Positions 1-64,000 of a stretch of 64,000 nt of DNA are shown here, piece after piece. The stretch spans positions 1,789 to 65,788 of the forward strand of contig JBEIQD010000003.1 in assembly GCA_040376695.1 (NCBI GenBank). Direction: 5' to 3'. The translations under genes and the position numbers were made by a program. Origin of the DNA: Candidatus Nomurabacteria bacterium (GTDB taxonomy: Bacteria; Patescibacteriota; Minisyncoccia; Phycocordibacterales; UBA5272). Within the stretch, counting starts at the first letter, position 1. The number at the start of each line of letters is the position of its first letter. The notes under the pieces are model-generated. The model ran no database searches. It was not told the origin of the DNA and saw only the letters and a program-made list of their open reading frames with translations.

Positions 1-1164
1 AAAGTCTGAAAGAAGAGGTGGTTCTAATTTTGTGAAATCAACGTCACCGTTAATATCTTTAAGAGCATATGTTTCAGTTATTGCTTGATCAATAATGGCA
101 TCTTCTTCTGGAGTAAGGCCTCCAAGCATCACACGGAAAAGTCCAACGAGGTTAACAATGTTTGAACGAAGCACTTCAGACGGCGATTCATCTTCTGTTG
201 GGTGTGGTAAATCGAAAGGATTAATGTGGTGATCGCTTGTAAGGGAAATATCAAAGTATCTTCCGCCAACAGATTCAGCTAGGTATTCGTACTCTCGCTC
301 AGGGTCAATAATGATGACTTCCGTATCAAACATAAGGGTACGAAGAATTTCGAGTTTCGTCGTGTAACTCTTACCAGAACCTGATTTTGCGAAAACGATT
401 GAGTTGTAATTCTCAAGAGAGAAGCGATCAAAGAGGATGAGAGATCCATTGTGGCGATTGAGCCCATAGAGAATTCCTTTATCAGATGAAAGATCAAATG
501 ACACGAACGGGAAAAAAGAAGAAAGAGGTGACGTGTTCAGTTTATTTTTTATTTGAAGCTGGTCTTGCCCTAAAGGAAGGGTTGAAAGAAATCCAACGTC
601 TTGTTGAAACAATGCTGGTTTTACATACACTAATCGACTTTCTAGTATATTTTTTATTTCATTTTCAACTTTATCAACCTCAGCCTCTGTTGATCCATAT
701 ATGGAAATATAGAGAGATACCTCAAACATTTTTTCTTGTGCTTGAGTAAGTCCGTCACGCAAATCTTCAAGATCTTTGTACGCAACATCAAGTGTAGGGT
801 CACGAACAAGCCCCTTTTCTTCTCGTGTCATAATCTGACTCTCTACTTCCGCAACCTTTCTTTGAAACTGCTTCATGACATCTCCTGTATCAAGCGGAGT
901 TACGTGAATGGCAACATCAAATACCTTGTCCAAGTTAATGATAGGGCTTAGCCAGTTGTCTGTGAGGAATCGTGGGTATGAAATAACAAAGTACGAACGT
1001 ACAATATTTGTCCCCAAGTTGAGACTTTTTGGCCCAACACCCAAAGCAGAGGGCGCAATGATATCTTTCAGTTGCATTTCTGCCACTTTGTAAACCTGTT
1101 CAGGAAGAATAGGGTTTACGGGCGAGGCTGCTTGTTTCTTGTTTATAAAATCGAATATTCCCAT
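1..1164 (-). CDS. VirB4/TraE-family conjugative (type IV secretion) ATPase, central and C-terminal part; 3' end runs off the window (partial)
   Basis: Minus-strand frame open from the ATG at 1164-1162 to the window edge. Translation MGIFDFINKK...RSYFVISYPRFLTDNWL... carries Walker A FAKSGSGKSYTTK and the VIIIDPEREYEYL motif typical of VirB4/AAA_10 ATPases. Not in the ORF track because no stop lies inside the window. Confidence 0.6.
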   Translation of the reverse strand, partial: MGIFDFINKKQAASPVNPILPEQVYKVAEMQLKDIIAPSALGVGPKSLNLGTNIVRSYFVISYPRFLTDNWLSPIINLDKVFDVAIHVTPLDTGDVMKQFQRKVAEVESQIMTREEKGLVRDPTLDVAYKDLEDLRDGLTQAQEKMFEVSLYISIYGSTEAEVDKVENEIKNILESRLVYVKPALFQQDVGFLSTLPLGQDQLQIKNKLNTSPLSSFFPFVSFDLSSDKGILYGLNRHNGSLILFDRFSLENYNSIVFAKSGSGKSYTTKLEILRTLMFDTEVIIIDPEREYEYLAESVGGRYFDISLTSDHHINPFDLPHPTEDESPSEVLRSNIVNLVGLFRVMLGGLTPEEDAIIDQAITETYALKDINGDVDFTKLEPPLLSDF

Positions 1165-1172
1165 ATGTAGTA

Positions 1173-1841
1173 TTAATTATCGTTTATCTTAGGTGCTCCT
1201 CTGTCCTGCTCCCCTGGGTTAAAAAGTTTATAGAAGAGTTCAACCACTTCCTCTGTTCCAAGTTTTTGAGCACGTAATCCAAAACGATTAAGTCCTTGCA
1301 TAACTGTGGCGACTCTCTGTTCAAGCTGTATACGTGCGGCATCAAATGACCCCTGTTCTCCACCAGTAGAAGAGTTAGCTAAACCAAACGATAAGAATTT
1401 ATTCGCTTGATTTTGAGTATTAGTTTGAGCGGGTAAATATGGAATCACGATGAAGAAATGTTTTGTCATAATATTTGTTTCTTCTGTAAACTTTGTGATA
1501 AAGCCCATGTATTCATGGATTTGAATCTTAAGAAGATCTTCCTTCACTTCCCCTGATCTCTGTTGAAGAAGATCCATATACGGCTTGATGTTGAGTCTTC
1601 TTGATTGAATAAAAAATTGAATCGGAAAATCAAGTGAGTTGAGGAGATTCTGAAACTGAAGAAGAATAGCCTGTTGCTCATCCTCGCTCTTCAAAGAGAG
1701 GTTAAGAGACGAAGTAATAAGAACAGCGCGAAGCTCTCCATTCTTAAGCACAACAACACCATCACGCACGCGTTCGATTGGTACAAATTGTTGAGTTGCT
1801 ATTCCAGAAGCCATATCTTGAAGTATACAGCATAGAAACAA
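1173..1841 (-). CDS. VirB4 N-terminal domain fragment (PrgJ/TraE-like), separate ORF in a different frame from the ATPase part
   Basis: 222-aa ORF containing ...VVVLKNGELRAVLITSSLNLSLKSEDEQQAILLQFQNLLNSLDFPIQFFIQSRRLNIKPYMD, which resembles the conserved N-terminus of Gram-positive conjugative VirB4 ATPases. TAA at 1175-1173 is followed 8 nt later by the ATG of the ATPase ORF, in another frame. Confidence 0.5.
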   Translation of the reverse strand: MFLCCILQDMASGIATQQFVPIERVRDGVVVLKNGELRAVLITSSLNLSLKSEDEQQAILLQFQNLLNSLDFPIQFFIQSRRLNIKPYMDLLQQRSGEVKEDLLKIQIHEYMGFITKFTEETNIMTKHFFIVIPYLPAQTNTQNQANKFLSFGLANSSTGGEQGSFDAARIQLEQRVATVMQGLNRFGLRAQKLGTEEVVELFYKLFNPGEQDRGAPKINDN

Positions 1842-1850
1842 GACCGAAGC

Positions 1851-2294
1851 TTATTCCTGTGAGTTACGATCAAGAACATCGAGACCAAGAGACACTTCGT
1901 GAAGCCTATCTTTGTTTACTTTTGAAACGGTTACTTCTTTTTCTGCGTCAGCAACTACCTTTTCTATGTTGGAAGTGTTTTCGGTTTGTTCTTTCGGTTG
2001 TTTCCATGTATAAATTTTGCCCCCTGTATAGTAAGCAAAAGCGCTTTCAAGTAAATCTCCAAAAGGTCTATTGTTGATTTTTACAAAAGCGAGCGAAAGA
2101 AAAAGTCCAGAAACCAAGAGAATAAGAACAACCGCAATAATTTTTATTGGAATAAATGTCCAAATAATAAAAGAAAATCCACCAGCGCCTAGGATATACC
2201 CAAATTGTTTAAGGGTAAGGGGTCCGACAACCTTGTCTTCCATGTCGATAAATTGAGGAACTCGGAATTGCATAGAGTAAAGTATATCACGCAC
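1851..2294 (-). CDS. PrgI/VirB3-like small T4SS membrane protein
   Basis: 147 aa with QFRVPQFIDMEDKVVGPLTLKQFGYILGAGGFSFIIW and a hydrophobic helix. Sits immediately upstream of VirB4, the usual position of PrgI-family (VirB3-analog) genes. Confidence 0.5.
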   Translation of the reverse strand: MRDILYSMQFRVPQFIDMEDKVVGPLTLKQFGYILGAGGFSFIIWTFIPIKIIAVVLILLVSGLFLSLAFVKINNRPFGDLLESAFAYYTGGKIYTWKQPKEQTENTSNIEKVVADAEKEVTVSKVNKDRLHEVSLGLDVLDRNSQE

Positions 2295-2301
2295 TGAGTA
2301 G

Positions 2302-3069
2302 CTACTCAGAAGCCTCTCTGTAAGGGTCGATATTGTATTTTGTCGGGGCCTTACTATAGGAAGCCGTTTGAGCCTCTGGGGTTACTGCTTTGTCGTCCCC
2401 CGCGTGAGGCATAAACTCCTGAAGGGCAATGTTTGAGTCTAAAGCCCTATCATCTTTTGCTTCTATTCCAGAGATTTGTTCCTGGATTTTCTTAAGTCGT
2501 TCAGAAACTTCTTCATCGTTTGGAATTGTGTCTAGTATTTGTAACTGTTCTAGAAGTTGAGAGCGGGATCCCGCTACCACTGTTGCTTTTTTAGCCGCAG
2601 CGGGCGCCGGACTTACTGTTGCCGGAATTGATGGTTGGTTTTGATTTAAAACAGCCACTGGCTCTCGTTTCGTTGTATCAAGGATCTCTTTTCGTAGCTC
2701 ATCTGGAGATCTCCCTTCTTGGAACGTTAGAGTGACCATATCTTTAGGAGATTTACCTAAAATGCTAATACGAGCTTTTTCTAGAATGGTTTTGTCCAAA
2801 TCAGCAGCAAGCTTATAAGCCTCTTCCTCAGAAAGGCCCAATATATCAACAATTGCCCGCACCACATCCGTTGGCTTTAAAGCGCCAATAAGAATAAACG
2901 AAATAATGTTTGAAAGCGCGATGTAGGAGCTTACGGGTATTTTATACACCTTGCCTAAGATCGCTGTTGCATTGTTCACTTCGTCACCATGAATAAGCTC
3001 CTGAATATCAGCCGGAGATTGATCAAATAAATCATCCTGATTTGTTGCTATGTATGACGGGTTACTCAT
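2302..3069 (-). CDS. hypothetical protein in the T4SS-like locus
   Basis: 255-aa ORF packed between the VirB6-like and PrgI-like genes with 2-8 nt spacing; no recognised motif. Confidence 0.5.
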   Translation of the reverse strand: MSNPSYIATNQDDLFDQSPADIQELIHGDEVNNATAILGKVYKIPVSSYIALSNIISFILIGALKPTDVVRAIVDILGLSEEEAYKLAADLDKTILEKARISILGKSPKDMVTLTFQEGRSPDELRKEILDTTKREPVAVLNQNQPSIPATVSPAPAAAKKATVVAGSRSQLLEQLQILDTIPNDEEVSERLKKIQEQISGIEAKDDRALDSNIALQEFMPHAGDDKAVTPEAQTASYSKAPTKYNIDPYREASE

Positions 3070-3071
3070 AA

Positions 3072-5552
3072 TTATGCTGCGGTTGTGTAAGGTGTCTCAT
3101 TCGATGCTGATCTGGTTGAGTTAGACGGAGAAGGTTTTGGTGCTGTAGCGGTTGACGCGCCTGCGCCACTTTCATTATTTTTGTTACTTGTGTCTATGTT
3201 TCTTTGTGCTTCTGCTTGTTTTATTTTTCTTCTTTCTGCAAAAGATTCTTTTTGCATGTCAACGACAGAAGAAGATTCTTTTGATGAGGCAAAGTTTTTT
3301 TGCATTTCTGCAACTTCTGCTGCACTCATCATTTTTGCTTCTTCCGTTGGGTTCATTCGTTGTTCATCTGCAATAGCTTCAGCTTTTGTTGCTTGTAGCT
3401 GGGTTCCACCCCCTTCGTTTCTGATTCGCTCCTGAACATTAGCAGGAAGAGATTCGAGATACTCTTCTTTGTCTCCATCCTTTTTCCTTCCGTATGCTTT
3501 AACAAGCTTGTCCTCATCCTCTTTGATACTGTCTGCCGTTTTTTGCGCATCACTCTTAGCACCCCCAAGGAGTACTGCTCGTTGACCTGTGGATCCAAGC
3601 GAACCCGTTTTCTGTGCTATATATCCTTCACGAGCACTTGCATCTTTAATGCTTCCGTACTTCTTCTTCATTGCAAGATCTCTTGCCTCAAAATCTTTGT
3701 CATATGTTTGTGTTGTCCCCTTACCCATTCCCATACCAGCACTTGCCATACCGCGGTTTACCATTCCAATATTACGAGTATCAAATGTACTTTGTGCTAA
3801 GGAATTTGTGAGTGAATATAAACCCCTTCCTGTTCGTGAGCCCTGCATTTTATCCATCATCCCACTATCACGTAACCGCGCCGCAGCGAGACCAACACTT
3901 CCCCGGGCAAGCAATCCTGCGCCCCCTGAGGCAACCCCAAGTCCAAATCCACCTACTTTACCTATTGCGTTAGTTGCCATCTCGCCCGCCGTGCCCGCCG
4001 CCGCTTTAGTTACTTTAAGCATGATGTGGAGCATAACAATCATCATAAGAATATTAAAAAATATTTTTACATTTTCAGCCCCTCCACTTGCAAGTGGTCC
4101 TCCTGCCGTCTGGAACACATCCATAAACTTAAGAGTGAGAGCAAGCATAATCATGAACACCGGAGCCACAATGAGCTGTTCAAAAAACATCTTACGCATC
4201 TTCACTGCGACATCTCCTAGTTTTGGTACAACGGCATCAACTAAAAGAAGCGGAGAAGCAACAATAAGAAAAGCAAATACGGCAGCTCTCATAACGAGAA
4301 GCGCTGTCGCCATAAAGAGAACATACGCAGCATAGAGCGCAAAAACCACAGCAACCAATGCCCCTGGGGTGCTATTAATTCGTGAGGTAAAACCAGAACC
4401 AGTGTCGGTTTTTGTTGCGCTTACGAATAGATCGGTCAATCCAAGTCTATTCATAATAAGAGATCCAGCGGTGTTTCCTCCAGAGGTTGTTATGTCACTT
4501 CCAAAGTTACTTCCCAAAGCTTCACTCCCTACCGCACTTGAATAAATATTTAAGGAAACAATATTTGAGACATCAACAAGCGCTCTTGTTACGGGATATG
4601 AAAAGTTTACAAAAAGAGCGAATATCGCAAGCCACCCAATATATTTACCAAATGTGTCTTCACGTCCGATGATATACATGAACCCAAGATACAGTCCCGC
4701 AAACACTACAACGAGAGAAACTATTTGGCGAATAATTACCCATATAGGATAGAGTGATGTTGGTGACCATTTAGCAAAATCAAGAACACTTATCTGAATT
4801 GCAAAGTTGAGCATGTTAGCCGCAAGCCAAGCAAGAAAACCAGCAATCTGTAGGAACGTATTCTTAACCAACCATGCAAATCCAGCGTCAATACAATCTA
4901 CGATTGAAGCATTGAAAAGCGAAGTACATTTTTTTGTATCGTTAGCGGCCACTATCCCTGAAGAAGACTCACCCGCAGTGGAAACTGCTGTGGCGTTGCC
5001 GAGTGAGTTTGCTTCTGCACTACCGGCGGTGATTGTGCCAGCTTCAATTTGTTTAGCTTGTGTGAGGAGCTGTGCCCACTGAGTTGTGTATGTTCTAATA
5101 ATGCCGTTTGCTCGGGGTTCTTGTTTTTCTTGCACTGTTAAAGCTCCCCAGCCCGACTGAAACTTAGCTTCTGCGGCAACATTTGCTTGAATGGCCGCTT
5201 TTACAGGACTGAGTCCTACTCCCTGTGACTGAGCGAAGCTTGCTGTATACGTTGCCTTCTCGTCCTGAAATACTTTTATGTTCTTCGCTAAGGTTGCCGA
5301 TATTGTTGCTTTGTTTGGTTCATTGGTCAGAGCGTCTACCGCTTTCTTTGTGTCCTCGAGAGATTTTATGGTTGCATCCAAAATAGCGATACCTTGGTTA
5401 GAAAAATAAGAATACGACCCTTGAGTGTTTGCAATAGCGCCAGATTCAGTTTGTCTATCAATTCCTTGAGCAAAAACTGTAGAAGGTTGAGCTACCCAAA
5501 GGATACTCAAAACTAGGACGATACTACACGCAAAAAAACCAAGTCGTTTCAT
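3072..5552 (-). CDS. large polytopic membrane protein, VirB6/TrbL/PrgH-like candidate T4SS channel component
   Basis: 826 aa. N-terminal signal peptide MKRLGFFACSIVLVLSILWVAQPSTVFA, a central block of at least six hydrophobic helices, and a charged K/E-rich C-terminal tail. Position within the T4SS-like operon. Confidence 0.45.
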   Translation of the reverse strand: MKRLGFFACSIVLVLSILWVAQPSTVFAQGIDRQTESGAIANTQGSYSYFSNQGIAILDATIKSLEDTKKAVDALTNEPNKATISATLAKNIKVFQDEKATYTASFAQSQGVGLSPVKAAIQANVAAEAKFQSGWGALTVQEKQEPRANGIIRTYTTQWAQLLTQAKQIEAGTITAGSAEANSLGNATAVSTAGESSSGIVAANDTKKCTSLFNASIVDCIDAGFAWLVKNTFLQIAGFLAWLAANMLNFAIQISVLDFAKWSPTSLYPIWVIIRQIVSLVVVFAGLYLGFMYIIGREDTFGKYIGWLAIFALFVNFSYPVTRALVDVSNIVSLNIYSSAVGSEALGSNFGSDITTSGGNTAGSLIMNRLGLTDLFVSATKTDTGSGFTSRINSTPGALVAVVFALYAAYVLFMATALLVMRAAVFAFLIVASPLLLVDAVVPKLGDVAVKMRKMFFEQLIVAPVFMIMLALTLKFMDVFQTAGGPLASGGAENVKIFFNILMMIVMLHIMLKVTKAAAGTAGEMATNAIGKVGGFGLGVASGGAGLLARGSVGLAAARLRDSGMMDKMQGSRTGRGLYSLTNSLAQSTFDTRNIGMVNRGMASAGMGMGKGTTQTYDKDFEARDLAMKKKYGSIKDASAREGYIAQKTGSLGSTGQRAVLLGGAKSDAQKTADSIKEDEDKLVKAYGRKKDGDKEEYLESLPANVQERIRNEGGGTQLQATKAEAIADEQRMNPTEEAKMMSAAEVAEMQKNFASSKESSSVVDMQKESFAERRKIKQAEAQRNIDTSNKNNESGAGASTATAPKPSPSNSTRSASNETPYTTAA

Positions 5553-5668
5553 ACCGTGAAGTGTATCATGTCAAACGTCTCAATCATCGCCATTATTATG
5601 GATAAATCATAATTTCATAAAGAAAAATAGCCCCCGCAAGGGACTATATTTCTGTGTAAGTATTTATC

Positions 5669-7360
5669 TTAGAACGCACCACCGTCACCTCCCCCTGATT
5701 GATTATTTTGTTGGTAGCTTTGACGTATCTGAGCGCATTCCGTGGTGAGTCTAGGAATTGATCCCACAGAACTGTTGTCCTGCTTGATTGTGCCATTAAA
5801 TCTTACGAAATCAGCCTGTCTTTTTGAAGCTGCTGAAAGACTTGGAAGTCCTTGGTCTTCAACTTTTTTCTGATAATCACTAAATAGTGTTGTTATTTCC
5901 CCCGTCGATTTTGATGCAGCAACCGCAACAAGTGTGTCATTGATGAGGGTTCGCGTTGTGTTGATACCGTTAAGGTTTTTAGTTGACTCTGCCTGTGTAC
6001 TTTGAATAACAGCTAGTTTATTTGAAGTGAAGCTAAGCGCTGAAACAACGCGCGGATCGTTTTTTAGATTAAAATCTTCACCCAGCTTTTCATAACATAC
6101 TTGAATGGTTTGTATGCTATTTTGATACCCAGCCAGCTCAGCCAGGAAGCTTCGCTCAGTGCCTTCAAGTGAGTTTAAAGAAGTGAGGTGGGCTTGAAGT
6201 GGGGTTTGTACTGTACTTGCAGTTTCTGTTTGCTTGCTTGGAGTATCAAGATCTTGAATTTGATTTAAACTTGCTTGATTACTGTTCCCTGGAGAAATAT
6301 CAGATAGCTGTCGTGTAGAAGCCACAACCTGTAAAATTGAACTCAAACTGTTGAATATACCAGAACCAAAAGTACTTTCCAGTTTTTTTAATGGAGCGTT
6401 TAAAGCTTCCTGGAAGGCGCTACTCAAAGCACTTCCTGTATTTGTTATGGTTTCTACTCTACAAGGAACGTTTGCGATATCAGATCCGTCTGCTGTTGCT
6501 GGTTGGTCACACTTTGTGGCACTCGCGATACCTCCACCCCTGTTCAAGTCAGCTTCTGCTGCCTTTTCTTTTTTAGCTTTATCTTCCGCTATGGCAACTT
6601 GCGTTCGAACGCTTCGATTATATTCATTATCACCAAAACTTACCGCCAAAAGACTATCAGTTCCAGCTATATCTGGTCGTTGCTTACCAACTGCTTCCAG
6701 TTTTCTTGCAAGCGGAATGTTGATGGTTGGATTCCCTACACATAATGAGTTAAAAAGATCTTGTTTTCTGTTTTGGTATGCCTCTAAATCATACGTCCCG
6801 TCACTTTTCATTACATCATTCTTCGCTACGTTTGAAAGCGAAGCATCTTTACAGAGATTGTTTTGAACAATATTTGGAATTGAGGAGTTGCCCAAAGACC
6901 CCAAGACACTGGTGAGGTTAGAAGATCCTCTATAGCTATTAATGACACTTCCTAGAATACTTGAACTATATGTTCCATTCTGCTGAGAAATATCTCCAAT
7001 ATTAACCCTAACAGAATTTAGTCCTTTATTTTGAACCCATTGTTCAGGGTTTTGAACAAGAAGAGAGTTTCCACCAAGAGAACCTGTTATTAAGTTAATA
7101 GTGTTTGTTTGCTGTTGAATTTGAGCAAGTGCGATAAGGCCATTTCCTAATGGGTCAAGAACAGTATCCTGCAAAAAGCCGGTATAGGCATAAAACTCAG
7201 TAGCCACAGCTGAGGCGGCACTTATAAAGTCTTCCGCTAACTGAAGATATCTAGTAATTTCAGCTTGTGGGTCGAATACCACATATTGAGCATGAGTTGT
7301 TTGAACTGTTGAAAACAAAACAGTGAAGAAAAATGCTGATGTTATAAAAAAGTGTTTCAT
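5669..7360 (-). CDS. secreted hypothetical protein (signal peptide), Ser/Asn/Gln-rich
   Basis: Track ORF 5669..7393. The internal start MKHFFITSAFFFTVLFSTVQTTHA at 7360 gives a canonical signal peptide and avoids overlap with the upstream gene. Confidence 0.5.
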   Translation of the reverse strand: MKHFFITSAFFFTVLFSTVQTTHAQYVVFDPQAEITRYLQLAEDFISAASAVATEFYAYTGFLQDTVLDPLGNGLIALAQIQQQTNTINLITGSLGGNSLLVQNPEQWVQNKGLNSVRVNIGDISQQNGTYSSSILGSVINSYRGSSNLTSVLGSLGNSSIPNIVQNNLCKDASLSNVAKNDVMKSDGTYDLEAYQNRKQDLFNSLCVGNPTINIPLARKLEAVGKQRPDIAGTDSLLAVSFGDNEYNRSVRTQVAIAEDKAKKEKAAEADLNRGGGIASATKCDQPATADGSDIANVPCRVETITNTGSALSSAFQEALNAPLKKLESTFGSGIFNSLSSILQVVASTRQLSDISPGNSNQASLNQIQDLDTPSKQTETASTVQTPLQAHLTSLNSLEGTERSFLAELAGYQNSIQTIQVCYEKLGEDFNLKNDPRVVSALSFTSNKLAVIQSTQAESTKNLNGINTTRTLINDTLVAVAASKSTGEITTLFSDYQKKVEDQGLPSLSAASKRQADFVRFNGTIKQDNSSVGSIPRLTTECAQIRQSYQQNNQSGGGDGGAF

Positions 7361-7364
7361 AGAC

Positions 7365-8324
7365 TTAGTGTGTAATTCCATTATATCCCACAATATAAAT
7401 ATACCCAGGTTCAGTTGAGGTGAATGTTACATTTTTAAGATTAAAATAATCCCCCAACATAGGGTAAATTCTAATTGTTGCGGCAGTTACCTCTTGATAT
7501 TTTTTAAGAGCAACGGTTGCGCGAATAGCATCAGTGTTTGCGGCAGAAAGGTTTGCTAGAGTGTTACTGTACTCAGAAACTCTGTTAAGTGTTGTAAGGT
7601 GGTAAGGAAGTGCTGATTTCGGAACTTCTAATGCTAAAAGTTTCTTCGTTGCAGCTGCCACCTTTTCAGCATCAGCGGCTAAAGGAAGAAGGTTGCCCTC
7701 GTCTGCTGTTTGAAGATACCCGCTGACACTCACTAAATCTCTGGCAACAGTTTCTTTTGTAATAAGATTTTTAAGTATTGTTGCCACAGCGTTTCCGTAT
7801 TTCTTGATTGCTACTTTGTCATCAGTGGTAAGTTTTACGTCTGAAGACGCGTACACAGTTGCTGATACTTTTTGCCCCTCTTCGCTAAGGAGTTGTCCAA
7901 AAACTTCCTGTTTACTAGCCTCATCAACTATCCCGCTTTGCTGTAAAGCTGTCGAAGCAATGTAAGCATTTTTTGTAAATGACGCTGTTATATTATTTGG
8001 GTCATTCAGTATTGCAATCCCTTTCGCATCTGTTTCAAACGTTGCATTAGTGGCTTCTGGAGAAAGAGAAAGTGAGCTTGCGATCAGTTCACCCCAACTG
8101 ATTGCCCCATCATTATTAGTATCTGTTGCAAGATTTTCTGGTTGAGCGAGGTTTCCTAGATTCAGAGGTTCATATCGTCTCGTTTGCGGCTCTATTCCAA
8201 ACCAAGAGGCTGGAAGTAGAGATGTCCCAATCGTTAAAATGAAAACAATACCTAACAACAAGAGAGGTGTATTACTTTTTTCTTGCGAAATGAGGCTTTT
8301 AGATGTGGAGATGTTCATATTCAT
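7365..8324 (-). CDS. N-terminally membrane-anchored hypothetical protein
   Basis: Track ORF 7365..8525. The internal start MNMNISTSKSLISQEKSNTPLLLLGIVFILTIGTSLL (TM helix) at 8324 avoids overlap with the divergent hydroxylase gene. Confidence 0.45.
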   Translation of the reverse strand: MNMNISTSKSLISQEKSNTPLLLLGIVFILTIGTSLLPASWFGIEPQTRRYEPLNLGNLAQPENLATDTNNDGAISWGELIASSLSLSPEATNATFETDAKGIAILNDPNNITASFTKNAYIASTALQQSGIVDEASKQEVFGQLLSEEGQKVSATVYASSDVKLTTDDKVAIKKYGNAVATILKNLITKETVARDLVSVSGYLQTADEGNLLPLAADAEKVAAATKKLLALEVPKSALPYHLTTLNRVSEYSNTLANLSAANTDAIRATVALKKYQEVTAATIRIYPMLGDYFNLKNVTFTSTEPGYIYIVGYNGITH

Positions 8325-8411
8325 GAGTATACATCTAAAAATCACCCAAAAATCATTATTTGTTAACATGGTTAGTCTTTGTTTCAATAGTGGATTACAA
8401 TTTACTATGTA

Positions 8412-9164
8412 ATGATTATCCTTATTATCCTCTTTGTGGTTGTTGTTCTTGAATTTTCCTACAGTGCCTATGTTAGAGATGGAATGTATTCCAGAGAAAG
8501 CACACAAGTAAATATCTTTACTCAAGCTTTTGGTGTTTTGAAAGATGTTTTGATACCAAGTTTAGGAGTTATAGGTATTATTGGCTTCGTAAACGGAATA
8601 GTTCCGCATGTTCTAGAAATTCCCTTCACCTTATTTTCTTTCATTACTTGTTTACTTCTCATGGATTTTCTTTACTATCTTTTCCACCGAGCTAATCATT
8701 ATTTTGGATTACTGTGGATGTTTCATTTTGTTCACCACAGCGACACGAAGCTGAATCTAAGTGTTGGATTTAGATCTTCATGGTTTGAAATGGTTGGTCT
8801 ATTTGCAACATACTCCCTGCTTTTGGCGATAGGGTTCCCTCTATCTTTATTTTTGGCAGCATTCACAGTTACATCAACGTATCAATTTTTAACACACAGT
8901 AGGTATATACAAATACCAACTTATTTAGAATATGTTTTTGTAACACCACATTTCCACGCGACCCATCATGATAAAAGAATACAATATCAGAACAGTAATT
9001 TCGGAGGAGTTTTTAGCTTGTGGGATAGATTTTTTTCTACGTATGCAAAAGATGTAGAAGTTTCATCTTTTGGTATTGAAGGATATAAACAAAATAATGT
9101 TATTAAAATCCACACTGATCCGATTCTGCAGTATGTGCGCAGGAAGTTTAGAGCGCTGAAATAG
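8412..9164 (+). CDS. fatty acid hydroxylase / sterol desaturase superfamily membrane protein
   Basis: Three histidine boxes, HRANH, HFVHH and HFHATHH, within multi-TM hydrophobic stretches. Confidence 0.6.
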   Translation: MIILIILFVVVVLEFSYSAYVRDGMYSRESTQVNIFTQAFGVLKDVLIPSLGVIGIIGFVNGIVPHVLEIPFTLFSFITCLLLMDFLYYLFHRANHYFGLLWMFHFVHHSDTKLNLSVGFRSSWFEMVGLFATYSLLLAIGFPLSLFLAAFTVTSTYQFLTHSRYIQIPTYLEYVFVTPHFHATHHDKRIQYQNSNFGGVFSLWDRFFSTYAKDVEVSSFGIEGYKQNNVIKIHTDPILQYVRRKFRALK

Positions 9165-9906
9165 TAAGCCAGACTTCTAAAGAAACATCCTCTGCTCTTG
9201 TTTTTTCGTCAATATTATTTTTAAGAAAAACTTCTTGCCAATTAGTCGTAGGGATTTTCTCCTTCAAATTAGATAGCAGGTATTTTCTTTTGTGTGCAAA
9301 GCCAGCTTTAACAATGTTAAAAAACATTTGCTCGTGGTACTGATTTTTAAAGTTTTTGCGAGATATATTTTTAATCTGTAATACAGCTGAATCAACAGTA
9401 GGGATAGGATTAAAGCTTCCCCTAGATACTTTATACACAAGCTTTGGTTCCCCGTAAGCTTTCACAGAAAGCGAAAGAATGGATTCCTTCCCTTCTTTGG
9501 CACACACACGCACCGCAACTTCTTTTTGAACAAGCACAACCATAGTAGTTGGTTGGTTAACATGAGAAAGATATCGCTCGAGAATGGCTCCTGTTATATA
9601 GTATGGAATATTTGCGATTAATTTATACCCCGCACTTTCTGGGTTATAAGTAAGAGCATCCCCTTCTATAAGGGTGAAGTTTTTGTTCGTGCTAAATTTT
9701 TCAGTAAGTAGCGGGATAAGATCAGTGTCCTTTTCAAGAGCAGTAACGTGTGCACCTGTTTCAATAAGAGATTGAGTAAGGAATCCTTTCCCTGGACCAA
9801 TTTCAAGAATTGAATCTGACGGAGTCACTTCCCCTGCTTCCACAATTGCTATACGTGCTGGGATTGAGGTTAGAAAGTTTTGACCAAGAGCCTTTTTAGG
9901 TTTCAT
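9148..9906 (-). CDS. rsmA: 16S rRNA (adenine1518-N6/adenine1519-N6)-dimethyltransferase
   Basis: N-terminal LGQNFL motif and the SAM-binding LEIGPGKGFLT motif; 252 aa. Confidence 0.9.
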   Translation of the reverse strand: MKPKKALGQNFLTSIPARIAIVEAGEVTPSDSILEIGPGKGFLTQSLIETGAHVTALEKDTDLIPLLTEKFSTNKNFTLIEGDALTYNPESAGYKLIANIPYYITGAILERYLSHVNQPTTMVVLVQKEVAVRVCAKEGKESILSLSVKAYGEPKLVYKVSRGSFNPIPTVDSAVLQIKNISRKNFKNQYHEQMFFNIVKAGFAHKRKYLLSNLKEKIPTTNWQEVFLKNNIDEKTRAEDVSLEVWLTISAL

Positions 9907-9955
9907 GTATGAACTCTATCATGCAATGTAGTTGCCGCCTATGCTGCGGTGGTTT

Positions 9956-11908
9956 CTATATATAGACAACCGAACCCCCTCCTTGTTTGTAATACAGATC
10001 ATTATATTCTCCTGTGTCTTCTGGGATGTCTTCTAGAAACTCACTTGGTGCATTAATTTGTTTTTGACCAAAGATTGTTCTCAGTTCAGCATAGGTAAGG
10101 TAGAGATTTTTACGTGCTCGTGTTACTGCTACGTAGAACAATCTTCTCTCCTCCTCTTCCTCCTCTTTGCTGCGTTTTCGATTCCCTATGTTTTTATGCG
10201 GAAAGAGATCTTGTTCAAGTCCTGTAACGAATACATGATCAAACTCAAGGCCCTTTGAAGCGTGCACGGTCATAAGACGCACACCCGATTTTTCTTTTGT
10301 ATCGTTATCTTGATCTGACTGAAGAGATGTTTCTTCAAGAAATTGAGTAAGAATTTCTTTTGCAGGCACTCCATCATATCGCACAGTAAGAGATACAAGT
10401 TCGCGTGCGTTTTCTAAGCGCTCTCTATCTTCTCCAGAACCTTCTAGCATCTCTTTTTCCATTCCAGAATCTACGATAATCATTTGCATAATATGAGACA
10501 AAGGCTCTGTTTCAACGGCTTCCAAGATTTGGTCCAAAAAGTCATACACCTTTTCTATTTTTACCGCAGCTGAAGCAGGAATCGGTGCCCCTGCAAATAT
10601 TTTTGCAACCGTCACTTTACCAATTCCGCGTTTTGGAGTATCAAATACACGTTTAAGATCTGGTTGGCATGCACGATTAACTGCGGCGCGCAGGTAACTC
10701 ATTACATCCTTAACTTCTTTTCTTTCAAAGAATTTTGTACCCAAAAGGTTATAGGTCACGTTCGCACGGATAAATGCTTCTTCAAGTACGCGAGATTGAA
10801 AGTTTGCACGGTAGAGCACTGCAATAGTTTCTCCACCTACTCCTTCAGCAATTAAAGCTTTACATTTTTCTGCAATCATTTCAGACTCCCCTTGCTCATC
10901 CCACGCAGGCATAATAGTAATCTTGTCCCCTAACCCTTTTGAAGTAAATAAGTTTTTGTCAGTACGAATAGTGTTTTTCTTTATTGCCTTATTGGCAAGC
11001 GCGAGAATATTTCCTGTTGATCTGTAGTTTTCTTCAAGAAGTACAGTGTGTGTACCAGGAAAGTCCTTTTCAAAATTAAGAATATTACGCACGTTTGCCC
11101 CTCTCCAGCTGTAAATATTTTGATCAGTGTCACCTACAGCACACACGTTATTATAAAGAGGGTTAATGAGTAACTTAACGAAAGCGTATTGAGCGGCGTT
11201 GGTGTCTTGGTATTCATCAACATGCACATACATAAAACGTTGTTGATAATGAGAACGAATATCTGCATGGTCTTCCAACATGTGCACCGTGGAAACAATG
11301 AGATCGTCAAAGTCCACAGCTTTTTGTTTCTTGAGTTCCTCTTCATATATTCTCCACACACTTGAAATAATATCCATTTGAGCTGTCGCCACTTTTTGTT
11401 TATAGTCTTTCTGGCTTACGAAATCTCCTTTTTCACGACTAATAATACTGCGAATTTTTGAAGGATCATTGATTTTCGGATCAATACCTAATTGTTCAAT
11501 TGCTTGTTTGATAATCGAAAGTGAGTCCGAAGAATCTAAAATAGTAGGATGTCTTTGTAGTCCGAGCCGTGAACCGTATTCAGATAGCATCATAAGTCCA
11601 AGTGAATGGAATGTTTTAATGACAGGAGTGTGATGAAAGGGGTTCTCCTTTTCAATGATACGCTCCTCTTCAAGACGAGAGACGATACGTTCCCGCATTT
11701 CTTTAGCTGCTTTATTAGTGAAGGTTACCGCAAGGATATTTCTTGGGTCAGTGCCTTTTTTAACAATCTCAACGATTCTTTCAGTTATCGTTTTTGTCTT
11801 TCCGGCGCCTGCTCCAGCTAAAATAAGAAGCGGTCCTTCAGTATGAAGAACTGCTTCTTGTTGTTTTGTGTTAAGTAAGACGTTTGCCACAGGAACCCAG
11901 TGTAGCAT
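9956..11908 (-). CDS. pcrA: ATP-dependent DNA helicase PcrA/UvrD
   Basis: LNTKQQEAVLHTEGPLLILAGAGAGKTKTITERI Walker A plus UvrD/Rep helicase motifs throughout; 650 aa. Confidence 0.9.
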   Translation of the reverse strand: MLHWVPVANVLLNTKQQEAVLHTEGPLLILAGAGAGKTKTITERIVEIVKKGTDPRNILAVTFTNKAAKEMRERIVSRLEEERIIEKENPFHHTPVIKTFHSLGLMMLSEYGSRLGLQRHPTILDSSDSLSIIKQAIEQLGIDPKINDPSKIRSIISREKGDFVSQKDYKQKVATAQMDIISSVWRIYEEELKKQKAVDFDDLIVSTVHMLEDHADIRSHYQQRFMYVHVDEYQDTNAAQYAFVKLLINPLYNNVCAVGDTDQNIYSWRGANVRNILNFEKDFPGTHTVLLEENYRSTGNILALANKAIKKNTIRTDKNLFTSKGLGDKITIMPAWDEQGESEMIAEKCKALIAEGVGGETIAVLYRANFQSRVLEEAFIRANVTYNLLGTKFFERKEVKDVMSYLRAAVNRACQPDLKRVFDTPKRGIGKVTVAKIFAGAPIPASAAVKIEKVYDFLDQILEAVETEPLSHIMQMIIVDSGMEKEMLEGSGEDRERLENARELVSLTVRYDGVPAKEILTQFLEETSLQSDQDNDTKEKSGVRLMTVHASKGLEFDHVFVTGLEQDLFPHKNIGNRKRSKEEEEEERRLFYVAVTRARKNLYLTYAELRTIFGQKQINAPSEFLEDIPEDTGEYNDLYYKQGGGSVVYI

Positions 11909-11923
11909 GAGTAAAACAGCAGC

Positions 11924-12214
11924 TTAGCTGGTCTTTTTGAACGATTCTTTTACTTTCTCGCGAGCGGCCTGGAACAGTTCTTCGTAGTTTGGTGCGAGAT
12001 GTTTGAGGGTTGTTGCATAGAACTCCTCCCCCATGTTTGCGCTTGCTTGGAGGGCGTCAAACTTCTCATCCCCCAAGAGTTCATATACATCAAGAAGAAA
12101 TTGTTTCTGTATTGTCTTTGAAATCTCAAGAAGCATAGCTTCGCGCTCTTCCTCAGGAAGTTCCTTGAGTTCAAAGTCTTCTACTAGTTGATTGTAAAGT
12201 TGTGTAAAATCCAT
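11924..12214 (-). CDS. hypothetical acidic small protein
   Basis: 96-aa ORF co-directional with and 16 nt upstream of pcrA. Confidence 0.4.
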   Translation of the reverse strand: MDFTQLYNQLVEDFELKELPEEEREAMLLEISKTIQKQFLLDVYELLGDEKFDALQASANMGEEFYATTLKHLAPNYEELFQAAREKVKESFKKTS

Positions 12215-12218
12215 AGTA

Positions 12219-14444
12219 TTATTTTTCCTTGTTAGTAACTTTCTCTTTTACTTCCTCGATTGCTGCTTCATACGTTTTTGCTTGTAGTTTCTCACCGCTT
12301 GTTGCCATCGAAACATCATTAAGCGCATCCCATAGGTAACTAAGTTCTGCTCTATCTTTATCATCTAGGTGATCATAAGTTCCTTTAGTTGTATCATTTC
12401 GCACGAGATCTCCAAACATACCAAGCGCTAACAATGTTTGACGCTGATTATTGGTCCCATCAAAGTATGACTTTGCGTATTTTTGTATTAGTGTTGCTTT
12501 AAGTTGGCTCGCAGAAAGCTTTGAAATATCTTCTGGAAATTCTGCAAAGGCAGGATTAGTTTTCCCGAAATGGAAATATTTAGTCCAAGTATCTTTTACT
12601 ACCACTTCATTTTTATTCAGTGACGCACTTATGGGTACTGGTTGTTTATTTAAAACATTATTTGCATATGCCCCTGTACCGCCAACTACAACAGCAAAAG
12701 CAATCCAAGAAAGTTTTCCTTTCGAGAGATTATTTGGATTGTTTGACAGGTTTTTGATTCTAGTCGCAAGTATGGCTGAGATTTTTTTAAGCCCTTTCTG
12801 TGGATCTTTTTCAAGAACGGGAATAATTTCTTTTGATTCATTGTTGGTAGCCATATTCCCCAGCACCACTTTGTCAGGAGTTGTCATCCCTTCCCCCATG
12901 GAGTTAGTAAGTAAATCTCGCACAGACTTGGTTACGAGATCTGGGTTTAATTTTTCTTCATCTGTTCGAGTGTCTTCCTTCTTCTCAGATTCCTTAACTG
13001 AAGATGGACCGTAAACCAATCTATTCTCTGAAAGAAAATTTTTTCGCTGTATGTCACTGAGTTTATTTTCTTTCGTAATAAAATCTTTAACTTCTACGTT
13101 GTGTGTAAAAAGAATGTTTTTAATAACATCTCGATATGGGTGCTTTCTAAGACTTTCGTTTTCCGTATAATCTACCGCCCCAGAAGCTTCATTTTTCGAA
13201 GCAACAGTATAGAGAGAAATAAAAGCTTTTTGATCATGAGTAAACATGTCTTCAAACTTTTCGCGCACTTCTGTCTGCGCGCGCGTTTTTTGGATGTTTT
13301 CTTCTGAGCCTTTAATTGCACCTGTTTCTCCTTTGGTCCATTCTGCATTTATTTTCCTTCCCCCGATAAGACGAATAATTTGTTCCTGTTTTTTTTCTGC
13401 CTGTTTTGTAGGACGTAATACAGAAGGACTTTCATTTATTTTTGGCGCTGTTGAAGCTTTAGAAGTTTCCGCAACAGGTTTTTCAGGAGTTGTTTTTGCG
13501 GATGTCTGTTGTCTTTCAAGGTATAGTCTTTCTAGTAAGTCTTTAAACGGCTTGAAATAGAATCTTTCAGTTCTGCCTTTTTGTGCTCCATCAATTTGTT
13601 TCATCATCATCGCCCCCTCTTTCGGCATAAGGATTGTAACCTCCCAAGTCGCTTCATCGCTCGTATGGTCCTTCGGTAAGAGGAATCTTTGCCCTACCTT
13701 AAAGAATTTTGGAACGACCTCTACTTTTTCTGGCGTTTTCGGCGAAGCTTCTGGAACGGTTGGCACACTTTCTTCTGCTGCGACTACTGCTGGTTCTTCA
13801 TTTTTAATTTGTGCTTCTGGTGCAATAGTTGGGGCTGGTATTTTTGCGGCTTCTGCTTTTGCGCGTTCTACAATTTTTTCAAACTCAGAAAGCTTTTGTC
13901 GTAGTTCATCAAGCTTTGCCCCTAATGGCTTATCTTTAATTTCTTCAATAAGTTTCTTTGTTTCTTCTGAAAGTTGTTCAAGTACAGCAAGGGTTGCAGG
14001 ATTCTGTAATTTCCCTTCCAGTAGTTCAGTTTCCTTGTGTAAATTTGAATATTCGCCCGAAAACGCAACAAGTTTACTTAGAATATCCAACTCAACTTTT
14101 TTCTGCGCCGCAGCAAGTGTAAGTTTCTCTCCAAGTGCATCTTCCAATTCTTCTTGTGTATAAAGATCTGAAGGTAGGTTTATTTCAGAAATTCCCTCGG
14201 CATCTCTTTCCAAAGTGAAACCTCTTTTCTTAAGCATCTTTTCTATTTGTAAAAGCTCTTGAAATCTAGCGTTTCGCACCTCTCCTCCTACTTGAGGAAC
14301 ACTAGAAATCACCTCCTTCGGTACAACTTTTTTATCAACAGTAACACCAAAAGTACCAGGGGTGTACCCTTTATTTGTTACAGGTTTCCCGAACTCTCCC
14401 TGAGACCCATTGGGAACTTTAATACCAGAAGGATATATATCCAT
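12219..14444 (-). CDS. large hypothetical protein (K/E-rich, one predicted TM segment near the C-terminus)
   Basis: 741-aa uninterrupted ORF; no recognised catalytic motif. Confidence 0.5.
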   Translation of the reverse strand: MDIYPSGIKVPNGSQGEFGKPVTNKGYTPGTFGVTVDKKVVPKEVISSVPQVGGEVRNARFQELLQIEKMLKKRGFTLERDAEGISEINLPSDLYTQEELEDALGEKLTLAAAQKKVELDILSKLVAFSGEYSNLHKETELLEGKLQNPATLAVLEQLSEETKKLIEEIKDKPLGAKLDELRQKLSEFEKIVERAKAEAAKIPAPTIAPEAQIKNEEPAVVAAEESVPTVPEASPKTPEKVEVVPKFFKVGQRFLLPKDHTSDEATWEVTILMPKEGAMMMKQIDGAQKGRTERFYFKPFKDLLERLYLERQQTSAKTTPEKPVAETSKASTAPKINESPSVLRPTKQAEKKQEQIIRLIGGRKINAEWTKGETGAIKGSEENIQKTRAQTEVREKFEDMFTHDQKAFISLYTVASKNEASGAVDYTENESLRKHPYRDVIKNILFTHNVEVKDFITKENKLSDIQRKNFLSENRLVYGPSSVKESEKKEDTRTDEEKLNPDLVTKSVRDLLTNSMGEGMTTPDKVVLGNMATNNESKEIIPVLEKDPQKGLKKISAILATRIKNLSNNPNNLSKGKLSWIAFAVVVGGTGAYANNVLNKQPVPISASLNKNEVVVKDTWTKYFHFGKTNPAFAEFPEDISKLSASQLKATLIQKYAKSYFDGTNNQRQTLLALGMFGDLVRNDTTKGTYDHLDDKDRAELSYLWDALNDVSMATSGEKLQAKTYEAAIEEVKEKVTNKEK

Positions 14445-14739
14445 AGCTACCCTGAGTATACTTTATTTTCAACAGGTTTGTGACACTTCTCCCCAGATTC
14501 TAAGGCTTTTTTGGTGTGGATATCGCTTGTAGTATTACCCCCTTTTTGCTAGTATATGTAGGTTACTTGAGAGACCTATATATCTTGACGTATACAGTAA
14601 AATGTTACGTTTCGATACACGCACAGGGTACATATTCTAAGGTTGGGAGCATTAACCCCTCGCCAACCTCTAACTTATCGTAGTAGATACACAAAAACGC
14701 GTTCACGCGGCCTTCCATATCGCAGGATCTGCAATACTA

Positions 14740-15717
14740 GTGATTGCACTCATGTTCCCTATTTCTTCAGCACATGCAGGCTTTTTTTCGTCTTTTACTG
14801 ACAAAGTAAAAGCAGTTTTTCTTACTCCTGATGAAGAGACTTCACCTGAAGAATCCGCCACCTCTCAAACAATGGCTGTTTTTAAGCCAGTTGTGGTGAG
14901 TGAAGAAAATGAGATTGATACACTAGACTCATCTTCAACGGGAGTGCTTTCAGCAACCACAGGATCTCTTCGAGTGTCTACTGAAAACATTGAGTATCCA
15001 ACGAACGATACTATTAGTGTGTATGAAGTAAAAAAAGGAGACACTATTGGCATGGTGGCTGAACTTCATGGTGTTTCTAAAAATACTATCATGTGGGCAA
15101 ATGATTTGAAGTCTGAGAAACTAACACCTGGAGATGTTCTCGTTATTCTTCCTATTACGGGGGTTCGTCATACCGTTAAGAGTGGGGACACAGTAAGTTC
15201 GATTGCAAAGAAATATAAAGGAGACACAAGTGATATCGCAAAATATAACGGCATTGCTGCTGACGCAAAACTTGCGGTGGGAGATATTGTTCTTGTTCCA
15301 GAAGGAGAAATTGCTGCGGTTGCAGTAAAGGGTAAACCAAGCACTTCTGTTTCATCTCCAAACTCAACACCAAGTGGATTCTTCACTCGTCCGCTAGTTG
15401 GAGGTAGAAAGACACAAGGTATTCACGGTAACAACGGAGTGGATATCGCCGCGCTTATCGGAACTCCAGTTCTTGCTGCAGCTGATGGACAAGTTATTGT
15501 GGCTCGTAACTCAGGATACAACGGTGGATATGGAGATATGATTATTATCAAGCACAATGGAAATATTCAAACTGTGTATGCTCACTTAAGTTCCGTTGGT
15601 GTTGCAACAGGTCAGTATGTTTCAAAAGGTCAGACGATTGGTGCTGTTGGTAATACAGGACGATCAACTGGACCACATCTTCACTTTGAAGTTCGTGGAG
15701 CGAAGAACCCATTCTAG
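14740..15717 (+). CDS. LysM-domain M23 family metallopeptidase (cell-wall hydrolase)
   Basis: Two LysM repeats (YEVKKGDTIGMVAELHG..., HTVKSGDTVSSIAKKY...) and an M23 C-terminal domain (HGNNGVDIAA..., GPHLHFEV). GTG start at 14740 or ATG at 14752. Confidence 0.85.
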   Translation: MIALMFPISSAHAGFFSSFTDKVKAVFLTPDEETSPEESATSQTMAVFKPVVVSEENEIDTLDSSSTGVLSATTGSLRVSTENIEYPTNDTISVYEVKKGDTIGMVAELHGVSKNTIMWANDLKSEKLTPGDVLVILPITGVRHTVKSGDTVSSIAKKYKGDTSDIAKYNGIAADAKLAVGDIVLVPEGEIAAVAVKGKPSTSVSSPNSTPSGFFTRPLVGGRKTQGIHGNNGVDIAALIGTPVLAAADGQVIVARNSGYNGGYGDMIIIKHNGNIQTVYAHLSSVGVATGQYVSKGQTIGAVGNTGRSTGPHLHFEVRGAKNPF

Positions 15718-15734
15718 TTTTTACATAAACCTAA

Positions 15735-15768
15735 AACAAAAGCACCTGATCAGGTGCTTTTGTTTTAT
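15735..15768. terminator. bidirectional intrinsic terminator (34-nt perfect palindrome) between the M23 peptidase gene and comM
   Basis: aaaacaaaagcacctgatcaggtgcttttgtttt, with A/T runs on both sides. Confidence 0.6.
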
Positions 15769-17321
15769 AATCTATTTTCGTACAGTTTTGGTCTGTATTG
15801 AAATGCCTCTAAGATATCAGCTTCTACTATATGTTCTGTTTGTTTTAAATCTGCAATGGTTCGAGCAAGTCGTAGCACTCGATGGTACGCTCGTGGTGAG
15901 AGAGCATACGAGGTTGCTAATTTTTTCATAAGGGTAAGTACTGGAGGAGTGAGGATAACAAATGTATCTATGTCTTTTGCTTTCATGTCTTTATTTTTAG
16001 TGATGTTCATAGCACCTCCTTTTTCAAAACGAGCTTTTGCAAACGTGCGTGCTTTGTGAACTTGTAAAACTATCGATTCGCTCTCTTCTCCAATGCGCGC
16101 ATGAGAAAGTGTATCGTAATCAACGTGTTGGACAGGAACCCAAATATCAATACGGTCCATAATTGGACCAGAAAGTTTTCGAGCGTATCTGTCTATATCA
16201 GACGGTTTACAGACGCAACGTTTTAATTTACTCCCCATATATCCGCACGGACACGGGTTCATTGAAGCGATGAGTGTACATGATGCTGGAAAAAGAAATG
16301 TTCCTTTTGCGCGAGATACGGAAATAAAACCTTCCTCAAGAGGTTCTCGTAAAGACTCTATTACGCGTTTATCAAACTCAGGAAATTCATCTAAGAAAAG
16401 CACGCCGTGATGAGCAAGTGTCACCTCCCCGGGGCGTGGGTCTGCTCCTCCACCAACAAGTGATACATATGACGATGTGTGATGAGGACTCCTAAAAGGA
16501 GGGTGCGTAATGACGGAAGTTTTTGCGTGAGCAACAGAATGTATACGAGTAACGTCAAGCGCCTCAGTGCGCGATAATGGTGGAAGAATTCCAGTGAACG
16601 CTCGAGCAAGCATGGTCTTTCCTGTTCCTGGTGGTCCGTAGAGAGCGATGTTGTGTCCCCCGGCAGCCGCAATAAGGAGTGCTCGTTTTGCAGTTTCTTG
16701 TCCGCGAATATCTTTGAAATCTAAATATGAATCAGGGCGAGAGTATGCAATATCAGTAAATGGTGCAGGAGTGAGCGTGATTATGTCCTCTACTCCTTCT
16801 ATGGTTCCGCCTAAATGAAGAACAAGATCACGAAGATTTTTACACCCATACACGGTAAGTCCCTGTACCAGAGAAGCTTCTTCGGTATTTGCTTCAGGAA
16901 CATAGAGGGCCTGCGCTCCTTCTTTCTTTGCGCACTCCGCGATAGAAAGAACTCCCATCATTGGAAGAATTTCTCCCGTCAATGAAAGTTCACCAACAAA
17001 CCATCCAACGTCTGTTGGGATGGATACTTGTTTTGATGCAATGAGATACGTCAACGCAACAGGAACATCAAAATGAGAACCTTCTTTTTTAATATTTGCA
17101 GGTGAAAGAGAAACAGTTACTTTATGGTTTTCTGTTTTTGGATTTCGTAACCTAGTGTTTTTTAGTGCTGCATTGATTCTATCTTTGCTCTCATCAATGG
17201 CTTTATCAGGAAGTCCTACAATGGAAAATGAATAGAGGCCGTTAGATACATCAACCTCAACCGTAATTGGTTCAGCGTGTAATCCAACGATGTGTGCACT
17301 TTTTAAACTGGCGACACTCAT
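15765..17321 (-). CDS. comM: Mg-chelatase-like AAA+ protein YifB/ComM
   Basis: 518 aa with Lon-like N-terminal domain, Walker A GPPGTGKTMLA and the C-terminal Mg-chelatase subunit ChlI domain. Confidence 0.85.
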   Translation of the reverse strand: MSVASLKSAHIVGLHAEPITVEVDVSNGLYSFSIVGLPDKAIDESKDRINAALKNTRLRNPKTENHKVTVSLSPANIKKEGSHFDVPVALTYLIASKQVSIPTDVGWFVGELSLTGEILPMMGVLSIAECAKKEGAQALYVPEANTEEASLVQGLTVYGCKNLRDLVLHLGGTIEGVEDIITLTPAPFTDIAYSRPDSYLDFKDIRGQETAKRALLIAAAGGHNIALYGPPGTGKTMLARAFTGILPPLSRTEALDVTRIHSVAHAKTSVITHPPFRSPHHTSSYVSLVGGGADPRPGEVTLAHHGVLFLDEFPEFDKRVIESLREPLEEGFISVSRAKGTFLFPASCTLIASMNPCPCGYMGSKLKRCVCKPSDIDRYARKLSGPIMDRIDIWVPVQHVDYDTLSHARIGEESESIVLQVHKARTFAKARFEKGGAMNITKNKDMKAKDIDTFVILTPPVLTLMKKLATSYALSPRAYHRVLRLARTIADLKQTEHIVEADILEAFQYRPKLYENRL

Positions 17322-17980
17322 TATTTGAGTATACCACCGCGAAGTGCAAGGATACCTTCTGTTGAAGATGAGATGACGAGTGTGTTTGTGTTCACGAACG
17401 CATAGATGACGGTGCTACTTCCAGAAGTCCCCACACGCATGTTTTGATTATTGCGAGTGATGTCGGTAAATATAAAAGGAATGCTTGATGTTGATACTTC
17501 TCGTGGTGATCCAACAGCAAGAGCAAGTTCATCAGCATAGAGCTCTTCGTTTTTTAGCATGTAAGAAAAAACATCAGTATAGGAAAGCACTTGCATAGAG
17601 TAACCATATTCAGACTTTGTAATGGTGCCAATGTTGTTTCCAATCGAATCATTAAGAGCAAGAGAAATTGCTAAGAGACGTTTGCTTGTATCCGGTAGTG
17701 TGTCAGTGTTTGTTTGAGGCTGTTCACCCACTACAGGATTTTTTGTTTCGAAAAAGAAAAGAGCTGCAACGGTTGCGATTACCGCGATCAGACAAAATCC
17801 TCCAAGAATAAAAAGCATTTTTGATGTTTGCACATGTGGGGTTGGAATATTACCAACGTCCCCTCCTGCAGAAGCAATGTCAGTAAGACTTGCTTCTTTG
17901 TGCTTAATCTCTTCTGAGATATCGTGTTCAAATGTATCTACGTTGGGTATCATGTGGTAAGTATACAGGTAACCCTTCAC
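17321..17980 (-). CDS. hypothetical membrane-anchored protein translationally coupled to comM
   Basis: 219 aa with one TM helix (MLFILGGFCLIAVIATVAALFFF). Its stop overlaps the comM ATG (TAATG). Confidence 0.45.
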   Translation of the reverse strand: MKGYLYTYHMIPNVDTFEHDISEEIKHKEASLTDIASAGGDVGNIPTPHVQTSKMLFILGGFCLIAVIATVAALFFFETKNPVVGEQPQTNTDTLPDTSKRLLAISLALNDSIGNNIGTITKSEYGYSMQVLSYTDVFSYMLKNEELYADELALAVGSPREVSTSSIPFIFTDITRNNQNMRVGTSGSSTVIYAFVNTNTLVISSSTEGILALRGGILK

Positions 17981-18041
17981 AAGAAAAAATGTACATATAA
18001 AAATCTCCCCAGAATTTAGTTCATGGGGAGATTTTTAAGGA

Positions 18042-18704
18042 TTATTTCTCGTCGTCTGGAGAAAAGATTCCAAGTGCATCATCAGAGAATTCTTTCGACG
18101 CAGCTTTCTTCTGAGGTGCTTTAATTCGAGTGTTTGGTTTATTGTCTCGTTTTGCTTCTTGTTTAACTTCTCCTTTTTTAGGAGCGCGGTGCGGGCGATA
18201 TCCAATAAGGAATTTTTCAGGATGGTCACACATGTCGATGAAATCTTCACATGCTTCTTTTAACTCACCCGATGAAGATCGTCCGAATGAAATAACTTCC
18301 ACTTGAACACCGTGATGTTCCTTAAGGAAGGTAACGAGTGGAACAAAGTCCCCGTCCCCGGTCGCTAGGATAATAGTGTCTACTTTAGGAGCAAGACGAA
18401 TCGCGTCCACCGCAAGACCAACATCCCAGTCAGCTTTTTTTGCACCTCCGTAAAAGATTTTCAAATCTTTTGTTTTGGTTTCGATTCCAAGTTTGGTGAG
18501 CGCTTCAAAGAAGTTTGTCTCATCCCCCGCTTCTGTAGTGATAACGTATGCGAGCGCACGGATAAGCTTTCGTTTACCGACTGACTCTGTCATGACGGCA
18601 CCGAAGTTTACTTTAGTGTTGTAAAGATTTTTTGCACTGTGGTATAGATTTTGTGTATCTATGAAAACTGCGACGCGCTGGTCGCTGTGTTTGATAACTG
18701 CCAT
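18042..18704 (-). CDS. NYN/LabA-like domain protein (putative RNase)
   Basis: VAVFIDTQNLYHSAKNL ... IILATGDGDFVPLV pattern of NYN domains, with a basic C-terminal tail. Confidence 0.6.
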   Translation of the reverse strand: MAVIKHSDQRVAVFIDTQNLYHSAKNLYNTKVNFGAVMTESVGKRKLIRALAYVITTEAGDETNFFEALTKLGIETKTKDLKIFYGGAKKADWDVGLAVDAIRLAPKVDTIILATGDGDFVPLVTFLKEHHGVQVEVISFGRSSSGELKEACEDFIDMCDHPEKFLIGYRPHRAPKKGEVKQEAKRDNKPNTRIKAPQKKAASKEFSDDALGIFSPDDEK

Positions 18705-18814
18705 ATAAATGTAATTGAGAATGTACGAAACAGAAAATATAAAAATGAAACTGCTCCACTACAAACGTATTGTTTATTAAAAATAAGAACCTATAGTTAG
18801 TATATATCCTACAT

Positions 18815-18845
18815 ACATAAACGCCGCACATAATGCGGCGCTTAC
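18815..18845 (-). terminator. putative intrinsic terminator downstream of rpsO
   Basis: Minus-strand hairpin gcgccgcattatgtgcggcg followed by a short U-rich stretch. Confidence 0.35.
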
Positions 18846-18861
18846 TGTTGATTACCCGAAA

Positions 18862-19125
18862 TTACTTCAAACCGAGTTTTGTAACGAGAGCAGTGTATCG
18901 CTTCTTGTTATTTGCCTCGAGATACTTCAAATGTGTGCGTCGGTCAGCAACCATCTGAATAAGTCCACGACGTGAGTGATTGTCCTTCTTGTGTGTCTTA
19001 AGGTGGTTAGTGAGTTCAACGATCTTCTTTGAAAGAAGTGATACCTGAACATCGGCAGAGCCAGTGTCTGTATCGTGAATCTGGGCGTTTTTAATGGCCG
19101 TAGCCTTTTTTCGTGCAGTAAGCAT
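18862..19125 (-). CDS. rpsO: 30S ribosomal protein S15
   Basis: 87 aa; GSADVQVSLLSKKI...LKTHKKDNHSRRGL...RR..LKYL is a canonical S15. Confidence 0.9.
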   Translation of the reverse strand: MLTARKKATAIKNAQIHDTDTGSADVQVSLLSKKIVELTNHLKTHKKDNHSRRGLIQMVADRRTHLKYLEANNKKRYTALVTKLGLK

Positions 19126-19249
19126 ATTGATTAACTATAGGATGTATTGTATCACACATTTCAAACAATTGCAAGTGCTCCCCTGTTGCGCTGCCTTATC
19201 CCCAATACTATTGTGCGACACTAGCCTCTATCTGCTATATACTCATATA

Positions 19250-20209
19250 ATGCAAAGCTTATCGAGCCTAAAAGCTGACTTCCTTCAATACATAGAGATT
19301 GAAAAGGGTCGCTCCCCTCTTACGGTAAGGAATTACGACCATTATCTCAGTCGATTCCTAGATTTCATCAAAGTTGAGTCCCCATCCGACATCACAGAAT
19401 CAATGATGCGTGAATATCGTGTATATTTGAACCGTTTACCAGCAAAACCTCCCAAAAAAGGTAGTAAAAAGAGCGTTGTTACAGAAACATTAGATAAAAA
19501 GACCCAGAATTATCACCTAATTTCACTTCGTGCGTTCCTGAAGTATATGCGTAAGCAGGGTTTCCAAGGGTATGATCCTGAACGAATAGAGCTTGCGAAG
19601 ACTTCTTCCCGAGAACTCGATCTTATTTCTGAAAAGGAATTACAGAATCTTATGGCCGCCCCAGATACTTCTACTATCTTAGGTCTTCGTGATCGAGCAA
19701 TGCTTGAGCTTTTCTTTTCAACAGGTCTTCGCGTTTCAGAGCTTTGTTCGCTTGATCGTGACACTGATTTAAAGACAGGAGAAATCTCTATTCGTGGAAA
19801 AGGTGGAAAGATACGAGTTGTGTTCGTCTCTGGCGCTGCACTACTTGCTGTAAAGAAATATATTGAAGCACGTGTTGATATTGATGAAGCAATGTTTATT
19901 GATCACTCCCCTCGCGCACATGCTCGTATTGTTCGTGAGGAGTCTATCCGCCTTACCCCTCGTTCAGTTGAAAGAGTGGTTGAGAAATATGCAATGATTG
20001 CTGGTATTGCAAAAAAGTGTACCCCCCACGTGATTCGTCACTCGTTTGCTACCGATCTTCTCTATAATGGTGCTGATCTTCGTACGGTTCAGCTGATGTT
20101 GGGACATGCTTCTATTGCCACAACACAAATTTACACGAACGTAACTAATAAATTCCTTCGTGATCAGTTTGAGAAATTCCATTCAAAACGAGATTCAAAG
20201 AAGGAGTAG
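19250..20209 (+). CDS. xerC: tyrosine site-specific recombinase XerC/XerD family
   Basis: The C-terminal catalytic region HVIRHSFATDLLYNGADLRTVQLMLGHASIATTQIYTNV holds the R-H-R-Y active-site residues. The internal start MQSLSSLKADFL at 19250 is preferred over the track start 19094, which overlaps rpsO. Confidence 0.85.
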   Translation: MQSLSSLKADFLQYIEIEKGRSPLTVRNYDHYLSRFLDFIKVESPSDITESMMREYRVYLNRLPAKPPKKGSKKSVVTETLDKKTQNYHLISLRAFLKYMRKQGFQGYDPERIELAKTSSRELDLISEKELQNLMAAPDTSTILGLRDRAMLELFFSTGLRVSELCSLDRDTDLKTGEISIRGKGGKIRVVFVSGAALLAVKKYIEARVDIDEAMFIDHSPRAHARIVREESIRLTPRSVERVVEKYAMIAGIAKKCTPHVIRHSFATDLLYNGADLRTVQLMLGHASIATTQIYTNVTNKFLRDQFEKFHSKRDSKKE

Positions 20210-20307
20210 TGGTTGACGTTTGTAGTTATTAATTGTAGTGTGTTGATAGCTAAGGCATTTCGCCTACGCACTACTGTTCTTCCAACAAAATCCTAGAAAG
20301 GGCTCTC

Positions 20308-20559
20308 ATGAGCAATAACAAAGGTCAGCTGCTCCAGGATCCGTTCCTGAACACACTCCGCCGCGAGCATGTCCCCGTTTCCATTTATCTGGTTAACGGT
20401 ATCAAGCTGCAGGGGCAGATCGAATCGTTTGACCAGTATGTGGTATTGCTTAGGAACACGGTGACGCAAATGGTGTACAAACACGCCATCTCCACCATCG
20501 TTCCGGGCCGCGCCGTGAACTTCGCTGCCGCAGAAGCATCGGCGACACCGGCATCCTGA
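20308..20559 (+). CDS. hfq: RNA chaperone Hfq (proteobacterial type)
   Basis: 83 aa. [57 protein letters not shown] is almost residue-for-residue the Sm1/Sm2 region of Beta/Gammaproteobacterial Hfq. GC about 55% against about 40% in the flanks, with CTG/CAG/GGC/CCG-rich codon usage. Confidence 0.85.
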
Positions 20560-20577
20560 TTGGTTTCAGCTCCCCCT

Positions 20578-20611
20578 TGGCGCGCATCGAAAGATGCGCG
20601 CTTTTTCTTTT
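20578..20611 (+). terminator. intrinsic terminator after hfq (GC-rich perfect hairpin plus T-run)
   Basis: ggcgcgcatc-gaaa-gatgcgcgc followed by tttttctttt. Confidence 0.8.
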
Positions 20612-20626
20612 GCTATACTGGACGGA

Positions 20627-21394
20627 ATGAAACTTATTTCTTGGAACGTAAACGGCATTCGTGCTGTTCATAAAAAAGGCGCCTTTGATGAACTTATGAA
20701 ATTGAAGGCTGACATTATTGGTATTCAAGAAACAAAGTCTACCCCAGACCAATTAAGTGAAGCAGTCATCTCCCCTTCTGGATATTTTTCATATTTTGAT
20801 TCAGCAAAAGAGCGCAAAGGATATGCTGGTGTCGCTGTGTATACAAAAATTAAACCTGAGAAAGTAGAATATGGATTAGGTATTGAAGAATACGATACAG
20901 AAGGACGATGCCTCACACTTCACTTTAAAGACTTCGCGTTTGTGACATGCTATTTCCCAAATGGTGGAAGAGATGCAGATCACTTTCAGTACAAACTTAG
21001 ATACTACGACATGTTTTTGAAACACGTTAAGCAATTAGAAGAAGAGTATGCACATGTTATTTTCTGTGGAGATTTAAATGTGGCACATGACGTTATTGAT
21101 CTTGCTCGACCAAAAGAAAATGCAAATTCAATTGGGTTTTTACCAATAGAACGTGCGTGGGTTGATAGAGTTCAGTCCGAAGGATTTATTGATACATTTC
21201 GCGCCCTTCATCCTGAAACAGTAAAGTACAGTTGGTGGGATGTAAAAACTGGATCACGAGAGCGAAACGTTGGATGGAGAATTGATTATTTTTTTGTTCC
21301 AGAATCTTTATTCCCCTATGTTAAGAAGTCAGACATCCTGACTGAGTTTATGGGAAGTGACCATGCGCCAGTAGTGCTTGATGTTGAGTTGTAA
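20627..21394 (+). CDS. xth: exodeoxyribonuclease III (AP endonuclease family 1)
   Basis: MKLISWNVNGIRA...IIGIQETK...CGDLNVAHD...SDHAPV hallmark motifs. The internal start at 20627 is preferred over 20594. Confidence 0.85.
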   Translation: MKLISWNVNGIRAVHKKGAFDELMKLKADIIGIQETKSTPDQLSEAVISPSGYFSYFDSAKERKGYAGVAVYTKIKPEKVEYGLGIEEYDTEGRCLTLHFKDFAFVTCYFPNGGRDADHFQYKLRYYDMFLKHVKQLEEEYAHVIFCGDLNVAHDVIDLARPKENANSIGFLPIERAWVDRVQSEGFIDTFRALHPETVKYSWWDVKTGSRERNVGWRIDYFFVPESLFPYVKKSDILTEFMGSDHAPVVLDVEL

Positions 21395-21395
21395 A

Positions 21396-21436
21396 ATAAA
21401 AAGAGCAACGTCGTAGACGTTGCTCTTTTTATTTAG
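21396..21436. terminator. bidirectional terminator between xth and the convergent secreted-protein gene
   Basis: aaaagagcaacgtc-gtag-acgttgctctttt flanked by A/T runs. Confidence 0.65.
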
Positions 21437-21441
21437 TATCT

Positions 21442-22116
21442 TTAGTTCTTCTTAAAGAAAGAGAAGAGAGAATCAATTTGCTCTTTCAAAGCTTCACGAA
21501 ATGTTTTTGGTTCAGCTTTCTGGTCTTCAGTAATTACATTTGCTGCCGCTGTGTTCTGAGTGGTTTTAAGATTTGCTTGCATTGTTGCTGCGGTTGGTGC
21601 CATAGCAGGTGCTGCGCGTAATCCTGCTTTTGCTTCAGGTGCAGCATCTTTTGTTTCAGCTTCCATTTTCATTTCTGCAACAAACGCTTCACGCTTATCT
21701 TTGCTTATTTCTCGACATCCTTTTGTATTTACTTCAAAAGCCGCCCAAGCTTCCTTGCGAGCTTTTGTCAGACCGTCTTGCGCTTGAGTCACCGCTTTTT
21801 TATATTCTTCAACTGCTCTACTGATAGCGTCTTTTTTATCTCCAGCATCTTCAATAGCCACAGCTTCTTTTTCAGCGTTCTTACGTGCCTCAAGAGCTAT
21901 AGACATAGAGTTGTTGTACGCAGTACGAGCAGAGCCAATAGCACTGTCTCTAATTTCGATAGAGCTTTGAGAGCATGCAGTGAGTATTTGAGCTTCTGTT
22001 GGTTGCTGGCCAACGCCAATTTGAAGGCTTGTTGTTGCACTTATCTGAGCACTAGCAAGAAAAGGAATGAGTGCAGTACTGAATGCAAGAGTGGTGATGA
22101 GTGTATTCTTTTTCAT
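21442..22116 (-). CDS. secreted Ala/Lys/Glu-rich hypothetical protein
   Basis: 224 aa with signal peptide MKKNTLITTLAFSTALIPFLASA; downstream of the sigma/anti-sigma pair. Confidence 0.5.
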   Translation of the reverse strand: MKKNTLITTLAFSTALIPFLASAQISATTSLQIGVGQQPTEAQILTACSQSSIEIRDSAIGSARTAYNNSMSIALEARKNAEKEAVAIEDAGDKKDAISRAVEEYKKAVTQAQDGLTKARKEAWAAFEVNTKGCREISKDKREAFVAEMKMEAETKDAAPEAKAGLRAAPAMAPTAATMQANLKTTQNTAAANVITEDQKAEPKTFREALKEQIDSLFSFFKKN

Positions 22117-22142
22117 AGTGATTTTAGTATAGTATTGTTGAT

Positions 22143-22484
22143 CTATAAAGTATAGTCAGCAAGTATCATTCGCTCATCTTCCGCGTTGAGGTTTTGTTCG
22201 AACATTTCAACCTGTTGATCTACTGCGTAGAATGGATTAATTGCCAGCTCTCTTGTTTGAAGAGTTGGATACACTGCGAGTGCAACAAGAAACACTGATG
22301 CGAGCTGTGCGATAGCAAGCCATCTATAGGGGGATCGTATCGCGCGCCTGTCTTCTAGCTCTTTTTCTTTTATCTCTGGTATTTGATTTAAAATATATAC
22401 AAGCGTACCTTTAGACGGCGACACGGTCTCCTTATACATAGCAAGTGCTTGTTCTTCTATTGTGAGTGGTTTGTTGTTATTCAT
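22143..22484 (-). CDS. putative membrane-anchored anti-sigma factor
   Basis: The ORF overlaps the sigma-factor stop by 8 nt and has a single TM helix (WLAIAQLASVFLVALAVYP). The assignment rests on context only. Confidence 0.35.
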   Translation of the reverse strand: MNNNKPLTIEEQALAMYKETVSPSKGTLVYILNQIPEIKEKELEDRRAIRSPYRWLAIAQLASVFLVALAVYPTLQTRELAINPFYAVDQQVEMFEQNLNAEDERMILADYTL

Positions 22485-23064
22485 GGAGGTGGCGGGTGAG
22501 TGCTCGCAGTTTTGTGAGTGCTCGTTCTTTGATTTTTCGCACAGTTGCTTCTTCTTTGCGAAGAACTTCTCCAATTTCTTTATGGCTAAGTTCTCCGTAA
22601 AAGTGCATACGAATTACCTCTTCCTCATCCCCTGTTAGAGATGGGAGGAAAGAATCGATAGACTCTGAAAGAAGTTTCACATGTGTTTCTTTTACGATAT
22701 CGACATGTTCATCTGGAGTTGTTTCAAAGAGAGACTCATCAAACGGAACAGGTTTCTTCTTAACGCCTTCATTAATAAGGAGGTGTTTAGCAATAGTGAA
22801 AAGGTAAGCAAGAGGGCTTTTATCTGGTTCGTACCCAGGCAACGCCTGGAAAAACCTTAAAAAGGCCTGCTGACACACATCGTTTGCTAATTCCGTATCT
22901 CTGCAGCGTGTAAAAACGTACCTGTACAGTGGAGTAAACAGTTGGGTGTATACAACTCCAAAAGCCTCAGTATCGCCCTTTTTTGCTGAAAGTATGAGGC
23001 TTCTAAGATCTTCCGTCTCCTCCACACTATCTATAACCGGTTTGTTTGGATTCTGTGACAGCAT
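22477..23064 (-). CDS. ECF-type RNA polymerase sigma-70 family factor
   Basis: 195 aa with region 2 (LYRYVFTRCRD...DVCQQAFLRFF) and region 4 (LSHKEIGEVLRKEEATVRKIKERALTKLR). Confidence 0.8.
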   Translation of the reverse strand: MLSQNPNKPVIDSVEETEDLRSLILSAKKGDTEAFGVVYTQLFTPLYRYVFTRCRDTELANDVCQQAFLRFFQALPGYEPDKSPLAYLFTIAKHLLINEGVKKKPVPFDESLFETTPDEHVDIVKETHVKLLSESIDSFLPSLTGDEEEVIRMHFYGELSHKEIGEVLRKEEATVRKIKERALTKLRALTRHLHE

Positions 23065-24175
23065 GTATTCCTGGTAGTGTACCAGATGCCAAAAAATCTA
23101 GCATGGCTCCGCCTCCCAAGGAAACGAAATCAAAGGTTCGAAGAAGGTGTAAAGAGTGAGCGACAGACACAGTATCCCCTCCTCCGATGTAGGTAGTTGC
23201 ATTTGAGGCTCCTATTTTTGTGAGCACTTGTTCGGTTCCGAAAAGATTTCCTTTTTCATAAAGTCCTAGTGGACCATTTGCGATAATTGTTTTCGCTTCA
23301 GCAATAGTTTTTGAAATCATTTCAACGGTATCTTTCCCGCAGTCTACAACTTTTCCATCATGAGGTATGCAATAGAATGGAACTGTTTCACCATTTTCTA
23401 GCACTACATCTATCGGAGTCATAAGAAATGGATGACAAAGTAATTTTTCGGCAAGTACTGTTGTTCCATCGAAAAGACTGGTACCAATTTCCACTCCGCG
23501 CGCCTTCCAAATATCATGTACCATTGCTCCGCCAACAAACACATGTACTCCTTGATCAAGGTATCTCTCGATAAGAGAAAGTTTTGTTTTTATTTTTGCT
23601 CCACCAATAATAAGTAGCGCTGGTTTTTGAGGATGAAGTGCGTGAGTTAAATGTTCCAACTCACGAACAAAAAGTGGGCCCAGATACGAAAGAAGGTTTT
23701 TTGGAATCCCGACAACACTCGCGTGCTCTCTATGTGATACAGAAAAAGCATTGTTGATGTATACATCTCCAAGTGCTGCAAAACTTCTTCCAAGTGAAGG
23801 AAGGTTATCTGTCTCCCCTCGCCACATGCGCACATTCTCTAAGAGTATCGCTTCTCCTTCTTTGATATCACGGGATGCTTGTTCGAGTTCATCAAATGAT
23901 ACTGATGGCGTATAGGTAATAAAAGGTACATGCATTTTAATGTACGAAAGAATAGGCTCAATGCTTTCACCCTTTTCTCCGAAGTGAGTCATAAGAACCA
24001 TTTTTACCCCTGCAAATGAAAGCTTTTTAAGGAATTCAAACGTTACATCTGCTCGACTTGTGTCGCTTACCACTCCATCCGTTACAGGTAAATTCCAATC
24101 AAGTCGTACGATAACGCGCTTCCCTTTTAGGGAAGAGTAGTCTTCAATCAAATGTTCTCTCCAATTTTTTTCCAT
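23027..24175 (-). CDS. pgk: phosphoglycerate kinase
   Basis: 382 aa; RLDWNLP, N-terminal domain and GGGD/GGGA motifs are canonical PGK. Confidence 0.9.
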   Translation of the reverse strand: MEKNWREHLIEDYSSLKGKRVIVRLDWNLPVTDGVVSDTSRADVTFEFLKKLSFAGVKMVLMTHFGEKGESIEPILSYIKMHVPFITYTPSVSFDELEQASRDIKEGEAILLENVRMWRGETDNLPSLGRSFAALGDVYINNAFSVSHREHASVVGIPKNLLSYLGPLFVRELEHLTHALHPQKPALLIIGGAKIKTKLSLIERYLDQGVHVFVGGAMVHDIWKARGVEIGTSLFDGTTVLAEKLLCHPFLMTPIDVVLENGETVPFYCIPHDGKVVDCGKDTVEMISKTIAEAKTIIANGPLGLYEKGNLFGTEQVLTKIGASNATTYIGGGDTVSVAHSLHLLRTFDFVSLGGGAMLDFLASGTLPGIHAVTESKQTGYR

Positions 24176-24187
24176 TATGATGCTTAA

Positions 24188-24973
24188 TTATTTTTGATGA
24201 CACGAAAGAATGATTTCTTCAAATGTTCCTACGTCTTGTGAAGCGCGCCCAATGAGCAATCCGTCCACTCCACCTTCTTCAATAAAACTTTTTGCGTTTT
24301 CTGTCGTAACTGTTCCGCCGTACAAGATGTGTACTTTCTTTGCATATTCAATTCCTGCAAGTGCTGCAAGTGCACGCCTCAAAGCAATTACCACTTCGAA
24401 GCATTCGTGTGTGCTTGCAGGAGTCTTCCCTCCGATGGCCCACACAGGTTCATAGGCAATAACAAGATGCTCAAAAAGATCTCTCTTCACTAGCGACAGC
24501 GTTTGCTTCACATCTTCCTCTAGTTCAGCCAGATACTTTCCTTGATTGTCACGAGTGTGTTCGCCAACGCAGAGTATCGTAGTGAGTTTGCTTTGCAATG
24601 AAAGCGCAATCTTGTGAGCTCGAGCGTCACTCGTTTCTCCACGAGCTCGTACTTCGCTATGTCCAATAATTGCAAAGTCTGCGCCACCTGAAAGTATCAT
24701 TGAAGGAATAGTGACCCCTGTTTCTTGCCCAAGACTTACTCCAGATATGTTTTGTGATCCAATATATCCATGTGTAACAATGTCTTGTAGATGTGGTATG
24801 AAAATATCTGGAGCGGCGATATAGTAGCTCTTTTTTGGAAGCATTTTCACGCTTTTTGCTTTTGCGCTCGCTAATTTCTTATCAAGTGTTTTTACAAACT
24901 TTACCGCTTCAACAAGTGTTGCTGGGGAAGTTTTCCAGTTACCAACAAGTAAAGGCACTGTGCGTTTAGTCAT
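24188..24973 (-). CDS. tpiA: triosephosphate isomerase
   Basis: VGNWK, AIIGHSEVR, and the C-terminal GGSV-like segment YGGTVT. Start MTKRTVPLLVGNWK at 24973. Confidence 0.9.
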   Translation of the reverse strand: MTKRTVPLLVGNWKTSPATLVEAVKFVKTLDKKLASAKAKSVKMLPKKSYYIAAPDIFIPHLQDIVTHGYIGSQNISGVSLGQETGVTIPSMILSGGADFAIIGHSEVRARGETSDARAHKIALSLQSKLTTILCVGEHTRDNQGKYLAELEEDVKQTLSLVKRDLFEHLVIAYEPVWAIGGKTPASTHECFEVVIALRRALAALAGIEYAKKVHILYGGTVTTENAKSFIEEGGVDGLLIGRASQDVGTFEEIILSCHQK

Positions 24974-25069
24974 AGGAAAAAGTATACCATTAAGAAAAGC
25001 CATTAATCATCCAATCTGCTTCATTAAAACAAATTTTTCTAAACTTCGTATGTCTGAAGCAATTTCTAA

Positions 25070-25106
25070 CTTTTATAAAAAGAAAAAGCCGCCCGTAGGC
25101 GGCTTT
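25070..25106 (-). terminator. intrinsic terminator downstream of the 2H-like gene
   Basis: aaagccgcc-cgta-ggcggcttt with a U-run when read on the minus strand. Confidence 0.6.
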
Positions 25107-25107
25107 G

Positions 25108-25683
25108 CTAGAAATGAACAGGTGACCACTTTCCTGTGTTGGGATCCTTGCGATTCAGGAAAATAGTCGGTATATGAAGCGAAATCGGAGAAACTTCATC
25201 ATCAGGCCGCTCCTTTGGTGGAAGTTCCATGATTTTCTCGTAAAAACTGGGCTGCTCTTTCGGTGTCACTGCGGCCGTTGCGTGCATGAGGAGCGTAAAG
25301 CGGTCAGGTAGGTACTTCCATCTTTCTGCGGAAATGCTCACCCGTAAATCTTCAACAACATTTCGCATGACTTCACCTGGTTCGAGCACAACTACACATG
25401 CTCGTTTATCAATGTCGAGGTACCGACATTCCTTTGTTCGGACAGTGGCCACCGAGACACCGTTTTCGAAAAGTTTGCAAAAACGGAGACCTTTTGCAAA
25501 ACCTTCCGCAAAATCTTCTGTTGCGAAAAACGGAGACAGCCAACTAATGTGATCCCCTAGTTTTGGCTCATCAAATGAGATTTTGTTTTTGCGGAGTTTT
25601 TCGCGCATACGCTCAAGCATGATTCCGAGGTTCGAGTCTTCCCGAACAAGGCTTGCTACGCTATAGAGGTTTTCGGTTTTCAT
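25108..25683 (-). CDS. 2H phosphoesterase superfamily protein (LigT-like RNA 2',3'-cyclic phosphodiesterase candidate)
   Basis: Two H-x-[ST]-x motifs about 90 aa apart (GDHISWL at about aa 45, LLMHATAAV at about aa 134). GC about 47%, above the neighbours. Confidence 0.4.
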   Translation of the reverse strand: MKTENLYSVASLVREDSNLGIMLERMREKLRKNKISFDEPKLGDHISWLSPFFATEDFAEGFAKGLRFCKLFENGVSVATVRTKECRYLDIDKRACVVVLEPGEVMRNVVEDLRVSISAERWKYLPDRFTLLMHATAAVTPKEQPSFYEKIMELPPKERPDDEVSPISLHIPTIFLNRKDPNTGKWSPVHF

Positions 25684-25815
25684 GAGGTTCTCCCTTGGTA
25701 ATGAACTGGTGTTATCCTACTCCTTTTACCTACGAAATAAAACTTGCTTTTCCTCTAGTTTGTTGTATACTAAAAGAGTTACATTTGGATGTGTGATGAA
25801 TCAGTTTCCCGTTTA

Positions 25816-25846
25816 AACCAGCCCGCAAGGCTGGTCAAATTTTTAT
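25816..25846 (+). promoter_or_regulatory. GC hairpin plus T-run in the nusA 5' region (possible attenuator)
   Basis: accagcc-cgca-aggctggt followed by caaattttta, about 45 nt upstream of the nusA ATG, in the same orientation. Confidence 0.3.
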
Positions 25847-25891
25847 CAAAAATCGAATATCGATTTAGTAATAACCAAGAAATATATACAT

Positions 25892-27268
25892 ATGTTAGAC
25901 ATTAAAGCGTTGAAGGTTGCCCTCGAGCAGCTCGAACAAGAAAAGAAAATTAGCCACGAAAAAGTGGTAGACGCAGTAGAGAAATCTCTTGCTGCAGCGT
26001 ACCAGAAAGAATATGGAAAGCGCGGACAGATTGTTCGTTGCCAAATTAACTTTGAAACTGGTGAAACAAGTTTCGAACAAGTAAAAATTGTTGTTGATGA
26101 ATCAACTGTTCGTATGCCAGTTGAAGGAGAAGAGGAAGTATATGAACCTATCATCGCAGAAGGTGAAAGTGTTGATGGTCTTCTTCCGCGATACAACGAA
26201 GAGCGTCATATTCTTCTTGGAACTGCAAAGCTTCTTAAGAAAAACGCTATTCTTGCTGAAGAAATTGTGTTCCCTCTTGATAATCAAGATGACTTCGGAC
26301 GTATTGCTGCGCAAACTGCAAAGCAGGTTATTGTTCAGAAGCTCCGTGAAGCAGAACGCGAAAGTATTGTTGGAGAATTTACAGATAAGGAAAATACTAT
26401 CGTGTCAGGTGTTGTTCAGCGTGTAGAGCGTGGAACAGCATTCATTGACCTTGGACGCACAACGGCAATTCTTCCATTTGAGGAACAGATTCCATCAGAA
26501 CGTCTTCGTCCAGGCGAGCGTATTCGTTGTTACCTTTTCTCTATTGAAGAAGGTTTCCGCGGACTCTCTATTCGTCTCTCACGTACACATCCAAAGTTCT
26601 TGATTGAACTCTTTAAAAATGAAAGTGCGGAAATTGCACAAGGTGTTGTTGAAATTGTTGCTGTTGCTCGTGAACCAGGAAGTCGTTCAAAGATTGCTGT
26701 TAAATCAAACGATGAACGAGTAGATCCAATTGGAGCATGTGTTGGACAACGTGGCGTTCGAGTGTCAGCCATTACCGATGAACTCTCAGGAGAAAAGATC
26801 GACGTTATCGAATGGTCATCTGACTCACGTCGTTTTATCGCAACCGCACTCTCTCCAGCAAAGGCTGTTTCTATCGAGCTTAACGAAGATGAGAAGAAGG
26901 CTGTTGTAACGGTGGCACCAGAAGAGCAGTCTCTCGCTATTGGTAAGGGTGGACAGAACGTTCGCCTTGCTGCAAAGCTCACAGGATGGAAGATTGATAT
27001 CGTATCAGGTGGTGAAATGATTGCAGAAGCTGATGAAGCAGGAATGTTTACAGAAAATCAGATTGTTGATGAAACTCTTTCAGAAGAAGTAGGAGAAGTA
27101 ATGGAAGCATTGAATGTAACAGAAGAGGAAGTTATCAAAGCAACAGTGGAAGAGGTATCAACTGAAGAATCAGTAGTTGATGAAATTATTGCTGATGAAG
27201 GAGCTTCTACTACAGAAGGAACAGGGCTTGATAAGGAAGCCGTTGATGCTGCCGAAGAAACAAAATAA
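25892..27268 (+). CDS. nusA: transcription termination/antitermination factor NusA
   Basis: 458 aa with N-terminal domain, S1 and two KH domains (IGACVGQRGVRV..., IGKGGQNVRLAAKLTG), and an acidic C-terminal tail. Confidence 0.9.
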   Translation: MLDIKALKVALEQLEQEKKISHEKVVDAVEKSLAAAYQKEYGKRGQIVRCQINFETGETSFEQVKIVVDESTVRMPVEGEEEVYEPIIAEGESVDGLLPRYNEERHILLGTAKLLKKNAILAEEIVFPLDNQDDFGRIAAQTAKQVIVQKLREAERESIVGEFTDKENTIVSGVVQRVERGTAFIDLGRTTAILPFEEQIPSERLRPGERIRCYLFSIEEGFRGLSIRLSRTHPKFLIELFKNESAEIAQGVVEIVAVAREPGSRSKIAVKSNDERVDPIGACVGQRGVRVSAITDELSGEKIDVIEWSSDSRRFIATALSPAKAVSIELNEDEKKAVVTVAPEEQSLAIGKGGQNVRLAAKLTGWKIDIVSGGEMIAEADEAGMFTENQIVDETLSEEVGEVMEALNVTEEEVIKATVEEVSTEESVVDEIIADEGASTTEGTGLDKEAVDAAEETK

Positions 27269-27298
27269 TCTTATTACACGTAATCCAACTAATTCACT

Positions 27299-27835
27299 AT
27301 GAGTTTAAATTTACTCCACGATGTTACTCCAGGAGACAATATACCTAACGAAGTTACCGTAGTTATTGAAATCAATAAAGGTTCAAAGAACAAATACGAA
27401 CTTGATAAGGCGACAGGTTTAATTAAGCTTGATCGTGTTATGAAGACATCTCAAGATTATCCATTTGATTATGGATTTGTTCCGCAAACACATTGGCATG
27501 ATGGAGACCCTCTTGATATCGTTCTTTTGACCACCTATCCACTCATTCCAGGCATTCTTGTTACTGTGCGACCTGTTGCAGTTATGGACATGATCGATGG
27601 TGGTGAAAGTGATGCAAAAGTTATCGCAGTGCCGGTGGATGATCCACGGTTCGATAACGTACAGGATATTGGAGACATCAACCCTCATACACTTAAGGAG
27701 ATTGATCACTTCTTTACAACCTATAAAACTATTCAAGGGAAAGTTGTAACAATTCCAACAGTACGAGATGCAGCTGCTGCAAAGGAAGTCATTCTAGAAG
27801 GAATCGCTCTCTACAAAAAAGAGTTCAATAAATAA
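27299..27835 (+). CDS. ppa: inorganic pyrophosphatase (family I)
   Basis: DPLDIVLL, DYGFVPQT and DGD.DAKVIAV motifs. Confidence 0.9.
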   Translation: MSLNLLHDVTPGDNIPNEVTVVIEINKGSKNKYELDKATGLIKLDRVMKTSQDYPFDYGFVPQTHWHDGDPLDIVLLTTYPLIPGILVTVRPVAVMDMIDGGESDAKVIAVPVDDPRFDNVQDIGDINPHTLKEIDHFFTTYKTIQGKVVTIPTVRDAAAAKEVILEGIALYKKEFNK

Positions 27836-27859
27836 ATTACACGGTAACGAGAAATCTAT

Positions 27860-28969
27860 ATGAAAATAACATTAACAAAACTTCCAAAATCTATCGCAGA
27901 ACTCAACATTGTTGTTGATGAAACAGAATTTGAAACATATCACCAGAAAGGATTTAAGCGTGTACAGGAAATGGTGGAAGTGGACGGTTTTCGAAAAGGA
28001 AATGCGCCAGAAGATATGATTATAAAAAAGTACGGTGACATGATTATTCTAGAAGAGATGGCTAACCTTGCGTTGCGTGATGCATATGTAAAGGCGGTGG
28101 ATGAACACAAGATCTCCCCTATCACTGAACCAAAAGTAACTATCACAAAATTAGCTAAAGGAAATCCACTTGAACTTACTATCACGGTGTCACTTATGCC
28201 AGAAGTAGAACTTCCTGCGTATAAGAAGCTTGCAAAGGAATCTATGAAAGATGAAGAAGCAGTCGTCGTATCTGATAAAGATATTGATGACGTTCTTGAA
28301 GAACTTCGTAAGGGTCGAGTAACACAACATGATCACGATCACGCTGGACACGACCATAATCACGATCACGATTCGCACGAGGGTCATGATCACGCTGAAG
28401 GCGAAGGTCATGAACACGAAGAAGGGGTGGAGGCTTCCCCAGCTGAACTCCCAGCGCTTGATGATGAATTCGCCCAGAGTTTTGGCCCAGACTTCAAATC
28501 ACTTTCTGACCTTAAAACCAAGGTTGAAGAAAATCTTAAACTTGAAAAGGAACAGAAAGCACGAGAGAAGAGACGCACTGCAATTATGGAGAAACTTGTT
28601 GAGGAAACAAAAGTAGATCTTCCAGACGCAATCGTCGAAAGTGAGCTACAGAACATGCTTGCTCAAATGAAAGCGGATGTAACTCGTTTCGGTGGAACAT
28701 GGGAAGATTACCTTACTCATACAAAGAAGACAGAAGATGAAATCAAAGCTGATTGGGTAACTGATGCTGTGAAGCGTGCAATGAGTCAACTTATTTTGCA
28801 TAAGATTGCAGAAGCTGAAAAGCTTACAGCAACTGATGATGAAATTGAAGTTGAGCTTGTTCGCCTATTAACTCAGGTACAAGACGCTGACGAAGAACGC
28901 GCTAAGAGTTATTTGTACCAGGCTCTTACAAATGAAAAGGTTCTTAAGTTCTTAGAAGAATCTAAGTAA
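27860..28969 (+). CDS. tig: trigger factor lacking the PPIase domain, with a His/Asp-rich insert
   Basis: N-terminal ribosome-binding signature GFRKGNAPEDMI and a C-terminal arm domain (ELPALDDEFAQSFG...). The region between them is RVTQHDHDHAGHDHNHDHDSHEGHDHAEGEGHEHEE instead of an FKBP fold. Confidence 0.8.
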   Translation: MKITLTKLPKSIAELNIVVDETEFETYHQKGFKRVQEMVEVDGFRKGNAPEDMIIKKYGDMIILEEMANLALRDAYVKAVDEHKISPITEPKVTITKLAKGNPLELTITVSLMPEVELPAYKKLAKESMKDEEAVVVSDKDIDDVLEELRKGRVTQHDHDHAGHDHNHDHDSHEGHDHAEGEGHEHEEGVEASPAELPALDDEFAQSFGPDFKSLSDLKTKVEENLKLEKEQKAREKRRTAIMEKLVEETKVDLPDAIVESELQNMLAQMKADVTRFGGTWEDYLTHTKKTEDEIKADWVTDAVKRAMSQLILHKIAEAEKLTATDDEIEVELVRLLTQVQDADEERAKSYLYQALTNEKVLKFLEESK

Positions 28970-28974
28970 CTTAC

Positions 28975-29005
28975 AAAGAAATAGAAAAGCGGCACCTAAC
29001 GGTGC
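28975..29005. terminator. bidirectional terminator between tig and the DoxX gene
   Basis: gaaaagcggcacc-taac-ggtgccgcttttc. Confidence 0.7.
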
Positions 29006-29033
29006 CGCTTTTCTATTGAGATAGTACTACGTA

Positions 29034-29390
29034 TTAGTGACCATTCTTGCCGCAACGAATTGCAAGCATAATACCACCGATGATAGCGATATTCTTAAGC
29101 GCCATAACCATGTTACCTGCCATAGCAAAGTCACGATGAGCAACAAGCGTTGCTAGTGCTGTGAAAGCAATCAAAGCGTATCCTGTTTCACGGATCTTGT
29201 ATCCCCATGCGAAGGCTAGAGCTACAGGAACTTCAATAATAATAACAATGAGTGTTGCAAGCATTGGAGCTGGAATTCCAAGTGATCCAATATAACCTGC
29301 TGTCATGTCAAAACTCATAAGTTTCTGTACACCCGCTACTACGAAAAGAAGCGCAATAAGTGAACGAGAGATTGTAGCGTAATTCTTCAT
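29034..29390 (-). CDS. DoxX family membrane protein
   Basis: 118 aa, four hydrophobic helices, LLFVVAGVQKL... pattern. Confidence 0.65.
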   Translation of the reverse strand: MKNYATISRSLIALLFVVAGVQKLMSFDMTAGYIGSLGIPAPMLATLIVIIIEVPVALAFAWGYKIRETGYALIAFTALATLVAHRDFAMAGNMVMALKNIAIIGGIMLAIRCGKNGH

Positions 29391-29457
29391 AAAAATAGAA
29401 ATAATTGTTTATAATCCCGTTAAACAGGGAATGATATAAGTATACTCTGGATTTCCT

Positions 29458-30219
29458 CTATGCAAGAGTTCTTGTTTCAGGTAGCGCAAGAAGTGCTGAA
29501 ATAAGCGCGATGGCTGCAGTATCAGCTTTCAACACTGTGGAGGTGTGTAAAAATGGCACAATACCTGCTTCGTGTGCAACTTTTTCCTCTTCGTCTGTCC
29601 ATCCGCCTTCAGGTCCAACCCATAGCGTTAGCCCCTTTTCCTTAGATAGGTCTTTAAATAGAGCCTTTTTCGTAATACTTGTAAGTGATTCACCAGAAAG
29701 ACTTCCAATGAGAGAAATAGTTTCTGTGTTCGGTACGCAAAGACTCTCAAAAGAAACAATATCTGACAGCAAAGGAATAGTCCCTCTTCCCGACTGTTCG
29801 CAAGCCTCAACTGTTATTGTGGATAACCTTTCGAAATTTAGATTCTTTTTTTCAGATCGAGAGGCTATTACAGGAATGATATGAGTAACACCAAGTTCAG
29901 TTGCTTGTCGCGCAATTGTTTCGAAGGTGTCTTTCTTTACAAGCGCCATCACAAGAGTAATAGGAAAGGCAGGAAGAATATTTGATGAGGAAGTTACGAG
30001 AGTAAGCGTTGCAGCTTGCTTTGAAATGGATAGTATTTTGTAGAGAAAATCTTTTCCTGGGTTCACAGAAGAAAAAAGAATGACTTCGTCTCCGCTTGTA
30101 TAGCGGAAGACGTTTGCCCACTGATGTAATAACTTTTTTTCTACCTCTGTATCACCAACATTTTCTACAACAATCTCTTCACCAAGGGGTTTGTTAACGT
30201 AGAAGCGATGTAATCGCAT
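29458..30219 (-). CDS. rsmE: 16S rRNA (uracil1498-N3)-methyltransferase RsmE
   Basis: MRLHRFYV N-terminus (start at 30219) and C-terminal SPOUT fold segment GPEGGWTDEE. Confidence 0.7.
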   Translation of the reverse strand: MRLHRFYVNKPLGEEIVVENVGDTEVEKKLLHQWANVFRYTSGDEVILFSSVNPGKDFLYKILSISKQAATLTLVTSSSNILPAFPITLVMALVKKDTFETIARQATELGVTHIIPVIASRSEKKNLNFERLSTITVEACEQSGRGTIPLLSDIVSFESLCVPNTETISLIGSLSGESLTSITKKALFKDLSKEKGLTLWVGPEGGWTDEEEKVAHEAGIVPFLHTSTVLKADTAAIALISALLALPETRTLA

Positions 30220-30582
30220 TACTACGTACTCTACGCAGGTTACAGAGACATTGCAAGGATATGTAAAAGCCAATATTTATAAGGACGTTTATGCGCGAAA
30301 GAATATTAAAGACAGTTATCCACAGATATGTACTTGCATATAAAAGACAGTGGAGTATTATTAAGGACAGAGCAGTGGTACATACAAACAAGCTTCATCG
30401 CGCTTAGCGATTAACAACACTTTGTTTATAGTCAACTGCCTCTGATCTTTCCCATAGCGGTCCTCATTAATCACATTTCGTGAACCGCGCTCAATAAACA
30501 GTTTCTGAAAAACCCTTAAGTTTCTGCTCTTTTTATCAGCTTTTGGTCTTAGATATTCCATGTAGCTATAACTCTTTTTTAG

Positions 30583-30641
30583 AATCCCCTGCATTGTGTG
30601 CACGAACTCCTTTCGCGCCTACAATGCAGGGGATTTTTTAT
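30583..30641 (+). terminator. long stem-loop (15-bp stem, about 23-nt loop) plus T6: plus-strand intrinsic terminator with no annotated plus-strand gene upstream
   Basis: aatcccctgcattgt...acaatgcaggggatt followed by ttttttattg. Confidence 0.5.
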
Positions 30642-30675
30642 TGTCTAATAGCATGTCTTTTATTAAAGACAATAG

Positions 30676-30706
30676 AAAAAGCGGTCGTATAAATACGACC
30701 GCTTTG
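30676..30706 (-). terminator. intrinsic terminator of the GC-rich membrane protein gene
   Basis: aaagcggtcgtat-aaa-tacgaccgcttt, with a U-run in the minus orientation. Confidence 0.65.
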
Positions 30707-30727
30707 TTGTGTGTGAAATTCACACGT

Positions 30728-31360
30728 TCACTTCTTTCCCTTCACCATGAAGGCAAGGACTGAAAAGACAATCAGGAAAAACCCGATAGCTATCACAAAC
30801 TTCACGGTGTCGAATACTGCTTGAGGTAGTCCGTAGACATCCTCGAACAGTTCAAGCTTGCTTCCTGAGAAGAGAGCAACCCCTCCCCCAGTAAGAATCA
30901 GTCCCCACATGATCATTGCAAGTCCCGTGCTGTGCTTACCTCTGAGTATGCTTCCAATAATTCCGAAGAATGAAGCAATACCCTTTCCGCACAGCTCCAG
31001 GAACCCTTTGAGCATGCCGACGGTTGCTAGTCCGAACAGAAAAGCAACGAAGAAGGCTACCAGAATGTGGGGTTCTTTCCACCATGTAAGCCCGTCGAGG
31101 TGGGCATCATGTGCCAACCAAGCCGCAGTCATGAGGGAAATCACAAAGCCTGTACCGGGAAGGCCATGTTTGACCCACCCCTTCAGGGTTTTTTCGAGCT
31201 TTCCCGCGTGCTGCAGGAGTAGTCCGGCGCTGGACACCATGAGCAAAAACCCAATCAATGCGAAGATTTTAAAGTCTTCTTGCCTGGGTGCAAACCACCA
31301 GAAGAGCAGTCCAGCGACCGCCACAACAGTCGCAGCGATTACCAGTGGATATTTTTTCAT
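30728..31360 (-). CDS. polytopic membrane protein of unknown function, compositionally atypical
   Basis: 210 aa with at least five hydrophobic helices. About 52% GC with GCC/CTG/GGC codons, unlike the surrounding genes. Confidence 0.5.
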   Translation of the reverse strand: MKKYPLVIAATVVAVAGLLFWWFAPRQEDFKIFALIGFLLMVSSAGLLLQHAGKLEKTLKGWVKHGLPGTGFVISLMTAAWLAHDAHLDGLTWWKEPHILVAFFVAFLFGLATVGMLKGFLELCGKGIASFFGIIGSILRGKHSTGLAMIMWGLILTGGGVALFSGSKLELFEDVYGLPQAVFDTVKFVIAIGFFLIVFSVLAFMVKGKK

Positions 31361-31627
31361 ATCAGTCCCCTTTCAAGAGAATGTTGAGCTTAATTCAAAG
31401 AATTACAAGGGTTTTTGCTGTTATGCAAGAACACAATGTTACATATACTATTATATCATAAATTGCATATTTGTCAATCGTTTCTCATGCTATAAATCAT
31501 GATATAGTGCGAGTATCCAGTTACGTCTGAAACTCAGTAATGACAAGTGTTTCCGAGGATTTTTAATTTTAGAATTTGTGTGTTGTTACAGGCTTTGTTT
31601 TCACTACTAAATTAGTACTTATCCCCT

Positions 31628-32215
31628 ATGTTAATCCCTACAGTTATTGAAAAAAGCCAATTTGGCGAACGTGCGTATGATATTTACTCAAGACTCCTTA
31701 AAGAGCGAATCATTTTCTTGGGAGATGAAGTAAATCAGTACACTGCATCTATTGTGGTTGCTCAGATGCTTTTCCTTGAAGCAGAAGACCCAAAGAAAGA
31801 CATTATGCTCTATATTAATTCTCCTGGAGGGAATGTATATGACGGTCTTGCTATTTATGACACCATGAAACACCTCAAATGTGACGTGGCAACAGTTGGT
31901 ATGGGTATGCAGGCTTCAATGGGAGCCTTTCTCCTTTCAAGTGGAACAAAAGGAAAGCGTAGCCTTCTTCCTCATGCAACAGTGATGATTCACCAGCCTT
32001 CGGCAGGTACCCGTGGAAAAGTTACTGATATGGAGATTGATCTTAAGGAAGGTTTGCGTCTTAAGAAGCTTCTTAATGAAATTCTTGCAACAAATACCGG
32101 ACAGAAACTTGCAATCATTGAAAAAGATAGTGATCGCGATTATTGGATGAGCGCTGAAGAGGCAAAGAAGTACGGAATCGTAGACAATGTACTTAAGTCA
32201 AAGTCAGCTAAGTAG
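31628..32215 (+). CDS. clpP: ATP-dependent Clp protease proteolytic subunit
   Basis: Catalytic Ser-His context [22 protein letters not shown]. Confidence 0.9.
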
Positions 32216-32260
32216 TTTTAATTATTGTATTTCTGTTCACTCAGAAATATTAAACCAACT

Positions 32261-33754
32261 ATGGATAGACTTATCATAGAAGCAGCATTAATTTCTGGCG
32301 CAGTAGGAACTACTGTTGGATGGGTTGTTCGTCACTATGTTGCAAAGGCGCGTCGTGGAACAATCGAACAAGAACTTGATCAGCTGGTTCTCAACGCTCG
32401 TAAAGAAGCACACACAATAGAAAGTGACGCACTTAGTCGTGCTCAAACAATGAGGGTTGAGCTTGAAAAAAGCGAAGACCGTTTACAAAAACAAGAAGAA
32501 CGAGCAGATAAGCGTGACGAAGAACTCACTCACGGGCTTGATACTGTTCGCACACAAGAAAGAGAGTTAGAGCAGAGACTTCACACAACAAAAGAACTAG
32601 AGAACAAACTTGCGCGTGAGTATGAAAAAGTGGCAGGACTATCTCGTGAAGAAGCTCGTGCGCTGCTTATTTCAAAAATAACAGAGGAAGCTGAAGAAGA
32701 TCTTCAGTCTCGAATGCTCAAGCTCTCTCGGGACGGCGAAGAAAAACTAACAGAGAAAGCGCGAGATATTCTTGTTAATTGTGTGTACCGTATTGCAAAT
32801 ACAAATGTTTCTTCGTTCACATCATCTACGGTTGAAATTACGGACGAGGAAATTAAAGGAAAAATTATTGGTAAAGAAGGCCGTAACATTAAAACGTTTG
32901 AACGATTGGCCGGTGTTGAGCTTTTGGTGGACGAAGTGCCAAACGGTATTGTTGTTTCATGTTTTGATGCTGTTAGACGCGCTATTGCGGTAAACGCTCT
33001 TAAGATGCTTATTGCAGATGGTCGCATTCAGCCTGCAAAAATTGAAGAGTGTATTGAAAAAGCCAAGAAAGATATTGGAATCTTTATTCGAAAGAAAGGA
33101 GAAGAGGCAGTGCTTGCATGTGGACTTGTGTCAGTTCCTGATGAACTCATTTCAATCCTTGGAAGATTATACTTCCGTACTAGTTATGGACAGAATGTAC
33201 TTGATCACTCAGTTGAAATGGCGCACATTGCAGGGCTTCTAGCAGAAGAACTTGGTGCTGATGTTTACGTTGCTAAAGCTGGTGCGTTACTCCATGATAT
33301 TGGAAAGGCCGTCGATCATGAAATACAAGGAACTCATGTTGAGATCGGTAGAAAGATTCTTATGAAGTATGGAGTAGACGAAAGAATTATTCTTGCCATG
33401 CAGTCTCATCATGAAGAATATCCGTATGAAACAATCGAATCAGTGCTAGTACAGGTAGCGGATGCAGTTTCTGGAGGAAGACCTGGAGCGCGAAGAGATA
33501 CTGTTGATCGCTACATTACACGACTTTCTGATTTAGAGGCTATAGCGCTTGCGTTTTCGGGCATTGAACGTGTGTATGCTCTCCAAGCAGGACGAGAAAT
33601 ACGAGTATTCGTTACCCCTACACTGGTGTCTGATTTGCAAGCACGGGAACTTGCTCGAGCCATCGCTCTTCGCATTGAACAAGAACTACGTTATCCGGGG
33701 GAAATAAAAATTAATGTGATTCGTGAATCGCGTGTGATCGAAATTGCTCGGTAG
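32261..33754 (+). CDS. rny: ribonuclease Y
   Basis: N-terminal TM helix, coiled coil, KH domain (GKIIGKEGRNIKTFE), HD domain (LLHDIGKAVDHE). Start MDRLIIEAAL at 32261. Confidence 0.85.
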   Translation: MDRLIIEAALISGAVGTTVGWVVRHYVAKARRGTIEQELDQLVLNARKEAHTIESDALSRAQTMRVELEKSEDRLQKQEERADKRDEELTHGLDTVRTQERELEQRLHTTKELENKLAREYEKVAGLSREEARALLISKITEEAEEDLQSRMLKLSRDGEEKLTEKARDILVNCVYRIANTNVSSFTSSTVEITDEEIKGKIIGKEGRNIKTFERLAGVELLVDEVPNGIVVSCFDAVRRAIAVNALKMLIADGRIQPAKIEECIEKAKKDIGIFIRKKGEEAVLACGLVSVPDELISILGRLYFRTSYGQNVLDHSVEMAHIAGLLAEELGADVYVAKAGALLHDIGKAVDHEIQGTHVEIGRKILMKYGVDERIILAMQSHHEEYPYETIESVLVQVADAVSGGRPGARRDTVDRYITRLSDLEAIALAFSGIERVYALQAGREIRVFVTPTLVSDLQARELARAIALRIEQELRYPGEIKINVIRESRVIEIAR

Positions 33755-33920
33755 TCTGTTTTTTGACAATTCACATACGTATTGTATTGTGACTTGCTAA
33801 AAAACCTATGCGTACTATACTTATTTTATCCATCGTAAGCATGCGCATGCGAGGAGATTACTAAATTATTTTTTGATAGTACGTTTACCTAGGAATGGAC
33901 TATCATAACAATTCACTCAT

Positions 33921-34193
33921 ATGAACAAAGCAGGACTCGTTGAAGCAGTAAATGCTGTGCTTGGAACTACAAAGGTTCAGGCAGAAGAAGTGGTAGACAC
34001 TGTGTTTAACACAATCGTTAAGACTCTTACAAAGGGCGACGAAGTAGCTATTGCAGGTGTTGGTAAGTTCACAGTAAAGCTCCGCAAGGCGCGTGATGCT
34101 CGTAACCCAAAGACAGGTGAAACTGTTAAGGTTCCAGCAACAAAGGTTCCAAAGTTCTCAGCAGCTAAGGCTCTTAAGGACGCAGTTAAGTAA
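33921..34193 (+). CDS. hup: DNA-binding protein HU
   Basis: 90 aa; MNKAGLVEAV...GFGKF...RNPKTGE arm motif. Confidence 0.85.
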   Translation: MNKAGLVEAVNAVLGTTKVQAEEVVDTVFNTIVKTLTKGDEVAIAGVGKFTVKLRKARDARNPKTGETVKVPATKVPKFSAAKALKDAVK

Positions 34194-34202
34194 TTAACTT
34201 TC

Positions 34203-34250
34203 GTAAAGAATACAAAAACCCGCCAATTGGCGGGTTTTTGTATTCTTTAC
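34203..34250. terminator. 48-bp perfect palindrome forming a bidirectional terminator between hup and the convergent gene
   Basis: gtaaagaatacaaaaacccgccaa | ttggcgggtttttgtattctttac. Confidence 0.7.
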
Positions 34251-34657
34251 TGTATCTGTCTCTTTCTTGCTGCATCTAATCTGTCAGCATCATGGAACTC
34301 CCCTGTTGCTCGAAGCGCATTATCAAACGCATCTTCATCACTTTCTTGGGCTGGAGTAACCCAGAATTCTTCTACTGGAGGTTTTACAAGGTATTTACTG
34401 TCCCCTTCTTGTTCTTTTTGTAAAAGTAATGCTGTGAGCTCAGTTCTTTTTTGAGCTAAAGCAACCTTTTCTTTTTCTACGACACTGAGTAAAGCGCTTC
34501 TTTGAGCTGGCTCTGTTGCGGCTTTTGCTTCCATATCCTTAATCATCGATTGAATTCTATTCACTTCATCCTGAATCTTTTGAATAGCAGATTGAGCCTC
34601 GTTAGTATTTGGTAAAGTGGGTTCACCGTGCCCGTAGTTTTCTGGTCCTGTTCTCAT
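34247..34657 (-). CDS. hypothetical coiled-coil protein
   Basis: 136-aa ORF, Q/E/K-rich. Confidence 0.45.
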   Translation of the reverse strand: MRTGPENYGHGEPTLPNTNEAQSAIQKIQDEVNRIQSMIKDMEAKAATEPAQRSALLSVVEKEKVALAQKRTELTALLLQKEQEGDSKYLVKPPVEEFWVTPAQESDEDAFDNALRATGEFHDADRLDAARKRQIQ

Positions 34658-34686
34658 ATGAATGTAGTATATCCCTATTTATAATT

Positions 34687-34989
34687 TTATGCAGCCCTCA
34701 TCCCCTCCTCCATAGTTTCTTCGTTTGCTGCATCCTCTAGGAGTTCAGCTTGTTCTGTTTGTAGTTGAGCAAGTGTTATTCTTGCTTCCAGAATGTCTCT
34801 GTTCCATTTCTTTCTTTGCTCTTCAGTGGCGCCAGCATTTTCTAGAAGCTTTTGAAGGTCTTCTATAAATTTTGTGGTTGCTTTGATTCCTCTATCTGCT
34901 TTCGCTAGATACATCGGTACATTAGTTAGTCCAATAGATTCTTGGTTTTGATCTGAGTCCGGTGCAGAATGTAAGCCAAACATTTTCAT
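34687..34989 (-). CDS. hypothetical small acidic protein
   Basis: 100-aa ORF upstream of the previous one on the same strand. Confidence 0.4.
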   Translation of the reverse strand: MKMFGLHSAPDSDQNQESIGLTNVPMYLAKADRGIKATTKFIEDLQKLLENAGATEEQRKKWNRDILEARITLAQLQTEQAELLEDAANEETMEEGMRAA

Positions 34990-35025
34990 GTATAAAGTTT
35001 AGCATATGCTCCTATCTAGATATAG

Positions 35026-35057
35026 AAAAAGGCCTCAAATCAATTTGAGGCCTTTTT
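35026..35057. terminator. hairpin terminator downstream of tRNA-Gly(TCC)
   Basis: aaaaaggcctcaaat-caa-tttgaggccttttt. Confidence 0.6.
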
Positions 35058-35064
35058 CTTATAG

Positions 35065-35135
35065 TGCGGCGTAAGAGAATCGAACTCTTGTCTCCTGCTT
35101 GGAAGGCAGGCATTCTACCACTAAACCAACACCGC
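35065..35135 (-). tRNA. tRNA-Gly (anticodon UCC), no encoded CCA
   Basis: Cloverleaf by hand: acceptor GCGGTGT/ACGCCGC, anticodon loop CTTCCAA, T-arm GAGTTCGATTCTC. Confidence 0.8.
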
Positions 35136-35244
35136 TTGTAGAGACTATACTACTACATTTCTTTTAATTTTTCCAGAGTACATGCAAAATGTTTAAAATG
35201 TGATAGGATATATACACGTTTCTGCAAGGTTACAGAGGAAATAT

Positions 35245-35317
35245 CGGAGTGTGGTGTAACGGCTAACATTTTGGTTTTGGGTACCAAAGACTCAGGGTTC
35301 GAATCCCTGCACTCCGA
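35245..35317 (+). tRNA. tRNA-Pro (anticodon UGG), no encoded CCA
   Basis: Acceptor CGGAGTG/CACTCCG, anticodon stem TTGGT/ACCAA with loop TTTGGGT, T-arm CAGGGTTCGAATCCCTG. Confidence 0.8.
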
Positions 35318-35323
35318 CTATAA

Positions 35324-35357
35324 ACAACAAATCCGCCACGTGGCGGATTTGTTGTTT
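35324..35357. terminator. hairpin terminator after tRNA-Pro, convergent with the YraN-like gene
   Basis: aacaacaaatccgccacgtggcggatttgttgtt. Confidence 0.6.
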
Positions 35358-35368
35358 TAGTATAAAGC

Positions 35369-35770
35369 TTACTCTTTTAGTATATTTTCCATAAATACCA
35401 CTCTCCCCTCCCTTATTTCAGGATTAATATACACACAAGCTAAATCCATTTGCCAAGGTGTTCCACGTGTAACGTCTGTATGGCGTAGGTAGACTTCAAC
35501 ACTTATGACAAGTTTATTCCATTTATCTTGAGTTAGGTTATCTTCTGGTTGTACAGCTAGATTCTCCAGGTTGTTGAAATCTCTGACTTTTACACTTTTA
35601 ACTTCAATGAATCTTAGTTTGTTGTCCTTTTTCGCAATAATATCTATTTCACCAAACTTAGTACGATAGTTTGTGCCAACAACGGTAAAACCATGTTTCA
35701 TGAGAAACGTTTTTGTTATATTTTCACCTATTCTTCCAATTTCGTTATGTTCAGCCATGTTTGTAATCAT
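35369..35770 (-). CDS. YraN/UPF0102 family endonuclease-like protein
   Basis: GE.DIIA...LRFIEVK motif (GEIDIIAKKDNKLRFIEVKSVK). Confidence 0.65.
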   Translation of the reverse strand: MITNMAEHNEIGRIGENITKTFLMKHGFTVVGTNYRTKFGEIDIIAKKDNKLRFIEVKSVKVRDFNNLENLAVQPEDNLTQDKWNKLVISVEVYLRHTDVTRGTPWQMDLACVYINPEIREGRVVFMENILKE

Positions 35771-35937
35771 TTCATGAGAAACGATTATTTTGTTTCACGT
35801 GAAACGTTTGTCCTTCTTATTCCACTTTGCCTTTAATAAAAAGGGCAAAGACCTTTTAAAAAGATATATAAATCAATGCTTTTTTACAATTAAAGCCAGT
35901 ATTTGTACAATCTGCCCTCTACGTACTTTACTGTCTT

Positions 35938-35967
35938 TTATCCACTGTTCCCACAGGTTTATCCACA
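35938..35967 (+). promoter_or_regulatory. tandem DnaA-box-like cluster (TTATCCACT, TTCCCACAG, TTATCCACA) spaced about one helical turn apart
   Basis: Read directly: cttttatccactgttcccacaggtttatccacagtt. An AT-rich stretch, ttttaaaaagatatataaatcaatgcttttttacaattaaag, lies immediately upstream (35860-35900). Confidence 0.3.
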
Positions 35968-36088
35968 GTTTTGAACTTTAGAAGGGGTTTCATGTGGAAC
36001 AGTCAGCAAGAGAAACGTGGCTTGTTTCCCCTTGATAGAAGAGGGGATTATGCTAGAATGGTGTTACTAAATAAACAGATTTAGTGTT

Positions 36089-36159
36089 GCGGTGTTGGTT
36101 TAGTGGTAGAACACGACCTTGCCAAGGTTGAGACAGGAGTTCGATTCTCCTACGCCGCA
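36089..36159 (+). tRNA. tRNA-Gly (anticodon GCC), no encoded CCA
   Basis: Acceptor GCGGTGT/ACGCCGC, anticodon stem CGACC/GGTTG with loop TTGCCAA, T-arm GGAGTTCGATTCTCC. Confidence 0.8.
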
Positions 36160-36240
36160 CAGATTAGTCCTATTTTTCAAATAGAGACCACATGTAGAAA
36201 TATATTCTTCGTTACACGAGAAACGTTTAGTCACTTTTTG

Positions 36241-36312
36241 TGCTTCCACCAGGATTCGAACCTGGAACGACGGTTCCGAAGACCGTTGTGATATCCATTT
36301 CACCATGGAAGC
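36241..36312 (-). tRNA. tRNA-Arg (anticodon UCG), no encoded CCA
   Basis: Reverse complement gives acceptor GCTTCCA/TGGAAGC, D-arm GTGA..TCAC, anticodon stem ACGGT/ACCGT with loop CTTCGGA, T-arm CCAGGTTCGAATCCTGG. Confidence 0.75.
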
Positions 36313-36342
36313 TTGATTTATAAAGAAATTCTAACACATTCT

Positions 36343-37848
36343 ATGCTACAAATACAGCTGGATAAGGAAATACAGATACCAAAAGAAGTAAAAATGGTTT
36401 TAGCTGTTTTACAAGCCGCTTCACATGAAGCTTTTCTTGTCGGGGGTTGTGTTCGGGATCTTTTCATGGGAACTATTCCAAAAGACTACGATATTACGAC
36501 AAATGCTACCCCAGAGCAGATTATTGCTTTATTTCCAAAGACTTTTTACGAAAACACCTATGGGACAGTAGGTGTTGTTACGTGTGGGGAAGAGCTGGGT
36601 ATTCCTTGCATTGATGAAACGATAAAGGTTATCGAGGTAACCCCATATCGCCTAGAAGGGGAATATTCAGATAATCGCCATCCAGATGAGGTTAAGTGGA
36701 GTAAAAACATTGAAGATGATTTGAAACGCCGCGATTTCACATGTAACGCTATTGCTTATAACCCAATGACAGGCGAAGTGATTGATCCACATCATGGACA
36801 AGAAGATATCACCAATAGGATTATTCGAGCAGTAGGGGCGCCCGATGCTCGTTTCCAAGAGGATGCATTGCGGCTTATGCGTGCAATTCGCTTTGTTTCT
36901 CAGCTTGATTTTGATATTGATGGCGTTACACGTGAAAGCATTGAGAAAAATGCAGGCCTTCTTAAGAATGTTTCACGTGAAAGAGTGAGAGAGGAATTTG
37001 TAAAGCTTATTATGACCAACTTCCCAATGCGAGGAATCATCATGATGAAAGAAACAGGGCTTTTACAGGATGTTATCCCAGAACTTGAGCGTGGAATAGG
37101 GGTGGAACAGAATCAGGCACATAGTTACGACGTTTGGGAGCACAATTTGCGCACGTTACAGCATGCAGCAGATAAGAACTGGCCTTTACACGTACGTCTT
37201 TCTGCAATATTCCATGATATTTCAAAGCCAGAAACAAGGCGTTTCTCAAAAGAGAGTAAACAGTATACGTTTTACGGTCATGATGTGGTTGGTGGACGCG
37301 TTACACGTGAAATAATGGAAAGATTGAAGTTTCCAAAGGATATGATTGAGAAAGTCTCAATGTTTGTTCGTTGGCATATGTTTTTCTCAGACACTGAACA
37401 AATAACGCTTTCCGCTGTGCGAAGATTGATCACCAATGTTGGGAAGGATAATATCTGGGATCTTATTGATCTTAGAATCTGTGATCGTGTAGGAACAGGA
37501 CGTCCAAAGGAAGAGCCTTATAGATTAAGGATGTATCAGTCCCTTGTGGAACAGGCACTTAAAGATCCGATCTCACTTAAAATGCTAAAAACAGACGGGA
37601 AACGTATTATGGACGTTACACAAGAAACGCCGGGACCGAAAATAGGGTACGTTTTACACGCTTTGTTTGATGAAGTGCTAGAAGATCCTTTGAAAAACAC
37701 AGAGGAATATCTTGATGCAAAAGCAAAAGAACTGATGACACTCACAGTTACAGAGCTTAAAGCTTTAGGGGAAGCTGGGAAGGAGGGGATGGAACAGAAA
37801 AACGAGGAACAAGTGAAGGAAATCAGGAAACAATTCAAGGTAAAGTAG
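36343..37848 (+). CDS. cca: CCA-adding tRNA nucleotidyltransferase with HD domain
   Basis: Head domain FLVGGCVRDLFMG...DYDITT, RFVSQLDF and a C-terminal HD motif (HDISKP). The start is ambiguous: 36313, 36343 or 36394. Sits directly next to four tRNA genes that lack encoded CCA. Confidence 0.8.
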   Translation: MLQIQLDKEIQIPKEVKMVLAVLQAASHEAFLVGGCVRDLFMGTIPKDYDITTNATPEQIIALFPKTFYENTYGTVGVVTCGEELGIPCIDETIKVIEVTPYRLEGEYSDNRHPDEVKWSKNIEDDLKRRDFTCNAIAYNPMTGEVIDPHHGQEDITNRIIRAVGAPDARFQEDALRLMRAIRFVSQLDFDIDGVTRESIEKNAGLLKNVSRERVREEFVKLIMTNFPMRGIIMMKETGLLQDVIPELERGIGVEQNQAHSYDVWEHNLRTLQHAADKNWPLHVRLSAIFHDISKPETRRFSKESKQYTFYGHDVVGGRVTREIMERLKFPKDMIEKVSMFVRWHMFFSDTEQITLSAVRRLITNVGKDNIWDLIDLRICDRVGTGRPKEEPYRLRMYQSLVEQALKDPISLKMLKTDGKRIMDVTQETPGPKIGYVLHALFDEVLEDPLKNTEEYLDAKAKELMTLTVTELKALGEAGKEGMEQKNEEQVKEIRKQFKVK

Positions 37849-37870
37849 TAAAAGACATTACGCTGTATAG

Positions 37871-37910
37871 AGATATACATTTGTCCTTTATAAAGGACAA
37901 ATGTATATCT
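37871..37910. repeat. 40-bp perfect palindrome (20-bp arms, no spacer) in the cca-recJ intergenic region, overlapping the first in-frame ATG of recJ
   Basis: agatatacatttgtccttta | taaaggacaaatgtatatct. Confidence 0.7.
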
Positions 37911-37924
37911 GGTATACTCGAGCT

Positions 37925-39655
37925 ATGAATATCTCCCTGGATGAGCTCCATCCGCTTACTCTTACGCTCCTTAAAAAAAGGGGAATAGAGGAATCAAACA
38001 TGATGGATTTTCTGAATCCTTCGTACGAGAAACATGTTGGCGACCCATTTCAGATATATGGAATACCTAAGGCTGTAGAAAGAATACTGCTCGCACTTCA
38101 CAGAAAAGAGAAGATTGCGATTTACAGTGATTATGATTGTGATGGGATTCCGGGCGGTGTGCTTCTACGTGAATTCTTTGATGGGATTGGGTACCCAGTA
38201 GATATTTACGTGCCGCATCGTCATAACGAAGGATATGGAGTGCACAACCATGCAATCGATCTTCTTAAGGAGAAAGGTATCAGTCTGATCATTACGGTTG
38301 ACTTAGCTATTACTAATATTGAGGAGATTGCGTACGCTAAGTCTGTTGGTGTTGATTTCATTGTGACTGATCACCATTTACCTATACACATGGAGGGGAA
38401 AGGGCAGGTGGTGCCTGATGCTGTTGCTGTTATTAATTCAAAACAAGATCTTTGTACCTATGATGATGATATGTTGTGTGGGTGTGCTGTGGCCTGGAAA
38501 CTTGCCTGCGCGGTGCTTTCTCAGCTGCGAATAGAGTCAGTGAATGATGAGGTGTATCAAAAAGTACAGACACTTCCGCTTGGTTGGGAAAAATGGATGC
38601 TTGATTTGGTTGGTATTTCAACAATTGCTGATATGGTACCGCTTCAGAAAGAAAATAGAGCACTTGCTCACTATGGTTTGAGGGTTCTTCAGAAAACAAA
38701 ACGTCCGGGGTTGTTGCACATATTTAATGAGCAGCGCATGAAAAAAGAGAATCTTACGGAAGAAGATATTGCTTTTACTATTGCACCAAGGATTAATGCA
38801 GCAGGGAGAATGGGTTCACCAATTCAGGCACATCATATGTTGTATGAGAAAGATGTAGTAAAGGCAGAGAATTTTGCGCGCGATTTGGAACTTTTAAATA
38901 TTGAACGAAAAGCAGGAGTAAAGGATATTACTGAAGGTATCGACTTTAATAGTTTACGTCCAAGACGCGAATCTGCTGATTCGAATAACGTTGTGGTAGT
39001 GGGGGATATGAGCTGGGGACCAGGAATCCTTGGACTTATTGCTCAGAAGATAATTGATGAAACGGGAAAACCGACGTTTGTGTGGGGGCAAGGGGACGAT
39101 AAGACAACTGTGAAAGGATCATGTCGCTCAAAAGGGGATGTGCATGTTGTGGAATTGATGGCGAGAGTTCAAGAACTTTTTCCTGGAGTTATTACGCATT
39201 CTGGTGGACATGAACAAGCGGGAGGCTTTTCATGTGCTGTTGATAGAATTAGTGAACTTTCAGAAGCATTAAATGAGTCATATAAACATGTTGAGCTACA
39301 AGAGCTCGGTAACCAAGAGATTCTTATTGATGCAGAGCTTGGTATGGATGATATTCACGAAGTAACGTATCGCGCTATTTCACCCCTTGCGCCATTTGGT
39401 GTTGGAAATCCAAAGCCTGTGTTTAGTTTCAAAGACGTTACACCATTATCAGTGCGAAGATTTGGAAAGAAGAGTGAACATTTAGAAGTTGTCTATCCGC
39501 GAACTAAAGGGGGGCAGGTAAAATCCATTAAGTTTTTTGTAGATAAAGATATGGAAACAAAAGCTACACAGCCACACACACTTTTAGCTCACATGGAAAA
39601 AAGTTATTTTGCAGGGAAGACGGAACTACGACTGAGAATCGTTGATATCAGGTAG
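37925..39655 (+). CDS. recJ: single-stranded-DNA-specific exonuclease RecJ
   Basis: DHH motifs (DYDCDGI, ITVDLA, VTDHH) and DHHA1 (GGHEQAGG). The start at 37925 (MNISLDEL) is preferred over 37901, which lies inside the palindrome. Confidence 0.85.
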   Translation: MNISLDELHPLTLTLLKKRGIEESNMMDFLNPSYEKHVGDPFQIYGIPKAVERILLALHRKEKIAIYSDYDCDGIPGGVLLREFFDGIGYPVDIYVPHRHNEGYGVHNHAIDLLKEKGISLIITVDLAITNIEEIAYAKSVGVDFIVTDHHLPIHMEGKGQVVPDAVAVINSKQDLCTYDDDMLCGCAVAWKLACAVLSQLRIESVNDEVYQKVQTLPLGWEKWMLDLVGISTIADMVPLQKENRALAHYGLRVLQKTKRPGLLHIFNEQRMKKENLTEEDIAFTIAPRINAAGRMGSPIQAHHMLYEKDVVKAENFARDLELLNIERKAGVKDITEGIDFNSLRPRRESADSNNVVVVGDMSWGPGILGLIAQKIIDETGKPTFVWGQGDDKTTVKGSCRSKGDVHVVELMARVQELFPGVITHSGGHEQAGGFSCAVDRISELSEALNESYKHVELQELGNQEILIDAELGMDDIHEVTYRAISPLAPFGVGNPKPVFSFKDVTPLSVRRFGKKSEHLEVVYPRTKGGQVKSIKFFVDKDMETKATQPHTLLAHMEKSYFAGKTELRLRIVDIR

Positions 39656-39670
39656 TGGTATACTTTCCCT

Positions 39671-40186
39671 ATGAAATTAAGTATCTATACGGACGGATCA
39701 AGTCGCGGGAACCCAGGTCCTGGTGGTTGGGCGGCAATTATTATTACGGAAGCAGAGGTGATTGAGTTGGGAGGGTTTGAGGATCACACAACTAACAATC
39801 GCATGGAGCTTATGGGGGCCATTAAGGGTCTGCGAGAAATTGGGCCACATATGCATGTTGAATCAGTAGAAATATTTACTGATAGTCAATATGTGAAGAA
39901 AGGGATGAGTGAATGGATTACTGGGTGGATTGCTAAGGGATGGAAAACTTCAACGAAGAAACCAGTGCTCAATCAAGATCTATGGGAAGAACTTCACGCA
40001 GAAGAGAAGCGATTAAAAAATGCAGGAGTCGCGATTGTATGGACATACGTTCGTGCTCATGTGGGTGTTCCTCTGAACGAACGAGCAGACGTGATCGCTA
40101 CATCATGCGCTGATTCAGTCATAGAAAAAGGCGCAACTAATTTGCAACTATACAGAGGGAGAAAAGGTGACTATTCTTATTTCTAG
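39671..40186 (+). CDS. rnhA: ribonuclease HI
   Basis: IYTDGSSRGNPGPGGWAAII, TNNRMEL, TDSQYV catalytic DEDD residues. Confidence 0.85.
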   Translation: MKLSIYTDGSSRGNPGPGGWAAIIITEAEVIELGGFEDHTTNNRMELMGAIKGLREIGPHMHVESVEIFTDSQYVKKGMSEWITGWIAKGWKTSTKKPVLNQDLWEELHAEEKRLKNAGVAIVWTYVRAHVGVPLNERADVIATSCADSVIEKGATNLQLYRGRKGDYSYF

Positions 40187-40201
40187 AAACCTCAGCCAGG
40201 C

Positions 40202-41722
40202 ATGCACCTAAAAACAATTATTTTTGTACTAGGGGTTGCCGCAGGAATTACTATTGGATTTGTTTCTTCGTTTGCGACTGAAATGATAGTTGCAGTACTA
40301 GTGCTCGCTGCAGTTCAGACAAGTATAGTGTTCGTGAGTAAATATTGGAGAAGAGAGTCGCATGTCAAAGACATGCGACTCTCTTTGTTTACAATATTGT
40401 TCTGTGTTGGAGTTGTGCTTGGCGCTGTACGTACGCAATTTGTTGAAGAAAAAATTCCATACGCATGTGAGTCATCATGTGTCTTTGACGCAACAATTAT
40501 TTCATTCCCTGAAACAAAAGATGCCTATCAAGTTTTTACTGTGCGACCAGTTGAAGCGGAACGCGTAACATATGATGTACAAATTCGTGCACCGCTCTAT
40601 CCACGTTTCAAAATAGGGGAGACAGTGAGTGTCCAAGGTAAATCACTTTTGCCAAGTGTGATTATGCCACATAACGGAGAAAAAAGTTTTGATTATATTT
40701 CGTATCTTCATACAAAAAATATTGGAAGCGAGATGATGTTTCCAAGTATAGAAGTAGTGGATAGTGAAGCTCACTCGGTGCAAGAATATTTAGGAAGATG
40801 GAAAGAAGATTTAATTATGCGATTAGGTTTGTACGTTTCTTCCCCAGCGTCTGCACTTTCAAGCGGAATGCTCTTTGGAGATTCTTCTATGTCGAAAGAA
40901 CTTATTCAAACATTTCGCACCTCAGGACTTTCACACATTGTTGTTCTCTCTGGTTTTAACATTGCAATTGTTATCACGTCCATTTTATTTGTGTTCATGT
41001 TTTTGCCACTTGTTATGCGTATTGCACTCGCTTCATTTTTTGTCATTATGTTTGTGATGATGGTAGGAGGGGAGGCAAGTGTGATGAGAGCAACTGCGAT
41101 GGCGTTCATCGGATTACTTGCGACACTTCTTGGTCGAGCGTATGTTGCGCGCCAAGCACTCATCATTTCTTTCCTTGCAATCATTCTGTACGAACCACAA
41201 GCACTACGTGCGGATGCCTCTCTTCATCTTTCATTTCTCGCAACCGCAGGAATTGTCTATGCGAGTGCTCCACTAGAAAAGATTCTACAAAAGTATATGA
41301 AGAATAAATATATGCTTTCACTTTTCACAACAACTCTCGCTGCGTATTTCGCCACACTCCCGTATGTCATGTATACATTTGGAACAGTCTCACTGTATGC
41401 GCTCATTGCAAACGTACTCGTACTTCCACTGATTCCAATCACCATGCTATTGTCTTTTATAGTTGTTTGCATGTCCTATATGTCTGAAACTTTGTCGCTT
41501 GGTTTTGGGTTCGTGGATACTCTAGTGAGTAACATAATTCTTTTTGTTGCACGTATTGTGGAAGCCTTACCCTTTTCAAGTAGTAGTTTTTCTATCTCAT
41601 TCACAGGTATGTGTGTCATGTATCTAGGCGTTTCATTACTTGTTATATATCTACATAACAAAAAGAATGAAACGATTGAAACAACAACGGAGGGATATCT
41701 TACAGATATAATTAAATACTAA
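40202..41722 (+). CDS. comEC: ComEC/Rec2 DNA-uptake channel, N-terminal and Competence-domain part (no lactamase domain)
   Basis: 506 aa, polytopic; the SGLSHIVVLSGFNIAIV Competence-domain signature; ends before any MBL domain. Confidence 0.7.
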   Translation: MHLKTIIFVLGVAAGITIGFVSSFATEMIVAVLVLAAVQTSIVFVSKYWRRESHVKDMRLSLFTILFCVGVVLGAVRTQFVEEKIPYACESSCVFDATIISFPETKDAYQVFTVRPVEAERVTYDVQIRAPLYPRFKIGETVSVQGKSLLPSVIMPHNGEKSFDYISYLHTKNIGSEMMFPSIEVVDSEAHSVQEYLGRWKEDLIMRLGLYVSSPASALSSGMLFGDSSMSKELIQTFRTSGLSHIVVLSGFNIAIVITSILFVFMFLPLVMRIALASFFVIMFVMMVGGEASVMRATAMAFIGLLATLLGRAYVARQALIISFLAIILYEPQALRADASLHLSFLATAGIVYASAPLEKILQKYMKNKYMLSLFTTTLAAYFATLPYVMYTFGTVSLYALIANVLVLPLIPITMLLSFIVVCMSYMSETLSLGFGFVDTLVSNIILFVARIVEALPFSSSSFSISFTGMCVMYLGVSLLVIYLHNKKNETIETTTEGYLTDIIKY

Positions 41723-41734
41723 TCTCTGTAAATT

Positions 41735-42313
41735 CTACTGTTTAGCTAATTTCTTAGAAATATTTTTGTAAACGATGAACGCAATCGTGAGTCCTATGAT
41801 AAGTGAAACGCCAAGGAAAGAAGAGAGTGAGACGTTCTCACCAAACACATATCCAAGGTATATGATTCCTGTTGCCCAGATGGTTGATGCTACGAGAAAG
41901 ATTCCGAGCGTGAGAAGGGTCGGTGTTCTAGCAATACCAGCGACGATTGGAATGAATGCTTTTACTGACGGAGTAAGTTTCCCTAAAAAAATCCACCACA
42001 TACCACGACGAGAAAAAGTGTCCGAGAGAGCGCCGTGAACTGCATTAAATGTTTGCTCATTCATCATCAGCATTTTACGAGCAAGTGGTCGTTCATATTT
42101 TTTAATGAGAGAGTAGGTGATGAAATTACCTATCGTGTTTCCAAGTGCTCCAGCAAGCACTGCTCCAGCAAACAATACATTTCCTGTGCTCACAAAGTAG
42201 CCGACAATAAGATAGAGAATTTGAGATGACGGAAAATTGACGACACCGTTTGCGAGCATCATGAAAAATATCGCAGCGTACGATCCAGAGAGAATGAGTG
42301 AGTGTAAGTCCAT
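41735..42313 (-). CDS. dedA: DedA/SNARE-associated (TVP38/TMEM64) family membrane protein
   Basis: 192 aa; the G.F.R..P...K....G..Y-type DedA pattern (LTPSVKAFIPIVAGIARTP). Confidence 0.65.
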   Translation of the reverse strand: MDLHSLILSGSYAAIFFMMLANGVVNFPSSQILYLIVGYFVSTGNVLFAGAVLAGALGNTIGNFITYSLIKKYERPLARKMLMMNEQTFNAVHGALSDTFSRRGMWWIFLGKLTPSVKAFIPIVAGIARTPTLLTLGIFLVASTIWATGIIYLGYVFGENVSLSSFLGVSLIIGLTIAFIVYKNISKKLAKQ

Positions 42314-42367
42314 GAGGCTAGTGTACTAGAGAAGTAAGGTGACATCCACACGAGAGCAAATGAACAG

Positions 42368-43291
42368 ATGGGGTGCTACCATTATGGTATGAACATATGG
42401 TTGGAAGGTAGAAGAAAAAGTATAGAATCTTTTTTCGACAACTATGGAAAAGTTAGCATTGTTTCCTTTTCATTTTTCCTGAGCATTATATCTGTGTGTG
42501 TACTTGTGACTCTCATTGCTCCACAAAAGTTACGAGTATCATTTTTAGATGTTGGACAAGGTGACTCAATTTTTATACAAACACCAAGTGGACACACTAT
42601 GCTTGTTGATGGCGGAGCGAGCGATGTTGTTCTCACACGATTAGGTGAGGAGATGAATTATTTCAACAAGAATATCGACGTGATGGTAGCAACGCACGGA
42701 GATGCAGATCACGTCACGGGACTTATTCCAATACTGGAAAAATATACTGTCGAAAATATTGTTGTGTCGCCCGTACAAGCTGAAACTTCAATTTTTTCTG
42801 ATCTTGAAAAACACATACAAAAAGAGAATGGAAATGTGTACGTTGGTGCACGAGGTGACGAGATTGATTTTGGTGACGGAGTGGTTGCTCACATTCTCTA
42901 TCCGCAGAAAAATATTTCAGAGAGGACGGATACAAATGATACGTCAGTAAGTCTTGTGCTTACCTACGGAGATCATTCATTTTTGTTAACAGGAGATTTA
43001 ACGAGTACGTATGAACCACAACTTTTAGGAACTTCACTTCCTAAAAATCTAACCGTGTATAAAGCTGGACACCATGGTTCCAAAACTTCATCAGGTGTTC
43101 AGTTACTTACTTATATTCGACCAGAGTATTCAGTCATCAGTGCGGGGAAAGAAAATAAATATGGACACCCAAATCCAGAAACAGTAGAGCGATTACAAAT
43201 ATACAGCAAAGAAATTCTCTCAACGATTGATCATGGAACAATCTCATTTGAGAGCGATGGAAGAATAGTTGAGCTAGAGATTACTAAATAG
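42368..43291 (+). CDS. ComEC-type metallo-beta-lactamase domain protein with an N-terminal TM anchor (the detached C-terminal module of ComEC)
   Basis: FLDVGQGDSIFIQTPSGHTMLVDGG ... HGDADH ... KAGHHGS zinc-binding motifs of the ComEC lactamase_B domain. Confidence 0.7.
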   Translation: MGCYHYGMNIWLEGRRKSIESFFDNYGKVSIVSFSFFLSIISVCVLVTLIAPQKLRVSFLDVGQGDSIFIQTPSGHTMLVDGGASDVVLTRLGEEMNYFNKNIDVMVATHGDADHVTGLIPILEKYTVENIVVSPVQAETSIFSDLEKHIQKENGNVYVGARGDEIDFGDGVVAHILYPQKNISERTDTNDTSVSLVLTYGDHSFLLTGDLTSTYEPQLLGTSLPKNLTVYKAGHHGSKTSSGVQLLTYIRPEYSVISAGKENKYGHPNPETVERLQIYSKEILSTIDHGTISFESDGRIVELEITK

Positions 43292-43310
43292 CGCAAGTAA
43301 TTTGCACATA

Positions 43311-43688
43311 CTATAAACTAGAAACGGTAAATTGGATCCCTAATTCTTTTGTTGCTTGTTCTAAAACATGAAGGTAGGGAAGTAAGCTTGTGTCTTCTGG
43401 TCTTGTGTAGAAGATGATTTCAGTTACGGCACTCTCTTTAATTTGGCCTACTACTAGTGAGACAATTTTCTGGATACTATCCTCTGAAAGCAGGTGATCA
43501 TAGTACTCTATTTCTTTATTCTCAGATATGAGCCCATGTTTCCCGGAAAGAATAAAGAAAGGAATGTTTGAAGCGTGAGCAGTATCTCTAATAGAGAGGA
43601 TGCGTGCAGAGGTGTATCGTTTCCAGGCAGGAAGAAATCCTTCATTTTTTACTTTTTCTTTACTGCAGAAAGTACAGAGTATTTTCAT
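43311..43688 (-). CDS. hypothetical protein
   Basis: 125-aa ORF; no recognised motif. Confidence 0.4.
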   Translation of the reverse strand: MKILCTFCSKEKVKNEGFLPAWKRYTSARILSIRDTAHASNIPFFILSGKHGLISENKEIEYYDHLLSEDSIQKIVSLVVGQIKESAVTEIIFYTRPEDTSLLPYLHVLEQATKELGIQFTVSSL

Positions 43689-43774
43689 GAGGTTACGGTT
43701 TTAGTATAACAAAAGTGACGTAGTGAGTATTTTAGGTTAGAATTGTATCTTGTTCATTAAGAGGAAAGTGGTTG

Positions 43775-43915
43775 ATGGCTGAAAAAGAAAAGATTCCCCA
43801 TGGCAAGGAGCACTTGCTCCAAAGATTCATTCCCAATCTTTCAGAAAAGGATCAAGAAAGGAAACTAAAAGCAGCAGCTCAAAAACGATCAGTCGAAAGA
43901 GAAAGGGAGAAATAG
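43775..43915 (+). CDS. small basic protein (46 aa), candidate unannotated sORF
   Basis: A strong SD GAGGAAAG sits 6 nt upstream of the ATG; the ORF MAEKEKIPHGKEHLLQRFIPNLSEKDQERKLKAAAQKRSVEREREK ends directly at a perfect terminator hairpin. It is below the ORF-track size cutoff. Confidence 0.3.
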   Translation: MAEKEKIPHGKEHLLQRFIPNLSEKDQERKLKAAAQKRSVEREREK

Positions 43916-43946
43916 AAAAGCGCGACCAATTGGTCGCGCTTTTGAA
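43916..43946. terminator. bidirectional terminator between the sORF and rpmB
   Basis: aaaagcgcgacc-aa-ttggtcgcgctttt. Confidence 0.7.
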
Positions 43947-43982
43947 TTAGTAAATTCACGGCTTGGCCGTAAATAAATCAGG

Positions 43983-44186
43983 TTAGAGCTTGATCTGGAG
44001 GTGAAGTCCACGCTTCATGCAAGATGTACAAATCTTTACACGAGGTCCGTTAGGAATACGTGCCCACTGGAGGTTTGGGTACTTACGACGGTTGCCTGCT
44101 GGGTTGAATTTAGTAGCACGAACAGAGTTAGAATATTTTCCAACGACTTTTGAGCCTTTTAGACAGAGTGGACAGATGTTTGCCAT
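43983..44186 (-). CDS. rpmB: 50S ribosomal protein L28
   Basis: 67 aa; MANICPLCLKG...KYSNSV..T.....N.. is a canonical L28. Confidence 0.85.
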   Translation of the reverse strand: MANICPLCLKGSKVVGKYSNSVRATKFNPAGNRRKYPNLQWARIPNGPRVKICTSCMKRGLHLQIKL

Positions 44187-44343
44187 AAAATTAGAGATTT
44201 AGACACCAGATAATAGATACAAAAGCATCTAAAATCAAAGTTCCTAAATACTATCATGATTTTACCTGCGCCGCAAGAGCCCTACGTCCTCTAAACCTAT
44301 ATACCCATGCTTAAAATGAGCCGCCCTTGCTATACTCATATCT

Positions 44344-44964
44344 ATGATAGAAGCTATAAACATTTCACAAGCCATCTTTACGTTCATTGTTATAATCTAC
44401 TCGATTATTCTCCATGAAATAGCTCACGGCTATGCCGCATACATCCAAGGAGACGAAACGGCTTATAGAATGGGGAGATTAACCCTTAATCCACTGCCCC
44501 ACATCGATATGGTGGGTAGTGTGTTTGTACCGTTATTTGCGTTCCTCAGCCTAGGAACATTCTTCGGATGGGCAAACCCAGTTCCGTATAACGTTCATAA
44601 CATTCGTACCAAGATTGGTCACGCTTTCGTTGCAGCGGCAGGAGTTTTAACGAATCTCCTCCTCGCTCTCCTTACAGGAATAGTATTTAAGGTGCTTGCA
44701 GCACAAGGGGTTCTAACGTATGACATGGGTGTTGCGCTCCTCACTATCATCAAGATAAACGTTTCACTCGCATTCTTTAACCTAATTCCTGTTCCACCGT
44801 TTGACGGAATGAGTATTCTTCAAGCGCTTTTCCCACGACTTCATATAAATTCAAGGGTTATCTACAATCCGCTCTATATGATAGGAGCAATTTTGGTGGC
44901 ATCTGTCCTTTACAGTATGTTCATGCCAACACTCTTTGGTTGGGTTACCTCGCTTCTCTCGTAA
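44344..44964 (+). CDS. site-2 protease (M50) family zinc metalloprotease
   Basis: HEIAH zinc-binding motif within TM helix 1, about five further TM segments, and an FNLIP-like sequence FNLIPVPPFDG. Confidence 0.7.
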   Translation: MIEAINISQAIFTFIVIIYSIILHEIAHGYAAYIQGDETAYRMGRLTLNPLPHIDMVGSVFVPLFAFLSLGTFFGWANPVPYNVHNIRTKIGHAFVAAAGVLTNLLLALLTGIVFKVLAAQGVLTYDMGVALLTIIKINVSLAFFNLIPVPPFDGMSILQALFPRLHINSRVIYNPLYMIGAILVASVLYSMFMPTLFGWVTSLLS

Positions 44965-45040
44965 ATATATGAAAGTTGTCCACAGTTAAGGACATTCATT
45001 GTCTTTTATATATGTCCTTTTAACGTATACTGAATGGACG

Positions 45041-45547
45041 ATGAAATCTTCTGTAAAAGTTAACCAACGCCCAACCTCTCGCGCAACCGTAAAAAGCGCT
45101 CCTAAGAAAAGCGTTTCATCACGCGTAGTCAGAAAAAATACAAGCTCTCTTTCTCGAATTGGATATGCCACCAAGCGTTACGGGAAACAAACTCTTCGAG
45201 ATATATTACTTTCAAAAACATTTCACAGCTCGTTTAAAGTATTAGTGGGTCTTCTTATCTCTGGGTCGGCGCTCTACGGTGCGTATGCCTTCATTGGAAA
45301 CAGTATCGCTAACGATGTCGTTGTTTCAAAGTCTGAAATCTTAGCACGAGTTGCAAAACACACCCCATTACCGGAAGGTGAACCAGAAGCTGTTGTGCGT
45401 GTGCAGGATCCAGAGTCACTCAAGAAACAGAATAATCTCTATGAAAACGTAAAAGAGGGAGATTATATAGTGATTTACCCGACTCTTGCTGTGGTGTACG
45501 ATCTTAGAAATGATCATATTGTTGCGCTGAAAAGCACACATAGGTAA
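45041..45547 (+). CDS. hypothetical membrane-anchored protein
   Basis: The internal start MKSSVKVNQ is preferred; it has one TM helix (VLVGLLISGSALYGAYAFI). Confidence 0.4.
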   Translation: MKSSVKVNQRPTSRATVKSAPKKSVSSRVVRKNTSSLSRIGYATKRYGKQTLRDILLSKTFHSSFKVLVGLLISGSALYGAYAFIGNSIANDVVVSKSEILARVAKHTPLPEGEPEAVVRVQDPESLKKQNNLYENVKEGDYIVIYPTLAVVYDLRNDHIVALKSTHR

Positions 45548-45598
45548 AGTTTTCTTGTTCGTGTAGCTTAAAAAGTAAGCAAAAGCGAACGGGAGGTC

Positions 45599-45627
45599 TT
45601 GCAAAAACAGAGTATATTTGTTATAGT
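45599..45627 (+). promoter_or_regulatory. sigma-70-like promoter of rpsL (TTGCAA -17- TATAGT)
   Basis: The -35 TTGCAA lies at 45599-45604, followed by a 17-nt spacer and the -10 TATAGT at 45622-45627, about 20 nt upstream of the rpsL ATG (45648). Confidence 0.45.
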
Positions 45628-45647
45628 TGCAACCACTATTTAAGCGT

Positions 45648-46082
45648 ATGCCAACAATCAGCCAACTCGTAAAGAAATCAAGAAAGCAGGTGACAAAGAA
45701 GTCACGTTCAATTGCTATGGGAAAAGGATTCAATGCAATCCAGAACAAGCCAAATTTTTATAATTCACCATTTAAGCGTGGAGTATGTCTCAAGGTTTCA
45801 ACAACAACTCCAAAGAAGCCTAACTCAGCGCTTCGTAAAATCGCTCGTGTGCGCCTTACAAACGGAATGGAAGTAACAGCATACATTCCAGGAGAAAAGC
45901 ACAAGCTACAGGAACACTCAGTGGTTATCCTGCGAGGTGGACGTGTTAAGGACTTGGCGGGAGTACGTTACCACATCGTTCGCGGACGATTGGACGCCAC
46001 AGGAGTAGAAGCACGACGACAGAGTCGTTCGCTCTACGGAGCAAAGACTCCAAAGACAGCAGCTCCAGCAAAGAAGAAGTAA
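45648..46082 (+). CDS. rpsL: 30S ribosomal protein S12 (with an internal insertion of about 15 aa)
   Basis: [10 protein letters not shown]...[65 protein letters not shown]; start at 45648. Confidence 0.9.
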
Positions 46083-46086
46083 TAAT

Positions 46087-46120
46087 AAAAGCGGAATCGA
46101 AAGATTTCGCTTTTATTTTG
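46087..46120 (+). terminator. intrinsic terminator between rpsL and rpsG
   Basis: aaaagcggaatc-gaaa-gatttcgctttt followed by attttg. Confidence 0.6.
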
Positions 46121-46245
46121 CCTTTTTTGCTTATTTGTTGTAGTATTACCCCACTTGTTAATCAAGGAATGAAGTAATTACTGAATTTAACTCTTGCAGA
46201 GTACCGCTACTTCCGGGAACGTTCACGCAAGAAACAACTAATACT

Positions 46246-46716
46246 ATGCGAAGAAAAGTAAAGAATCGAAACATTGTTGGGCCAGACGCAAAGTATGACT
46301 CAACTAAGGTTTCAAAGTTTATCAACTATGTGATGCAGGGTGGAAAGAAATCAACTGCTCAGGAAATCGTATACGGAGCTTTCGATATCATCAAAGAAAA
46401 GATGAAAATCGAAGACCCACTTGAGGTTTTCAACATGGCGCTTCAAAATGCTGGTCCTGTAACAGAAGTTCGTTCACGCCGTATTGGTGGAGCAAACTAC
46501 CAGGTTCCTCGTGAAGTACGTGATGATCGTCGTTTCATGCTTGCATTCCGTTGGATTATTGATGCAGCAAGCGCTAAAAAGGGAAAGGCAATGAAGGTAA
46601 AGCTTGCTGATGAACTTATGGCAGCCGCAAACAATGAAGGAACTGCAGTTAAGAAGAAGGAAGATACTCACCGAATGGCAGAGTCAAACAAGGCTTTCGC
46701 TCACTTCGCTTGGTAA
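46246..46716 (+). CDS. rpsG: 30S ribosomal protein S7
   Basis: 156 aa; canonical S7 with [24 protein letters not shown]. Confidence 0.9.
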
Positions 46717-46751
46717 TTTCTAATAAATTCACTTCTTGGGAATTTAAAAAT

Positions 46752-46780
46752 AAAACGCTCTACGGAGCGTTTTATTTTTT
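46752..46780 (+). terminator. intrinsic terminator between rpsG and fusA
   Basis: aaaacgctc-tacg-gagcgtttt followed by atttttt. Confidence 0.6.
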
Positions 46781-46886
46781 GTATGTGTTTTAGCCTTACA
46801 CTGTAGACTCTAAGGCACTTTTGTGGTAGCATGTCGCTATTGCCTTAAGCGGCTTTTTTATTTCTTAAAAACAATTATTTATCACT

Positions 46887-49031
46887 ATGGCTCGCGATTA
46901 TCCTCTTAATAAAACACGTAACTTTGGAGTTATTGCTCACATCGACGCTGGAAAGACAACTACAACAGAACGTATTCTTTTCTATACGGGAGTTTCTCAC
47001 AAAATTGGAGAAGTGCACGATGGTGCAACTCAAATGGACTGGATGGAACAGGAACGAGAACGTGGTATCACAATCACGTCAGCTGCTACAACAGCGTTTT
47101 GGAGTCCAACATACATGCCAAAGACTGATACTTCAAAGAAATGCCGCTTTAACATCATCGACACTCCTGGACACATTGACTTCACTATCGAAGTAAAGCG
47201 ATCACTTCGCGTACTCGACGGTGCGGTTGTAGTGTTCGACGGAGTTGCTGGAGTAGAACCACAATCAGAAACAAACTGGAGATATGCATCAGATGCTATG
47301 GTTCCACGTATTTGTTTCATCAACAAACTAGACCGAATGGGAGCTAACTTCGACAAGGCGTACGACTCTATCCTCGATCGTCTTTCAAAGAAGGCAGTTC
47401 GTATGCAAATGCCAATCGGAGCAGAAGAAAACTACAACGGTATCATTGACCTTCTTACTATGAAGGAAATGACGTTCACTGGCGAAATGGGTAAGGAAGT
47501 AGGAACTGCAGAAATTCCAACTGAACTTCTCGAAGAAGCAAAGAAGCGTCGCGCTGAAATGGTTGAAAAAATTGTTGAGACAGATGAGGATCTTATGACT
47601 CAGTACCTCGAAGGTAAGGAATTCACTATTGAAGTTCTTAAGGAGACTATTCGTAAGGCCACACTTGCAAATGAACTTTTCCCAGTGTTCTGTGGATCAG
47701 CTCTTAAGAACAAAGGTGTTCAGCTTGTGCTCGACGCCGTTATCGATTATCTTCCATCACCACTTGATATTGCTGCACCAAAAGGAATTGATGGTAACAC
47801 AGGAGAACCAGTAACCGTTGAAGTGTCAGACACTGCACCGTTCACTGCACTTGCATTCAAGTCTATGGCGGATCCATTCGTTGGACAGCTTACATTCTTC
47901 CGCGTATACGCTGGAACACTTGAGGCTGGGTCATATATTTATAACTCTACAAAAGAAAAGAAAGAACGTGTATCACGTATCCTTCGTATGCATGCAAACG
48001 AACGAGAAGAAGTGAAGACTGTGTACGCTGGAGAAATTGCAGCTGCGGTAGGACTTAAAGATACTGTTACCTCAGACACAATGTGTTCTGAAGAGCACCC
48101 AATCATTCTTGAAAGAATTGTTATTCCTGAATCAGTTATTTCTATGCGTGTTGAACCAAAGACAAAGGCTGACCAGGAAAAAATGGGTATCGCACTTTCA
48201 AAGCTTGCAGTTGAAGATCCAACATTCCGTGTTGCGTCTGATCCAGAAACACTTGAAACAATTATTTCAGGTATGGGTGAACTTCACTTGGATATTATTG
48301 TTGATCGTATGAAGCGTGAATTCAACGTTGAAGCTAACACTGGTAAGCCTCAGGTTGCGTACAAGGAAACTATTCTTGGAGCAGCGTCAGGTGAAGGTAA
48401 GTACATCAAGCAATCAGGAGGTCGTGGACAGTATGGTCACGCGAAGATTAATATTCGTCCAATCGATTATTCGATTGCAAAAGAAGATCTTCCAAAGAAC
48501 ACAAAGCGATATGATGCATTTGAATTCGTAAACTCAGTGAAGGGAGGAGCAATTCCACAGGAATTCATTCCTGCTGTTGAAAAGGGACTTCGAGAATCTA
48601 TGGATCGTGGAACCTTAGCAGGATTTAAGATGGTGGACGTGTCATGTGAACTGTACGATGGAAGTTTCCACGAAGTGGACTCAAGTGAAATCGCGTTTAA
48701 GCTTGCGGCTGGAATGGCGCTAGCGGATGCTGTGTCAAAGGCGAAGCCTGTTATCCTTGAACCGATCATGAAGGTGGAAATCGTTACACCGGACAAGTTC
48801 TACGGAGATATCACAGGAAACCTATCATCAAAGCGTGGTCAGATCGAAGGAATGGACGAACGTGGCCAGGATAAGGTTGTGAAGGCTATGGTGCCGCTTT
48901 CTGAGATGTTCGGATACGTAAACAGTCTCCGTTCTATGACAGAAGGACGTGCCACATTTACAATGGAATTCGGAAAGTATGACGTTGTTCCGACAAACAT
49001 TGCAAAGGAAATTGCAGAAAATAAGAAATAG
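46887..49031 (+). CDS. fusA: elongation factor G
   Basis: 714 aa; G1 motif [12 protein letters not shown], plus DTPGHIDF and NKLD. Confidence 0.95.
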
Positions 49032-49046
49032 TCACTATTTTAAAAG

Positions 49047-49080
49047 AAAAACCACCCAAAATAGGGTGGTTTTTCTTTGT
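49047..49080 (+). terminator. intrinsic terminator after fusA
   Basis: aaaaaccaccc-aaaata-gggtggttttt followed by ctttg. Confidence 0.65.
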
Positions 49081-49335
49081 TTGGGAGAGGCTTGGAGTGC
49101 GCTTGTTATGGATGGCTAAATAAGTTGATTGGTATGGGTATAATAAGTTGCGCTCTTTTAAAAAACATGATATGATAGCACGTATTCGCTTAGCGTCCGA
49201 AACTATTGCTTGGCTAGGCGCGTAAGTTCAAGGTTCCCGTTTCAGTTTTTTACTAATTACATAACTAATAGTCCAATATCCCCGAAAATCACAGGTAACT
49301 GTGGAGTAACGGGAGACAAGACCCAACAAAAACAT

Positions 49336-50529
49336 ATGGCAGCAGAATTTGATCGCTCAAAACCACACGTAAACGTAGGAACCATTGGTCACGTTGACCA
49401 CGGAAAGACAACCCTTACAGCAGGTATCCTTAATGTGCTCCACCTTATGGACGCTACTATTAAGATGAAGGATGTTGATGATATCGACAAGGCCCCAGAA
49501 GAAAAGGCTCGTGGTATTACTATTTCTCTTTCTCACTCAGAATACTGGACAGCAAACCGTCACTATGCTCACATTGATGCCCCAGGTCACGCCGACTACA
49601 TCAAGAACATGATTACAGGTGCGGCTCAGATGGACGGTGCGATCCTCGTGGTTGCAGCAACTGATGGTCCTATGCCACAGACTCGTGAACACATCCTTCT
49701 AGCCAAGCAGGTGGGTGTGCCTCGAATGGTAGTGTTCCTTAACAAGTGCGATATGGTTGAAGATCAGGAAATGATCGAGCTCGTTGAAGAAGAAATCCGA
49801 GAACTCCTTACAAAGCAAGGTTTTGATGGAGCAAATACTCCAATCATCCGTGGATCAGGTCTTAAGGCATCAGTAGCCACTGATATCAATGATCCTTGGG
49901 CACAGAAGATTGTTGAACTCATGACTGCACTCGATACATACATCGAAGTTCCAGAACGTGATACAGCAAAGCCTTTCCTTATGCCTGTTGAAGACATCTT
50001 CACTATCGAAGGACGTGGAACTGTGGTAACAGGACGTATTGAACGTGGAATCTTGAAGGTTAACGATGAAATCGAAATCGTTGGTCTTAAGGATACTGTT
50101 AAGACAGTGGTTACTGGTATTGAAATGTTCAACAAGTCACTTTCACAGGGACAGGCTGGAGACAACGCTGGTATCCTTATCCGTGGTATTAAGAAGGAAG
50201 ATATTATGCGTGGACAGGTTTTAGCAAAGCCAGGATCAGTTCTACCACACACAAACTTTGAGTGTGAAGTGTACATTCTTAAGAAGGAAGAAGGAGGACG
50301 ACATACTCCATTCTTGAATGGTTACAAGCCACAGTTCTACGTACGTACAACTGACGTTACAGGAGAAGTTACACTTCCTGCTGGAACTGAAATGGTTATG
50401 CCTGGAGACACTATCAAGTTCACAGTTAAGCTTCTCGCACCTATCGCTCTTGAAGAGCAGGGACGTTTCGCTATCCGTGAAGGAGGTAAGACAGTTGGAG
50501 CGGGAGTTGTAACAAAGATCCTCGCGTAA
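49336..50529 (+). CDS. tuf: elongation factor Tu
   Basis: [30 protein letters not shown]..., with DAPGHADY and NKCD. The internal start at 49336 is preferred over track 49210. A leader of about 150 nt with a candidate promoter TTGCGC-17-TATGAT lies at 49148-49176. Confidence 0.95.
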
Positions 50530-50559
50530 TCTCTACGTTCTTAAAGAACATTTATTCTC

Positions 50560-50919
50560 ATGGCAACAACGAAAACTATAGCTAAGAAGACGAGCGCCGC
50601 AAAGCAATCTGAAGTTCAGAAGCTTCGTATTCGTGTGCGAGCATACGAAAGCAAAGTGCTTGATGCTTCAGTAAAGCAAATCATCGATACAGCAAGGCGA
50701 TTCGAAGCTACTATCTTGGGGCCGATTCCTCTTCCAACAGAAATCAAGCGCTACACAGTAAACCGCTCAACATTCATCTACAAAGATGCTCGCGAGCAGT
50801 TCGAAATGCGAGTTCACAAGCGTCTCATCGACATCGTGAATCCACAGCCTAAGCTTATCGAAGCTCTTACAAACCTATCACTACCATCTGGTGTTGATAT
50901 CGACGTAAAGATGGCATAA
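50560..50919 (+). CDS. rpsJ: 30S ribosomal protein S10 (N-terminally extended)
   Basis: QKLRIRVRAYESKVLD...GPIPLPT...R.TV.RS....K..REQFE.R.HKRLIDI. Confidence 0.9.
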   Translation: MATTKTIAKKTSAAKQSEVQKLRIRVRAYESKVLDASVKQIIDTARRFEATILGPIPLPTEIKRYTVNRSTFIYKDAREQFEMRVHKRLIDIVNPQPKLIEALTNLSLPSGVDIDVKMA

Positions 50920-50956
50920 AAAGGTCGACCGACTACGTTAAACACTCACTACCTGT

Positions 50957-51562
50957 ATGAAATTCACACTAGCAACAAAACAGCATATGACAGAATTCTT
51001 CTCCGAAGACGGGAAGGTTCATCCTGCAACAGTACTTAAGGCTACTCCTATGACTGTTACAGCACTTAAAACAATCGAACGTGATGGCTATGAAGCTATC
51101 CAGATTGGATCAGGTGTTCAGAAGAAGGAACGAGTTTCAAAGGCGGTTCAGGGTCATTTCAAAGATGCTACGTTTAAGGTGATGAAGGAATTCCGTACAG
51201 CAGGGGGCGACCTCGCGCTTGGAGCTACTATTGCGTGTGATATTTTCCAGAAAGGTGATGAAGTAACTGTTTCATCTATCTCAAAAGGAAAAGGATTCCA
51301 AGGTGTTATGAAGCGCCACGGTATGCACGGAGGTTGGCACCAGCACGGACAGAAGCACTCAATGCGTGAAATCGGTTCTATTGGAGCAACTGGTCCACAG
51401 AGAGTGTTCAAGGGTAAGAAGATGGCAGGACGTATGGGAAGTGACCGAGTTACTCTCAAGCACGTTCAGATTCTTGACGTCGATGTTGAGAATGGATACA
51501 TCCTCGTTAAGGGTGCGGTTGCAGGTCGCCGAGGAACTGTTGTGGAAATTAAGGCGAACTAA
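50957..51562 (+). CDS. rplC: 50S ribosomal protein L3
   Basis: 201 aa; GKGFQGVMKRHG is canonical L3. Confidence 0.9.
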   Translation: MKFTLATKQHMTEFFSEDGKVHPATVLKATPMTVTALKTIERDGYEAIQIGSGVQKKERVSKAVQGHFKDATFKVMKEFRTAGGDLALGATIACDIFQKGDEVTVSSISKGKGFQGVMKRHGMHGGWHQHGQKHSMREIGSIGATGPQRVFKGKKMAGRMGSDRVTLKHVQILDVDVENGYILVKGAVAGRRGTVVEIKAN

Positions 51563-51582
51563 CAAGGACTAGTCAAAAAAGT

Positions 51583-52266
51583 ATGCAAGTAACAATTTAT
51601 ACAACTGAAGGAAAAGTAGCTAAATCGATGGATGTTCCAGAGAACATTTTCGGAGCGGAATGGAATGCGGATCTCGTGTCGCAGGTTCTTTACTCACAGG
51701 CGTCAAACCGTCGTGCGGGTACTGCTCACACAAAGAACCGTGCAGAAGTTCGTGGTTCTCACAAGAAGCCATGGGCTCAGAAGGGTTCAGGACGCGCTCG
51801 TCACGGATCAGCTCAGTCTCCTCTATGGAAGGGAGGAGGAGTAACATTCGGACCTCGAAATGATAAGAACTACAAGAAGACTATCCCTAAGGGTATGAAG
51901 GTTGCTGCGCTCTATTCACTTCTTTCTGCAAAAGTTAAGGCAGGAAAGGTTATTTTCGTTGACACTATTTCAGAATCTACAGGTAAGACTCAGGCTGCTG
52001 ACGCAATCATGCGAAACCTTTCAACAATTGAAGGATTCAAGACACTTTGCTACAAGAAGCCAAACAACATCTATGTAACAACAAAGAAGGGAGATGAGCT
52101 CACAAAGCGTTCATTCCGTAACCTTCCATACATGACACTTCATAACATGGAAGACCTTAACCCACTTGATCTTGCAAACACACGATACCTCGTTATTGCT
52201 AACCCAGAAGAGACAATCGCTTTCCTTTCATCTAAGAAAAATAAAGCTGTAGCTAAAGCTAACTAA
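51583..52266 (+). CDS. rplD: 50S ribosomal protein L4
   Basis: 227 aa; KPWAQKGSGRARHGS motif. Confidence 0.9.
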   Translation: MQVTIYTTEGKVAKSMDVPENIFGAEWNADLVSQVLYSQASNRRAGTAHTKNRAEVRGSHKKPWAQKGSGRARHGSAQSPLWKGGGVTFGPRNDKNYKKTIPKGMKVAALYSLLSAKVKAGKVIFVDTISESTGKTQAADAIMRNLSTIEGFKTLCYKKPNNIYVTTKKGDELTKRSFRNLPYMTLHNMEDLNPLDLANTRYLVIANPEETIAFLSSKKNKAVAKAN

Positions 52267-52272
52267 ACGTAT

Positions 52273-52590
52273 ATGGCAACAAAAAAAACTACAGTAGAAG
52301 AAAAGAAAGTTGAGAATGCAAATGCAAAGCTTATTCTTTCACCACGTGTGACAGAAAAAGCATCACTTCAGTCAAACCAGAACGCGTTTACATTCGTTGT
52401 GCGATCTGAAGCTACAAAGCTTTCACTTCGCGATGAAATCAAGAAGGAGTACAAGGTAACACCTCGTGCGATCAACATCACAAACATTCCTCGTCAGTGG
52501 ACCTTCATTAAAGGAAAAGTTGGACACAAGCAGGGTTATAAGAAAGCTATTGTGTTCCTTAAAAAAGGTGACACCATCAAGCTTGCATAA
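52273..52590 (+). CDS. rplW: 50S ribosomal protein L23
   Basis: 105 aa; the L23 fold signature (ILSPRVTEKA...FTFVV). Confidence 0.9.
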   Translation: MATKKTTVEEKKVENANAKLILSPRVTEKASLQSNQNAFTFVVRSEATKLSLRDEIKKEYKVTPRAINITNIPRQWTFIKGKVGHKQGYKKAIVFLKKGDTIKLA

Positions 52591-52610
52591 TCCAATTTTA
52601 TTACACGACC

Positions 52611-53450
52611 ATGAAAACCTATAAACCAACAACTCCATCACGACGTAACATGACCACGGTATCATACCGAGGAGTTATTACGACGAATGATCCGTACAAG
52701 CCACTTACGCATGGATTCAAGCGTGGTGTTGGACGTAACGCATTCGGACGCATCACAAGTCCATACAAAGGAGGAGGGCACAAGCGTTCTTACCGTGAAA
52801 TCGACTTTAAGTACGACATCATGGATATTCCTGCAAAGGTTGAGACAGTAGAGTACGATCCAAACCGATCAGGCTTTATTTCTCTTGTTTCATATAGAAA
52901 CGGTGCAAAGCGTTACGTGCTTCTTCCAAAAAGCATGAAGGTAGGGGACACATTTATTGTTTCTGAAAAGGCTGACCTTGAACCAGGTAACCGTCTTAAG
53001 CTTTCAAATATTCCTGTTGGAACATATGTATACAACATTGAAGTGAAGTTACATGCTGGAGCAAAGCTTGTTCGTTCAGCCGGAGTATACGCTCAGGTTG
53101 TTGCCCACGATAACGGATACACATCTATCAAACTTCCTTCAACTGAAGTTCGTAAGATCGTTGACACATGTTACGCATGTATCGGTGAAGTTTCGAATGA
53201 AGAATACCGTCTTAGAAATGTTGGTAAGGCTGGACGATCACGTAACCTAGGTCGCAGACCAAAGACTCGTGCGATGGCTAAGAACGCTGTTGACCACCCA
53301 TACGGAGGAGGAGAAGGAGCACAGCCACGAGGAACACGTCGTCCAAAGACAAAGTACGGTAAAACTACAGGAGGACATAAGACTCGTAAGCCGAAGAAGT
53401 ACTCAAACGTACACATCGTTTCAAGACGTGTCGTTCGCAAGAAGAAGTAA
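52611..53450 (+). CDS. rplB: 50S ribosomal protein L2
   Basis: 279 aa; GGGHKRSYR and VDHPYGGGEG motifs. Confidence 0.95.
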   Translation: MKTYKPTTPSRRNMTTVSYRGVITTNDPYKPLTHGFKRGVGRNAFGRITSPYKGGGHKRSYREIDFKYDIMDIPAKVETVEYDPNRSGFISLVSYRNGAKRYVLLPKSMKVGDTFIVSEKADLEPGNRLKLSNIPVGTYVYNIEVKLHAGAKLVRSAGVYAQVVAHDNGYTSIKLPSTEVRKIVDTCYACIGEVSNEEYRLRNVGKAGRSRNLGRRPKTRAMAKNAVDHPYGGGEGAQPRGTRRPKTKYGKTTGGHKTRKPKKYSNVHIVSRRVVRKKK

Positions 53451-53515
53451 AATAGTATTTTCCGAAATAGTCTTTACTTTCAAGGAAAATCTGATATAAT
53501 TAAACCCCATTAACC

Positions 53516-53860
53516 ATGACACGATCAATTCACAAAGGTCCATACGTAGACGAACGAGTACTTAAGAAGGTACTTGGAAAGCGCCCAGAAGAAACTGGCG
53601 TTATTAAGACCTGGATTCGTCGTTCAGACATTTCTCCTGAAATGGTTGGATTCACATTCGGTGTATACAACGGAAAGATTCACATCGATGTGCTCGTTAC
53701 TGAAGACATGGTAGGACACAAGCTTGGTGAGTTCTCTCCAACTCGTAAGTTCATCCGTCACGGAGGTAAGATGCAGAAGGAAATCGACCAGAAGAAGAAG
53801 GAAACTGAAATCTCTGCTGCAAAGACTGCAAAAGCAACTACTGATACAAAGAAGAAATAA
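53516..53860 (+). CDS. rpsS: 30S ribosomal protein S19 (K-rich C-terminal extension)
   Basis: [12 protein letters not shown]...GKIHIDV...[13 protein letters not shown]. Confidence 0.9.
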
Positions 53861-53865
53861 TAACC

Positions 53866-54195
53866 ATGAAAGCTCAACTTAACAACTACCGCCAAGCACC
53901 TCGAAAAGTTCGTCTCATCACGACTCTAGTACAGGGAAAAAACGCTCTTCATGCGCAGGCTATTTTAGCTACGATGATCAAGCGTGGAGCGCTTCCAATC
54001 AAGAAGCTTCTTGATTCGGCTGTAGCAAACGCTGGAGTTGGAGCTGACAAGCTTATTATTAAATCTGCTCGTGTAGATAAGGGAGTAGTCATCAAGCGAT
54101 GGATGCCACGTGCGATGGGACGAGCATTCCCAATCCACAAGCATACAAGTAAGGTGGTTATCGAACTAGCTAAGGTAGACGAAACAACAAAGTAA
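53866..54195 (+). CDS. rplV: 50S ribosomal protein L22
   Basis: 109 aa; canonical L22. Confidence 0.9.
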   Translation: MKAQLNNYRQAPRKVRLITTLVQGKNALHAQAILATMIKRGALPIKKLLDSAVANAGVGADKLIIKSARVDKGVVIKRWMPRAMGRAFPIHKHTSKVVIELAKVDETTK

Positions 54196-54199
54196 TTTT

Positions 54200-54874
54200 A
54201 TGACACACGTAGTACACCCATATGCACATAGACTTGGAATCATTCGCGACTGGAAGTCACGATGGTTCGGCAAGAACCAAGCTCATTACGTAGATCATCT
54301 ACGTGCTGATGTTCTTGTTCGCTCATGGCTTACAAAGAAACTTCGCGGTATGTATGTATCTCTTATTGAGATCGAACGTACTGAAAAGCAGTACCGCATT
54401 ATGTTACATACATCACGTCCAGGTATGATTATCGGACGCGGGGGAGACGGAATTGAAAAGCTTAAGCTTACGCTTAAGAAAGAAATGGCTCGTCTTAAGA
54501 TCATTACTCCACAGGATGTGAAGCTTGATATCGTTGAAGTAACTTCTCCAGAAGCTGATGCTGCAATCGTAGCTGCTATGGTTATCGAAGGAATCGAAAA
54601 GCGTCTTCCTTTCCGAAGAGTGCTCAAGATGACTATTGAAAAAGTTATGGCTAATCGCGATGTTCAGGGTGCTCGTATTCAAGTGTCAGGACGTCTTGGT
54701 GGAGCTGAAATGGCTCGTCGAGAAAATATCAAGCGAGGTGGAATTCCACTTCAAACACTTCGTGCTGATATTGATTTTGCTCGTGAAAAGGCACACATGA
54801 CATACGGAGTTATTGGTATCAAGGTATGGATTTACCGTGGTATGAAGTTTGATAAGAAAGAAGGTCAGAAGTAA
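54200..54874 (+). CDS. rpsC: 30S ribosomal protein S3
   Basis: 224 aa; KH domain GMIIGRGGDGIEKLK. Confidence 0.9.
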   Translation: MTHVVHPYAHRLGIIRDWKSRWFGKNQAHYVDHLRADVLVRSWLTKKLRGMYVSLIEIERTEKQYRIMLHTSRPGMIIGRGGDGIEKLKLTLKKEMARLKIITPQDVKLDIVEVTSPEADAAIVAAMVIEGIEKRLPFRRVLKMTIEKVMANRDVQGARIQVSGRLGGAEMARRENIKRGGIPLQTLRADIDFAREKAHMTYGVIGIKVWIYRGMKFDKKEGQK

Positions 54875-54898
54875 TTGAATTAATTTAAAACAACGAGT

Positions 54899-55318
54899 AT
54901 GTTATTCCCAAAGAAAGTAAAACACCGAAAATGGCAGACAGCCCGCCTCTCAGAAGAGAAGCTTAACCGTCCTGAATCACGTGGTATCACGGTAGCTTTC
55001 GGCTCGTTTGGTCTTAAAGCGGAAACTCCATCTCGTATTGCTGCGAATCAGATTGAAGCTGCTCGCCGTGCGATGTCTCGTCACGCAGGTAAGACTGCAA
55101 AGATTTGGATTCGTATTTTCCCAGATCGTCCAGTAACACAGAAGGCCGCTGAAGTTCCGATGGGTAAGGGTAAAGGAGATCCAGATCGATACGTATTTGA
55201 AGTACGACCAGGACGAATTCTCTTTGAGGTTGACGGTGTATCAGAAGAAATTGCTCGTGAAGCACTTCGCAAAGCTGGAACAAAACTTCCAGTTAAGACT
55301 CGAGTAGTTACTCGCTAA
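54899..55318 (+). CDS. rplP: 50S ribosomal protein L16
   Basis: 139 aa; FGSFGLKA...IEAARRAM...MGKGKG. Confidence 0.9.
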
Positions 55319-55324
55319 ACGCAT

Positions 55325-55591
55325 ATGACAAACAAAACTAACAATACAATAATCACCGTTCGCAAGAAGCTCACAGGAAAGGTTGTGTCTGACAAAATGG
55401 ACAAAACTGTTGTTGTGAACGTTCAACGATACGTTGCGCACAAGAAGTACGGAAAGTACTACAAGATCGACAAGCGCTACAAGGCTCATGATGAAAAGAA
55501 TGAGTACGTGGTAGGGGACACTGTCATCATCGAAGAGTGCCGTCCACTTTCAAAGGATAAGAACTTTACTGTTCTTGAAAAGAAGAACTAA
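55325..55591 (+). CDS. rpsQ: 30S ribosomal protein S17
   Basis: 88 aa; [14 protein letters not shown]......H.KYGKY.K...YKAHDE.NE...GD.V.I.ECRPLSK.K. Confidence 0.9.
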
Positions 55592-55613
55592 TTATTAATC
55601 TACATCTACTACT

Positions 55614-55994
55614 ATGATTCAAGCAGGAACAAACGTAATAATCACTGATAACTCTGGCGGAAAGCGCGGGCGAGTGTTTAAGGTGCTCGGAGGATCAAAG
55701 CGTCGTTATGCTTCTATTGGAGACATGGTGGTACTTTCAATCAAGGTTGCAGAACCTCGAAAGCAGACTAAGAAAAAGGATGTGGTGTATGGTGTAGTTG
55801 TTCGTACAACAAAGCAGATTCGCCGAAAGGATGGATCATACATTTCATTTGATGATAACGCGGTAGTACTTGTTGATAAGACAAAGAAGGAACCTAAGGC
55901 AGGACGTGTGTTCGGACCAGTTCCTCGTGAGCTTTCTGAAACAGGTATCGAAGGATACCGAAAGATTGCCTCTCTTGCACCAGAAATTATCTAA
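55614..55994 (+). CDS. rplN: 50S ribosomal protein L14
   Basis: [27 protein letters not shown] is canonical L14. Confidence 0.9.
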
Positions 55995-56012
55995 TTACTT
56001 TAATTTAAATAT

Positions 56013-56288
56013 ATGCACGTAAAAAAAGGAGACAAAGTAATAGTGATTGCAGGTAAGGAGAAAGGAAAGTCTTCAACTGTAACGAAGGTATTGCGAGAAG
56101 AAAACCGCGTTATTCTTGATGGCCTTAACCTCATGAAGAAGCACACTCGTCCTACAAAGGCAGGGGCTAAGGGTGGAATTATCTCAGTTGCTATGTCAAT
56201 TCATGCTTCAAATGTGAAGCTTGCTGACAAGGCTGCAAAGAAAGAAAAGCCTGCGGCAAAGAAGAAAGCTGCTAAGAAAGTTGCTTAA
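56013..56288 (+). CDS. rplX: 50S ribosomal protein L24
   Basis: KOW motif MHVKKGDKVIVIAGKEKGK. Confidence 0.85.
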   Translation: MHVKKGDKVIVIAGKEKGKSSTVTKVLREENRVILDGLNLMKKHTRPTKAGAKGGIISVAMSIHASNVKLADKAAKKEKPAAKKKAAKKVA

Positions 56289-56290
56289 TA

Positions 56291-56324
56291 TAAAAACCGA
56301 CTCAAATGAGTCGGTTTTTATTTA
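56291..56324 (+). terminator. intrinsic terminator between rplX and rplE
   Basis: aaaaccgactc-aaat-gagtcggtttt followed by tattt; a gap of about 150 nt precedes rplE. Confidence 0.6.
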
Positions 56325-56439
56325 CAAATGCCTTTATTTATAGTAGAGTGTAAGTCTATTATCAATAAAGAGAGCGACGTATAACGTCTGGCAAGATGTC
56401 ACAATCGAACCGACCAATCGTGCTCCAAAGCAAATATAT

Positions 56440-56997
56440 ATGGCTAAATCAGCATTTGTGGGTGTGCAGGAAATTGAAAAGGGACTCTTCGAGAAACTTT
56501 CAAAGGAATTTGGATACAAGAATATCATGGCGTCACCACACCTTGTAAAGGTGAATGTTTCTGTGGCGACAGGTTCTGCTATGAAGCGTGATAAGAAGCG
56601 AAATGATCTCGTGGTTGATCGTCTTACAAAGATTACAGGACAGCGTCCAACAGTACGTAAGGCAAAGATGTCAGTTGCGTCATTCAAAACTCGTGAAGGG
56701 GATCCAATTGGAGTTGCGGTAACGCTTCGTGGAGCTCGTATGTTCGGATTCTTGGATAAGGTCCTTAACGTGTCACTTCCTCGTACAAAGGACTTCCGTG
56801 GTCTTAATCGTACATCAGTGGATGATATCGGTAACATGACGTTTGGTATCAAGGAACATACTATTTTCCCTGAAATTAAGGACGAAGAACTTAAGGATGT
56901 TTTCGGAATGGCTATCACGCTTGTAACAACAGCGAAGACAAAGGAAGAGGCGACTCGTTTCTTTGAACTTATTGGTATTCCGTTCAAGAAGATCTAG
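56440..56997 (+). CDS. rplE: 50S ribosomal protein L5
   Basis: 185 aa; canonical L5 (KNIMASPHLVKVNVSV...RGARMFGFLDKVLNVSLPR). Confidence 0.9.
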   Translation: MAKSAFVGVQEIEKGLFEKLSKEFGYKNIMASPHLVKVNVSVATGSAMKRDKKRNDLVVDRLTKITGQRPTVRKAKMSVASFKTREGDPIGVAVTLRGARMFGFLDKVLNVSLPRTKDFRGLNRTSVDDIGNMTFGIKEHTIFPEIKDEELKDVFGMAITLVTTAKTKEEATRFFELIGIPFKKI

Positions 56998-57022
56998 TTT
57001 TTTAAACTAAATTTAACTAATA

Positions 57023-57055
57023 AAAAGCAGCGTCTACGATGCTGCTTTTTATATT
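57023..57055 (+). terminator. intrinsic terminator after rplE; the ribosomal cluster ends here
   Basis: aaaagcagcgtc-tac-gatgctgctttt followed by tatattttg. Confidence 0.65.
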
Positions 57056-57169
57056 TTGTATCCCCATTTTATCCTTTCTTCATAGGCACTATTCTCGTAT
57101 ACTGAACGTATGCTTTCGGGTCATTTTTCCATGTTTTATAAACTCTTTTCTTTACACAAGAGGGCGGTA

Positions 57170-60100
57170 ATGATCTCTCTCTGTGCGGTAGTACTTTTCT
57201 CCCCAACCCTCACGTTCGCAGCCAACCCAGCCTCTCCATTTTCTCCATCAGATAACGTAGTGGACCCAAACTGTTTACCAACAGATTCTAACTGTTATGT
57301 GTCGATGACAAGTATGACCTTTGTTAACGCAACTTCTACACGACTGTTTGCAACGAATGCATCTTCAACAAACTTTTTCTCTACACTCATAAATGCAGTA
57401 ACTGCACTCTTCACTAACCTCACTACAACAGGAACAACAACTCTTGCTACAACTGGCGGAAGGGTGGGAGTTGGAACAACTACACCGAACCATACACTTG
57501 ATGTCCAGGGAAATATTGGTCTTGCTTCTTCAGGCTACATTAACTTTGGTTCAGTAGACAGTACATCAGGATACGGATTCCGCGACAATGCTGGTGCAAT
57601 TGAATACAAGAACTCAAACGGAGGCTGGACATCATTCGCCTCAGCTGGTGCAGGAGGAGGACAGCTCCTTGCTGTGTACTCAACCTCAACTGTAGGAACA
57701 AACATTACCGTTAACTTCAATGGTTCTGCTAACTCTTCACCGTCATACTCAGGAGGTGTTCTTACGCTCCCCTCAAACGCATCTCACATCGTTGTTGAAA
57801 CATGGGGAGCGGGTGGTGGAGGAGGAGGGTCAAACGGCGGCGCAACAGGAGGGACTGGAGGGGCTAGTTGTTTCGGAACGAACGCAACAGCTTGTACGAG
57901 TCCTATTATAAGCGCAACAGGAGGGACTGGAGGAACCTCTCAAGGGGGAGGAAGTGTTGCTGGAACAGGAACAGGGGGTGATATTAATCTAACTGGTGGG
58001 ACGAGTGCAGGGCTCACAACTGTTGGAGGTGGTTCAATTAATTACTCTGCAGGAGGAGCAGGAGGATCTGCTCCTCTTGGAGGGGGTGGGGGAGGAAGTA
58101 CTTACACCTCATCTGGAGCAACAGGGGCAAGATACGGTGGAGGTGGAGGGGGAGGGGGAATCTATGGAAGTACCAGCTCTTGTACTGCAGGAGGGGGTGG
58201 TGCAGGAGGAGGATACGCAAGAAAGTTGGTCACTAATCCATCAGGAACATATTATTACACCATTGGTGCTGGTGGAGCTGGAACTGTTGCGGGAAGCGCG
58301 TGTGGAGTGGGAAGTCAATATGGCGGAGGCGATGGTGGCTCAGGAGGAATCACTATCTCCATCTATACCTCAGGAGTATCTAATGGTTCTATTGGAAGTG
58401 GTCTCACAGGGTACATTCCGTACTACGGTTCTACAGGAACTAACCTTTCTGCTACTTCTTCAATCTTTCTTTCAACAACAGGGAATGTCGGTATTGGAAC
58501 AAGTACACCACTTTCAAAACTCTCAGTACAAGGAGACTTTTTCTTAGAAGGGTCTAATAGATATTTAAATTTCGGAAACGCAACAGGAACTCCGGGATAC
58601 GGATTCCGTGACAACGCAGGGGTACTAGAATTCAAAAATGCTTCTGGCTCTTGGACAAGCTTTTCAACTTCCACAGCTTTAGGTTCTGCTGGCCCTTCTT
58701 TTTCTGTTAATAAAGGGGGAACCAGTCAAACAGTTCCAGGAGGGAACACTACTTTACTCACATGGTCAACAGAAGTGTTTGATACCAACAATAATTTTGC
58801 TTCAAACAGGTTTACTCCAACAGTTGCAGGTAAGTATATTTTTAATCTGAATGTGCGTTGTAATGGAACAGGATGTTACGCGCATATTTACCAAAACGGG
58901 ATTCAGGTGTCGCAAACAGGTACAGGAACTGGAGGTTCTGATACGGAAATAGTAAGTACTTCCATTCTTCTTGATATGAATGGCACCACTGATTACGTAG
59001 AAGCTTATGGATATAATACCTCAACCACTATTAGTGGAAATGCATCTCAAACCTTCTTCACTGGCGCACTCATTGCTCCAGTAAATGCCACGGCAGGTGG
59101 TTGGCAAAATGATAGTACTTCATCGTTCCTGGCTGACTCCACTGATTTTGTTGGAATTGGAACTTCTAGTCCTACAGCTAAACTATCAATCCAAGGAACA
59201 GCAGGCTTCAATCCATTCATGGTTGCTTCTTCAACAGGAGCTTCACTCTTCTCGATTCTTCAGAACGGTAATATTGGAATTGGAACAAGTACACCATCGT
59301 CTAAATTAGATATTTGGGGCAATCTTACAGTAGGTACTTCATCTACTCCATTAATTTTTGCAAATACAGCAACAGGAAATGTGGGGATTGGAACAGCGAA
59401 CCCTGAATATAAACTAACTGTTGTTGCTCCAGCATCAAATTGGGGTATTGCTATAAATCCAGACAATCCAAGTAGCGGAAAACAGTACGGTTTGTTGGCT
59501 CGTGGGACATTGTATTCCGGGTACTTTAACGGCCCAGGTTTTATAGATCAAAGTGCTTGGACATACGGCTCGGACCGTCGCCTGAAGGAAAATATTTCAT
59601 ATTTTGAAAATGGACTAGATACTATTATGCGTCTTAAGCCTGCTGCGTATGACTACATATCAGGAACGAAAAGTAACCTCGGATTCATTGCTCAGGATGT
59701 ACAGGAAGTTATCCCAGAAGCTGTAACAATAACTGATCCAACAACAGGAATGCTTGGACTTAAAACTGATTTTATTATTCCATATCTTGTTAATGCAGTT
59801 CAGAATATGAATTCCGTCTTTAACGCAAGTAATGCGTTAAATGCTTCTTCAACTATCTTCTCGTATTATCAGGGAACAACTACTCCTGCAATCACTGTGG
59901 GGGCTACAGGTAATGTCGCTATCGCAACAAGTTCATCCCCGTATACTTTAACTGTTGGTAACTCTCTTATCAGTGGTGTTATCGCTCGCTTCCAAAATGC
60001 TACAGGGTACTGTGATATCAATCCAACAACAACATCACTTACCTGTTCTTCAGACGAGCGACTTAAGAAAAATATCCTCTCACTTGACGCAACATCTACG

Positions 60101-60622
60101 TTCGACAAGTTCATCCAACTTAATCCCGTAACATATAACTGGATTGGAGAAACGTCTACTTCTTCAACCTCAACTCATGCAGGTTTCATAGCTCAACAAG
60201 TAGAAACTCTGTTCCCAGATCTTGTTGCAACGGACGAACAGGGAATGAAGTCTGTTTCATACACTGGGTTTATTCCGTATATTGTTGAATCTATAAAGAG
60301 TCTTGCTAGAGATGTGAAGGCTCTTACCTTAAAAGTTGCATCATTTGCGAATCTAGTAGAAACAGATAAAGTTAAAAGTAAAAGTATTTGTCTTGAAAAC
60401 AATGGAGCGGAGACATGTATTAGTAAAGAAAAACTAGATGCTATTCTCCTCCTTTTAGGAGAAACAGCTGCAAATCAAGATCAAAACATCACACCTCCAG
60501 ACACATCAACCACTACGCCAGATATTGCAACTTCAACCGATCCAGTAGCGTCTTCAACTCCAGAAATAACACCCACCGAAGAAATTGAAGGGGGCACTAA
60601 CTCAGAAACAGAAACAAACTAA
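57170..60622 (+). CDS. giant secreted phage-tail-fibre-like protein with repeat modules, a glycine-rich tract and two tandem peptidase-S74 (intramolecular chaperone, CIMCD) domains
   Basis: SD gaggg 5 nt before the ATG at 57170, then signal peptide MISLCAVVLFSPTLTFA. Repeated about 60-aa modules (GVGTTTPNHTLDVQGN...GYGFRDNAGAIEYKNSNGGWTSF, twice) and several GIGTSTP..KL.V.G fibre repeats. Gly-rich region at 57800-58350. Two S74-like domains: GSDRRLKENISYFENG...GFIAQDVQEVIPEAV (59570-59815) and SSDERLKKNILSLDA...GFIAQQVETLFPDLV (60050-60300). Thr/Pro/Glu-rich tail. Confidence 0.7.
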   Translation: MISLCAVVLFSPTLTFAANPASPFSPSDNVVDPNCLPTDSNCYVSMTSMTFVNATSTRLFATNASSTNFFSTLINAVTALFTNLTTTGTTTLATTGGRVGVGTTTPNHTLDVQGNIGLASSGYINFGSVDSTSGYGFRDNAGAIEYKNSNGGWTSFASAGAGGGQLLAVYSTSTVGTNITVNFNGSANSSPSYSGGVLTLPSNASHIVVETWGAGGGGGGSNGGATGGTGGASCFGTNATACTSPIISATGGTGGTSQGGGSVAGTGTGGDINLTGGTSAGLTTVGGGSINYSAGGAGGSAPLGGGGGGSTYTSSGATGARYGGGGGGGGIYGSTSSCTAGGGGAGGGYARKLVTNPSGTYYYTIGAGGAGTVAGSACGVGSQYGGGDGGSGGITISIYTSGVSNGSIGSGLTGYIPYYGSTGTNLSATSSIFLSTTGNVGIGTSTPLSKLSVQGDFFLEGSNRYLNFGNATGTPGYGFRDNAGVLEFKNASGSWTSFSTSTALGSAGPSFSVNKGGTSQTVPGGNTTLLTWSTEVFDTNNNFASNRFTPTVAGKYIFNLNVRCNGTGCYAHIYQNGIQVSQTGTGTGGSDTEIVSTSILLDMNGTTDYVEAYGYNTSTTISGNASQTFFTGALIAPVNATAGGWQNDSTSSFLADSTDFVGIGTSSPTAKLSIQGTAGFNPFMVASSTGASLFSILQNGNIGIGTSTPSSKLDIWGNLTVGTSSTPLIFANTATGNVGIGTANPEYKLTVVAPASNWGIAINPDNPSSGKQYGLLARGTLYSGYFNGPGFIDQSAWTYGSDRRLKENISYFENGLDTIMRLKPAAYDYISGTKSNLGFIAQDVQEVIPEAVTITDPTTGMLGLKTDFIIPYLVNAVQNMNSVFNASNALNASSTIFSYYQGTTTPAITVGATGNVAIATSSSPYTLTVGNSLISGVIARFQNATGYCDINPTTTSLTCSSDERLKKNILSLDATSTFDKFIQLNPVTYNWIGETSTSSTSTHAGFIAQQVETLFPDLVATDEQGMKSVSYTGFIPYIVESIKSLARDVKALTLKVASFANLVETDKVKSKSICLENNGAETCISKEKLDAILLLLGETAANQDQNITPPDTSTTTPDIATSTDPVASSTPEITPTEEIEGGTNSETETN

Positions 60623-60625
60623 TTC

Positions 60626-61684
60626 GTGAAATCTTTATCTTTTCGAAAAATAATAGGAACTATCGGACTTGTTGCATGTTCCACAATTTCTTTTGCCGTG
60701 GCATCTGAAACTTCAGGAGCAATACTTTCAGGTTCGCAGTACACAAAGGTGTGTCATGACAGTGCATGTTCAACGTATGGAACGTTAAATTTTTTACCAA
60801 CAGTTACTGCAACAACTACTGCTATCAGAATCACTGATACTGCTATTACAGGATATGTGTGGGGAAATGAAACTGGATGGATTAATTTTGCGCCAACTGG
60901 GGCAGGGGTCACGGTGGATGCAGCAACGGGACTTGTGTACGGAACAGCTTGGTCTCAAGCAGGAGGATGGATTAATTTTCGCCCATCTAATTCTGGAACT
61001 ATCGTAAGCGGCATACCTATCGGTGTTTCCATTACACCTGCGGGAGAGTTCTATGGGTATGCATGGCTAGGCGGAGTATACGGTGGATGGATTAAATTTG
61101 ATTGTTCTTCGGCGGATACATGTGTGAAAACGGATTATAGAACTACTTCGTACAGATCTGCTACCTACGTGTACCTTGCCCCTTCCTATTTTACTCCTAC
61201 TGAAAATACTCCAGTAAAGGAAGAGGTTCCTACGCCTGTAACGATAGGCACATCTTCTCCTAGTACTGAAGTTGTTCCTGTTGAGGAAACCTCAACCTCT
61301 GTTCCTCTACCTGTAGTTATACCTTCAACTCCAGAAATTATTGATACTCCAACAGAACCAAGTTCAGTTGAACCTGTTTTCATGGGCGGTGGCAGCATAT
61401 TTTCCTCATGGGGTGGTGTAAGGGAAATTATGAGACCATCGTTCCTTGGATTTTTTGAAACACCAACACCGCTTTCTTTAGGTCTTAGTGTGAGCGCAGA
61501 ATCTTTGGGGTCTACAATTAGATCTGCGTTCCAGAATTTTAAATTAGAATTTAAGGTAATCTCGCTAGACAATATTTTCAATAAGGATAAAGACAGTAGT
61601 GAAATATATAATTTCAAAACTCACAATATTTGGCCAACAGTTAAATCGGCACTTGTGAGCGTCATTAATCTTTTTAAGAACTAG
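60626..61684 (+). CDS. secreted protein with three GWINF/GWIKF repeats and a Thr/Pro/Glu-rich linker
   Basis: Signal peptide MKSLSFRKIIGTIGLVACSTISFAVA. Repeats ...NETGWINFAPTGAG..., ...QAGGWINFRPSNSG..., ...VYGGWIKFDCSS... Starts 4 nt after the fibre gene stop. Confidence 0.5.
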   Translation: MKSLSFRKIIGTIGLVACSTISFAVASETSGAILSGSQYTKVCHDSACSTYGTLNFLPTVTATTTAIRITDTAITGYVWGNETGWINFAPTGAGVTVDAATGLVYGTAWSQAGGWINFRPSNSGTIVSGIPIGVSITPAGEFYGYAWLGGVYGGWIKFDCSSADTCVKTDYRTTSYRSATYVYLAPSYFTPTENTPVKEEVPTPVTIGTSSPSTEVVPVEETSTSVPLPVVIPSTPEIIDTPTEPSSVEPVFMGGGSIFSSWGGVREIMRPSFLGFFETPTPLSLGLSVSAESLGSTIRSAFQNFKLEFKVISLDNIFNKDKDSSEIYNFKTHNIWPTVKSALVSVINLFKN

Positions 61685-61759
61685 TTATATTGTAAGAGAG
61701 GAGTTTGAGGTGTAGTATGTTTGCAGTACGTTCAATAGTAAGAAAAGAAAGGAAACCGC

Positions 61760-62014
61760 ATGTTTTCGAAAAACCAGCTTGCAAAAGCTCTCGAGTCTGC
61801 ACTTAAAGACGGTTTCGTTAAGCCGGCAGTAGATGTGCAGGAAGCCTTTCAGAGAATTCAAGAAAAATTAGATGCCACACTCTCCCAAAGTAAGGTGTCT
61901 GAACTTCAGCGGACACGACAAACCCCATCTGTAGGACTTTCATTTTCGGCCTCCGTCAGGTACCCTTCCTTCGAAAGTTCATATAAATCTGTTTCAGGTT
62001 GGCCGCGCCGGTGA
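61760..62014 (+). CDS. small hypothetical ORF with its own terminator
   Basis: 84-aa ORF with an AAAGGAAA RBS. The C-terminal half has odd composition; treat the call as low confidence. Confidence 0.25.
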   Translation: MFSKNQLAKALESALKDGFVKPAVDVQEAFQRIQEKLDATLSQSKVSELQRTRQTPSVGLSFSASVRYPSFESSYKSVSGWPRR

Positions 62015-62035
62015 AGCTTTCAATAAAACCGAGCA

Positions 62036-62066
62036 AAAAGACCCTTTAAAAAGGTCTTTTCTTTTT
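62036..62066 (+). terminator. intrinsic terminator
   Basis: aaaagacc-ctttaaaaa-ggtctttt followed by ctttttg. Confidence 0.55.
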
Positions 62067-62115
62067 GTAGGCGTAGCCCTTGACATAAATGGTAAAGTAA
62101 TGTAGGATTGGGCAC

Positions 62116-63468
62116 ATGAAAACAGGAATTATAACAATTGCAAAAAAGAGCCTTTTGGCACTAGGTTTTTTCGGAATCCTAGCAAACACAGCGCATGCAG
62201 CGTATTTTGATACTACGCCCGCGTACCGTTGTGATATTCAAATTACTCGTACATTACAGGTTGGTTCTGAAGGAGTTGAAGTTACAGTACTTCAAAATTT
62301 CCTTAATCGAACAGGGGATTTAACAGCAACACCTAATGGATATTTTGGCTCAGCTACTCGTGCTGCAGTTCGAAGTTTCCAGTCAGATAATGGTTTGTAT
62401 ACAACCGGAACAGTAGGAGAAGCTACACGTAACGCTATTAATGAGCGTATGTGCGATACAAATCTCCAGACATCATCATATTCAGATTCATACTATGGAT
62501 ACTCGTCTGGTGTGACATATGTTGATCCATACGATGCGTTCGTACAGGTGATTACTCCACATGTAACAACTCCAATTGTATACACAAATCCACAGCAAAC
62601 TATTCAGACTTCTAACTATTCTGCATACAACTCAAATGTTTCTTATCCTGTAAATAATTCTACTCCTATCATTCCAGCAGCAAGTACAGCCATCGCAAGT
62701 ACTAATGTTATCTACTCACCATACATTGGATATACATACGGTATTACTCCAGTTACTGGATCTCTTACGATTTCAACACCAGTTGCAAACAGTGTATATA
62801 ACGAAGGAGATACTGTGCAGCTTGCTTGGGTTACAAGTAACATCAATGCTTCTGCATACTCAATCGTTCTTGAAAATTCTTCAACAGGACAATCAAAGGT
62901 TGTTACCACAACAAGTGGAACTAACGCCTCATTTGTTCTTACAAAGGAAGTGCTTGATGCGGTATGTGCAGGCGCGTGTGATAACAATAACCAGGGAACA
63001 TTCCGTATTGTGATTACAACTCCAATTCGTGATATCTCAGGAACAGTTTCAACATTCCGTGCTGCTGTTGCTCCGGTTACTATCAAGCGTCCATATGCAA
63101 ACTTTGGAACAGTAAGTATTACAACAAGTAAGAATCCTGTTACTTCAGGAGATATCTTCAAGCTCTACGTTAATATTCCAACAGGAGCATCATGGGATAC
63201 AGGTCTTTACGGACAGTACTCATTTAAGATTCGTGCAATTTGTCCAGCTGGTGTTACAGCAAGTATCGCTGGAACTCAGTGTGGAAACGACTTTGTAATT
63301 CCATTTGCGCCAACGTATTTCCAGTCAGAAATACCAGCATCTGTTACAAATACATCATGGTACCAGCAGAATGTAACATTTGTTCTTACAGTAACTAACC
63401 TTGCTGGACAGACAATTGGAACTTCTCAGGTAAACGTAACTGCAAGTCAGGCACCATTCCACTGGTAA
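62116..63468 (+). CDS. secreted protein with an N-terminal peptidoglycan-binding domain (PG_binding_1-like) and a Ser/Thr/Tyr-rich beta-rich C-terminal region
   Basis: Signal peptide MKTGIITIAKKSLLALGFFGILANTAHA. GSEGVEVTVLQNFLNRTGDL...GYFGSATRAAVRSFQSDNGLYTTGTVGEATRNAI matches the PG-binding helical-bundle signature. Confidence 0.6.
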   Translation: MKTGIITIAKKSLLALGFFGILANTAHAAYFDTTPAYRCDIQITRTLQVGSEGVEVTVLQNFLNRTGDLTATPNGYFGSATRAAVRSFQSDNGLYTTGTVGEATRNAINERMCDTNLQTSSYSDSYYGYSSGVTYVDPYDAFVQVITPHVTTPIVYTNPQQTIQTSNYSAYNSNVSYPVNNSTPIIPAASTAIASTNVIYSPYIGYTYGITPVTGSLTISTPVANSVYNEGDTVQLAWVTSNINASAYSIVLENSSTGQSKVVTTTSGTNASFVLTKEVLDAVCAGACDNNNQGTFRIVITTPIRDISGTVSTFRAAVAPVTIKRPYANFGTVSITTSKNPVTSGDIFKLYVNIPTGASWDTGLYGQYSFKIRAICPAGVTASIAGTQCGNDFVIPFAPTYFQSEIPASVTNTSWYQQNVTFVLTVTNLAGQTIGTSQVNVTASQAPFHW

Positions 63469-63482
63469 TTGATACAGCAAAA

Positions 63483-63512
63483 TAAAAGCCGCACATATGT
63501 GCGGCTTTTATT
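63483..63512. terminator. bidirectional terminator
   Basis: aaaagccgcacatatgtgcggctttt flanked by A/T runs. Confidence 0.65.
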
Positions 63513-63522
63513 TTGTTTATGA

Positions 63523-63984
63523 TTAGGCAATTGCGTTCTGAACTAGAAACATAACAACAGTAACCACGGCTACAAGGAATGTTCCCCACAATGTATCAAC
63601 AATAGTTAACGACCACGGATAGTCTCGCAATGTCGCAAGATTAGTGAAATCATAAAATGCGTACATGAAAAATCCCAGGAGACCTCCGTAGAGAGCTGCT
63701 TCTTGAACACTAGTAACGCGCGATAAAACAAATGTCCAAATACCGAGCACTGCCACAATGTATACAAGGGGTATGGCCGGAAGGTAAGGGGCGAGTGCTC
63801 CATCTTTAAGGGTTATGTGGCTTGCAAGACTATTCAAATAAAAATTCTTTGCAAGATGAGCAAGCCAAATATAATCTAAAATTATAAATGTAATAAAACC
63901 AGATACGGATGCAAGTATGATTGATAGCATATAAAAAGTGTAGCATGACCTTGTTTTAAGCTCTATTTTGTGGTAGTATTGCAA
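63523..63984 (-). CDS. small polytopic membrane protein (hypothetical)
   Basis: 153-aa ORF with four predicted hydrophobic helices; family uncertain. Confidence 0.45.
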   Translation of the reverse strand: MQYYHKIELKTRSCYTFYMLSIILASVSGFITFIILDYIWLAHLAKNFYLNSLASHITLKDGALAPYLPAIPLVYIVAVLGIWTFVLSRVTSVQEAALYGGLLGFFMYAFYDFTNLATLRDYPWSLTIVDTLWGTFLVAVVTVVMFLVQNAIA

Positions 63985-64000
63985 AACCGTTCGTAATCCG

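What the first reader, a model, noticed from the sequence alone, without database searches (positions are those of the whole stretch)
1..1841. VirB4 conjugative ATPase encoded as two ORFs in different frames (split gene, frameshift or pseudogene)
The 222-aa ORF (1173-1841) carries the conserved VirB4 N-terminus (LKSEDEQQAILLQFQNLLNSLDFPIQFFIQSRRLNIKPY). It ends with TAA, and 8 nt later an ATG in another reading frame opens the rest of VirB4 (RSYFVISYPRF..., Walker A GSGKSYT, IIDPEREY) running to the window edge. Joined, the two parts have normal VirB4 length and order. So this is a naturally split VirB4, a frameshift or sequencing error, a programmed frameshift, or an inactivated T4SS.
Basis: seen in the sequence. 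Interest (0 to 1): 0.65.

Follow-up and report, generated by a model that had tools for sequence, protein, structure and literature searches.

The report
Natural two-gene VirB4 secretion ATPase
The VirB4 gene that looks broken is the normal, conserved layout of type IV secretion loci in Patescibacteria (CPR bacteria): a small TrsD-like protein equal to the VirB4 N-terminus, then a separate ATPase gene, as already described in the literature.

Summary
On the minus strand, a 213-aa ORF (ATG 1814 to TAA 1173) matches the first ~160 positions of VirB4 models. Eight nt later, an ATG at 1164 in another frame opens the rest of VirB4, which has a Walker A motif and runs off the window.

It is not a frameshift, an error or a pseudogene. 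All 120 closest database homologues are stand-alone proteins of 201-224 aa. Of 150 cluster representatives, 149 are not fused. All 77 evaluable species-level genome loci keep a stop codon and a conserved ATG with an MG(L/I)FDF start.

The spacers range from 0 to 461 nt and put the second gene in all three relative frames. Two spacers hold an inserted ORF. That excludes recoding.

dN/dS is about 0.02 for the N-part and 0.01 for the ATPase at dS > 1, so both genes are under strong purifying selection. Complete Bacillota plasmids have the same PrgI, N-part, ATPase layout.

The N-part model matches only TrwK/VirB4 in the PDB. A 2025 paper already reports TrsD, a VirB4 N-terminus homologue, as the most abundant T4SS component of Patescibacteria, mostly next to virB4.

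Verdict: an ordinary, already known stable split, of low interest.

The parts
1173..1814 (-). trsD-like gene: a stand-alone 213-aa protein homologous to the N-terminal sub-domain of VirB4 (Pfam PF26593 TraC-like in the close homologues). Stop TAA at 1175-1173.
   Evidence: Translation. NCBIfam hits to CD1110-VirB4 positions 1-161 and to TrsD/TraD NF041427. 120 of 120 homologues are 201-224 aa. AlphaFold model with pLDDT 82 whose only significant PDB matches are TrwK/VirB4. dN/dS 0.02 against L005.
1165..1172 (-). 8-nt intercistronic spacer TACTACAT between the TAA and the ATG, with no Shine-Dalgarno sequence and no slippery heptamer.
   Evidence: Sequence. In relatives the spacer is 0-14 nt in 64 of 77 loci, most often 4 nt, and 445 or 461 nt at the extreme. 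Spacer length mod 3 is spread over all three classes, 33/26/18.
1..1164 (-). 5' two-thirds (388 codons) of the virB4 ATPase gene proper. It includes the middle domain and Walker A (KSGSGKSYT) and continues beyond the window edge; the full gene is 605 aa in relatives.
   Evidence: Translation. NCBIfam NF045971 CD1110-family VirB4, 241 bits, positions 183-532. The 99%-identical full-length relative L003 scores 373 bits against a cut-off of 325 and has Walker B LLVVDEAW. dN/dS about 0.01.
1822..1827 (-). TATACT hexamer 7 nt upstream of the trsD-like ATG. It is a candidate -10 box of a leaderless transcript that would cover trsD-like and virB4.
   Evidence: 14 of the 46 TATACT sites in the window lie 6-10 nt upstream of an ATG that opens an ORF of at least 125 aa. 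Its function as a promoter is inferred, not shown.
1851..2273 (-). PrgI family (VirB3-like) small membrane protein, 140 aa from ATG 2273, immediately upstream of the trsD-like gene.
   Evidence: Pfam PF12666 PrgI, E = 3.5e-9. Same position and length in relatives L001-L004. TATACT box at 2286-2281.
2302..3069 (-). 255-aa protein with no family match, conserved in the same position in relatives' T4SS clusters.
   Evidence: No Pfam hit. Syntenic genes of 250-262 aa in L001-L004.
3072..5552 (-). 826-aa protein with many hydrophobic segments. It occupies the position expected for a VirB6-like channel subunit, but that homology was not tested.
   Evidence: Translation. No Pfam hit. Syntenic genes of 818-1036 aa in L001-L004.
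5669..7393 (-). 574-aa protein of unknown family with an N-terminal hydrophobic segment, the upstream member of the conserved cluster.
   Evidence: A syntenic 566-aa gene in L003 and L004.

Best explanation
Window 1-1841 (minus strand) holds two intact, independently translated genes of a chromosomal Patescibacteria (Paceibacteria-like) type IV secretion locus of the monoderm MPF-FATA kind. The first is a 213-aa TrsD-like protein, which is the detached N-terminal sub-domain of VirB4. The second is the remaining roughly 605-aa VirB4 ATPase: a middle domain plus a RecA-like motor with Walker A and B.

The split lies in the variable linker between the two sub-domains. It is a stable, ancient, selected arrangement, not damage.

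Inferred mechanism. The two genes are co-transcribed, probably on a leaderless mRNA that starts at the trsD-like ATG. The ATPase cistron, which begins 8 nt after the stop and has no Shine-Dalgarno sequence, is translated by its own initiation or by termination-reinitiation. The two polypeptides then reassemble non-covalently into a VirB4-equivalent unit. In that unit the TrsD-like piece plays the role of the VirB4 N-terminus, docking the hexameric motor to PrgI/VirB3 and the membrane channel.

Shown here: gene integrity, conservation of the split, homology, fold and purifying selection. Inferred: co-transcription, translational coupling, and physical reassembly and docking.
For: Colinearity: on the 752-position CD1110 VirB4 model, the N-part covers positions 1-161 and the C-part covers 183-532. 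The full-length relative covers 183-733 and passes the curated cut-off, 373 against 325 bits.

Fold: the AlphaFold2 model of the N-part (pLDDT 82.3) has 14 significant PDB matches. All are R388 TrwK/VirB4, with E from 3.5e-5 to 1.2e-3 and TM 0.52-0.59; the next hit has E = 0.07.

Stable split:
- All 120 best homologues (73-99% identity) are 201-224 aa.
- Of 150 representatives of 50%-identity clusters (35-93% identity over the matched stretch), 149 are not fused. The longer ones (280-443 aa) carry N-terminal extensions or low-complexity Pro/Gln/Thr-rich C-terminal tails, not ATPase sequence.
- All 77 evaluable loci from species-representative genomes have a stop codon followed by an ATG with a conserved MG(L/I)FDF start, and none is fused.

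Independence of frame:
- Spacers of 0-461 nt fall in all three mod-3 classes (33/26/18).
- The window has 8 nt, while its 97-98% identical relatives have 4 nt.
- Two loci, L044 and L051, have an extra ORF between the two genes.
- In L059 the trsD-like gene is not next to virB4 at all.

Selection, against L005: the N-part has dN 0.022 and dS 1.10, and the ATPase has dN 0.010 and dS 1.15. Third-position differences are 38-39%, against 1-5% at first and second positions.

Not a metagenome artefact: complete plasmids of cultured Geobacillus and Pontibacillus carry PrgI, then an N-part homologue (274 aa in Pontibacillus, 318 aa in Geobacillus), then a 621-636 aa VirB4-like ATPase.

Literature: PMC12102498 reports TrsD, a remote homologue of the VirB4 N-terminal portion, as the most abundant T4SS component in Patescibacteria. 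It found 2,272 homologues, 1,664 of them associated with virB4, and the homologue is essential in Ca. Southlakia epibionticum.

Start context: the genome shows no Shine-Dalgarno use, 5 of 44 starts against an 11% background. The absence of an SD at the junction is therefore normal for this organism.
Against: - No expression, protein or interaction data exist for this locus. Reassembly of the two polypeptides and the docking role are extrapolated from the R388 VirB4 structures and from homology.
- The match to the curated TrsD/TraD NCBIfam model is far below its cut-off, 28.8 against 200 bits. 'TrsD-like' here means remote homology, not subfamily membership.
- The local Pfam scan gave no hit for the N-part, although precomputed PF26593 hits are listed for all close homologues.
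- The direction of evolution is not resolved: fission of a fused VirB4, or an ancestrally separate gene that was fused elsewhere.
- One fused homologue exists (P0206, 797 aa).
- The 3' third of the ATPase gene lies outside the window, so its integrity here is assumed from relatives.
Confidence: 0.93

Rival explanations
1. A sequencing or assembly indel artificially broke a single VirB4 ORF.
For: The two parts lie in different frames only 8 nt apart, and the source is probably a metagenome assembly.
Against: There is no homopolymer at the junction. The same stop and restart occurs in independent assemblies from ENA, NCBI and JGI (L001-L005), in 77 of 77 evaluable species-level genomes, and in finished plasmids of cultured Bacillota. 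The downstream ATG and the MG(L/I)FDF N-terminus are conserved.
Confidence: 0.01
2. A recently inactivated VirB4 (pseudogene) in a decaying T4SS.
For: An interrupted reading frame is the classical sign of a pseudogene.
Against: dN/dS is about 0.02 for the N-part and 0.01 for the C-part at saturating dS > 1. The Walker A motif is intact. All neighbouring cluster genes (PrgI and the 255-, 826- and 574-aa genes) are intact and syntenic with relatives. The arrangement is conserved down to about 50% identity.
Confidence: 0.01
3. Programmed ribosomal frameshifting or stop-codon bypass fuses the two ORFs into one VirB4 polypeptide.
For: The short spacer and the frame change could in principle suit recoding.
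Against: There is no slippery heptamer before the TAA. The required shift would differ between close relatives, since the spacer is 8 nt here and 4 nt at 97-98% identity. Across 77 loci the spacers fall in all three frame classes (33/26/18) and reach 461 nt with an inserted ORF. A conserved ATG opens the second ORF in every locus.
Confidence: 0.01
4. The two genes were never one. The TrsD-like protein is an ancestrally separate T4SS subunit, and single-chain VirB4s (CD1110, TrwK and others) arose by fusion, so 'split VirB4' has the history backwards. The present-day function is the same as in the best explanation.
For: The two-gene form is found both in Patescibacteria and in Bacillota plasmids, and in the pGO1 subclass according to PMC12102498. 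Fused forms are rare within this family, 1 of 150 representatives.
Against: Most VirB4s across the T4SS classes are single chains that include this N-terminal region. For example, the TIGR00929 model aligns from position 18 in the fused P0206, and TrwK matches the fold. No rooted phylogeny was made here.
Confidence: 0.15

Closest known systems
TrsD homologue + VirB4 of the Patescibacteria T4SS (Quinonero-Coronel et al. 2025, Microb Genom, PMC12102498; the Ca. Southlakia epibionticum T4SS of Wang et al. 2023, as cited there)
   Same: The phylum-level lineage is the same: closest loci are Paceibacterota, Nomurabacteria and Parcubacteria MAGs. The cluster content is the same: PrgI/VirB3, TrsD-like and VirB4. 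KsgA lies nearby in the chromosome, and the paper lists KsgA as frequent near virB4.
   Different: Nothing substantive differs. The paper describes TrsD as a component with remote homology to the VirB4 N-terminus. It does not analyse the junction, the frames or selection as was done here.
TrsD / TrsE (TraD / TraE) of staphylococcal conjugative plasmids pGO1 and pSK41; NCBIfam NF041427 TrsD/TraD family
   Same: A protein of about 200 aa homologous to the VirB4 N-terminus, encoded as a separate gene in a monoderm MPF-FATA T4SS (PMC12102498).
   Different: The match is only remote: 28.8 bits against a family cut-off of 200, E = 9e-7. The staphylococcal systems are plasmid-borne conjugation machines with a relaxase. 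This locus is chromosomal and lies among housekeeping genes.
Single-chain VirB4 ATPases: the CD1110 family (CTn2, NF045971) and TrwK of R388 (PDB 7O41-7O43, 8RTB, 8RTD)
   Same: The sequence is colinear over the whole model when the two ORFs are joined. The N-part model matches TrwK and nothing else significant in the PDB. The Walker A and B motifs are present.
   Different: Those proteins are one polypeptide. Here the first ~210 residues form a separate protein.
PrgI, N-part homologue and VirB4 clusters on Bacillota plasmids (Geobacillus subterraneus pGspE55-1; Pontibacillus sp. ALD_SL1 plasmid)
   Same: The gene order and the split point are identical, and the ATPase matches CD1110 model positions 183 onward.
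   Different: The N-part genes are longer (274 aa in Pontibacillus, 318 aa in Geobacillus) and overlap the ATPase gene by 11-14 nt instead of being spaced. Identity to the window protein is 29-32%.
VirB3-VirB4 fusions in some MPF-T systems (mentioned in PMC4027160 and PMC12102498)
   Same: They show the same principle: domain boundaries at the membrane-proximal end of the VirB4 module are evolutionarily plastic.
   Different: The event is the opposite one, a fusion rather than a separation, and it occurs at a different boundary.

Membership tests
VirB4 family T4SS ATPase (NCBIfam NF045971 CD1110 family / TIGR00929) | Significant colinear match to the family model, above the curated cut-off | tested here: met
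   The window fragment scores 241 bits, below the 325 cut-off only because 217 codons lie off the window. The 99%-identical full-length relative L003 scores 373 bits, positions 183-733 of 752.
VirB4 family T4SS ATPase (NCBIfam NF045971 CD1110 family / TIGR00929) | Walker A and Walker B NTPase motifs | tested here: met
   Walker A KSGSGKSYT is in the window. Walker B LLVVDEAW is seen only in the relative L003, because that part lies beyond the window edge.
VirB4 family T4SS ATPase (NCBIfam NF045971 CD1110 family / TIGR00929) | N-terminal domain and ATPase domain in one polypeptide | tested here: not met
   A TAA at 1175-1173 separates model positions 1-161 from 183 onward. The same holds in 77 of 77 relatives.
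VirB4 family T4SS ATPase (NCBIfam NF045971 CD1110 family / TIGR00929) | Encoded in a T4SS cluster with a VirB3/PrgI-like gene | tested here: met
   PF12666 PrgI lies immediately upstream, and the clusters in L001-L004 are syntenic.
TrsD/TraD family conjugative transfer protein (NCBIfam NF041427) | Score above the curated family cut-off (200 bits) | tested here: not met
   28.8 bits, E = 9.4e-7, positions 20-142 of 201. This is remote homology only.
TrsD/TraD family conjugative transfer protein (NCBIfam NF041427) | Stand-alone protein of about 200 aa, homologous to the VirB4 N-terminus, in a monoderm-type T4SS | tested here: met
   213 aa. It matches CD1110 positions 1-161, has the TrwK/VirB4 fold, and sits beside PrgI and virB4.
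Pfam PF26593 (TraC-like) | Match to the Pfam model | tested here: inconclusive
   Precomputed PF26593 hits are listed for all 120 close homologues, including one 99% identical. The local Pfam-A scan of the window protein returned no family at E <= 0.01. The model may be absent from the local copy.
Programmed ribosomal frameshift site | Slippery sequence and a frame relation conserved among relatives | tested here: not met
   There is no X XXY YYZ motif before the stop. Spacer lengths fall in all three frame classes, 33/26/18.
Pseudogene | Relaxed selection, or a disruption not shared by relatives | tested here: not met
   dN/dS is 0.02 and 0.01 at dS > 1, and the split is shared by all relatives examined.

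The most novel reading that the evidence does not exclude
The detached N-terminal sub-domain may be more than a cut-off piece of VirB4. It could be a separately dosed, exchangeable adaptor. Three observations fit this: in some lineages it carries long disordered Pro/Gln/Thr-rich tails, it can be unlinked from virB4, and it is the most widespread T4SS component in Patescibacteria. As a free subunit its stoichiometry or its attachment to the motor could be regulated, for example through translational coupling on a leaderless bicistronic mRNA. That would give the essential Patescibacteria T4SS an assembly or gating step that single-chain VirB4 systems lack.
Probability: 0.2. Interest if true: 0.35.

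Novelty: already known. Interest (0 to 1): 0.1.

Why it matters
The main value is for annotation. Two adjacent ORFs in different frames that together equal VirB4 should not be flagged as a frameshift or pseudogene, or merged, in Patescibacteria and some Bacillota T4SS loci.

The natural break point marks a domain boundary that could guide construct design for structural work on the monoderm and Patescibacteria T4SS. That system is reported as essential for epibiotic growth in Saccharibacteria (PMC12102498, citing Wang et al. 2023).

It does not open a new question.

Tried and rejected
- The search for related loci with the 25-sequence alignment A2 failed because no stretch was conserved enough. 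A six-sequence alignment, A3, worked.
- A profile search of PDB sequences with the N-part alignment found nothing at E <= 1. Only the fold comparison linked it to TrwK/VirB4.
- The local Pfam scan gave no family for the N-part.
- Guglielmini et al. 2014 (PMC4027160) is cited by the 2025 paper for the TrsD-VirB4 homology, but its main text does not contain the word TrsD. The statement is therefore cited from PMC12102498 only.
- The 2025 FEMS review (PMC12857230) does not discuss a split VirB4.
- I suspected that the 280-443 aa homologues were contig-truncated fused VirB4s. None matches the ATPase part: most carry low-complexity C-terminal tails and a few carry N-terminal extensions.
- I looked for a Shine-Dalgarno sequence at the junction. 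None is present, but the whole window lacks SD use, so this says nothing about the junction.
- Three of the 80 loci could not be evaluated. L013 ends at the contig edge. In L059 and L078 no virB4 follows within 4 kb.

Full report
**Observation.** The feature lies on the minus strand. The maximal ORF 1173..1841 (TTG start, 222 aa) contains the quoted peptide and ends with TAA at 1175-1173. The eight bases TACTACAT follow at 1172-1165. An ATG at 1164-1162, offset 11 nt and therefore in another frame, opens MGIFDF...RSYFVISYPRF...KSGSGKSYT...IIDPEREY. That frame stays open to base 1, for 388 codons. The first gene most likely starts at the ATG at 1814, giving 213 aa. Its closest homologues are 213 aa, and a TATACT box lies 7 nt upstream.

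**What the two parts are.**
- Against NCBIfam, the 213-aa protein aligns to positions 1-161 of the 752-position CD1110-family VirB4 model. It also aligns weakly to the TrsD/TraD family (28.8 bits, cut-off 200).
- The second ORF aligns to positions 183-532 of the same VirB4 model, up to the window edge.
- The full-length 605-aa gene of a 99%-identical relative (L003) aligns to positions 183-733. It passes the curated cut-off (373 against 325 bits) and has Walker B LLVVDEAW.
- An AlphaFold2 model of the N-part (mean pLDDT 82.3) has 14 significant matches in the PDB, all of them TrwK/VirB4 of plasmid R388. The next hit has E = 0.07.
- The upstream gene is a PrgI family (VirB3-like) protein.

So the two ORFs together equal a monoderm-type VirB4, cut in the linker after its first sub-domain. 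In the one fused homologue found (P0206, 797 aa), that linker is a short variable stretch.

**Is the split an accident?** It is not.
- All 120 best hits to the N-part, from a database of 5.8 billion proteins, are stand-alone proteins of 201-224 aa at 73-99% identity.
- In an exhaustive HMMER scan of 50%-identity cluster representatives, 149 of the best 150 are not fused (35-93% identity over the matched stretch). The 280-443 aa ones carry N-terminal extensions or Pro/Gln/Thr/Ala-rich tails, not ATPase sequence. One representative is fused.
- I fetched 80 loci from species-representative genomes at 48-97% identity. They are labelled Paceibacterota, Nomurabacteria, Parcubacteria, Vogelbacteria and Yonathbacteria, and many carry a 'Saccharibacteria' label.
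- In every one of the 77 evaluable loci, the N-part ORF ends in a stop codon. The ATPase ORF begins with an ATG and a conserved MG(L/I)FDF-type N-terminus. None is fused.
- The spacer is 0-14 nt in 64 loci (most often 4 nt), 22-130 nt in 11, and 445 or 461 nt in two loci where an extra ORF sits between the genes.
- Spacer length mod 3 is distributed 33/26/18, so the ATPase gene occupies all three relative frames. The window itself has 8 nt where its 97-98% identical relatives have 4 nt. No single recoding mechanism could serve these junctions, and there is no slippery heptamer.
- In L059 the PrgI and trsD-like pair is not followed by virB4 at all.

**Selection.** Against L005 the N-part has dN 0.022 and dS 1.10, and the ATPase part has dN 0.010 and dS 1.15. 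At third codon positions 38-39% of sites differ, against 1-5% at first and second positions. More distant pairs show the same pattern. Both genes are under strong purifying selection, and the neighbouring cluster genes are intact and syntenic. This is not a pseudogene and not a decaying T4SS.

**Independent support from finished genomes.** A tblastn search of 72,556 plasmids found N-part homologues at 22-32% identity in 71 records, most of them Bacillota. In Geobacillus subterraneus pGspE55-1 and a Pontibacillus plasmid, the annotated order is a small upstream gene (annotated PrgI family in Geobacillus), then an N-part homologue (318 aa in Geobacillus, 274 aa in Pontibacillus), then a 621-636 aa DUF87 or CD1110-family VirB4-like ATPase. 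The genes overlap by 11-14 nt. The two-gene layout therefore predates or extends beyond Patescibacteria and is not a metagenome artefact.

**Literature.** Quinonero-Coronel et al. 2025 (PMC12102498) surveyed the T4SS of Patescibacteria. [quoted passage not shown] It is otherwise known from the pGO1 subclass of MPF-FATA. They found 2,272 homologues in 2,221 assemblies, 1,664 of them associated with virB4, and note that the homologue in Ca. Southlakia epibionticum is listed as essential. They also note KsgA and origin-proximal genes near virB4. The window has KsgA at 9148-9906, and the fused homologue's locus lies next to rnpA, yidC, dnaA and dnaN. The finding is thus an instance of a published, widespread arrangement.

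**How it most likely works.** Shown: two intact genes, homology and fold of the first to the VirB4 N-terminus, conservation and selection. Inferred from the R388 VirB4 structures and from homology: the TrsD-like protein binds the 605-aa ATPase non-covalently and rebuilds the VirB4 N-terminal module. That module links the hexameric motor to VirB3/PrgI and the membrane channel.

**Expression.** This organism shows no Shine-Dalgarno use. Only 5 of 44 starts have a GGAG, GAGG or AGGA motif, equal to the 11% background. By contrast, 14 of the 46 TATACT hexamers lie 6-10 nt upstream of an ATG that opens a long ORF, including prgI and the trsD-like gene. This suggests leaderless transcripts. virB4 has no such box at the right distance, so it is probably co-transcribed with the trsD-like gene and translated by reinitiation or direct internal initiation. 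This step is inference only.

**Context.** The window is chromosomal. It carries EF-G, EF-Tu, NusA, RNase Y, RecJ, ComEC, CCA-adding enzyme, PGK, UvrD and four tRNAs.

**Verdict.** The feature is already known and of low interest (0.1). What remains open is whether the history is fission or fusion, and how the two polypeptides assemble.

Noticed in passing
whole window, e.g. 2286-2281, 1827-1822, 57098-57103, 17333-17328, 14460-14455, 39659-39664: Genes show no Shine-Dalgarno use: 5 of 44 starts, the same as the 11% background. However, 14 of the 46 TATACT hexamers lie 6-10 nt upstream of an ATG that opens an ORF of at least 125 aa. This looks like -10 boxes of leaderless mRNAs.
   Followed up: partly
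L044 2975-3419 and L051 4640-5100: In two relatives, an extra ORF of about 130 aa is inserted between the trsD-like gene and virB4. From the sequence alone it resembles the four-helix-bundle / 23S rRNA intervening-sequence type of protein; no search was run.
   Followed up: no
L085 544-2937 (GCA_964615945.1): A rare fused version (797 aa, P0206) of the same family follows PrgI. It lies close to rnpA, yidC, dnaA and dnaN, that is, next to the replication origin.
   Followed up: partly
proteins P0139, P0149, P0177, P0178, P0218, P0243 and others (search of protein representatives): About 30 of the 150 cluster representatives of the TrsD-like family are 280-443 aa long. Most of them carry long, low-complexity Pro/Gln/Thr/Ala-rich C-terminal tails of unknown role; a few instead have N-terminal extensions.
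   Followed up: partly
L059 3534-8451: Here PrgI and the trsD-like gene are followed by divergently oriented genes (a 218-aa gene and a 714-aa membrane protein) instead of virB4. The trsD-like gene can therefore be unlinked from the ATPase gene.
   Followed up: partly
window 57110-60622 (+): A 1170-aa protein with two matched stretches to Peptidase_S74 (the intramolecular chaperone of endosialidase and tail-fibre type proteins), preceded by a TATACT box. It is possibly a surface fibre or adhesin.
   Followed up: no
window 40202-41722 (+) and 15765-17321 (-): ComEC (Competence domain) and a ComM/Mg-chelatase-like ATPase are present in the same window as the T4SS. This is relevant to DNA-uptake ideas for Patescibacteria.
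   Followed up: no
L042 (labelled Alphaproteobacteria) and L058 (labelled Flavobacteriaceae): Two short contigs in MAGs assigned to other phyla carry this Patescibacteria-type trsD-like and virB4 pair at 54-66% identity. This is probably binning contamination rather than transfer.
   Followed up: no
window 19094-20209 (+): A tyrosine recombinase (Phage_integrase plus SAM-like domain) lies about 12 kb from the T4SS cluster. Whether it is XerC/D or marks a mobile element was not examined.
   Followed up: no

What the first reader, a model, noticed from the sequence alone, without database searches (positions are those of the whole stretch)
1..8324. Compact Gram-positive-style type IV secretion/conjugation-like locus with unknown secreted partners
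Seven co-directional, tightly spaced minus-strand genes encode, in order: a membrane-anchored protein, a 564-aa secreted protein, an 826-aa VirB6/TrbL-like channel candidate, a 255-aa unknown, a PrgI/VirB3-like protein and VirB4. No VirD4 coupling protein, relaxase or pilin is visible inside the window; they could lie further left. In ultra-small symbiotic bacteria such loci are candidates for host interaction or DNA exchange. The two large secreted proteins have no recognisable family and are the least explained parts.
Basis: partly seen in the sequence, partly recalled or inferred. Interest (0 to 1): 0.6.

Follow-up and report, generated by a model that had tools for sequence, protein, structure and literature searches.

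The report
Chromosomal type IV secretion locus, Paceibacteria
This is the first two-thirds of the chromosomal type IV secretion system that ultra-small Patescibacteria (here a Paceibacteria genome) carry next to their replication origin; the system class was described in 2023-2025, so the finding is real but not new, and what the machine transports is still unknown.

Summary
Seven co-directional, tightly packed minus-strand genes occupy 1-8324: a membrane-anchored protein, a 563-aa secreted protein, an 826-aa polytopic protein, a 255-aa unknown, PrgI/VirB3, a TrsD-like protein (the detached N-domain of VirB4) and the VirB4 ATPase. VirB4 is cut by the window edge, not degraded.

About 30 Paceibacteria species have the same order, and it continues with four more genes and then yidC-rnpA-dnaA. 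No coupling protein or relaxase lies there. VirB4 evolves as slowly as housekeeping genes (dN/dS about 0.01). The three surface proteins evolve 10-20 times faster.

This is the Patescibacteria-clade, monoderm-type (MPF-FATA-derived) T4SS described by Quinonero-Coronel et al. 2025. A related system is essential in a Saccharibacterium (Wang et al. 2023).

New details:
- The 563-aa family has a VirB5/TraI-type N-terminus (DUF4141).
- The 826-aa core is weakly VirB6-like.
- Outside the window, two cell-wall hydrolases share a VirB2-pilin-like module that is kept near-identical within each genome.

The locus most likely works as a non-conjugative host-contact translocon. Its substrate is unknown.

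The parts
7365..8324 (-). Gene A: 319-aa bitopic protein with an N-terminal TM anchor (residues ~21-39) and an extracellular helical-looking domain carrying one EF-hand-like Ca-binding loop (DTNNDGAISWGEL). Family unknown.
   Evidence: ORF and TM scan. Orthologues at the same position in 29 loci, 25-71% identity. Weak EF-hand hits in 10 of 30 members. No PDB sequence match for the family profile. dN/dS 0.10-0.14.
5669..7360 (-). Gene B: 563-aa Sec-secreted, all-helical protein with six conserved cysteines. The N-terminus after the signal peptide (AQYVVFDP) is of the VirB5/TraI (DUF4141) type, so it is a candidate stalk or tip subunit.
   Evidence: Alignment A3. PF13605 DUF4141 is hit by 10 of 30 family members; the best, P0131, scores 33 bits against a cut-off of 30, while the window protein scores only 14 bits. 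DUF4141 genes sit next to traJ (VirB6) in Bacteroides conjugative transposons (PMC10434189). TraI of CTnDOT was reported homologous to VirB5 (PMC4027160). AF2 model is poor (pLDDT 56.7); only residues 370-555 form a confident helical bundle. Foldseek hits are unspecific. The family has 462 representatives at E<=1e-3.
5627..5647 (-). Terminator-like hairpin (9-bp stem followed by a T-run) just after gene B, in the only sizeable intergenic gap.
   Evidence: A hairpin plus T-tract with a different stem sequence sits at the same place in L003 and L004, and an identical one in L044. The number of terminator-like sites in the region as a whole is not above chance.
5560..5568 (-). -10-like box TGATACACT, 7 nt upstream of the ATG of gene C. 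It suggests a second transcription start and a leaderless mRNA.
   Evidence: 13 matches to TGNTAYACT in the window against 3.5 expected. The box is conserved in front of C in L001-L004.
3072..5552 (-). Gene C: 826-aa protein. It has a signal peptide, a variable extracellular helical bundle (residues ~47-206), a conserved polytopic TM core (209-~612, with two invariant Cys at 209 and 220) and a variable low-complexity cytoplasmic tail. It is a VirB6-like channel candidate.
   Evidence: 230 homologues, none with a Pfam domain. Alignments A1/A2. Domain-wise identity is 0.22 (N-domain), 0.63 (core) and 0.22 (tail). AF2 model pLDDT 76.8. The only specific Foldseek PDB family is R388 TrwI/VirB6: 7o3v_J prob 0.90, target-normalised TM-score 0.53, E about 1. 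HHalign against a Firmicutes T4SS polytopic family: prob 68%, E 4.7e-5, 254 columns. The Pontibacillus member of that family hits Pfam TrbL at 2e-4. Pfam TrbL is hit by 0 of 30 members of the C family.
2302..3069 (-). Gene D: 255-aa protein of unknown family. It has one hydrophobic helix (46-64), a P/A-rich linker, a conserved GSRSQLLEQLQ helix and an invariant C-terminal motif Y-x-x-x-P-x-x-Y-x-x-DPYRE. A protein sits at this position in all loci, but its sequence family is recognisable only within Paceibacteria.
   Evidence: Alignment A5. No Pfam, NCBIfam or PDB match. dN/dS 0.025-0.04. A protein of 382-394 aa sits at the same position in Moranbacteria and Minisyncoccota loci.
1851..2273 (-). 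Gene E: PrgI/VirB3-type small membrane protein (140 aa, two TM helices). Expected to act as the membrane anchor for VirB4.
   Evidence: Pfam PF12666 PrgI 3.5e-9, 37.5 bits against a cut-off of 27. TM scan. 60-98% identity across Paceibacteria loci.
1173..1814 (-). Gene F: TrsD/TraD-like protein (213 aa). It is the N-terminal domain of VirB4 encoded as a separate ORF.
   Evidence: NCBIfam TrsD 1e-6, and CD1110 VirB4 model positions 1-160. Orthologues carry PF26593 TraC-like. The same split occurs in all 32 loci. dN/dS 0.015-0.02.
1..1164 (-). Gene G: VirB4 ATPase, first 388 of 605 codons. It is cut by the window edge.
   Evidence: NCBIfam CD1110-family VirB4 2e-71; Pfam P-loop_TraG and DUF87. 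The 388 residues are identical to the complete 605-aa protein on conspecific contig L044. dN/dS 0.008-0.010. The closest plasmid VirB4s are from Firmicutes and Actinobacteria, at 28-36% identity.

Best explanation
The region is the promoter-proximal part of a functional, vertically inherited, chromosomal type IV secretion system of the Patescibacteria clade (derived from the monoderm MPF-FATA class), in a Paceibacteria genome. The full locus has 11 genes, A to K, between rsmA and yidC-rnpA-dnaA. The window holds A to F and the first 388 codons of G.

Shown here:
- G is a VirB4 ATPase, F its detached N-domain (TrsD-like) and E a PrgI/VirB3 protein.
- The gene order is fixed across about 30 species.
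- VirB4, TrsD and PrgI are as constrained as housekeeping genes.
- No coupling protein or relaxase lies in the locus or among the 20 largest other ORFs of the 64-kb window, which were scanned against Pfam.

Inferred mechanism:
- VirB4 hexamers dock on the membrane through PrgI (and perhaps TrsD and D) and power assembly and transport through a channel made by the conserved TM core of C (VirB6-like).
- C's variable extracellular helical domain and the secreted, disulfide-bonded B protein (VirB5/TraI-type N-terminus) would form a stalk or tip that crosses the wall and touches the host cell. This would be analogous to the VirB6-VirB5 stalk of plasmid R388.
- Downstream, a metallopeptidase-like hydrolase (I) and a lytic transglycosylase (K), both carrying the same VirB2-pilin-like membrane module, would open the peptidoglycan.
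- A, H and J would be anchored or secreted scaffold or adhesion parts.

Because no coupling protein or relaxase is present, the machine most likely does not conjugate. It more likely moves proteins or other macromolecules between the epibiont and its host. The direction and the substrate are unknown.
For: - Component assignments.
- Synteny in 37 genome loci plus 4 metagenome loci.
- Completion of VirB4 and the following gene H on a conspecific contig.
- Selection: VirB4 dN/dS 0.008-0.010, compared with UvrD 0.012-0.014 and RsmA 0.03-0.04. A, B and C are at 0.10-0.20.
- Domain-wise variability of C.
- VirB6 link for C.
- VirB5/TraI link for B. The AQ-x-x-VFD motif is shared with R388 TrwJ.
- The rest of the window is housekeeping with the same G+C content.
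- Literature: the Patescibacteria VirB4 clade nested in MPF-FATA, with TrsD, VirB3, VirB6 and VirB1 nearby, no relaxase, and proximity to dnaA, rnpA and ksgA (PMC12102498). The T4SS is essential for epibiotic growth of a Saccharibacterium and lacks a recognisable coupling protein and relaxase (PMC10633639; PMC12857230).
Against: - No experiment exists for any Paceibacteria T4SS. Essentiality is shown only in a different class (Saccharimonadia), whose locus has a pilin array that this one lacks.
- The VirB6 assignment fails the Pfam TrbL test (0 of 30 members). It rests on weak fold and profile similarity.
- The VirB5 assignment rests on a roughly 50-residue N-terminal signature. PF07996 is not hit. 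The B model is poor and its fold matches are generic helical bundles.
- No VirB8-like protein was identified.
- Coupling-protein homologues are common elsewhere in Patescibacteria genomes (PMC12102498), and the rest of this genome could not be searched.
Confidence: 0.8

Rival explanations
1. A dedicated import machine. The T4SS takes up host DNA, nucleotides or other macromolecules, like H. pylori ComB or the archaeal Ced system. These also work without a relaxase, and ComB works without a coupling protein.
For: There is no relaxase or coupling protein in the locus. These organisms lack nucleotide synthesis (PMC10633639). There is a very weak NCBIfam CedB hit (E 0.033). The FEMS review speculates about uptake from the host.
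Against: The window already encodes the standard uptake channel ComEC (40202-41722). In Southlakia, comEC loss abolishes competence but is not lethal, whereas the T4SS is essential. No ComB- or Ced-specific component was detected.
Confidence: 0.12
2. A true conjugation system whose coupling protein, relaxase and oriT are encoded elsewhere in the genome.
For: The VirB4, PrgI and TrsD lineage comes from conjugative elements of monoderms. VirD4-like genes are frequent but distant from virB4 in Patescibacteria (PMC12102498).
Against: Relaxases occur in only about 103 of 3,035 Patescibacteria genomes. The locus has a fixed chromosomal position next to oriC in about 30 species, has no integrase or repeats around it, and has the same G+C content as its flanks. 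The t4cp gene was not essential in Southlakia, while the T4SS genes were.
Confidence: 0.05
3. A decaying remnant of an integrated conjugative element.
For: VirB4 appears as two ORFs and is truncated in the window. No coupling protein or relaxase is present.
Against: The split is the native TrsD + VirB4 arrangement found in all 32 loci. The truncation is the window edge: a conspecific contig has the full 605-aa protein with an identical N-terminal 388 aa. dN/dS is 0.008-0.2 for all seven genes. There are no internal stops.
Confidence: 0.01

Closest known systems
Patescibacteria-clade T4SS (Quinonero-Coronel et al. 2025, Microb Genom, PMC12102498), Paceibacteria arrangement
   Same: The VirB4 is of MPF-FATA ancestry. 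A separate TrsD and a PrgI/VirB3 sit directly upstream, with a polytopic VirB6 candidate. A VirB1-type hydrolase is associated with virB4 specifically in Paceibacteria. There is no relaxase or coupling protein nearby. The locus lies next to ksgA(rsmA), rnpA and dnaA.
   Different: Nothing essential differs; this locus is an instance of that class. As far as I could read that paper, several genes (A, B, D, H, J) have no family assigned there. I did not find there the VirB5/DUF4141 signature of B or the pilin-module-hydrolase fusions (term search).
Southlakia epibionticum (Saccharimonadia) essential T4SS, SEML1_0006-0019 (Wang et al. 2023, Cell, PMC10633639)
   Same: It is a monoderm-type T4SS without a recognisable coupling protein or relaxase. 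TrsD, PrgI, VirB4 and VirB6 homologues are present, and a peptidase and a lysozyme are encoded immediately downstream of virB4.
   Different: Southlakia has an array of six free-standing VirB2-like pilin genes. The Paceibacteria locus has none. Instead, the pilin-like module is fused to the two hydrolases (seen in relatives). It belongs to a different class. Essentiality has not been tested in Paceibacteria.
Conjugative MPF-FATA systems of Firmicutes (pCF10 prgD-pcfC; pGO1/pSK41 trs)
   Same: The order VirB6-like, then PrgI, then VirB4, then cell-wall hydrolase is as in pCF10. The TrsD + TrsE split is as in pGO1/pSK41 (NCBIfam TrsD). VirB4 belongs to the CD1110 family.
   Different: There is no PcfC/VirD4, relaxase, PrgL/VirB8-like protein or LPXTG adhesin. 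The VirB6 candidate is three times longer and has an exported N-domain. A VirB5-type protein is present, and those systems lack one. The locus is chromosomal and vertically inherited rather than on a mobile element.
R388 VirB5-VirB6 (TrwJ-TrwI) stalk (PDB 7o3v, Mace et al. 2022)
   Same: The gene order is B then C, like virB5 then virB6. B has a signal peptide followed by an AQ-x-x-VFD motif, like TrwJ. C's model has TrwI chains as its only specific fold matches.
   Different: The sequence-profile tests fail (PF07996 for B, PF04610 for C). Both proteins are 2.5 times larger than their R388 counterparts. There is no outer-membrane core complex (VirB7, VirB9, VirB10), as expected for a monoderm.

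Membership tests
Patescibacteria-clade T4SS (MPF-FATA-derived) | VirB4 ATPase of the monoderm CD1110/MPF-FATA type | tested here: met
   NCBIfam NF045971 2e-71 on the 388-aa fragment. The best plasmid relatives are Firmicutes and Actinobacteria VirB4s at 28-36% identity.
Patescibacteria-clade T4SS (MPF-FATA-derived) | VirB4 falls inside the monophyletic Patescibacteria clade in a VirB4 tree | not tested
   No tree was built. Indirect support only: 84-100% identity to the VirB4 of about 30 Paceibacteria MAGs and 54-56% to Moranbacteria and Minisyncoccota.
Patescibacteria-clade T4SS (MPF-FATA-derived) | Separate TrsD-like ORF and PrgI/VirB3 adjacent to virB4 | tested here: met
   Conserved in all 32 loci.
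Patescibacteria-clade T4SS (MPF-FATA-derived) | No relaxase and no coupling protein in the locus | tested here: met
   None among the locus genes or the 20 largest other window ORFs. None downstream in L002, L003 or L044. The rest of the genome is not testable here.
Patescibacteria-clade T4SS (MPF-FATA-derived) | Chromosomal position near oriC (dnaA, rnpA, rsmA/ksgA) in Paceibacteria | tested here: met
   rsmA lies at 9148-9906 in the window. yidC, rnpA and dnaA follow gene K in L002 and L003.
Conjugative MPF-FATA T4SS (pCF10, pGO1 type) | VirD4-type coupling protein and relaxase encoded with the system | tested here: not met
   Present in pCF10 but absent here and in the syntenic loci.
Conjugative MPF-FATA T4SS (pCF10, pGO1 type) | VirB8-like (PrgL/TraM, NTF2-fold) bitopic protein | tested here: inconclusive
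   Family profiles of A, D, H, I and J find nothing in PDB sequences.
VirB6/TrbL (PF04610), for the 826-aa protein C | Match to the TrbL/VirB6 sequence profile | tested here: not met
   0 of 30 family members hit PF04610 at E<=1. As positive controls, TrwI scored 4.9e-50 and PrgH 1e-6.
VirB6/TrbL (PF04610), for the 826-aa protein C | Polytopic membrane protein (at least 5 TM helices) encoded next to virB3 and virB4 | tested here: met
   TM scan, AF2 helices 217-541 and gene order.
VirB6/TrbL (PF04610), for the 826-aa protein C | Fold or remote-profile similarity to bona fide VirB6 | tested here: inconclusive
VirB5 / TraI(CTnDOT) minor-pilin class (PF07996, PF13605), for the 563-aa protein B | Match to PF13605 (DUF4141) or PF07996 (VirB5) | tested here: inconclusive
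   The window protein scores 14 bits on PF13605, below the cut-off of 30. Ten of 30 family members hit it, and P0131 (52% identical) scores 33 bits, above the cut-off. PF07996 is not hit by any member.
VirB5 / TraI(CTnDOT) minor-pilin class (PF07996, PF13605), for the 563-aa protein B | Sec-exported protein encoded immediately upstream of virB6, with a helical-bundle fold | tested here: inconclusive
   The signal peptide and gene position are met. The model is all-helical but of low confidence (pLDDT 56.7). There is no TraC/VirB5 structure among the Foldseek hits.

The most novel reading that the evidence does not exclude
The Paceibacteria T4SS may be a hybrid not described for any monoderm. 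It would combine a Gram-positive-type energy centre (TrsD, PrgI, VirB4) with a diderm-like VirB6-VirB5 stalk made of two greatly enlarged, fast-evolving proteins (C and B) that determine host specificity. It would also include two peptidoglycan hydrolases delivered into the machine by a shared VirB2-pilin-like module, which gene conversion keeps identical within each genome. If so, the 'pilin' signal reported near virB4 in Paceibacteria would partly reflect hydrolase anchors rather than a pilus. The A-B-C ectodomains would then be the host-range determinants of these uncultivated epibionts.
Probability: 0.3. Interest if true: 0.6.

Novelty: new member of a known kind. Interest (0 to 1): 0.35.

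Why it matters
Patescibacteria make up a large share of bacterial diversity, and almost all are uncultivated epibionts. Their T4SS is the first T4SS shown to be essential for the bacterium that carries it (Southlakia), yet its substrate and direction of transport are unknown.

This locus adds no new system. It does show that in Paceibacteria the machine is an 11-gene, origin-proximal unit. Its ATPase core is conserved as strictly as core housekeeping genes, while its exposed parts (A, B and the N-domain of C) evolve 10-20 times faster.

That contrast, the VirB5-type signature of B and the pilin-module hydrolases give concrete, testable candidates for the host-contact surface and for host-range determinants.

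Tried and rejected
- An exact-sequence contig look-up for the 826-aa protein (window copy and P0001) found nothing. The look-up with B (P0121) did work.
- The genome-contig scan did not return the window's own genome.
- Pfam and NCBIfam gave nothing for A, C and D, and only chance-level hits for H and J.
- Profile searches of families A, D, H, I and J against all PDB sequences found no meaningful hit.
- HHalign of the C profile against single TrwI and PrgH sequences, and of the B profile against TrwJ, gave no significant result.
- Foldseek with the B model returned only generic helical bundles, and the model is too poor to trust.
- Only two structure predictions were allowed, so A, D, H, I and J have no models.
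- The identity of PF19590 (precomputed on P0156) could not be looked up. I recall it as a TrbL-like family, but that rests on memory only.
- The 'degraded or frameshifted VirB4' idea was considered and rejected.
- A mobile-element origin was considered and rejected on synteny and composition.
- I first read TGTATACT in front of A and F as an extended -10 box. That reading was wrong. Only C and E carry the TGNTAYACT form.
Full report
**1. Observation**

The window (64 kb, G+C 0.37-0.45 throughout) starts inside a gene. On the minus strand of 1-8324 there are seven tightly packed ORFs:
- A, 7365-8324, 319 aa.
- B, 5669-7360, 563 aa.
- C, 3072-5552, 826 aa.
- D, 2302-3069, 255 aa.
- E, 1851-2273, 140 aa.
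- F, 1173-1814, 213 aa.
- G, 1-1164, 388 aa, open at the window edge.

The gaps between genes are 4, 116, 2, 28, 36 and 8 nt. Gene starts were set by comparison with called orthologues. The longer TTG ORF for A (to 8525) overlaps the opposite-strand fatty-acid hydroxylase gene. Topology by gene:
- A has one N-terminal TM helix.
- B has a Sec signal peptide (…THA|QY) and six conserved cysteines.
- C has a signal peptide plus at least five further TM helices.
- E has two TM helices.

**2. Recognisable components**

- E passes the Pfam threshold for PrgI (37.5 bits against a cut-off of 27).
- G is a CD1110-family VirB4 (NCBIfam 2e-71, model positions 183-532) with the Walker A motif GSGKS.
- F matches the TrsD/TraD family (1e-6) and positions 1-160 of the same VirB4 model.

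So 'VirB4' is encoded as two ORFs, as in staphylococcal pGO1/pSK41. The same split is present in all 32 related loci examined. It is therefore native and not a frameshift.

**3. What lies to the left**

The exact contig was not retrievable through C. Protein B led to a conspecific contig, L044 (ERR12387303), which is 97.7% nt identical. Its VirB4 has 605 aa, and its first 388 residues are identical to the window fragment. A 324-aa gene follows it.

Longer relatives are L002 (775-kb contig) and L003, and 37 species-representative loci were fetched with a C-family alignment. Together they show one fixed order:

big variable protein – 96-aa protein – uvrD – rsmA – A – B – C – D – E – F – G – H – I – J – K – (yidC, rnpA, dnaA on the other side)

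The four extra genes are as follows.
- H is a secreted protein with weak Ig/PKD-like hits.
- I has the motifs S-x-H-x-x-G-x-A-x-D and H-W-H. I read these as a LAS/M15-type zinc peptidase. This is a motif-level inference from alignment A7; no profile hit supports it.
- J is a 430-aa N-terminally anchored protein of unknown family.
- K is an SLT lytic transglycosylase (PF01464).

No coupling protein, relaxase or free pilin gene is present on that side. None is present among the 20 largest other ORFs of the window either. Those encode NusA, RNase Y, CCA-adding enzyme, RecJ, ComEC, EF-G, EF-Tu, PGK and similar housekeeping proteins.

In the more distant Moranbacteria and Minisyncoccota loci only the core is recognisable: C, a D-position protein, E, F and G. 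The accessory genes there are different.

**4. Is it alive?**

Codon-level comparison with three relatives gives these dN/dS values:

| Gene | dN/dS |
|---|---|
| VirB4 (G) | 0.008-0.010 |
| TrsD (F) | 0.015-0.022 |
| PrgI (E) | 0.010-0.029 |
| D | 0.025-0.042 |
| A, B, C | 0.10-0.20 |
| UvrD (flank) | 0.012-0.014 |
| RsmA (flank) | 0.027-0.040 |

Synonymous divergence is near saturation (dS 0.5-2.3), so these are rough figures.

Across species, VirB4 stays 84-100% identical while RsmA drops to 55-72% and A and B drop to 24-40%. Within C, the TM core keeps 63% mean identity. The exported N-domain and the C-terminal tail keep only 22%. The tail even differs in length between conspecific strains, 826 against 942 aa.

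The locus is therefore functional and vertically inherited. It is not a mobile-element remnant. Its cytoplasmic and membrane core is under extreme constraint, and its exposed parts evolve fast.

**5. The two 'unexplained' large proteins**

*Protein C.*
- It has 230 detectable relatives, none with a Pfam domain. None of the 30 members scanned hits TrbL/VirB6, while TrwI and PrgH do.
- An AlphaFold2 model built from 107 sequences (pLDDT 76.8) shows an exported helical bundle (47-206, pLDDT >90) followed by a helical TM core.
- Against the PDB, the only specific family among weak Foldseek hits is R388 TrwI/VirB6. Eight chains appear; the best has prob 0.90 and target-normalised TM-score 0.53, with E about 1.
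- The closest plasmid-borne VirB4 (34% identity) lies on a Pontibacillus megaplasmid, in a similar locus. That locus has a TrsD-like ORF plus VirB4, pilin-like genes, a 779-aa polytopic protein and a large peptidoglycan endopeptidase.
- The 779-aa protein hits TrbL at 2e-4, below the cut-off. A profile of its family aligns with C's core over 254 columns (HHalign prob 68%, E 4.7e-5).

Taken together, C works like a VirB6 and is probably a very remote relative. Family membership by the sequence criterion is not met.

*Protein B.*
- The family has 462 representatives at 50% clustering and a uniform length of about 550-680 aa.
- Ten of 30 members hit Pfam DUF4141 at the extreme N-terminus. One member (P0131) is above the curated cut-off. 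The window copy is below it.
- DUF4141 genes sit next to traJ (VirB6) in Bacteroides conjugative transposons (PMC10434189). TraI of CTnDOT was reported as a VirB5 homologue (PMC4027160).
- B shares the motif 'AQ-x-x-VFD' with R388 TrwJ/VirB5, directly after the signal peptide.
- B's model is poor (pLDDT 56.7; only a C-terminal helical bundle is confident) and its fold matches are generic.

B is therefore a candidate enlarged VirB5-class subunit. The supports are its gene position, its export and its N-terminal signature. The case is not proven.

**6. Comparison with what is known**

This kind of locus is published. Quinonero-Coronel et al. 2025 (PMC12102498) surveyed 3,035 Patescibacteria genomes and reported the following:
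- a monophyletic VirB4 clade nested in MPF-FATA;
- TrsD as the most frequent partner;
- VirB3/PrgI and VirB6 near virB4;
- VirB1 associated with virB4 specifically in Paceibacteria;
- almost no relaxases, and coupling proteins rarely nearby;
- proximity to dnaA, rnpA, ksgA and rpmH.

Wang et al. 2023 (PMC10633639) showed that the corresponding cluster is essential for epibiotic growth of Southlakia and lacks a recognisable coupling protein and relaxase. A 2025 review repeats this and speculates on exchange with the host (PMC12857230).

The finding is thus a further member of a known kind. As far as I could read those papers, they leave some details open:
- the families of A, B, D, H and J;
- the VirB5-type signature of B;
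- the rate contrast between the core and the surface parts;
- the hydrolase-pilin-module fusion described next.

**7. A by-product outside the window**

I and K begin with the same module of about 100-130 aa with two TM helices. In L035 this module passes the Pfam cut-off for T4SS_pilin (PF18895, 26.9 bits against 26.6, covering the full profile). Two other members hit it weakly.

Within a genome, the 5' 230-406 nt of I and K are 84-100% identical at the DNA level. This holds in 14 genomes; for example, 364 nt are 100% identical in L003. Between genomes the I proteins are only 26-64% identical. That pattern indicates concerted evolution of a direct repeat flanking gene J. Six loci have only one such gene.

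This may account for part of the 'VirB2-like pilin near virB4' signal reported for this class. It also suggests that the hydrolases are recruited into the machine through a pilin-like anchor.

**8. Transcription hints**

A hairpin plus T-run follows B (5647-5627). A hairpin with a different stem sequence occupies the same place in L003 and L004. A TG-n-TAYACT box lies 7 nt before the ATG of C and is conserved in relatives. The motif has 13 matches in the window against 3.5 expected, mostly just upstream of start codons. This suggests an A-B unit and a unit starting at C, with leaderless mRNAs. It rests on pattern matching only.

**9. Verdict**

The best mechanistic reading is a VirB4-powered, VirB3-anchored translocon. 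Its VirB6-like channel (C) and VirB5-like secreted partner (B) would form a fast-evolving host-contact stalk, with wall hydrolases opening the way. It would serve non-conjugative exchange with the host. Identity of the system is near certain. The roles assigned to B, C and the accessory genes are inferred. Substrate and direction remain unknown.

Noticed in passing
L003:17117-17965 (gene I) and L003:19289-20293 (gene K); likewise in L002, L004, L011, L016, L018, L019, L024-L026, L028, L030-L032. Just left of the window in relatives.: Two cell-wall hydrolases (an M15/LAS-like peptidase by motif, and an SLT transglycosylase) share an N-terminal two-TM module. In L035 the module passes the Pfam cut-off for T4SS_pilin (PF18895). 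Within each genome the shared 230-406 nt are 84-100% identical in DNA, although the proteins diverge strongly between genomes. This indicates gene conversion of a direct repeat flanking gene J.
   Followed up: partly
window 5560-5568, 2281-2289, 17328-17336, 39656-39664, 44328-44336 and others: The motif TGNTAYACT occurs 13 times against 3.5 expected, mostly 5-10 nt upstream of ATG start codons. It looks like an extended -10 box placed so that mRNAs would be leaderless. No Shine-Dalgarno sequences are evident upstream of the T4SS genes.
   Followed up: partly
window 57110-60622 (+): A 1170-aa protein with a C1q-like domain and two Peptidase_S74 (endosialidase or tail-fibre intramolecular chaperone) domains. 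This is a phage-tail-fibre-like surface protein in a chromosomal context. It is followed by a 450-aa protein with a peptidoglycan-binding domain at 62116-63468.
   Followed up: no
window 3072-3710 (C-terminal tail of gene C) compared with L044:10577-13405: In a conspecific strain (97.7% nt identity) the C protein has 942 aa instead of 826. The difference comes from several indels in the low-complexity C-terminal tail, so this is strain-level length polymorphism.
   Followed up: partly
window 37901-39655 and 40202-41722 (+): RecJ and a ComEC competence channel lie close together, so the genome has the standard DNA-uptake route independent of the T4SS.
   Followed up: no
window 11924-12214 and 12219-14444 (-): A well-conserved 96-aa acidic protein (48-97% identity across species) and a very variable, 741-aa, low-complexity protein with one C-terminal TM helix are kept upstream of uvrD in every syntenic locus. 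The large protein is 735-1448 aa in relatives. Their function and any link to the T4SS are unknown.
   Followed up: no
L041 (Pontibacillus sp. ALD_SL1 megaplasmid NZ_CP062975.1, 347256-367088): The closest plasmid-borne VirB4 (34% identity) sits in a similarly built locus. It has two Mbov_0395-type pilin-like genes, a 779-aa polytopic TrbL-like protein, a TraL/VirB3-like protein, a TrsD-like ORF, VirB4 and a 1050-aa peptidoglycan endopeptidase. No coupling protein or relaxase lies within 9 kb, and flagellar genes are next to it.
   Followed up: partly
window 8076-8135 (gene A, residues 64-83): There is a single EF-hand-like calcium-binding loop (DTNNDGAISWGEL) directly after the membrane anchor of A. 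It is conserved as D-x-D-x-DG-x-x-x-W-x-EL in the family, and 10 of 30 members give weak EF-hand hits.
   Followed up: partly
L037:9869-20005 and L040:9767-20071: In Moranbacteria and Minisyncoccota only the core is kept: C-like, a 380-394-aa D-position protein, PrgI, TrsD and VirB4. It is followed by a 3-TM 150-aa protein, a 7-TM 217-aa protein and an 850-920-aa secreted protein, instead of H to K. The accessory parts are therefore class-specific.
   Followed up: no

Follow-up and report, generated by a model that had tools for sequence, protein, structure and literature searches.

Trigger factor and His-rich chaperones

Trigger factor is the first chaperone met by every bacterial nascent chain, and its docking partner on the ribosome is protein L23. 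Its three-domain architecture has, to our knowledge, been treated as universal. In E. coli, the PPIase head of this architecture comprises residues 150-245 (PMC4626277), though the PPIase activity of trigger factor is not central for its bulk function (PMC7840056). An engineered E. coli trigger factor from which the PPIase domain has been removed (Gupta et al. 2010 FEBS Lett) is still active, as far as the article citing that work relates it (PMC4626277). This variant has the same two-domain architecture as the protein described here, but it was made in the laboratory and has no His cluster, whereas the present protein is a natural and clade-wide form. In the literature on trigger factor and on CPR, Patescibacteria and Parcubacteria, natural trigger factors that lack the PPIase or bear His were not found described, the engineered PPIase deletion being the only case. 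The statement of the sequence-only reading that PPIase-less trigger factors are known from reduced genomes thus found no backing in the literature searched. The Mycoplasma trigger-factor-related chaperone (NF045969; MPN555, PDB 1zxj) likewise resembles the trigger factor C-domain and has no PPIase domain. Our protein matches it weakly, however (19.4 bits against a cut-off of 140 for NF045969), and is a full tig orthologue that includes the ribosome-binding domain.

His-rich segments occur on several other proteins of protein folding and metal homeostasis. SlyD, an FKBP-type PPIase and general folding helper whose His/Cys-rich tail binds metal, is a nickel-binding protein in H. pylori, and HspA of the same species is a GroES with a His/Cys-rich, nickel-sequestering C-terminal extension, Hpn/Hpn-2 and SlyD being further precedents (PMC7840056). 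HspA is an abundant housekeeping chaperone with a lineage-specific His(/Cys)-rich segment for nickel storage, and in function it is the nearest analogue of what we propose below; the trigger factor studied here likewise carries a lineage-specific His(/Cys)-rich segment. HspA nonetheless belongs to another chaperone family, bears its segment at a terminus and not in an internal loop, and serves a nickel-dependent pathogen physiology that is not evident here. SlyD differs in that it keeps its FKBP and IF domains, has its tract at the C-terminus and is not ribosome-docked, whereas the present tract forms an internal loop in a protein without any FKBP match and thus without the SlyD-type FKBP domain with inserted IF domain. 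The SlyD model NF008008, whose cut-off is 174, gave 16.9 bits in a match confined to the tail (positions 147-182, E 0.0045). The resemblance to the His-rich tail of SlyD that had been drawn from the sequence alone therefore holds for composition and fails for homology, the likeness between the two segments being compositional only. The cytoplasmic loops of ZIP and CDF transporters and ZrgA share the (H-D/E-H)n composition as well, and loop residues 155-192 weakly matched Zip (PF02535), DmeF, the nickel/cobalt efflux family PRK10019 (RcnA-type) and ZrgA. These are membrane or periplasmic proteins without common ancestry with the loop, and homology to metal-protein models was ruled out, the matches being compositional and far below cut-offs. 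A PDB sequence search with a HVHEDGSVHSHSH-type loop, made for known metal-site motifs, likewise returned only a chance-level ZnT3 loop (E 9.6).

A trigger factor without its PPIase head

The window, by which we mean the whole 64 kb stretch of DNA analysed, contains tig as an ORF at 27860..28969 on the + strand, with an ATG start and 369 aa plus stop. A sequence-only reading had described it as a trigger factor whose PPIase domain is replaced by a His/Asp-rich insert; the ORF, its length and the quoted strings GFRKGNAP, QHDHDHAGHDHNHDHDSHEGHDHAEGEGHEHEE and ELPALDDEFAQSFG are all present as that reading had them. The N-terminal ribosome-binding domain and linker helix (aa 1-149; 27860..28306, + strand) are matched by Pfam PF05697 Trigger_N (E 7.8e-33). 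This region includes the signature GFRKGNAP (aa 43-50; 27986-28009, + strand), in which G43, F44, R45 and G47 are invariant in alignments of homologues. The C-terminal chaperone 'arms' domain (aa 197-366, beginning LPALDDEF; 28448..28957, + strand) is matched over aa 214-361 by PF05698 Trigger_C (E 3.7e-29). With canonical Tig of E. coli and V. cholerae (TIGR00115; 1w26, 2vrh, 1t11) the protein shares the GFRxGxxP signature, down to its residue numbers, the N-terminal L23-binding domain, the C-terminal two-arm cradle and its best fold match; it differs in having no FKBP head, the place of which is taken by a 43-aa His/Asp/Glu loop.

Several lines of analysis agree on this layout. TIGR00115 'tig' scored 221.7 bits in two matched stretches, above the equivalog threshold of 180.2. 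In the alignment to V. cholerae trigger factor (1t11), query residues 2-168 correspond to chain residues 5-166 and query residues 193-345 to chain residues 244-386, and the gap left between the two stretches means that the PPIase block is missing. Pfam gave no FKBP_C match in the tig product at E<=1, and the N and C domains are separated by just 43 residues. The AlphaFold2 (AF2) model has a mean pLDDT of 83.6 and finds as its top Foldseek match E. coli trigger factor 2vrh_A (E 1.9e-13, TMq 0.63); its N-domain matches the fold of the N-domain structures 1oms and 1p9y, and its C-terminal arms are all-helical with pLDDT of about 88-94. The ORF is thus a true trigger factor with intact N and C domains from which the FKBP head is gone, and the earlier description of a head replaced by a loop of about 40 aa is borne out by Pfam, the 1t11 alignment and AF2/Foldseek alike. 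An assembly or frameshift artefact was ruled out, the ORF being intact and its architecture repeated in more than 400 independent assemblies. With its signature motif intact, the protein would be expected to dock on L23 at the exit tunnel and to chaperone nascent chains.

The His-rich loop

The loop in place of the FKBP/PPIase head (aa 154-196; 28319..28447, + strand) lies between the stretches matched to solved trigger factors and is flanked by LRKGR and LPALDDEF. It holds 12 His and 14 D/E residues and no K/R, and its His residues fall in a cluster of 12 in 30 residues (aa 157-186; 28328..28417, + strand), a putative multi-ion metal-binding tract built of HDH and HEGHDH units. Outside the loop, 4 His were counted in 327 residues, and the probability of at least 12 in 43 is about 1e-13. 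No comparable His-rich stretch was found elsewhere in any reading frame of the 64 kb window, whose long ORFs contain 1.9% His, and His richness across the proteome was ruled out on these grounds. AF2 predicts the loop to be disordered, with pLDDT below 50 across aa 158-194.

This composition would also suit a metal-independent device, in which a His-rich acidic loop titrates near cytoplasmic pH and so tunes the conformation, dimerisation or ribosome affinity of trigger factor, or simply acts as an entropic, solubilising bristle. The predicted disorder agrees with such a switch or bristle, as do the His-free loops of other lineages, which are likewise acidic, K/E/D-rich connectors. The Cys residues and the fixed H-x-H and H-x3-H spacing found in related loops (see below) would be left unexplained, however, and we consider this account very improbable.

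At the DNA level, the tract is no simple repeat. Tandem Repeats Finder gives only two imperfect local two-copy duplications with 80-83% matches, one of 27 nt (28328-28380) and one of 24 nt (28378-28425), together spanning 28328..28425 on the + strand, and both codons for His are in use (8 CAC, 4 CAT). The duplications probably record how the tract expanded. Microsatellite slippage as the sole cause was ruled out by the imperfect two-copy repeats and the mixed codons, together with the retention of His through synonymous changes in relatives.

Conservation and variation among relatives

The nearest homologues belong to Nomurabacteria/Paceibacterota within Patescibacteria, and the titles of GTDB loci name Nomurabacteria, Paceibacterota, Parcubacteria, Yonathbacteria and Minisyncoccia among others. 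All of the 120 nearest (66-99% identity) consist of Trigger_N and Trigger_C only, without PPIase, and have 5-19 His in the loop, where His makes up 27% of residues as against 1.3% of the remaining protein. The PPIase domain is also absent from a further 120 listed proteins and from ten distant representatives scanned, so that its loss is common to all close and distant relatives retrieved, all of them Patescibacteria. What had been read as a feature of one gene is instead a trait shared across the clade's trigger factors. The His cluster itself is such a clade-wide trait, and the long tract of the window an expanded form of shorter, discrete motifs. At least three His+Cys residues are present in the loops of 172 of the 178 members of the window's cluster (at least 45% identity) and of 129 of the 134 members of the sister cluster.

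The loop around these residues is far less constant. Lengths between 20 and 73 aa occur even in close relatives, and indels separate orthologues that are 96-99% identical. In relatives the loop has accepted in-frame insertions, namely palindromes of 48 and 18 nt and, in a single case, a GIY-YIG domain; the 48-nt in-frame loop element had no match in a strict metagenome scan and was found at two loci in a relaxed one. Variable length, disorder and accepted insertions are typical of a loop under weak constraint. Among more distant PPIase-less trigger factors, judged on the best 150 representatives listed, 73 of 148 have a loop free of His, which indicates that the cluster is dispensable for chaperone function.

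These observations are what would be expected of a neutral low-complexity expansion, in which loss of the head left a permissive disordered spacer that filled with functionless HDH-type codon repeats by slippage or duplication. The disordered tract of the AF2 model, the local 27-nt and 24-nt duplications, the drift in length, the unrelated insertions and the His-free distant representatives would all fit. Neutral growth does not readily account for a 15-fold enrichment of His in the loop over the remaining protein across 447 sequences, nor for two large clades that keep the cluster in 96-97% of their members. His positions stay while spacers and length drift, and they do so via synonymous codon changes: among aligned positions, 313 of 405 His are kept, 172 of these with the other codon, against 369 of 955 non-His loop positions. 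This count is biased, since alignment programs tend to match His to His where sequence is of low complexity. Comparison of the window protein with its two nearest relatives shows 23 of 24 His retained, 11 of them through synonymous changes. The sister clade's fixed four-His spacing, modelled as ordered, the confinement of Cys to these clusters, the mixed codons that set the tract apart from a microsatellite and the lack of a second His tract in the window weigh against neutral growth as well, and we judge it improbable. The sequence-only reading had allowed that absence or variability of the insert in close relatives would point the same way; the cluster proved to be kept in relatives, so that the idea withstood this check, and it is in loop length and spacer sequence that variability was found.

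Fixed-spacing and Cys-bearing variants

In the sister clade, four conserved His columns (90, 50, 80 and 90% His) form the pattern HEH...HxxxH, a short, fixed H-x-H...H-x3-H motif that is ordered in the AF2 model. The model of the sister-clade protein P0350 has a mean pLDDT of 90.9, with loop values of 74-76 and no residue below 50, and its loop contains a short helix (172-178) bearing H175; the four His of its motif are H164, H166, H175 and H179. Other lineages have Cys within the His cluster, as in the motifs HVHEDGTVHSHSH, HVHGEDCDHSH and HDENCNH, and a four-Cys version of the loop, SCCTDEKCEDNKC, occurs as well. Cys-bearing loops number 23, of which 22 also contain His, and the same 23 proteins have no Cys elsewhere.

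Such discrete motifs could serve a purely structural purpose, a single Zn holding the end of the linker helix of the N-domain against the beginning of the C-domain and thereby taking over the mechanical role of the head, without storage or delivery of metal; the long tract would then be an over-grown staple. The conserved spacing of the four-His motif (HxH plus Hx3H) and the ordered loop and short helix of P0350 would agree with this, as would the His/Cys and four-Cys versions, which resemble structural Zn sites, and the position of the window protein's first His residues, which the AF2 model places at the C-terminal end of helix 139-158. However, many PPIase-less trigger factors manage with a plain connector of 4-15 aa without ligands, which implies that no staple is needed, the 5-19 His of the window's clade lie far above what one site requires, and the window's tract is predicted to be disordered. 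We regard a structural staple as rather unlikely.

Proposed role of the loop

The explanation that we favour, and hold to be reasonably probable, is that of a PPIase-less ribosome chaperone whose His loop binds divalent metal and has here expanded to a multi-ion tract acting as a buffer at the ribosome exit. The window's tig encodes the organism's trigger factor, presumably ribosome-associated, which retains its L23-docking N-domain together with its C-terminal substrate cradle and has lost the head; a short acidic loop now stands at the point where the chain once left and re-entered the body to form it. In many lineages this loop carries a selected His cluster, sometimes with Cys, whose side chains may coordinate a divalent metal, most likely Zn2+, with Ni2+ or Co2+ as possible alternatives. 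The site of sister clades would be discrete and probably hold a single ion, with H-x-H plus H-x3-H on a short helix. Short duplications in the lineage of the window would have produced the disordered 12-His tract in HDH units, which could hold several ions with moderate affinity. Since trigger factor normally ranks with the most abundant proteins of the cytosol, the tract would serve as a metal buffer or reservoir at the ribosome exit, much as the His-rich tails do in SlyD and Helicobacter HspA, and it might pass metal to emerging clients as well. The earlier suggestion of a metal-binding add-on gains comparative support from the fixed His spacing, the Cys residues within the cluster and the retention of His through synonymous codon change, whereas the disorder and drifting length of the window's tract, the His-free loops of distant relatives and the lack of metal-related genes among the roughly 50 window ORFs scanned weigh against it. 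The sequences and models establish the identity of the trigger factor, the loss of its PPIase and the position, composition, conservation and variants of the loop; metal binding, the metal concerned and its physiological role we infer.

In a stronger version, which we consider decidedly improbable, the trigger factor of a large part of the Patescibacteria (CPR) would have exchanged its head for a metal site and would serve, tethered to the ribosome, as a metallochaperone or Zn reservoir from which nascent chains are supplied with metal, or their metal buffered, on leaving the exit tunnel. Bacteria would then have a counterpart, built on a chaperone, of the eukaryotic ZNG1-METAP1/NAC arrangement (discussed in PMC11672702).

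In these uncultivated, genome-reduced Patescibacteria, every relative retrieved lacks the PPIase head and many carry a conserved His or His + Cys cluster in its place. Should metal be bound, a highly abundant cytosolic protein would buffer or donate metal close to the ribosome in organisms that have very few genes dedicated to metal handling, and co-translational metalation in bacteria would become directly testable. Even without metal binding, these proteins amount to a natural large-scale experiment on the dispensability of the trigger factor PPIase domain. On the practical side, trigger factors with a His loop should bind IMAC resin tag-free.

Gene neighbourhood and ribosomal partner

The source organism is a groundwater candidate-phyla bacterium. 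The genes of the window include pgk, tpiA, a sigma factor, nusA, ppa, tig, DoxX, rsmE, clpP, rny, r-protein operons and similar genes; among the roughly 50 window ORFs scanned, none was found for a PPIase, metal transporter, metalloregulator or metalloenzyme maturation. Upstream of tig and on the same (+) strand lie nusA (25892-27268) and ppa (27299-27835), both identified by Pfam, and the order nusA-ppa-tig is kept in relatives (loci L081, L082). Downstream, a perfect 17-bp hairpin (28980..29017, no strand assigned), likely a bidirectional terminator, lies between tig and the DoxX gene, whose stops converge, and clpP follows 2.7 kb downstream of tig. In the r-protein operon, a gene at 52273..52590 (+ strand) occupies the L23 position between L4 and L2, both Pfam-confirmed, and is assigned to L23 by this position and by the motif VTEKAS, whose Glu we take to be the counterpart of Glu18 of E. 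coli L23, the docking Glu.

Identity of the headless trigger factor

The ORF at 27860-28969 (+) encodes a protein of 369 aa that is best named a PPIase-less trigger factor (TF). Pfam assigns aa 1-149 to Trigger_N (E 7.8e-33) and aa 214-361 to Trigger_C (E 3.7e-29), with no FKBP_C match even at E<=1, and the tig equivalog model of NCBIfam reaches 221.7 bits (cut-off 180.2) in two matched stretches. In E. coli TF, the FKBP-type PPIase domain, or head, spans residues 150-245, between the N (1-149) and C (246-432) domains (PMC4626277). When the window protein is aligned with solved trigger factors, two blocks result, query residues 2-168 corresponding to 5-166 of V. cholerae TF and 193-345 to 244-386; the head, being the reference block between both stretches, is missing. 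The AlphaFold2 model, with 86 homologues as input, has a mean pLDDT of 83.6 and a sole low-confidence segment at aa 158-194 (pLDDT <50), and in structure comparison it most resembles ribosome-bound E. coli TF (2vrh_A, E 1.9e-13, TMq 0.63) and other trigger factors. The ribosome-binding signature and the cradle are intact, and every TF family character tested is present but the FKBP domain.

The head position is occupied by a loop (aa 154-196, bounded by LRKGR and LPALDDEF) containing 12 His, 14 Asp/Glu and no Lys or Arg, compared with 4 His in the 327 residues counted outside it (P ~1e-13); the remaining reading frames of the 64 kb window contain no similar His tract. As ORF, Pfam, NCBIfam, alignment, model and loop composition agree, the sequence-only reading of this gene as a PPIase-less trigger factor with a His-rich insert is borne out in its coordinates, quoted peptides and description. 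Its comparison with SlyD extends to composition alone, the window protein being no SlyD relative. The tract DNA contains two imperfect local duplications of 27 nt and 24 nt with mixed His codons, which points to growth by short duplications and subsequent divergence with His retained.

Conservation of the histidine cluster

A homologue search of 5.8 billion proteins returned 2540 matches, the best 120 of which (66-99% identity) were examined. All 120 comprise Trigger_N and Trigger_C only, measure 346-399 aa and carry a His cluster immediately behind ELRKGR; the loop varies from 20 to 73 aa (median 37) and its His count from 5 to 19 (median 10). In these 120, 27% of loop residues are His, against 1.3% in the remaining protein. 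The sequence-only reading had held that absence or variability of the insert in close relatives would point to a non-functional low-complexity expansion: the His cluster proved present throughout the best 120 of 2540, while length and spacers do vary.

Searched exhaustively with HMMER, 1.84 billion cluster representatives yielded 805 clusters at E<=1e-30. Of these, the best 150 (34-57% identity) have lengths of 320-390 aa, except for two fragments of 210 and 255 aa and three longer proteins of 418-447 aa, and FKBP_C was found in none of ten scanned representatives, the three longest included. Among the 148 full-length representatives of these 150, about 60 have at least three loop His and 73 have none, the His-free loops being Lys/Glu/Asp-rich connectors of 0-56 aa. 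Across 447 pooled unique sequences His is enriched 14.8-fold in the loop (18.6% of its residues, compared with 1.26% outside it). When the N and C domains are clustered by average linkage at 45% identity, the window protein falls in a cluster of 178, with at least three His+Cys in 172, next to a sister cluster of 134, with at least three in 129; His-bearing and His-free types are interleaved in the remaining small clusters. Judging from these sequences, the His cluster is therefore kept wherever present, yet patchy at depth. The head is absent in all sampled relatives, and the His cluster is conserved at its position.

Constraint within the loop was assessed by pairwise alignment of the window protein with 39 orthologous genes. 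Aligned loop His are kept in 313 of 405 cases (172 of the 313 using the other His codon) and aligned non-His loop positions in 369 of 955, a contrast that is inflated because aligners favour His-His pairing in such sequence. The closest two relatives (96-97% identity) retain 23 of 24 His, with synonymous changes at 11 of these. Loop length and spacers are variable, with indels even among orthologues 96-99% identical, and relatives' loops contain foreign in-frame insertions (a 48-nt element, an 18-nt palindrome and a GIY-YIG domain). Because of this length variation, the indels and the insertions, the loop is best regarded as exposed and permissive, the conserved thing being the presence of the His cluster rather than the loop itself.

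Loop variants

Six loop forms occur at this one site among relatives. Form (a), the window type, consists of long (HDH / HEGHDH)n tracts; form (b) is a fixed short QHAHEHEEHDHSDPNHTH(D/E)VKPED found in many 352-aa proteins; form (c), H-V-H-E-D-G-T-V-H-x-H-S-H, occurs at about ten loci; form (d) combines His and Cys (HVHGEDCDHSH, HDENCNH and one four-Cys version, SCCTDEKCEDNKC); and form (e) reads A-H-x3-H...H-x-H-[DN]-H...EIKDED. Form (f), which belongs to a sister clade around the TF protein P0146, has H-x-H plus H-x3-H in a loop of 25-30 aa, as in RPP-H-E-H-KEGETEEE-H-AKA-H-AEIPESEWP, and an alignment of 119 sequences 57-73% identical to P0146 shows four conserved His columns (90, 50, 80 and 90% His). 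The AlphaFold2 model of P0350, a TF of this clade, has a mean pLDDT of 90.9, with 74-76 in the loop and 0 residues below 50; a short helix at 172-178 bears H175, with H179 one turn further. Cys is found in 23 loops, accompanied by His in 22, and elsewhere in the protein in 0 of the 23. Ligand-like fixed spacing, ordered prediction and Cys alongside His make the loop look like a metal site, and unlike the drifting low-complexity tract that a neutral expansion would leave.

Insertions in relatives' loops

The 48-nt element, GCGAAGAGCGACGAAGACGTCG[T/A]AAGCCAGCAGGCG[A/T]CGACGCAA, is GC-rich and hairpin-forming and encodes (E)AKSDEDV(E/V)SQQA(S/T)TQ in-frame within the TF loop of several relatives. 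It is near-identical in two genes with products that share 92% and 76% identity with the window protein, although the flanking loop DNA has diverged. Copies lie within the tig linker of two relatives' loci at approximately 3035-3082 (L081) and 10520-10567 (L082), longer versions near 6501-6620 (L012) and 2600-2700 (L083), and a non-coding intergenic copy at 625-653, just past a gene end, in L084, an unrelated 115-kb metagenome contig; the window has none. The element resembles REP elements or Rickettsia palindromic elements. L084 also has, at 4777-4914 (-), a T-box leader match below threshold (38.6 bits, gathering score 93, E 4e-6), which directly precedes a 1152-aa ORF for a putative aminoacyl-tRNA synthetase.

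The perfect 18-nt palindrome CCTGCCTGCGCAGGCAGG lies in-frame in the tig linker of another locus (L005, about 3669-3686) and encodes LPAQAG on either strand. Many other TF loops contain LPAQAG-, LPAHAG-, SAGSAG- or PARP...AGG-type peptides too, which suggests that small palindromic insertions of a second family exist. In the TF protein P0140 (447 aa), a GIY-YIG nuclease domain (PF01541, residues 202-269, E 3.8e-14) sits at the exact PPIase position between Trigger_N (1-148) and Trigger_C (290-424), and may stem from a mobile endonuclease that entered the permissive loop or from a fusion at gene calling.

Proposed function

PPIase activity is not central for bulk TF function (PMC7840056) and an engineered TF deprived of this domain continues to assist folding (Gupta et al. 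2010, as cited in PMC4626277), so the window protein very probably functions as a chaperone. The pattern across relatives is solid, and for the function we infer that the cluster of His, or of His plus Cys, binds divalent metal. In the short forms, the H-x-H plus H-x3-H site would take up one ion, probably Zn, and the 12-His tract of the window protein would hold several ions with moderate affinity. Less probable alternatives are a neutral low-complexity expansion, a Zn staple of purely structural role and a pH or charge switch that involves no metal. Since trigger factor is usually abundant, the tract, as a metal binder, could buffer or store metal where the nascent chain leaves the ribosome. 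The closest functional precedents are Helicobacter HspA, Hpn and SlyD, HspA being a GroES that bears a His/Cys-rich nickel-sequestration extension (PMC7840056). That the tract hands metal to nascent chains is speculative; a comparable idea exists in eukaryotes for ZNG1-METAP1 at the NAC site (PMC11672702).

Our literature search found no description of natural PPIase-less trigger factors in CPR bacteria, nor of a His cluster in any trigger factor. Head absence is no hidden knowledge, since Pfam annotations in databases already display the domain architecture; as for the conserved His/Cys cluster, neither it nor its variants appear to have been described so far.

Gene neighbourhood and other features

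The closest genome is a MAG from New Zealand groundwater (JAHFMX010000005.1, 96% identity), and the titles of related loci include Candidatus Nomurabacteria, Paceibacterota, Parcubacteria, Yonathbacteria, Minisyncoccia, Elulimicrobiales and 'Patescibacteria group'. Relatives share with the window the gene order pgk, tpiA, sigma factor, nusA, ppa and tig, then DoxX and rsmE on the opposite strand, followed by clpP and rny. Where tig (stop at 28969) and the DoxX-family gene (stop at 29034) converge, a perfect 17-bp stem with a 4-nt loop (28980-29017) is likely a bidirectional intrinsic terminator. The 17-pair 'hairpin' flagged by the terminator scan inside the His tract, at 28328-28364 (-), is a by-product of CACGAT/CATGAT codon repeats and no terminator. 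The window also contains S12-S7-EF-G-EF-Tu genes and an r-protein operon (L3, L4, L2, S3); a candidate L23 ORF, assigned by its position between L4 and L2, retains, in the motif VTEKAS, the Glu at which TF docks. No PPIase, metal transporter or metal regulator was found among the ~50 window ORFs scanned.

Four tRNA genes of alternating orientation, Gly-TCC (-), Pro-TGG (+), Gly-GCC (+) and Arg-TCG (-), lie within 1.25 kb at 35064-36312, with a UPF0102 gene amid them. Large ORFs without Pfam match (1173-8525 and 12219-14444, -) form a run of 825, 573, 385, 254 and 221 aa, with another of 740 aa standing apart; together with the adjoining PrgI-family protein (1851-2294) they may be a type-IV-secretion or conjugation-like block, as is typical for CPR genomes. 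Within 57110-63468 (+), a tail-fibre-like protein of 1170 aa matches Peptidase_S74 (endosialidase-chaperone) twice and, below threshold, a C1q-like domain (23.3 bits, cut-off 23.7), and its gene is followed by a 352-aa ORF without match and a gene for a peptidoglycan-binding-domain protein; these genes and a tyrosine integrase at 19094-20209 (+) may be prophage or surface-fibre genes.
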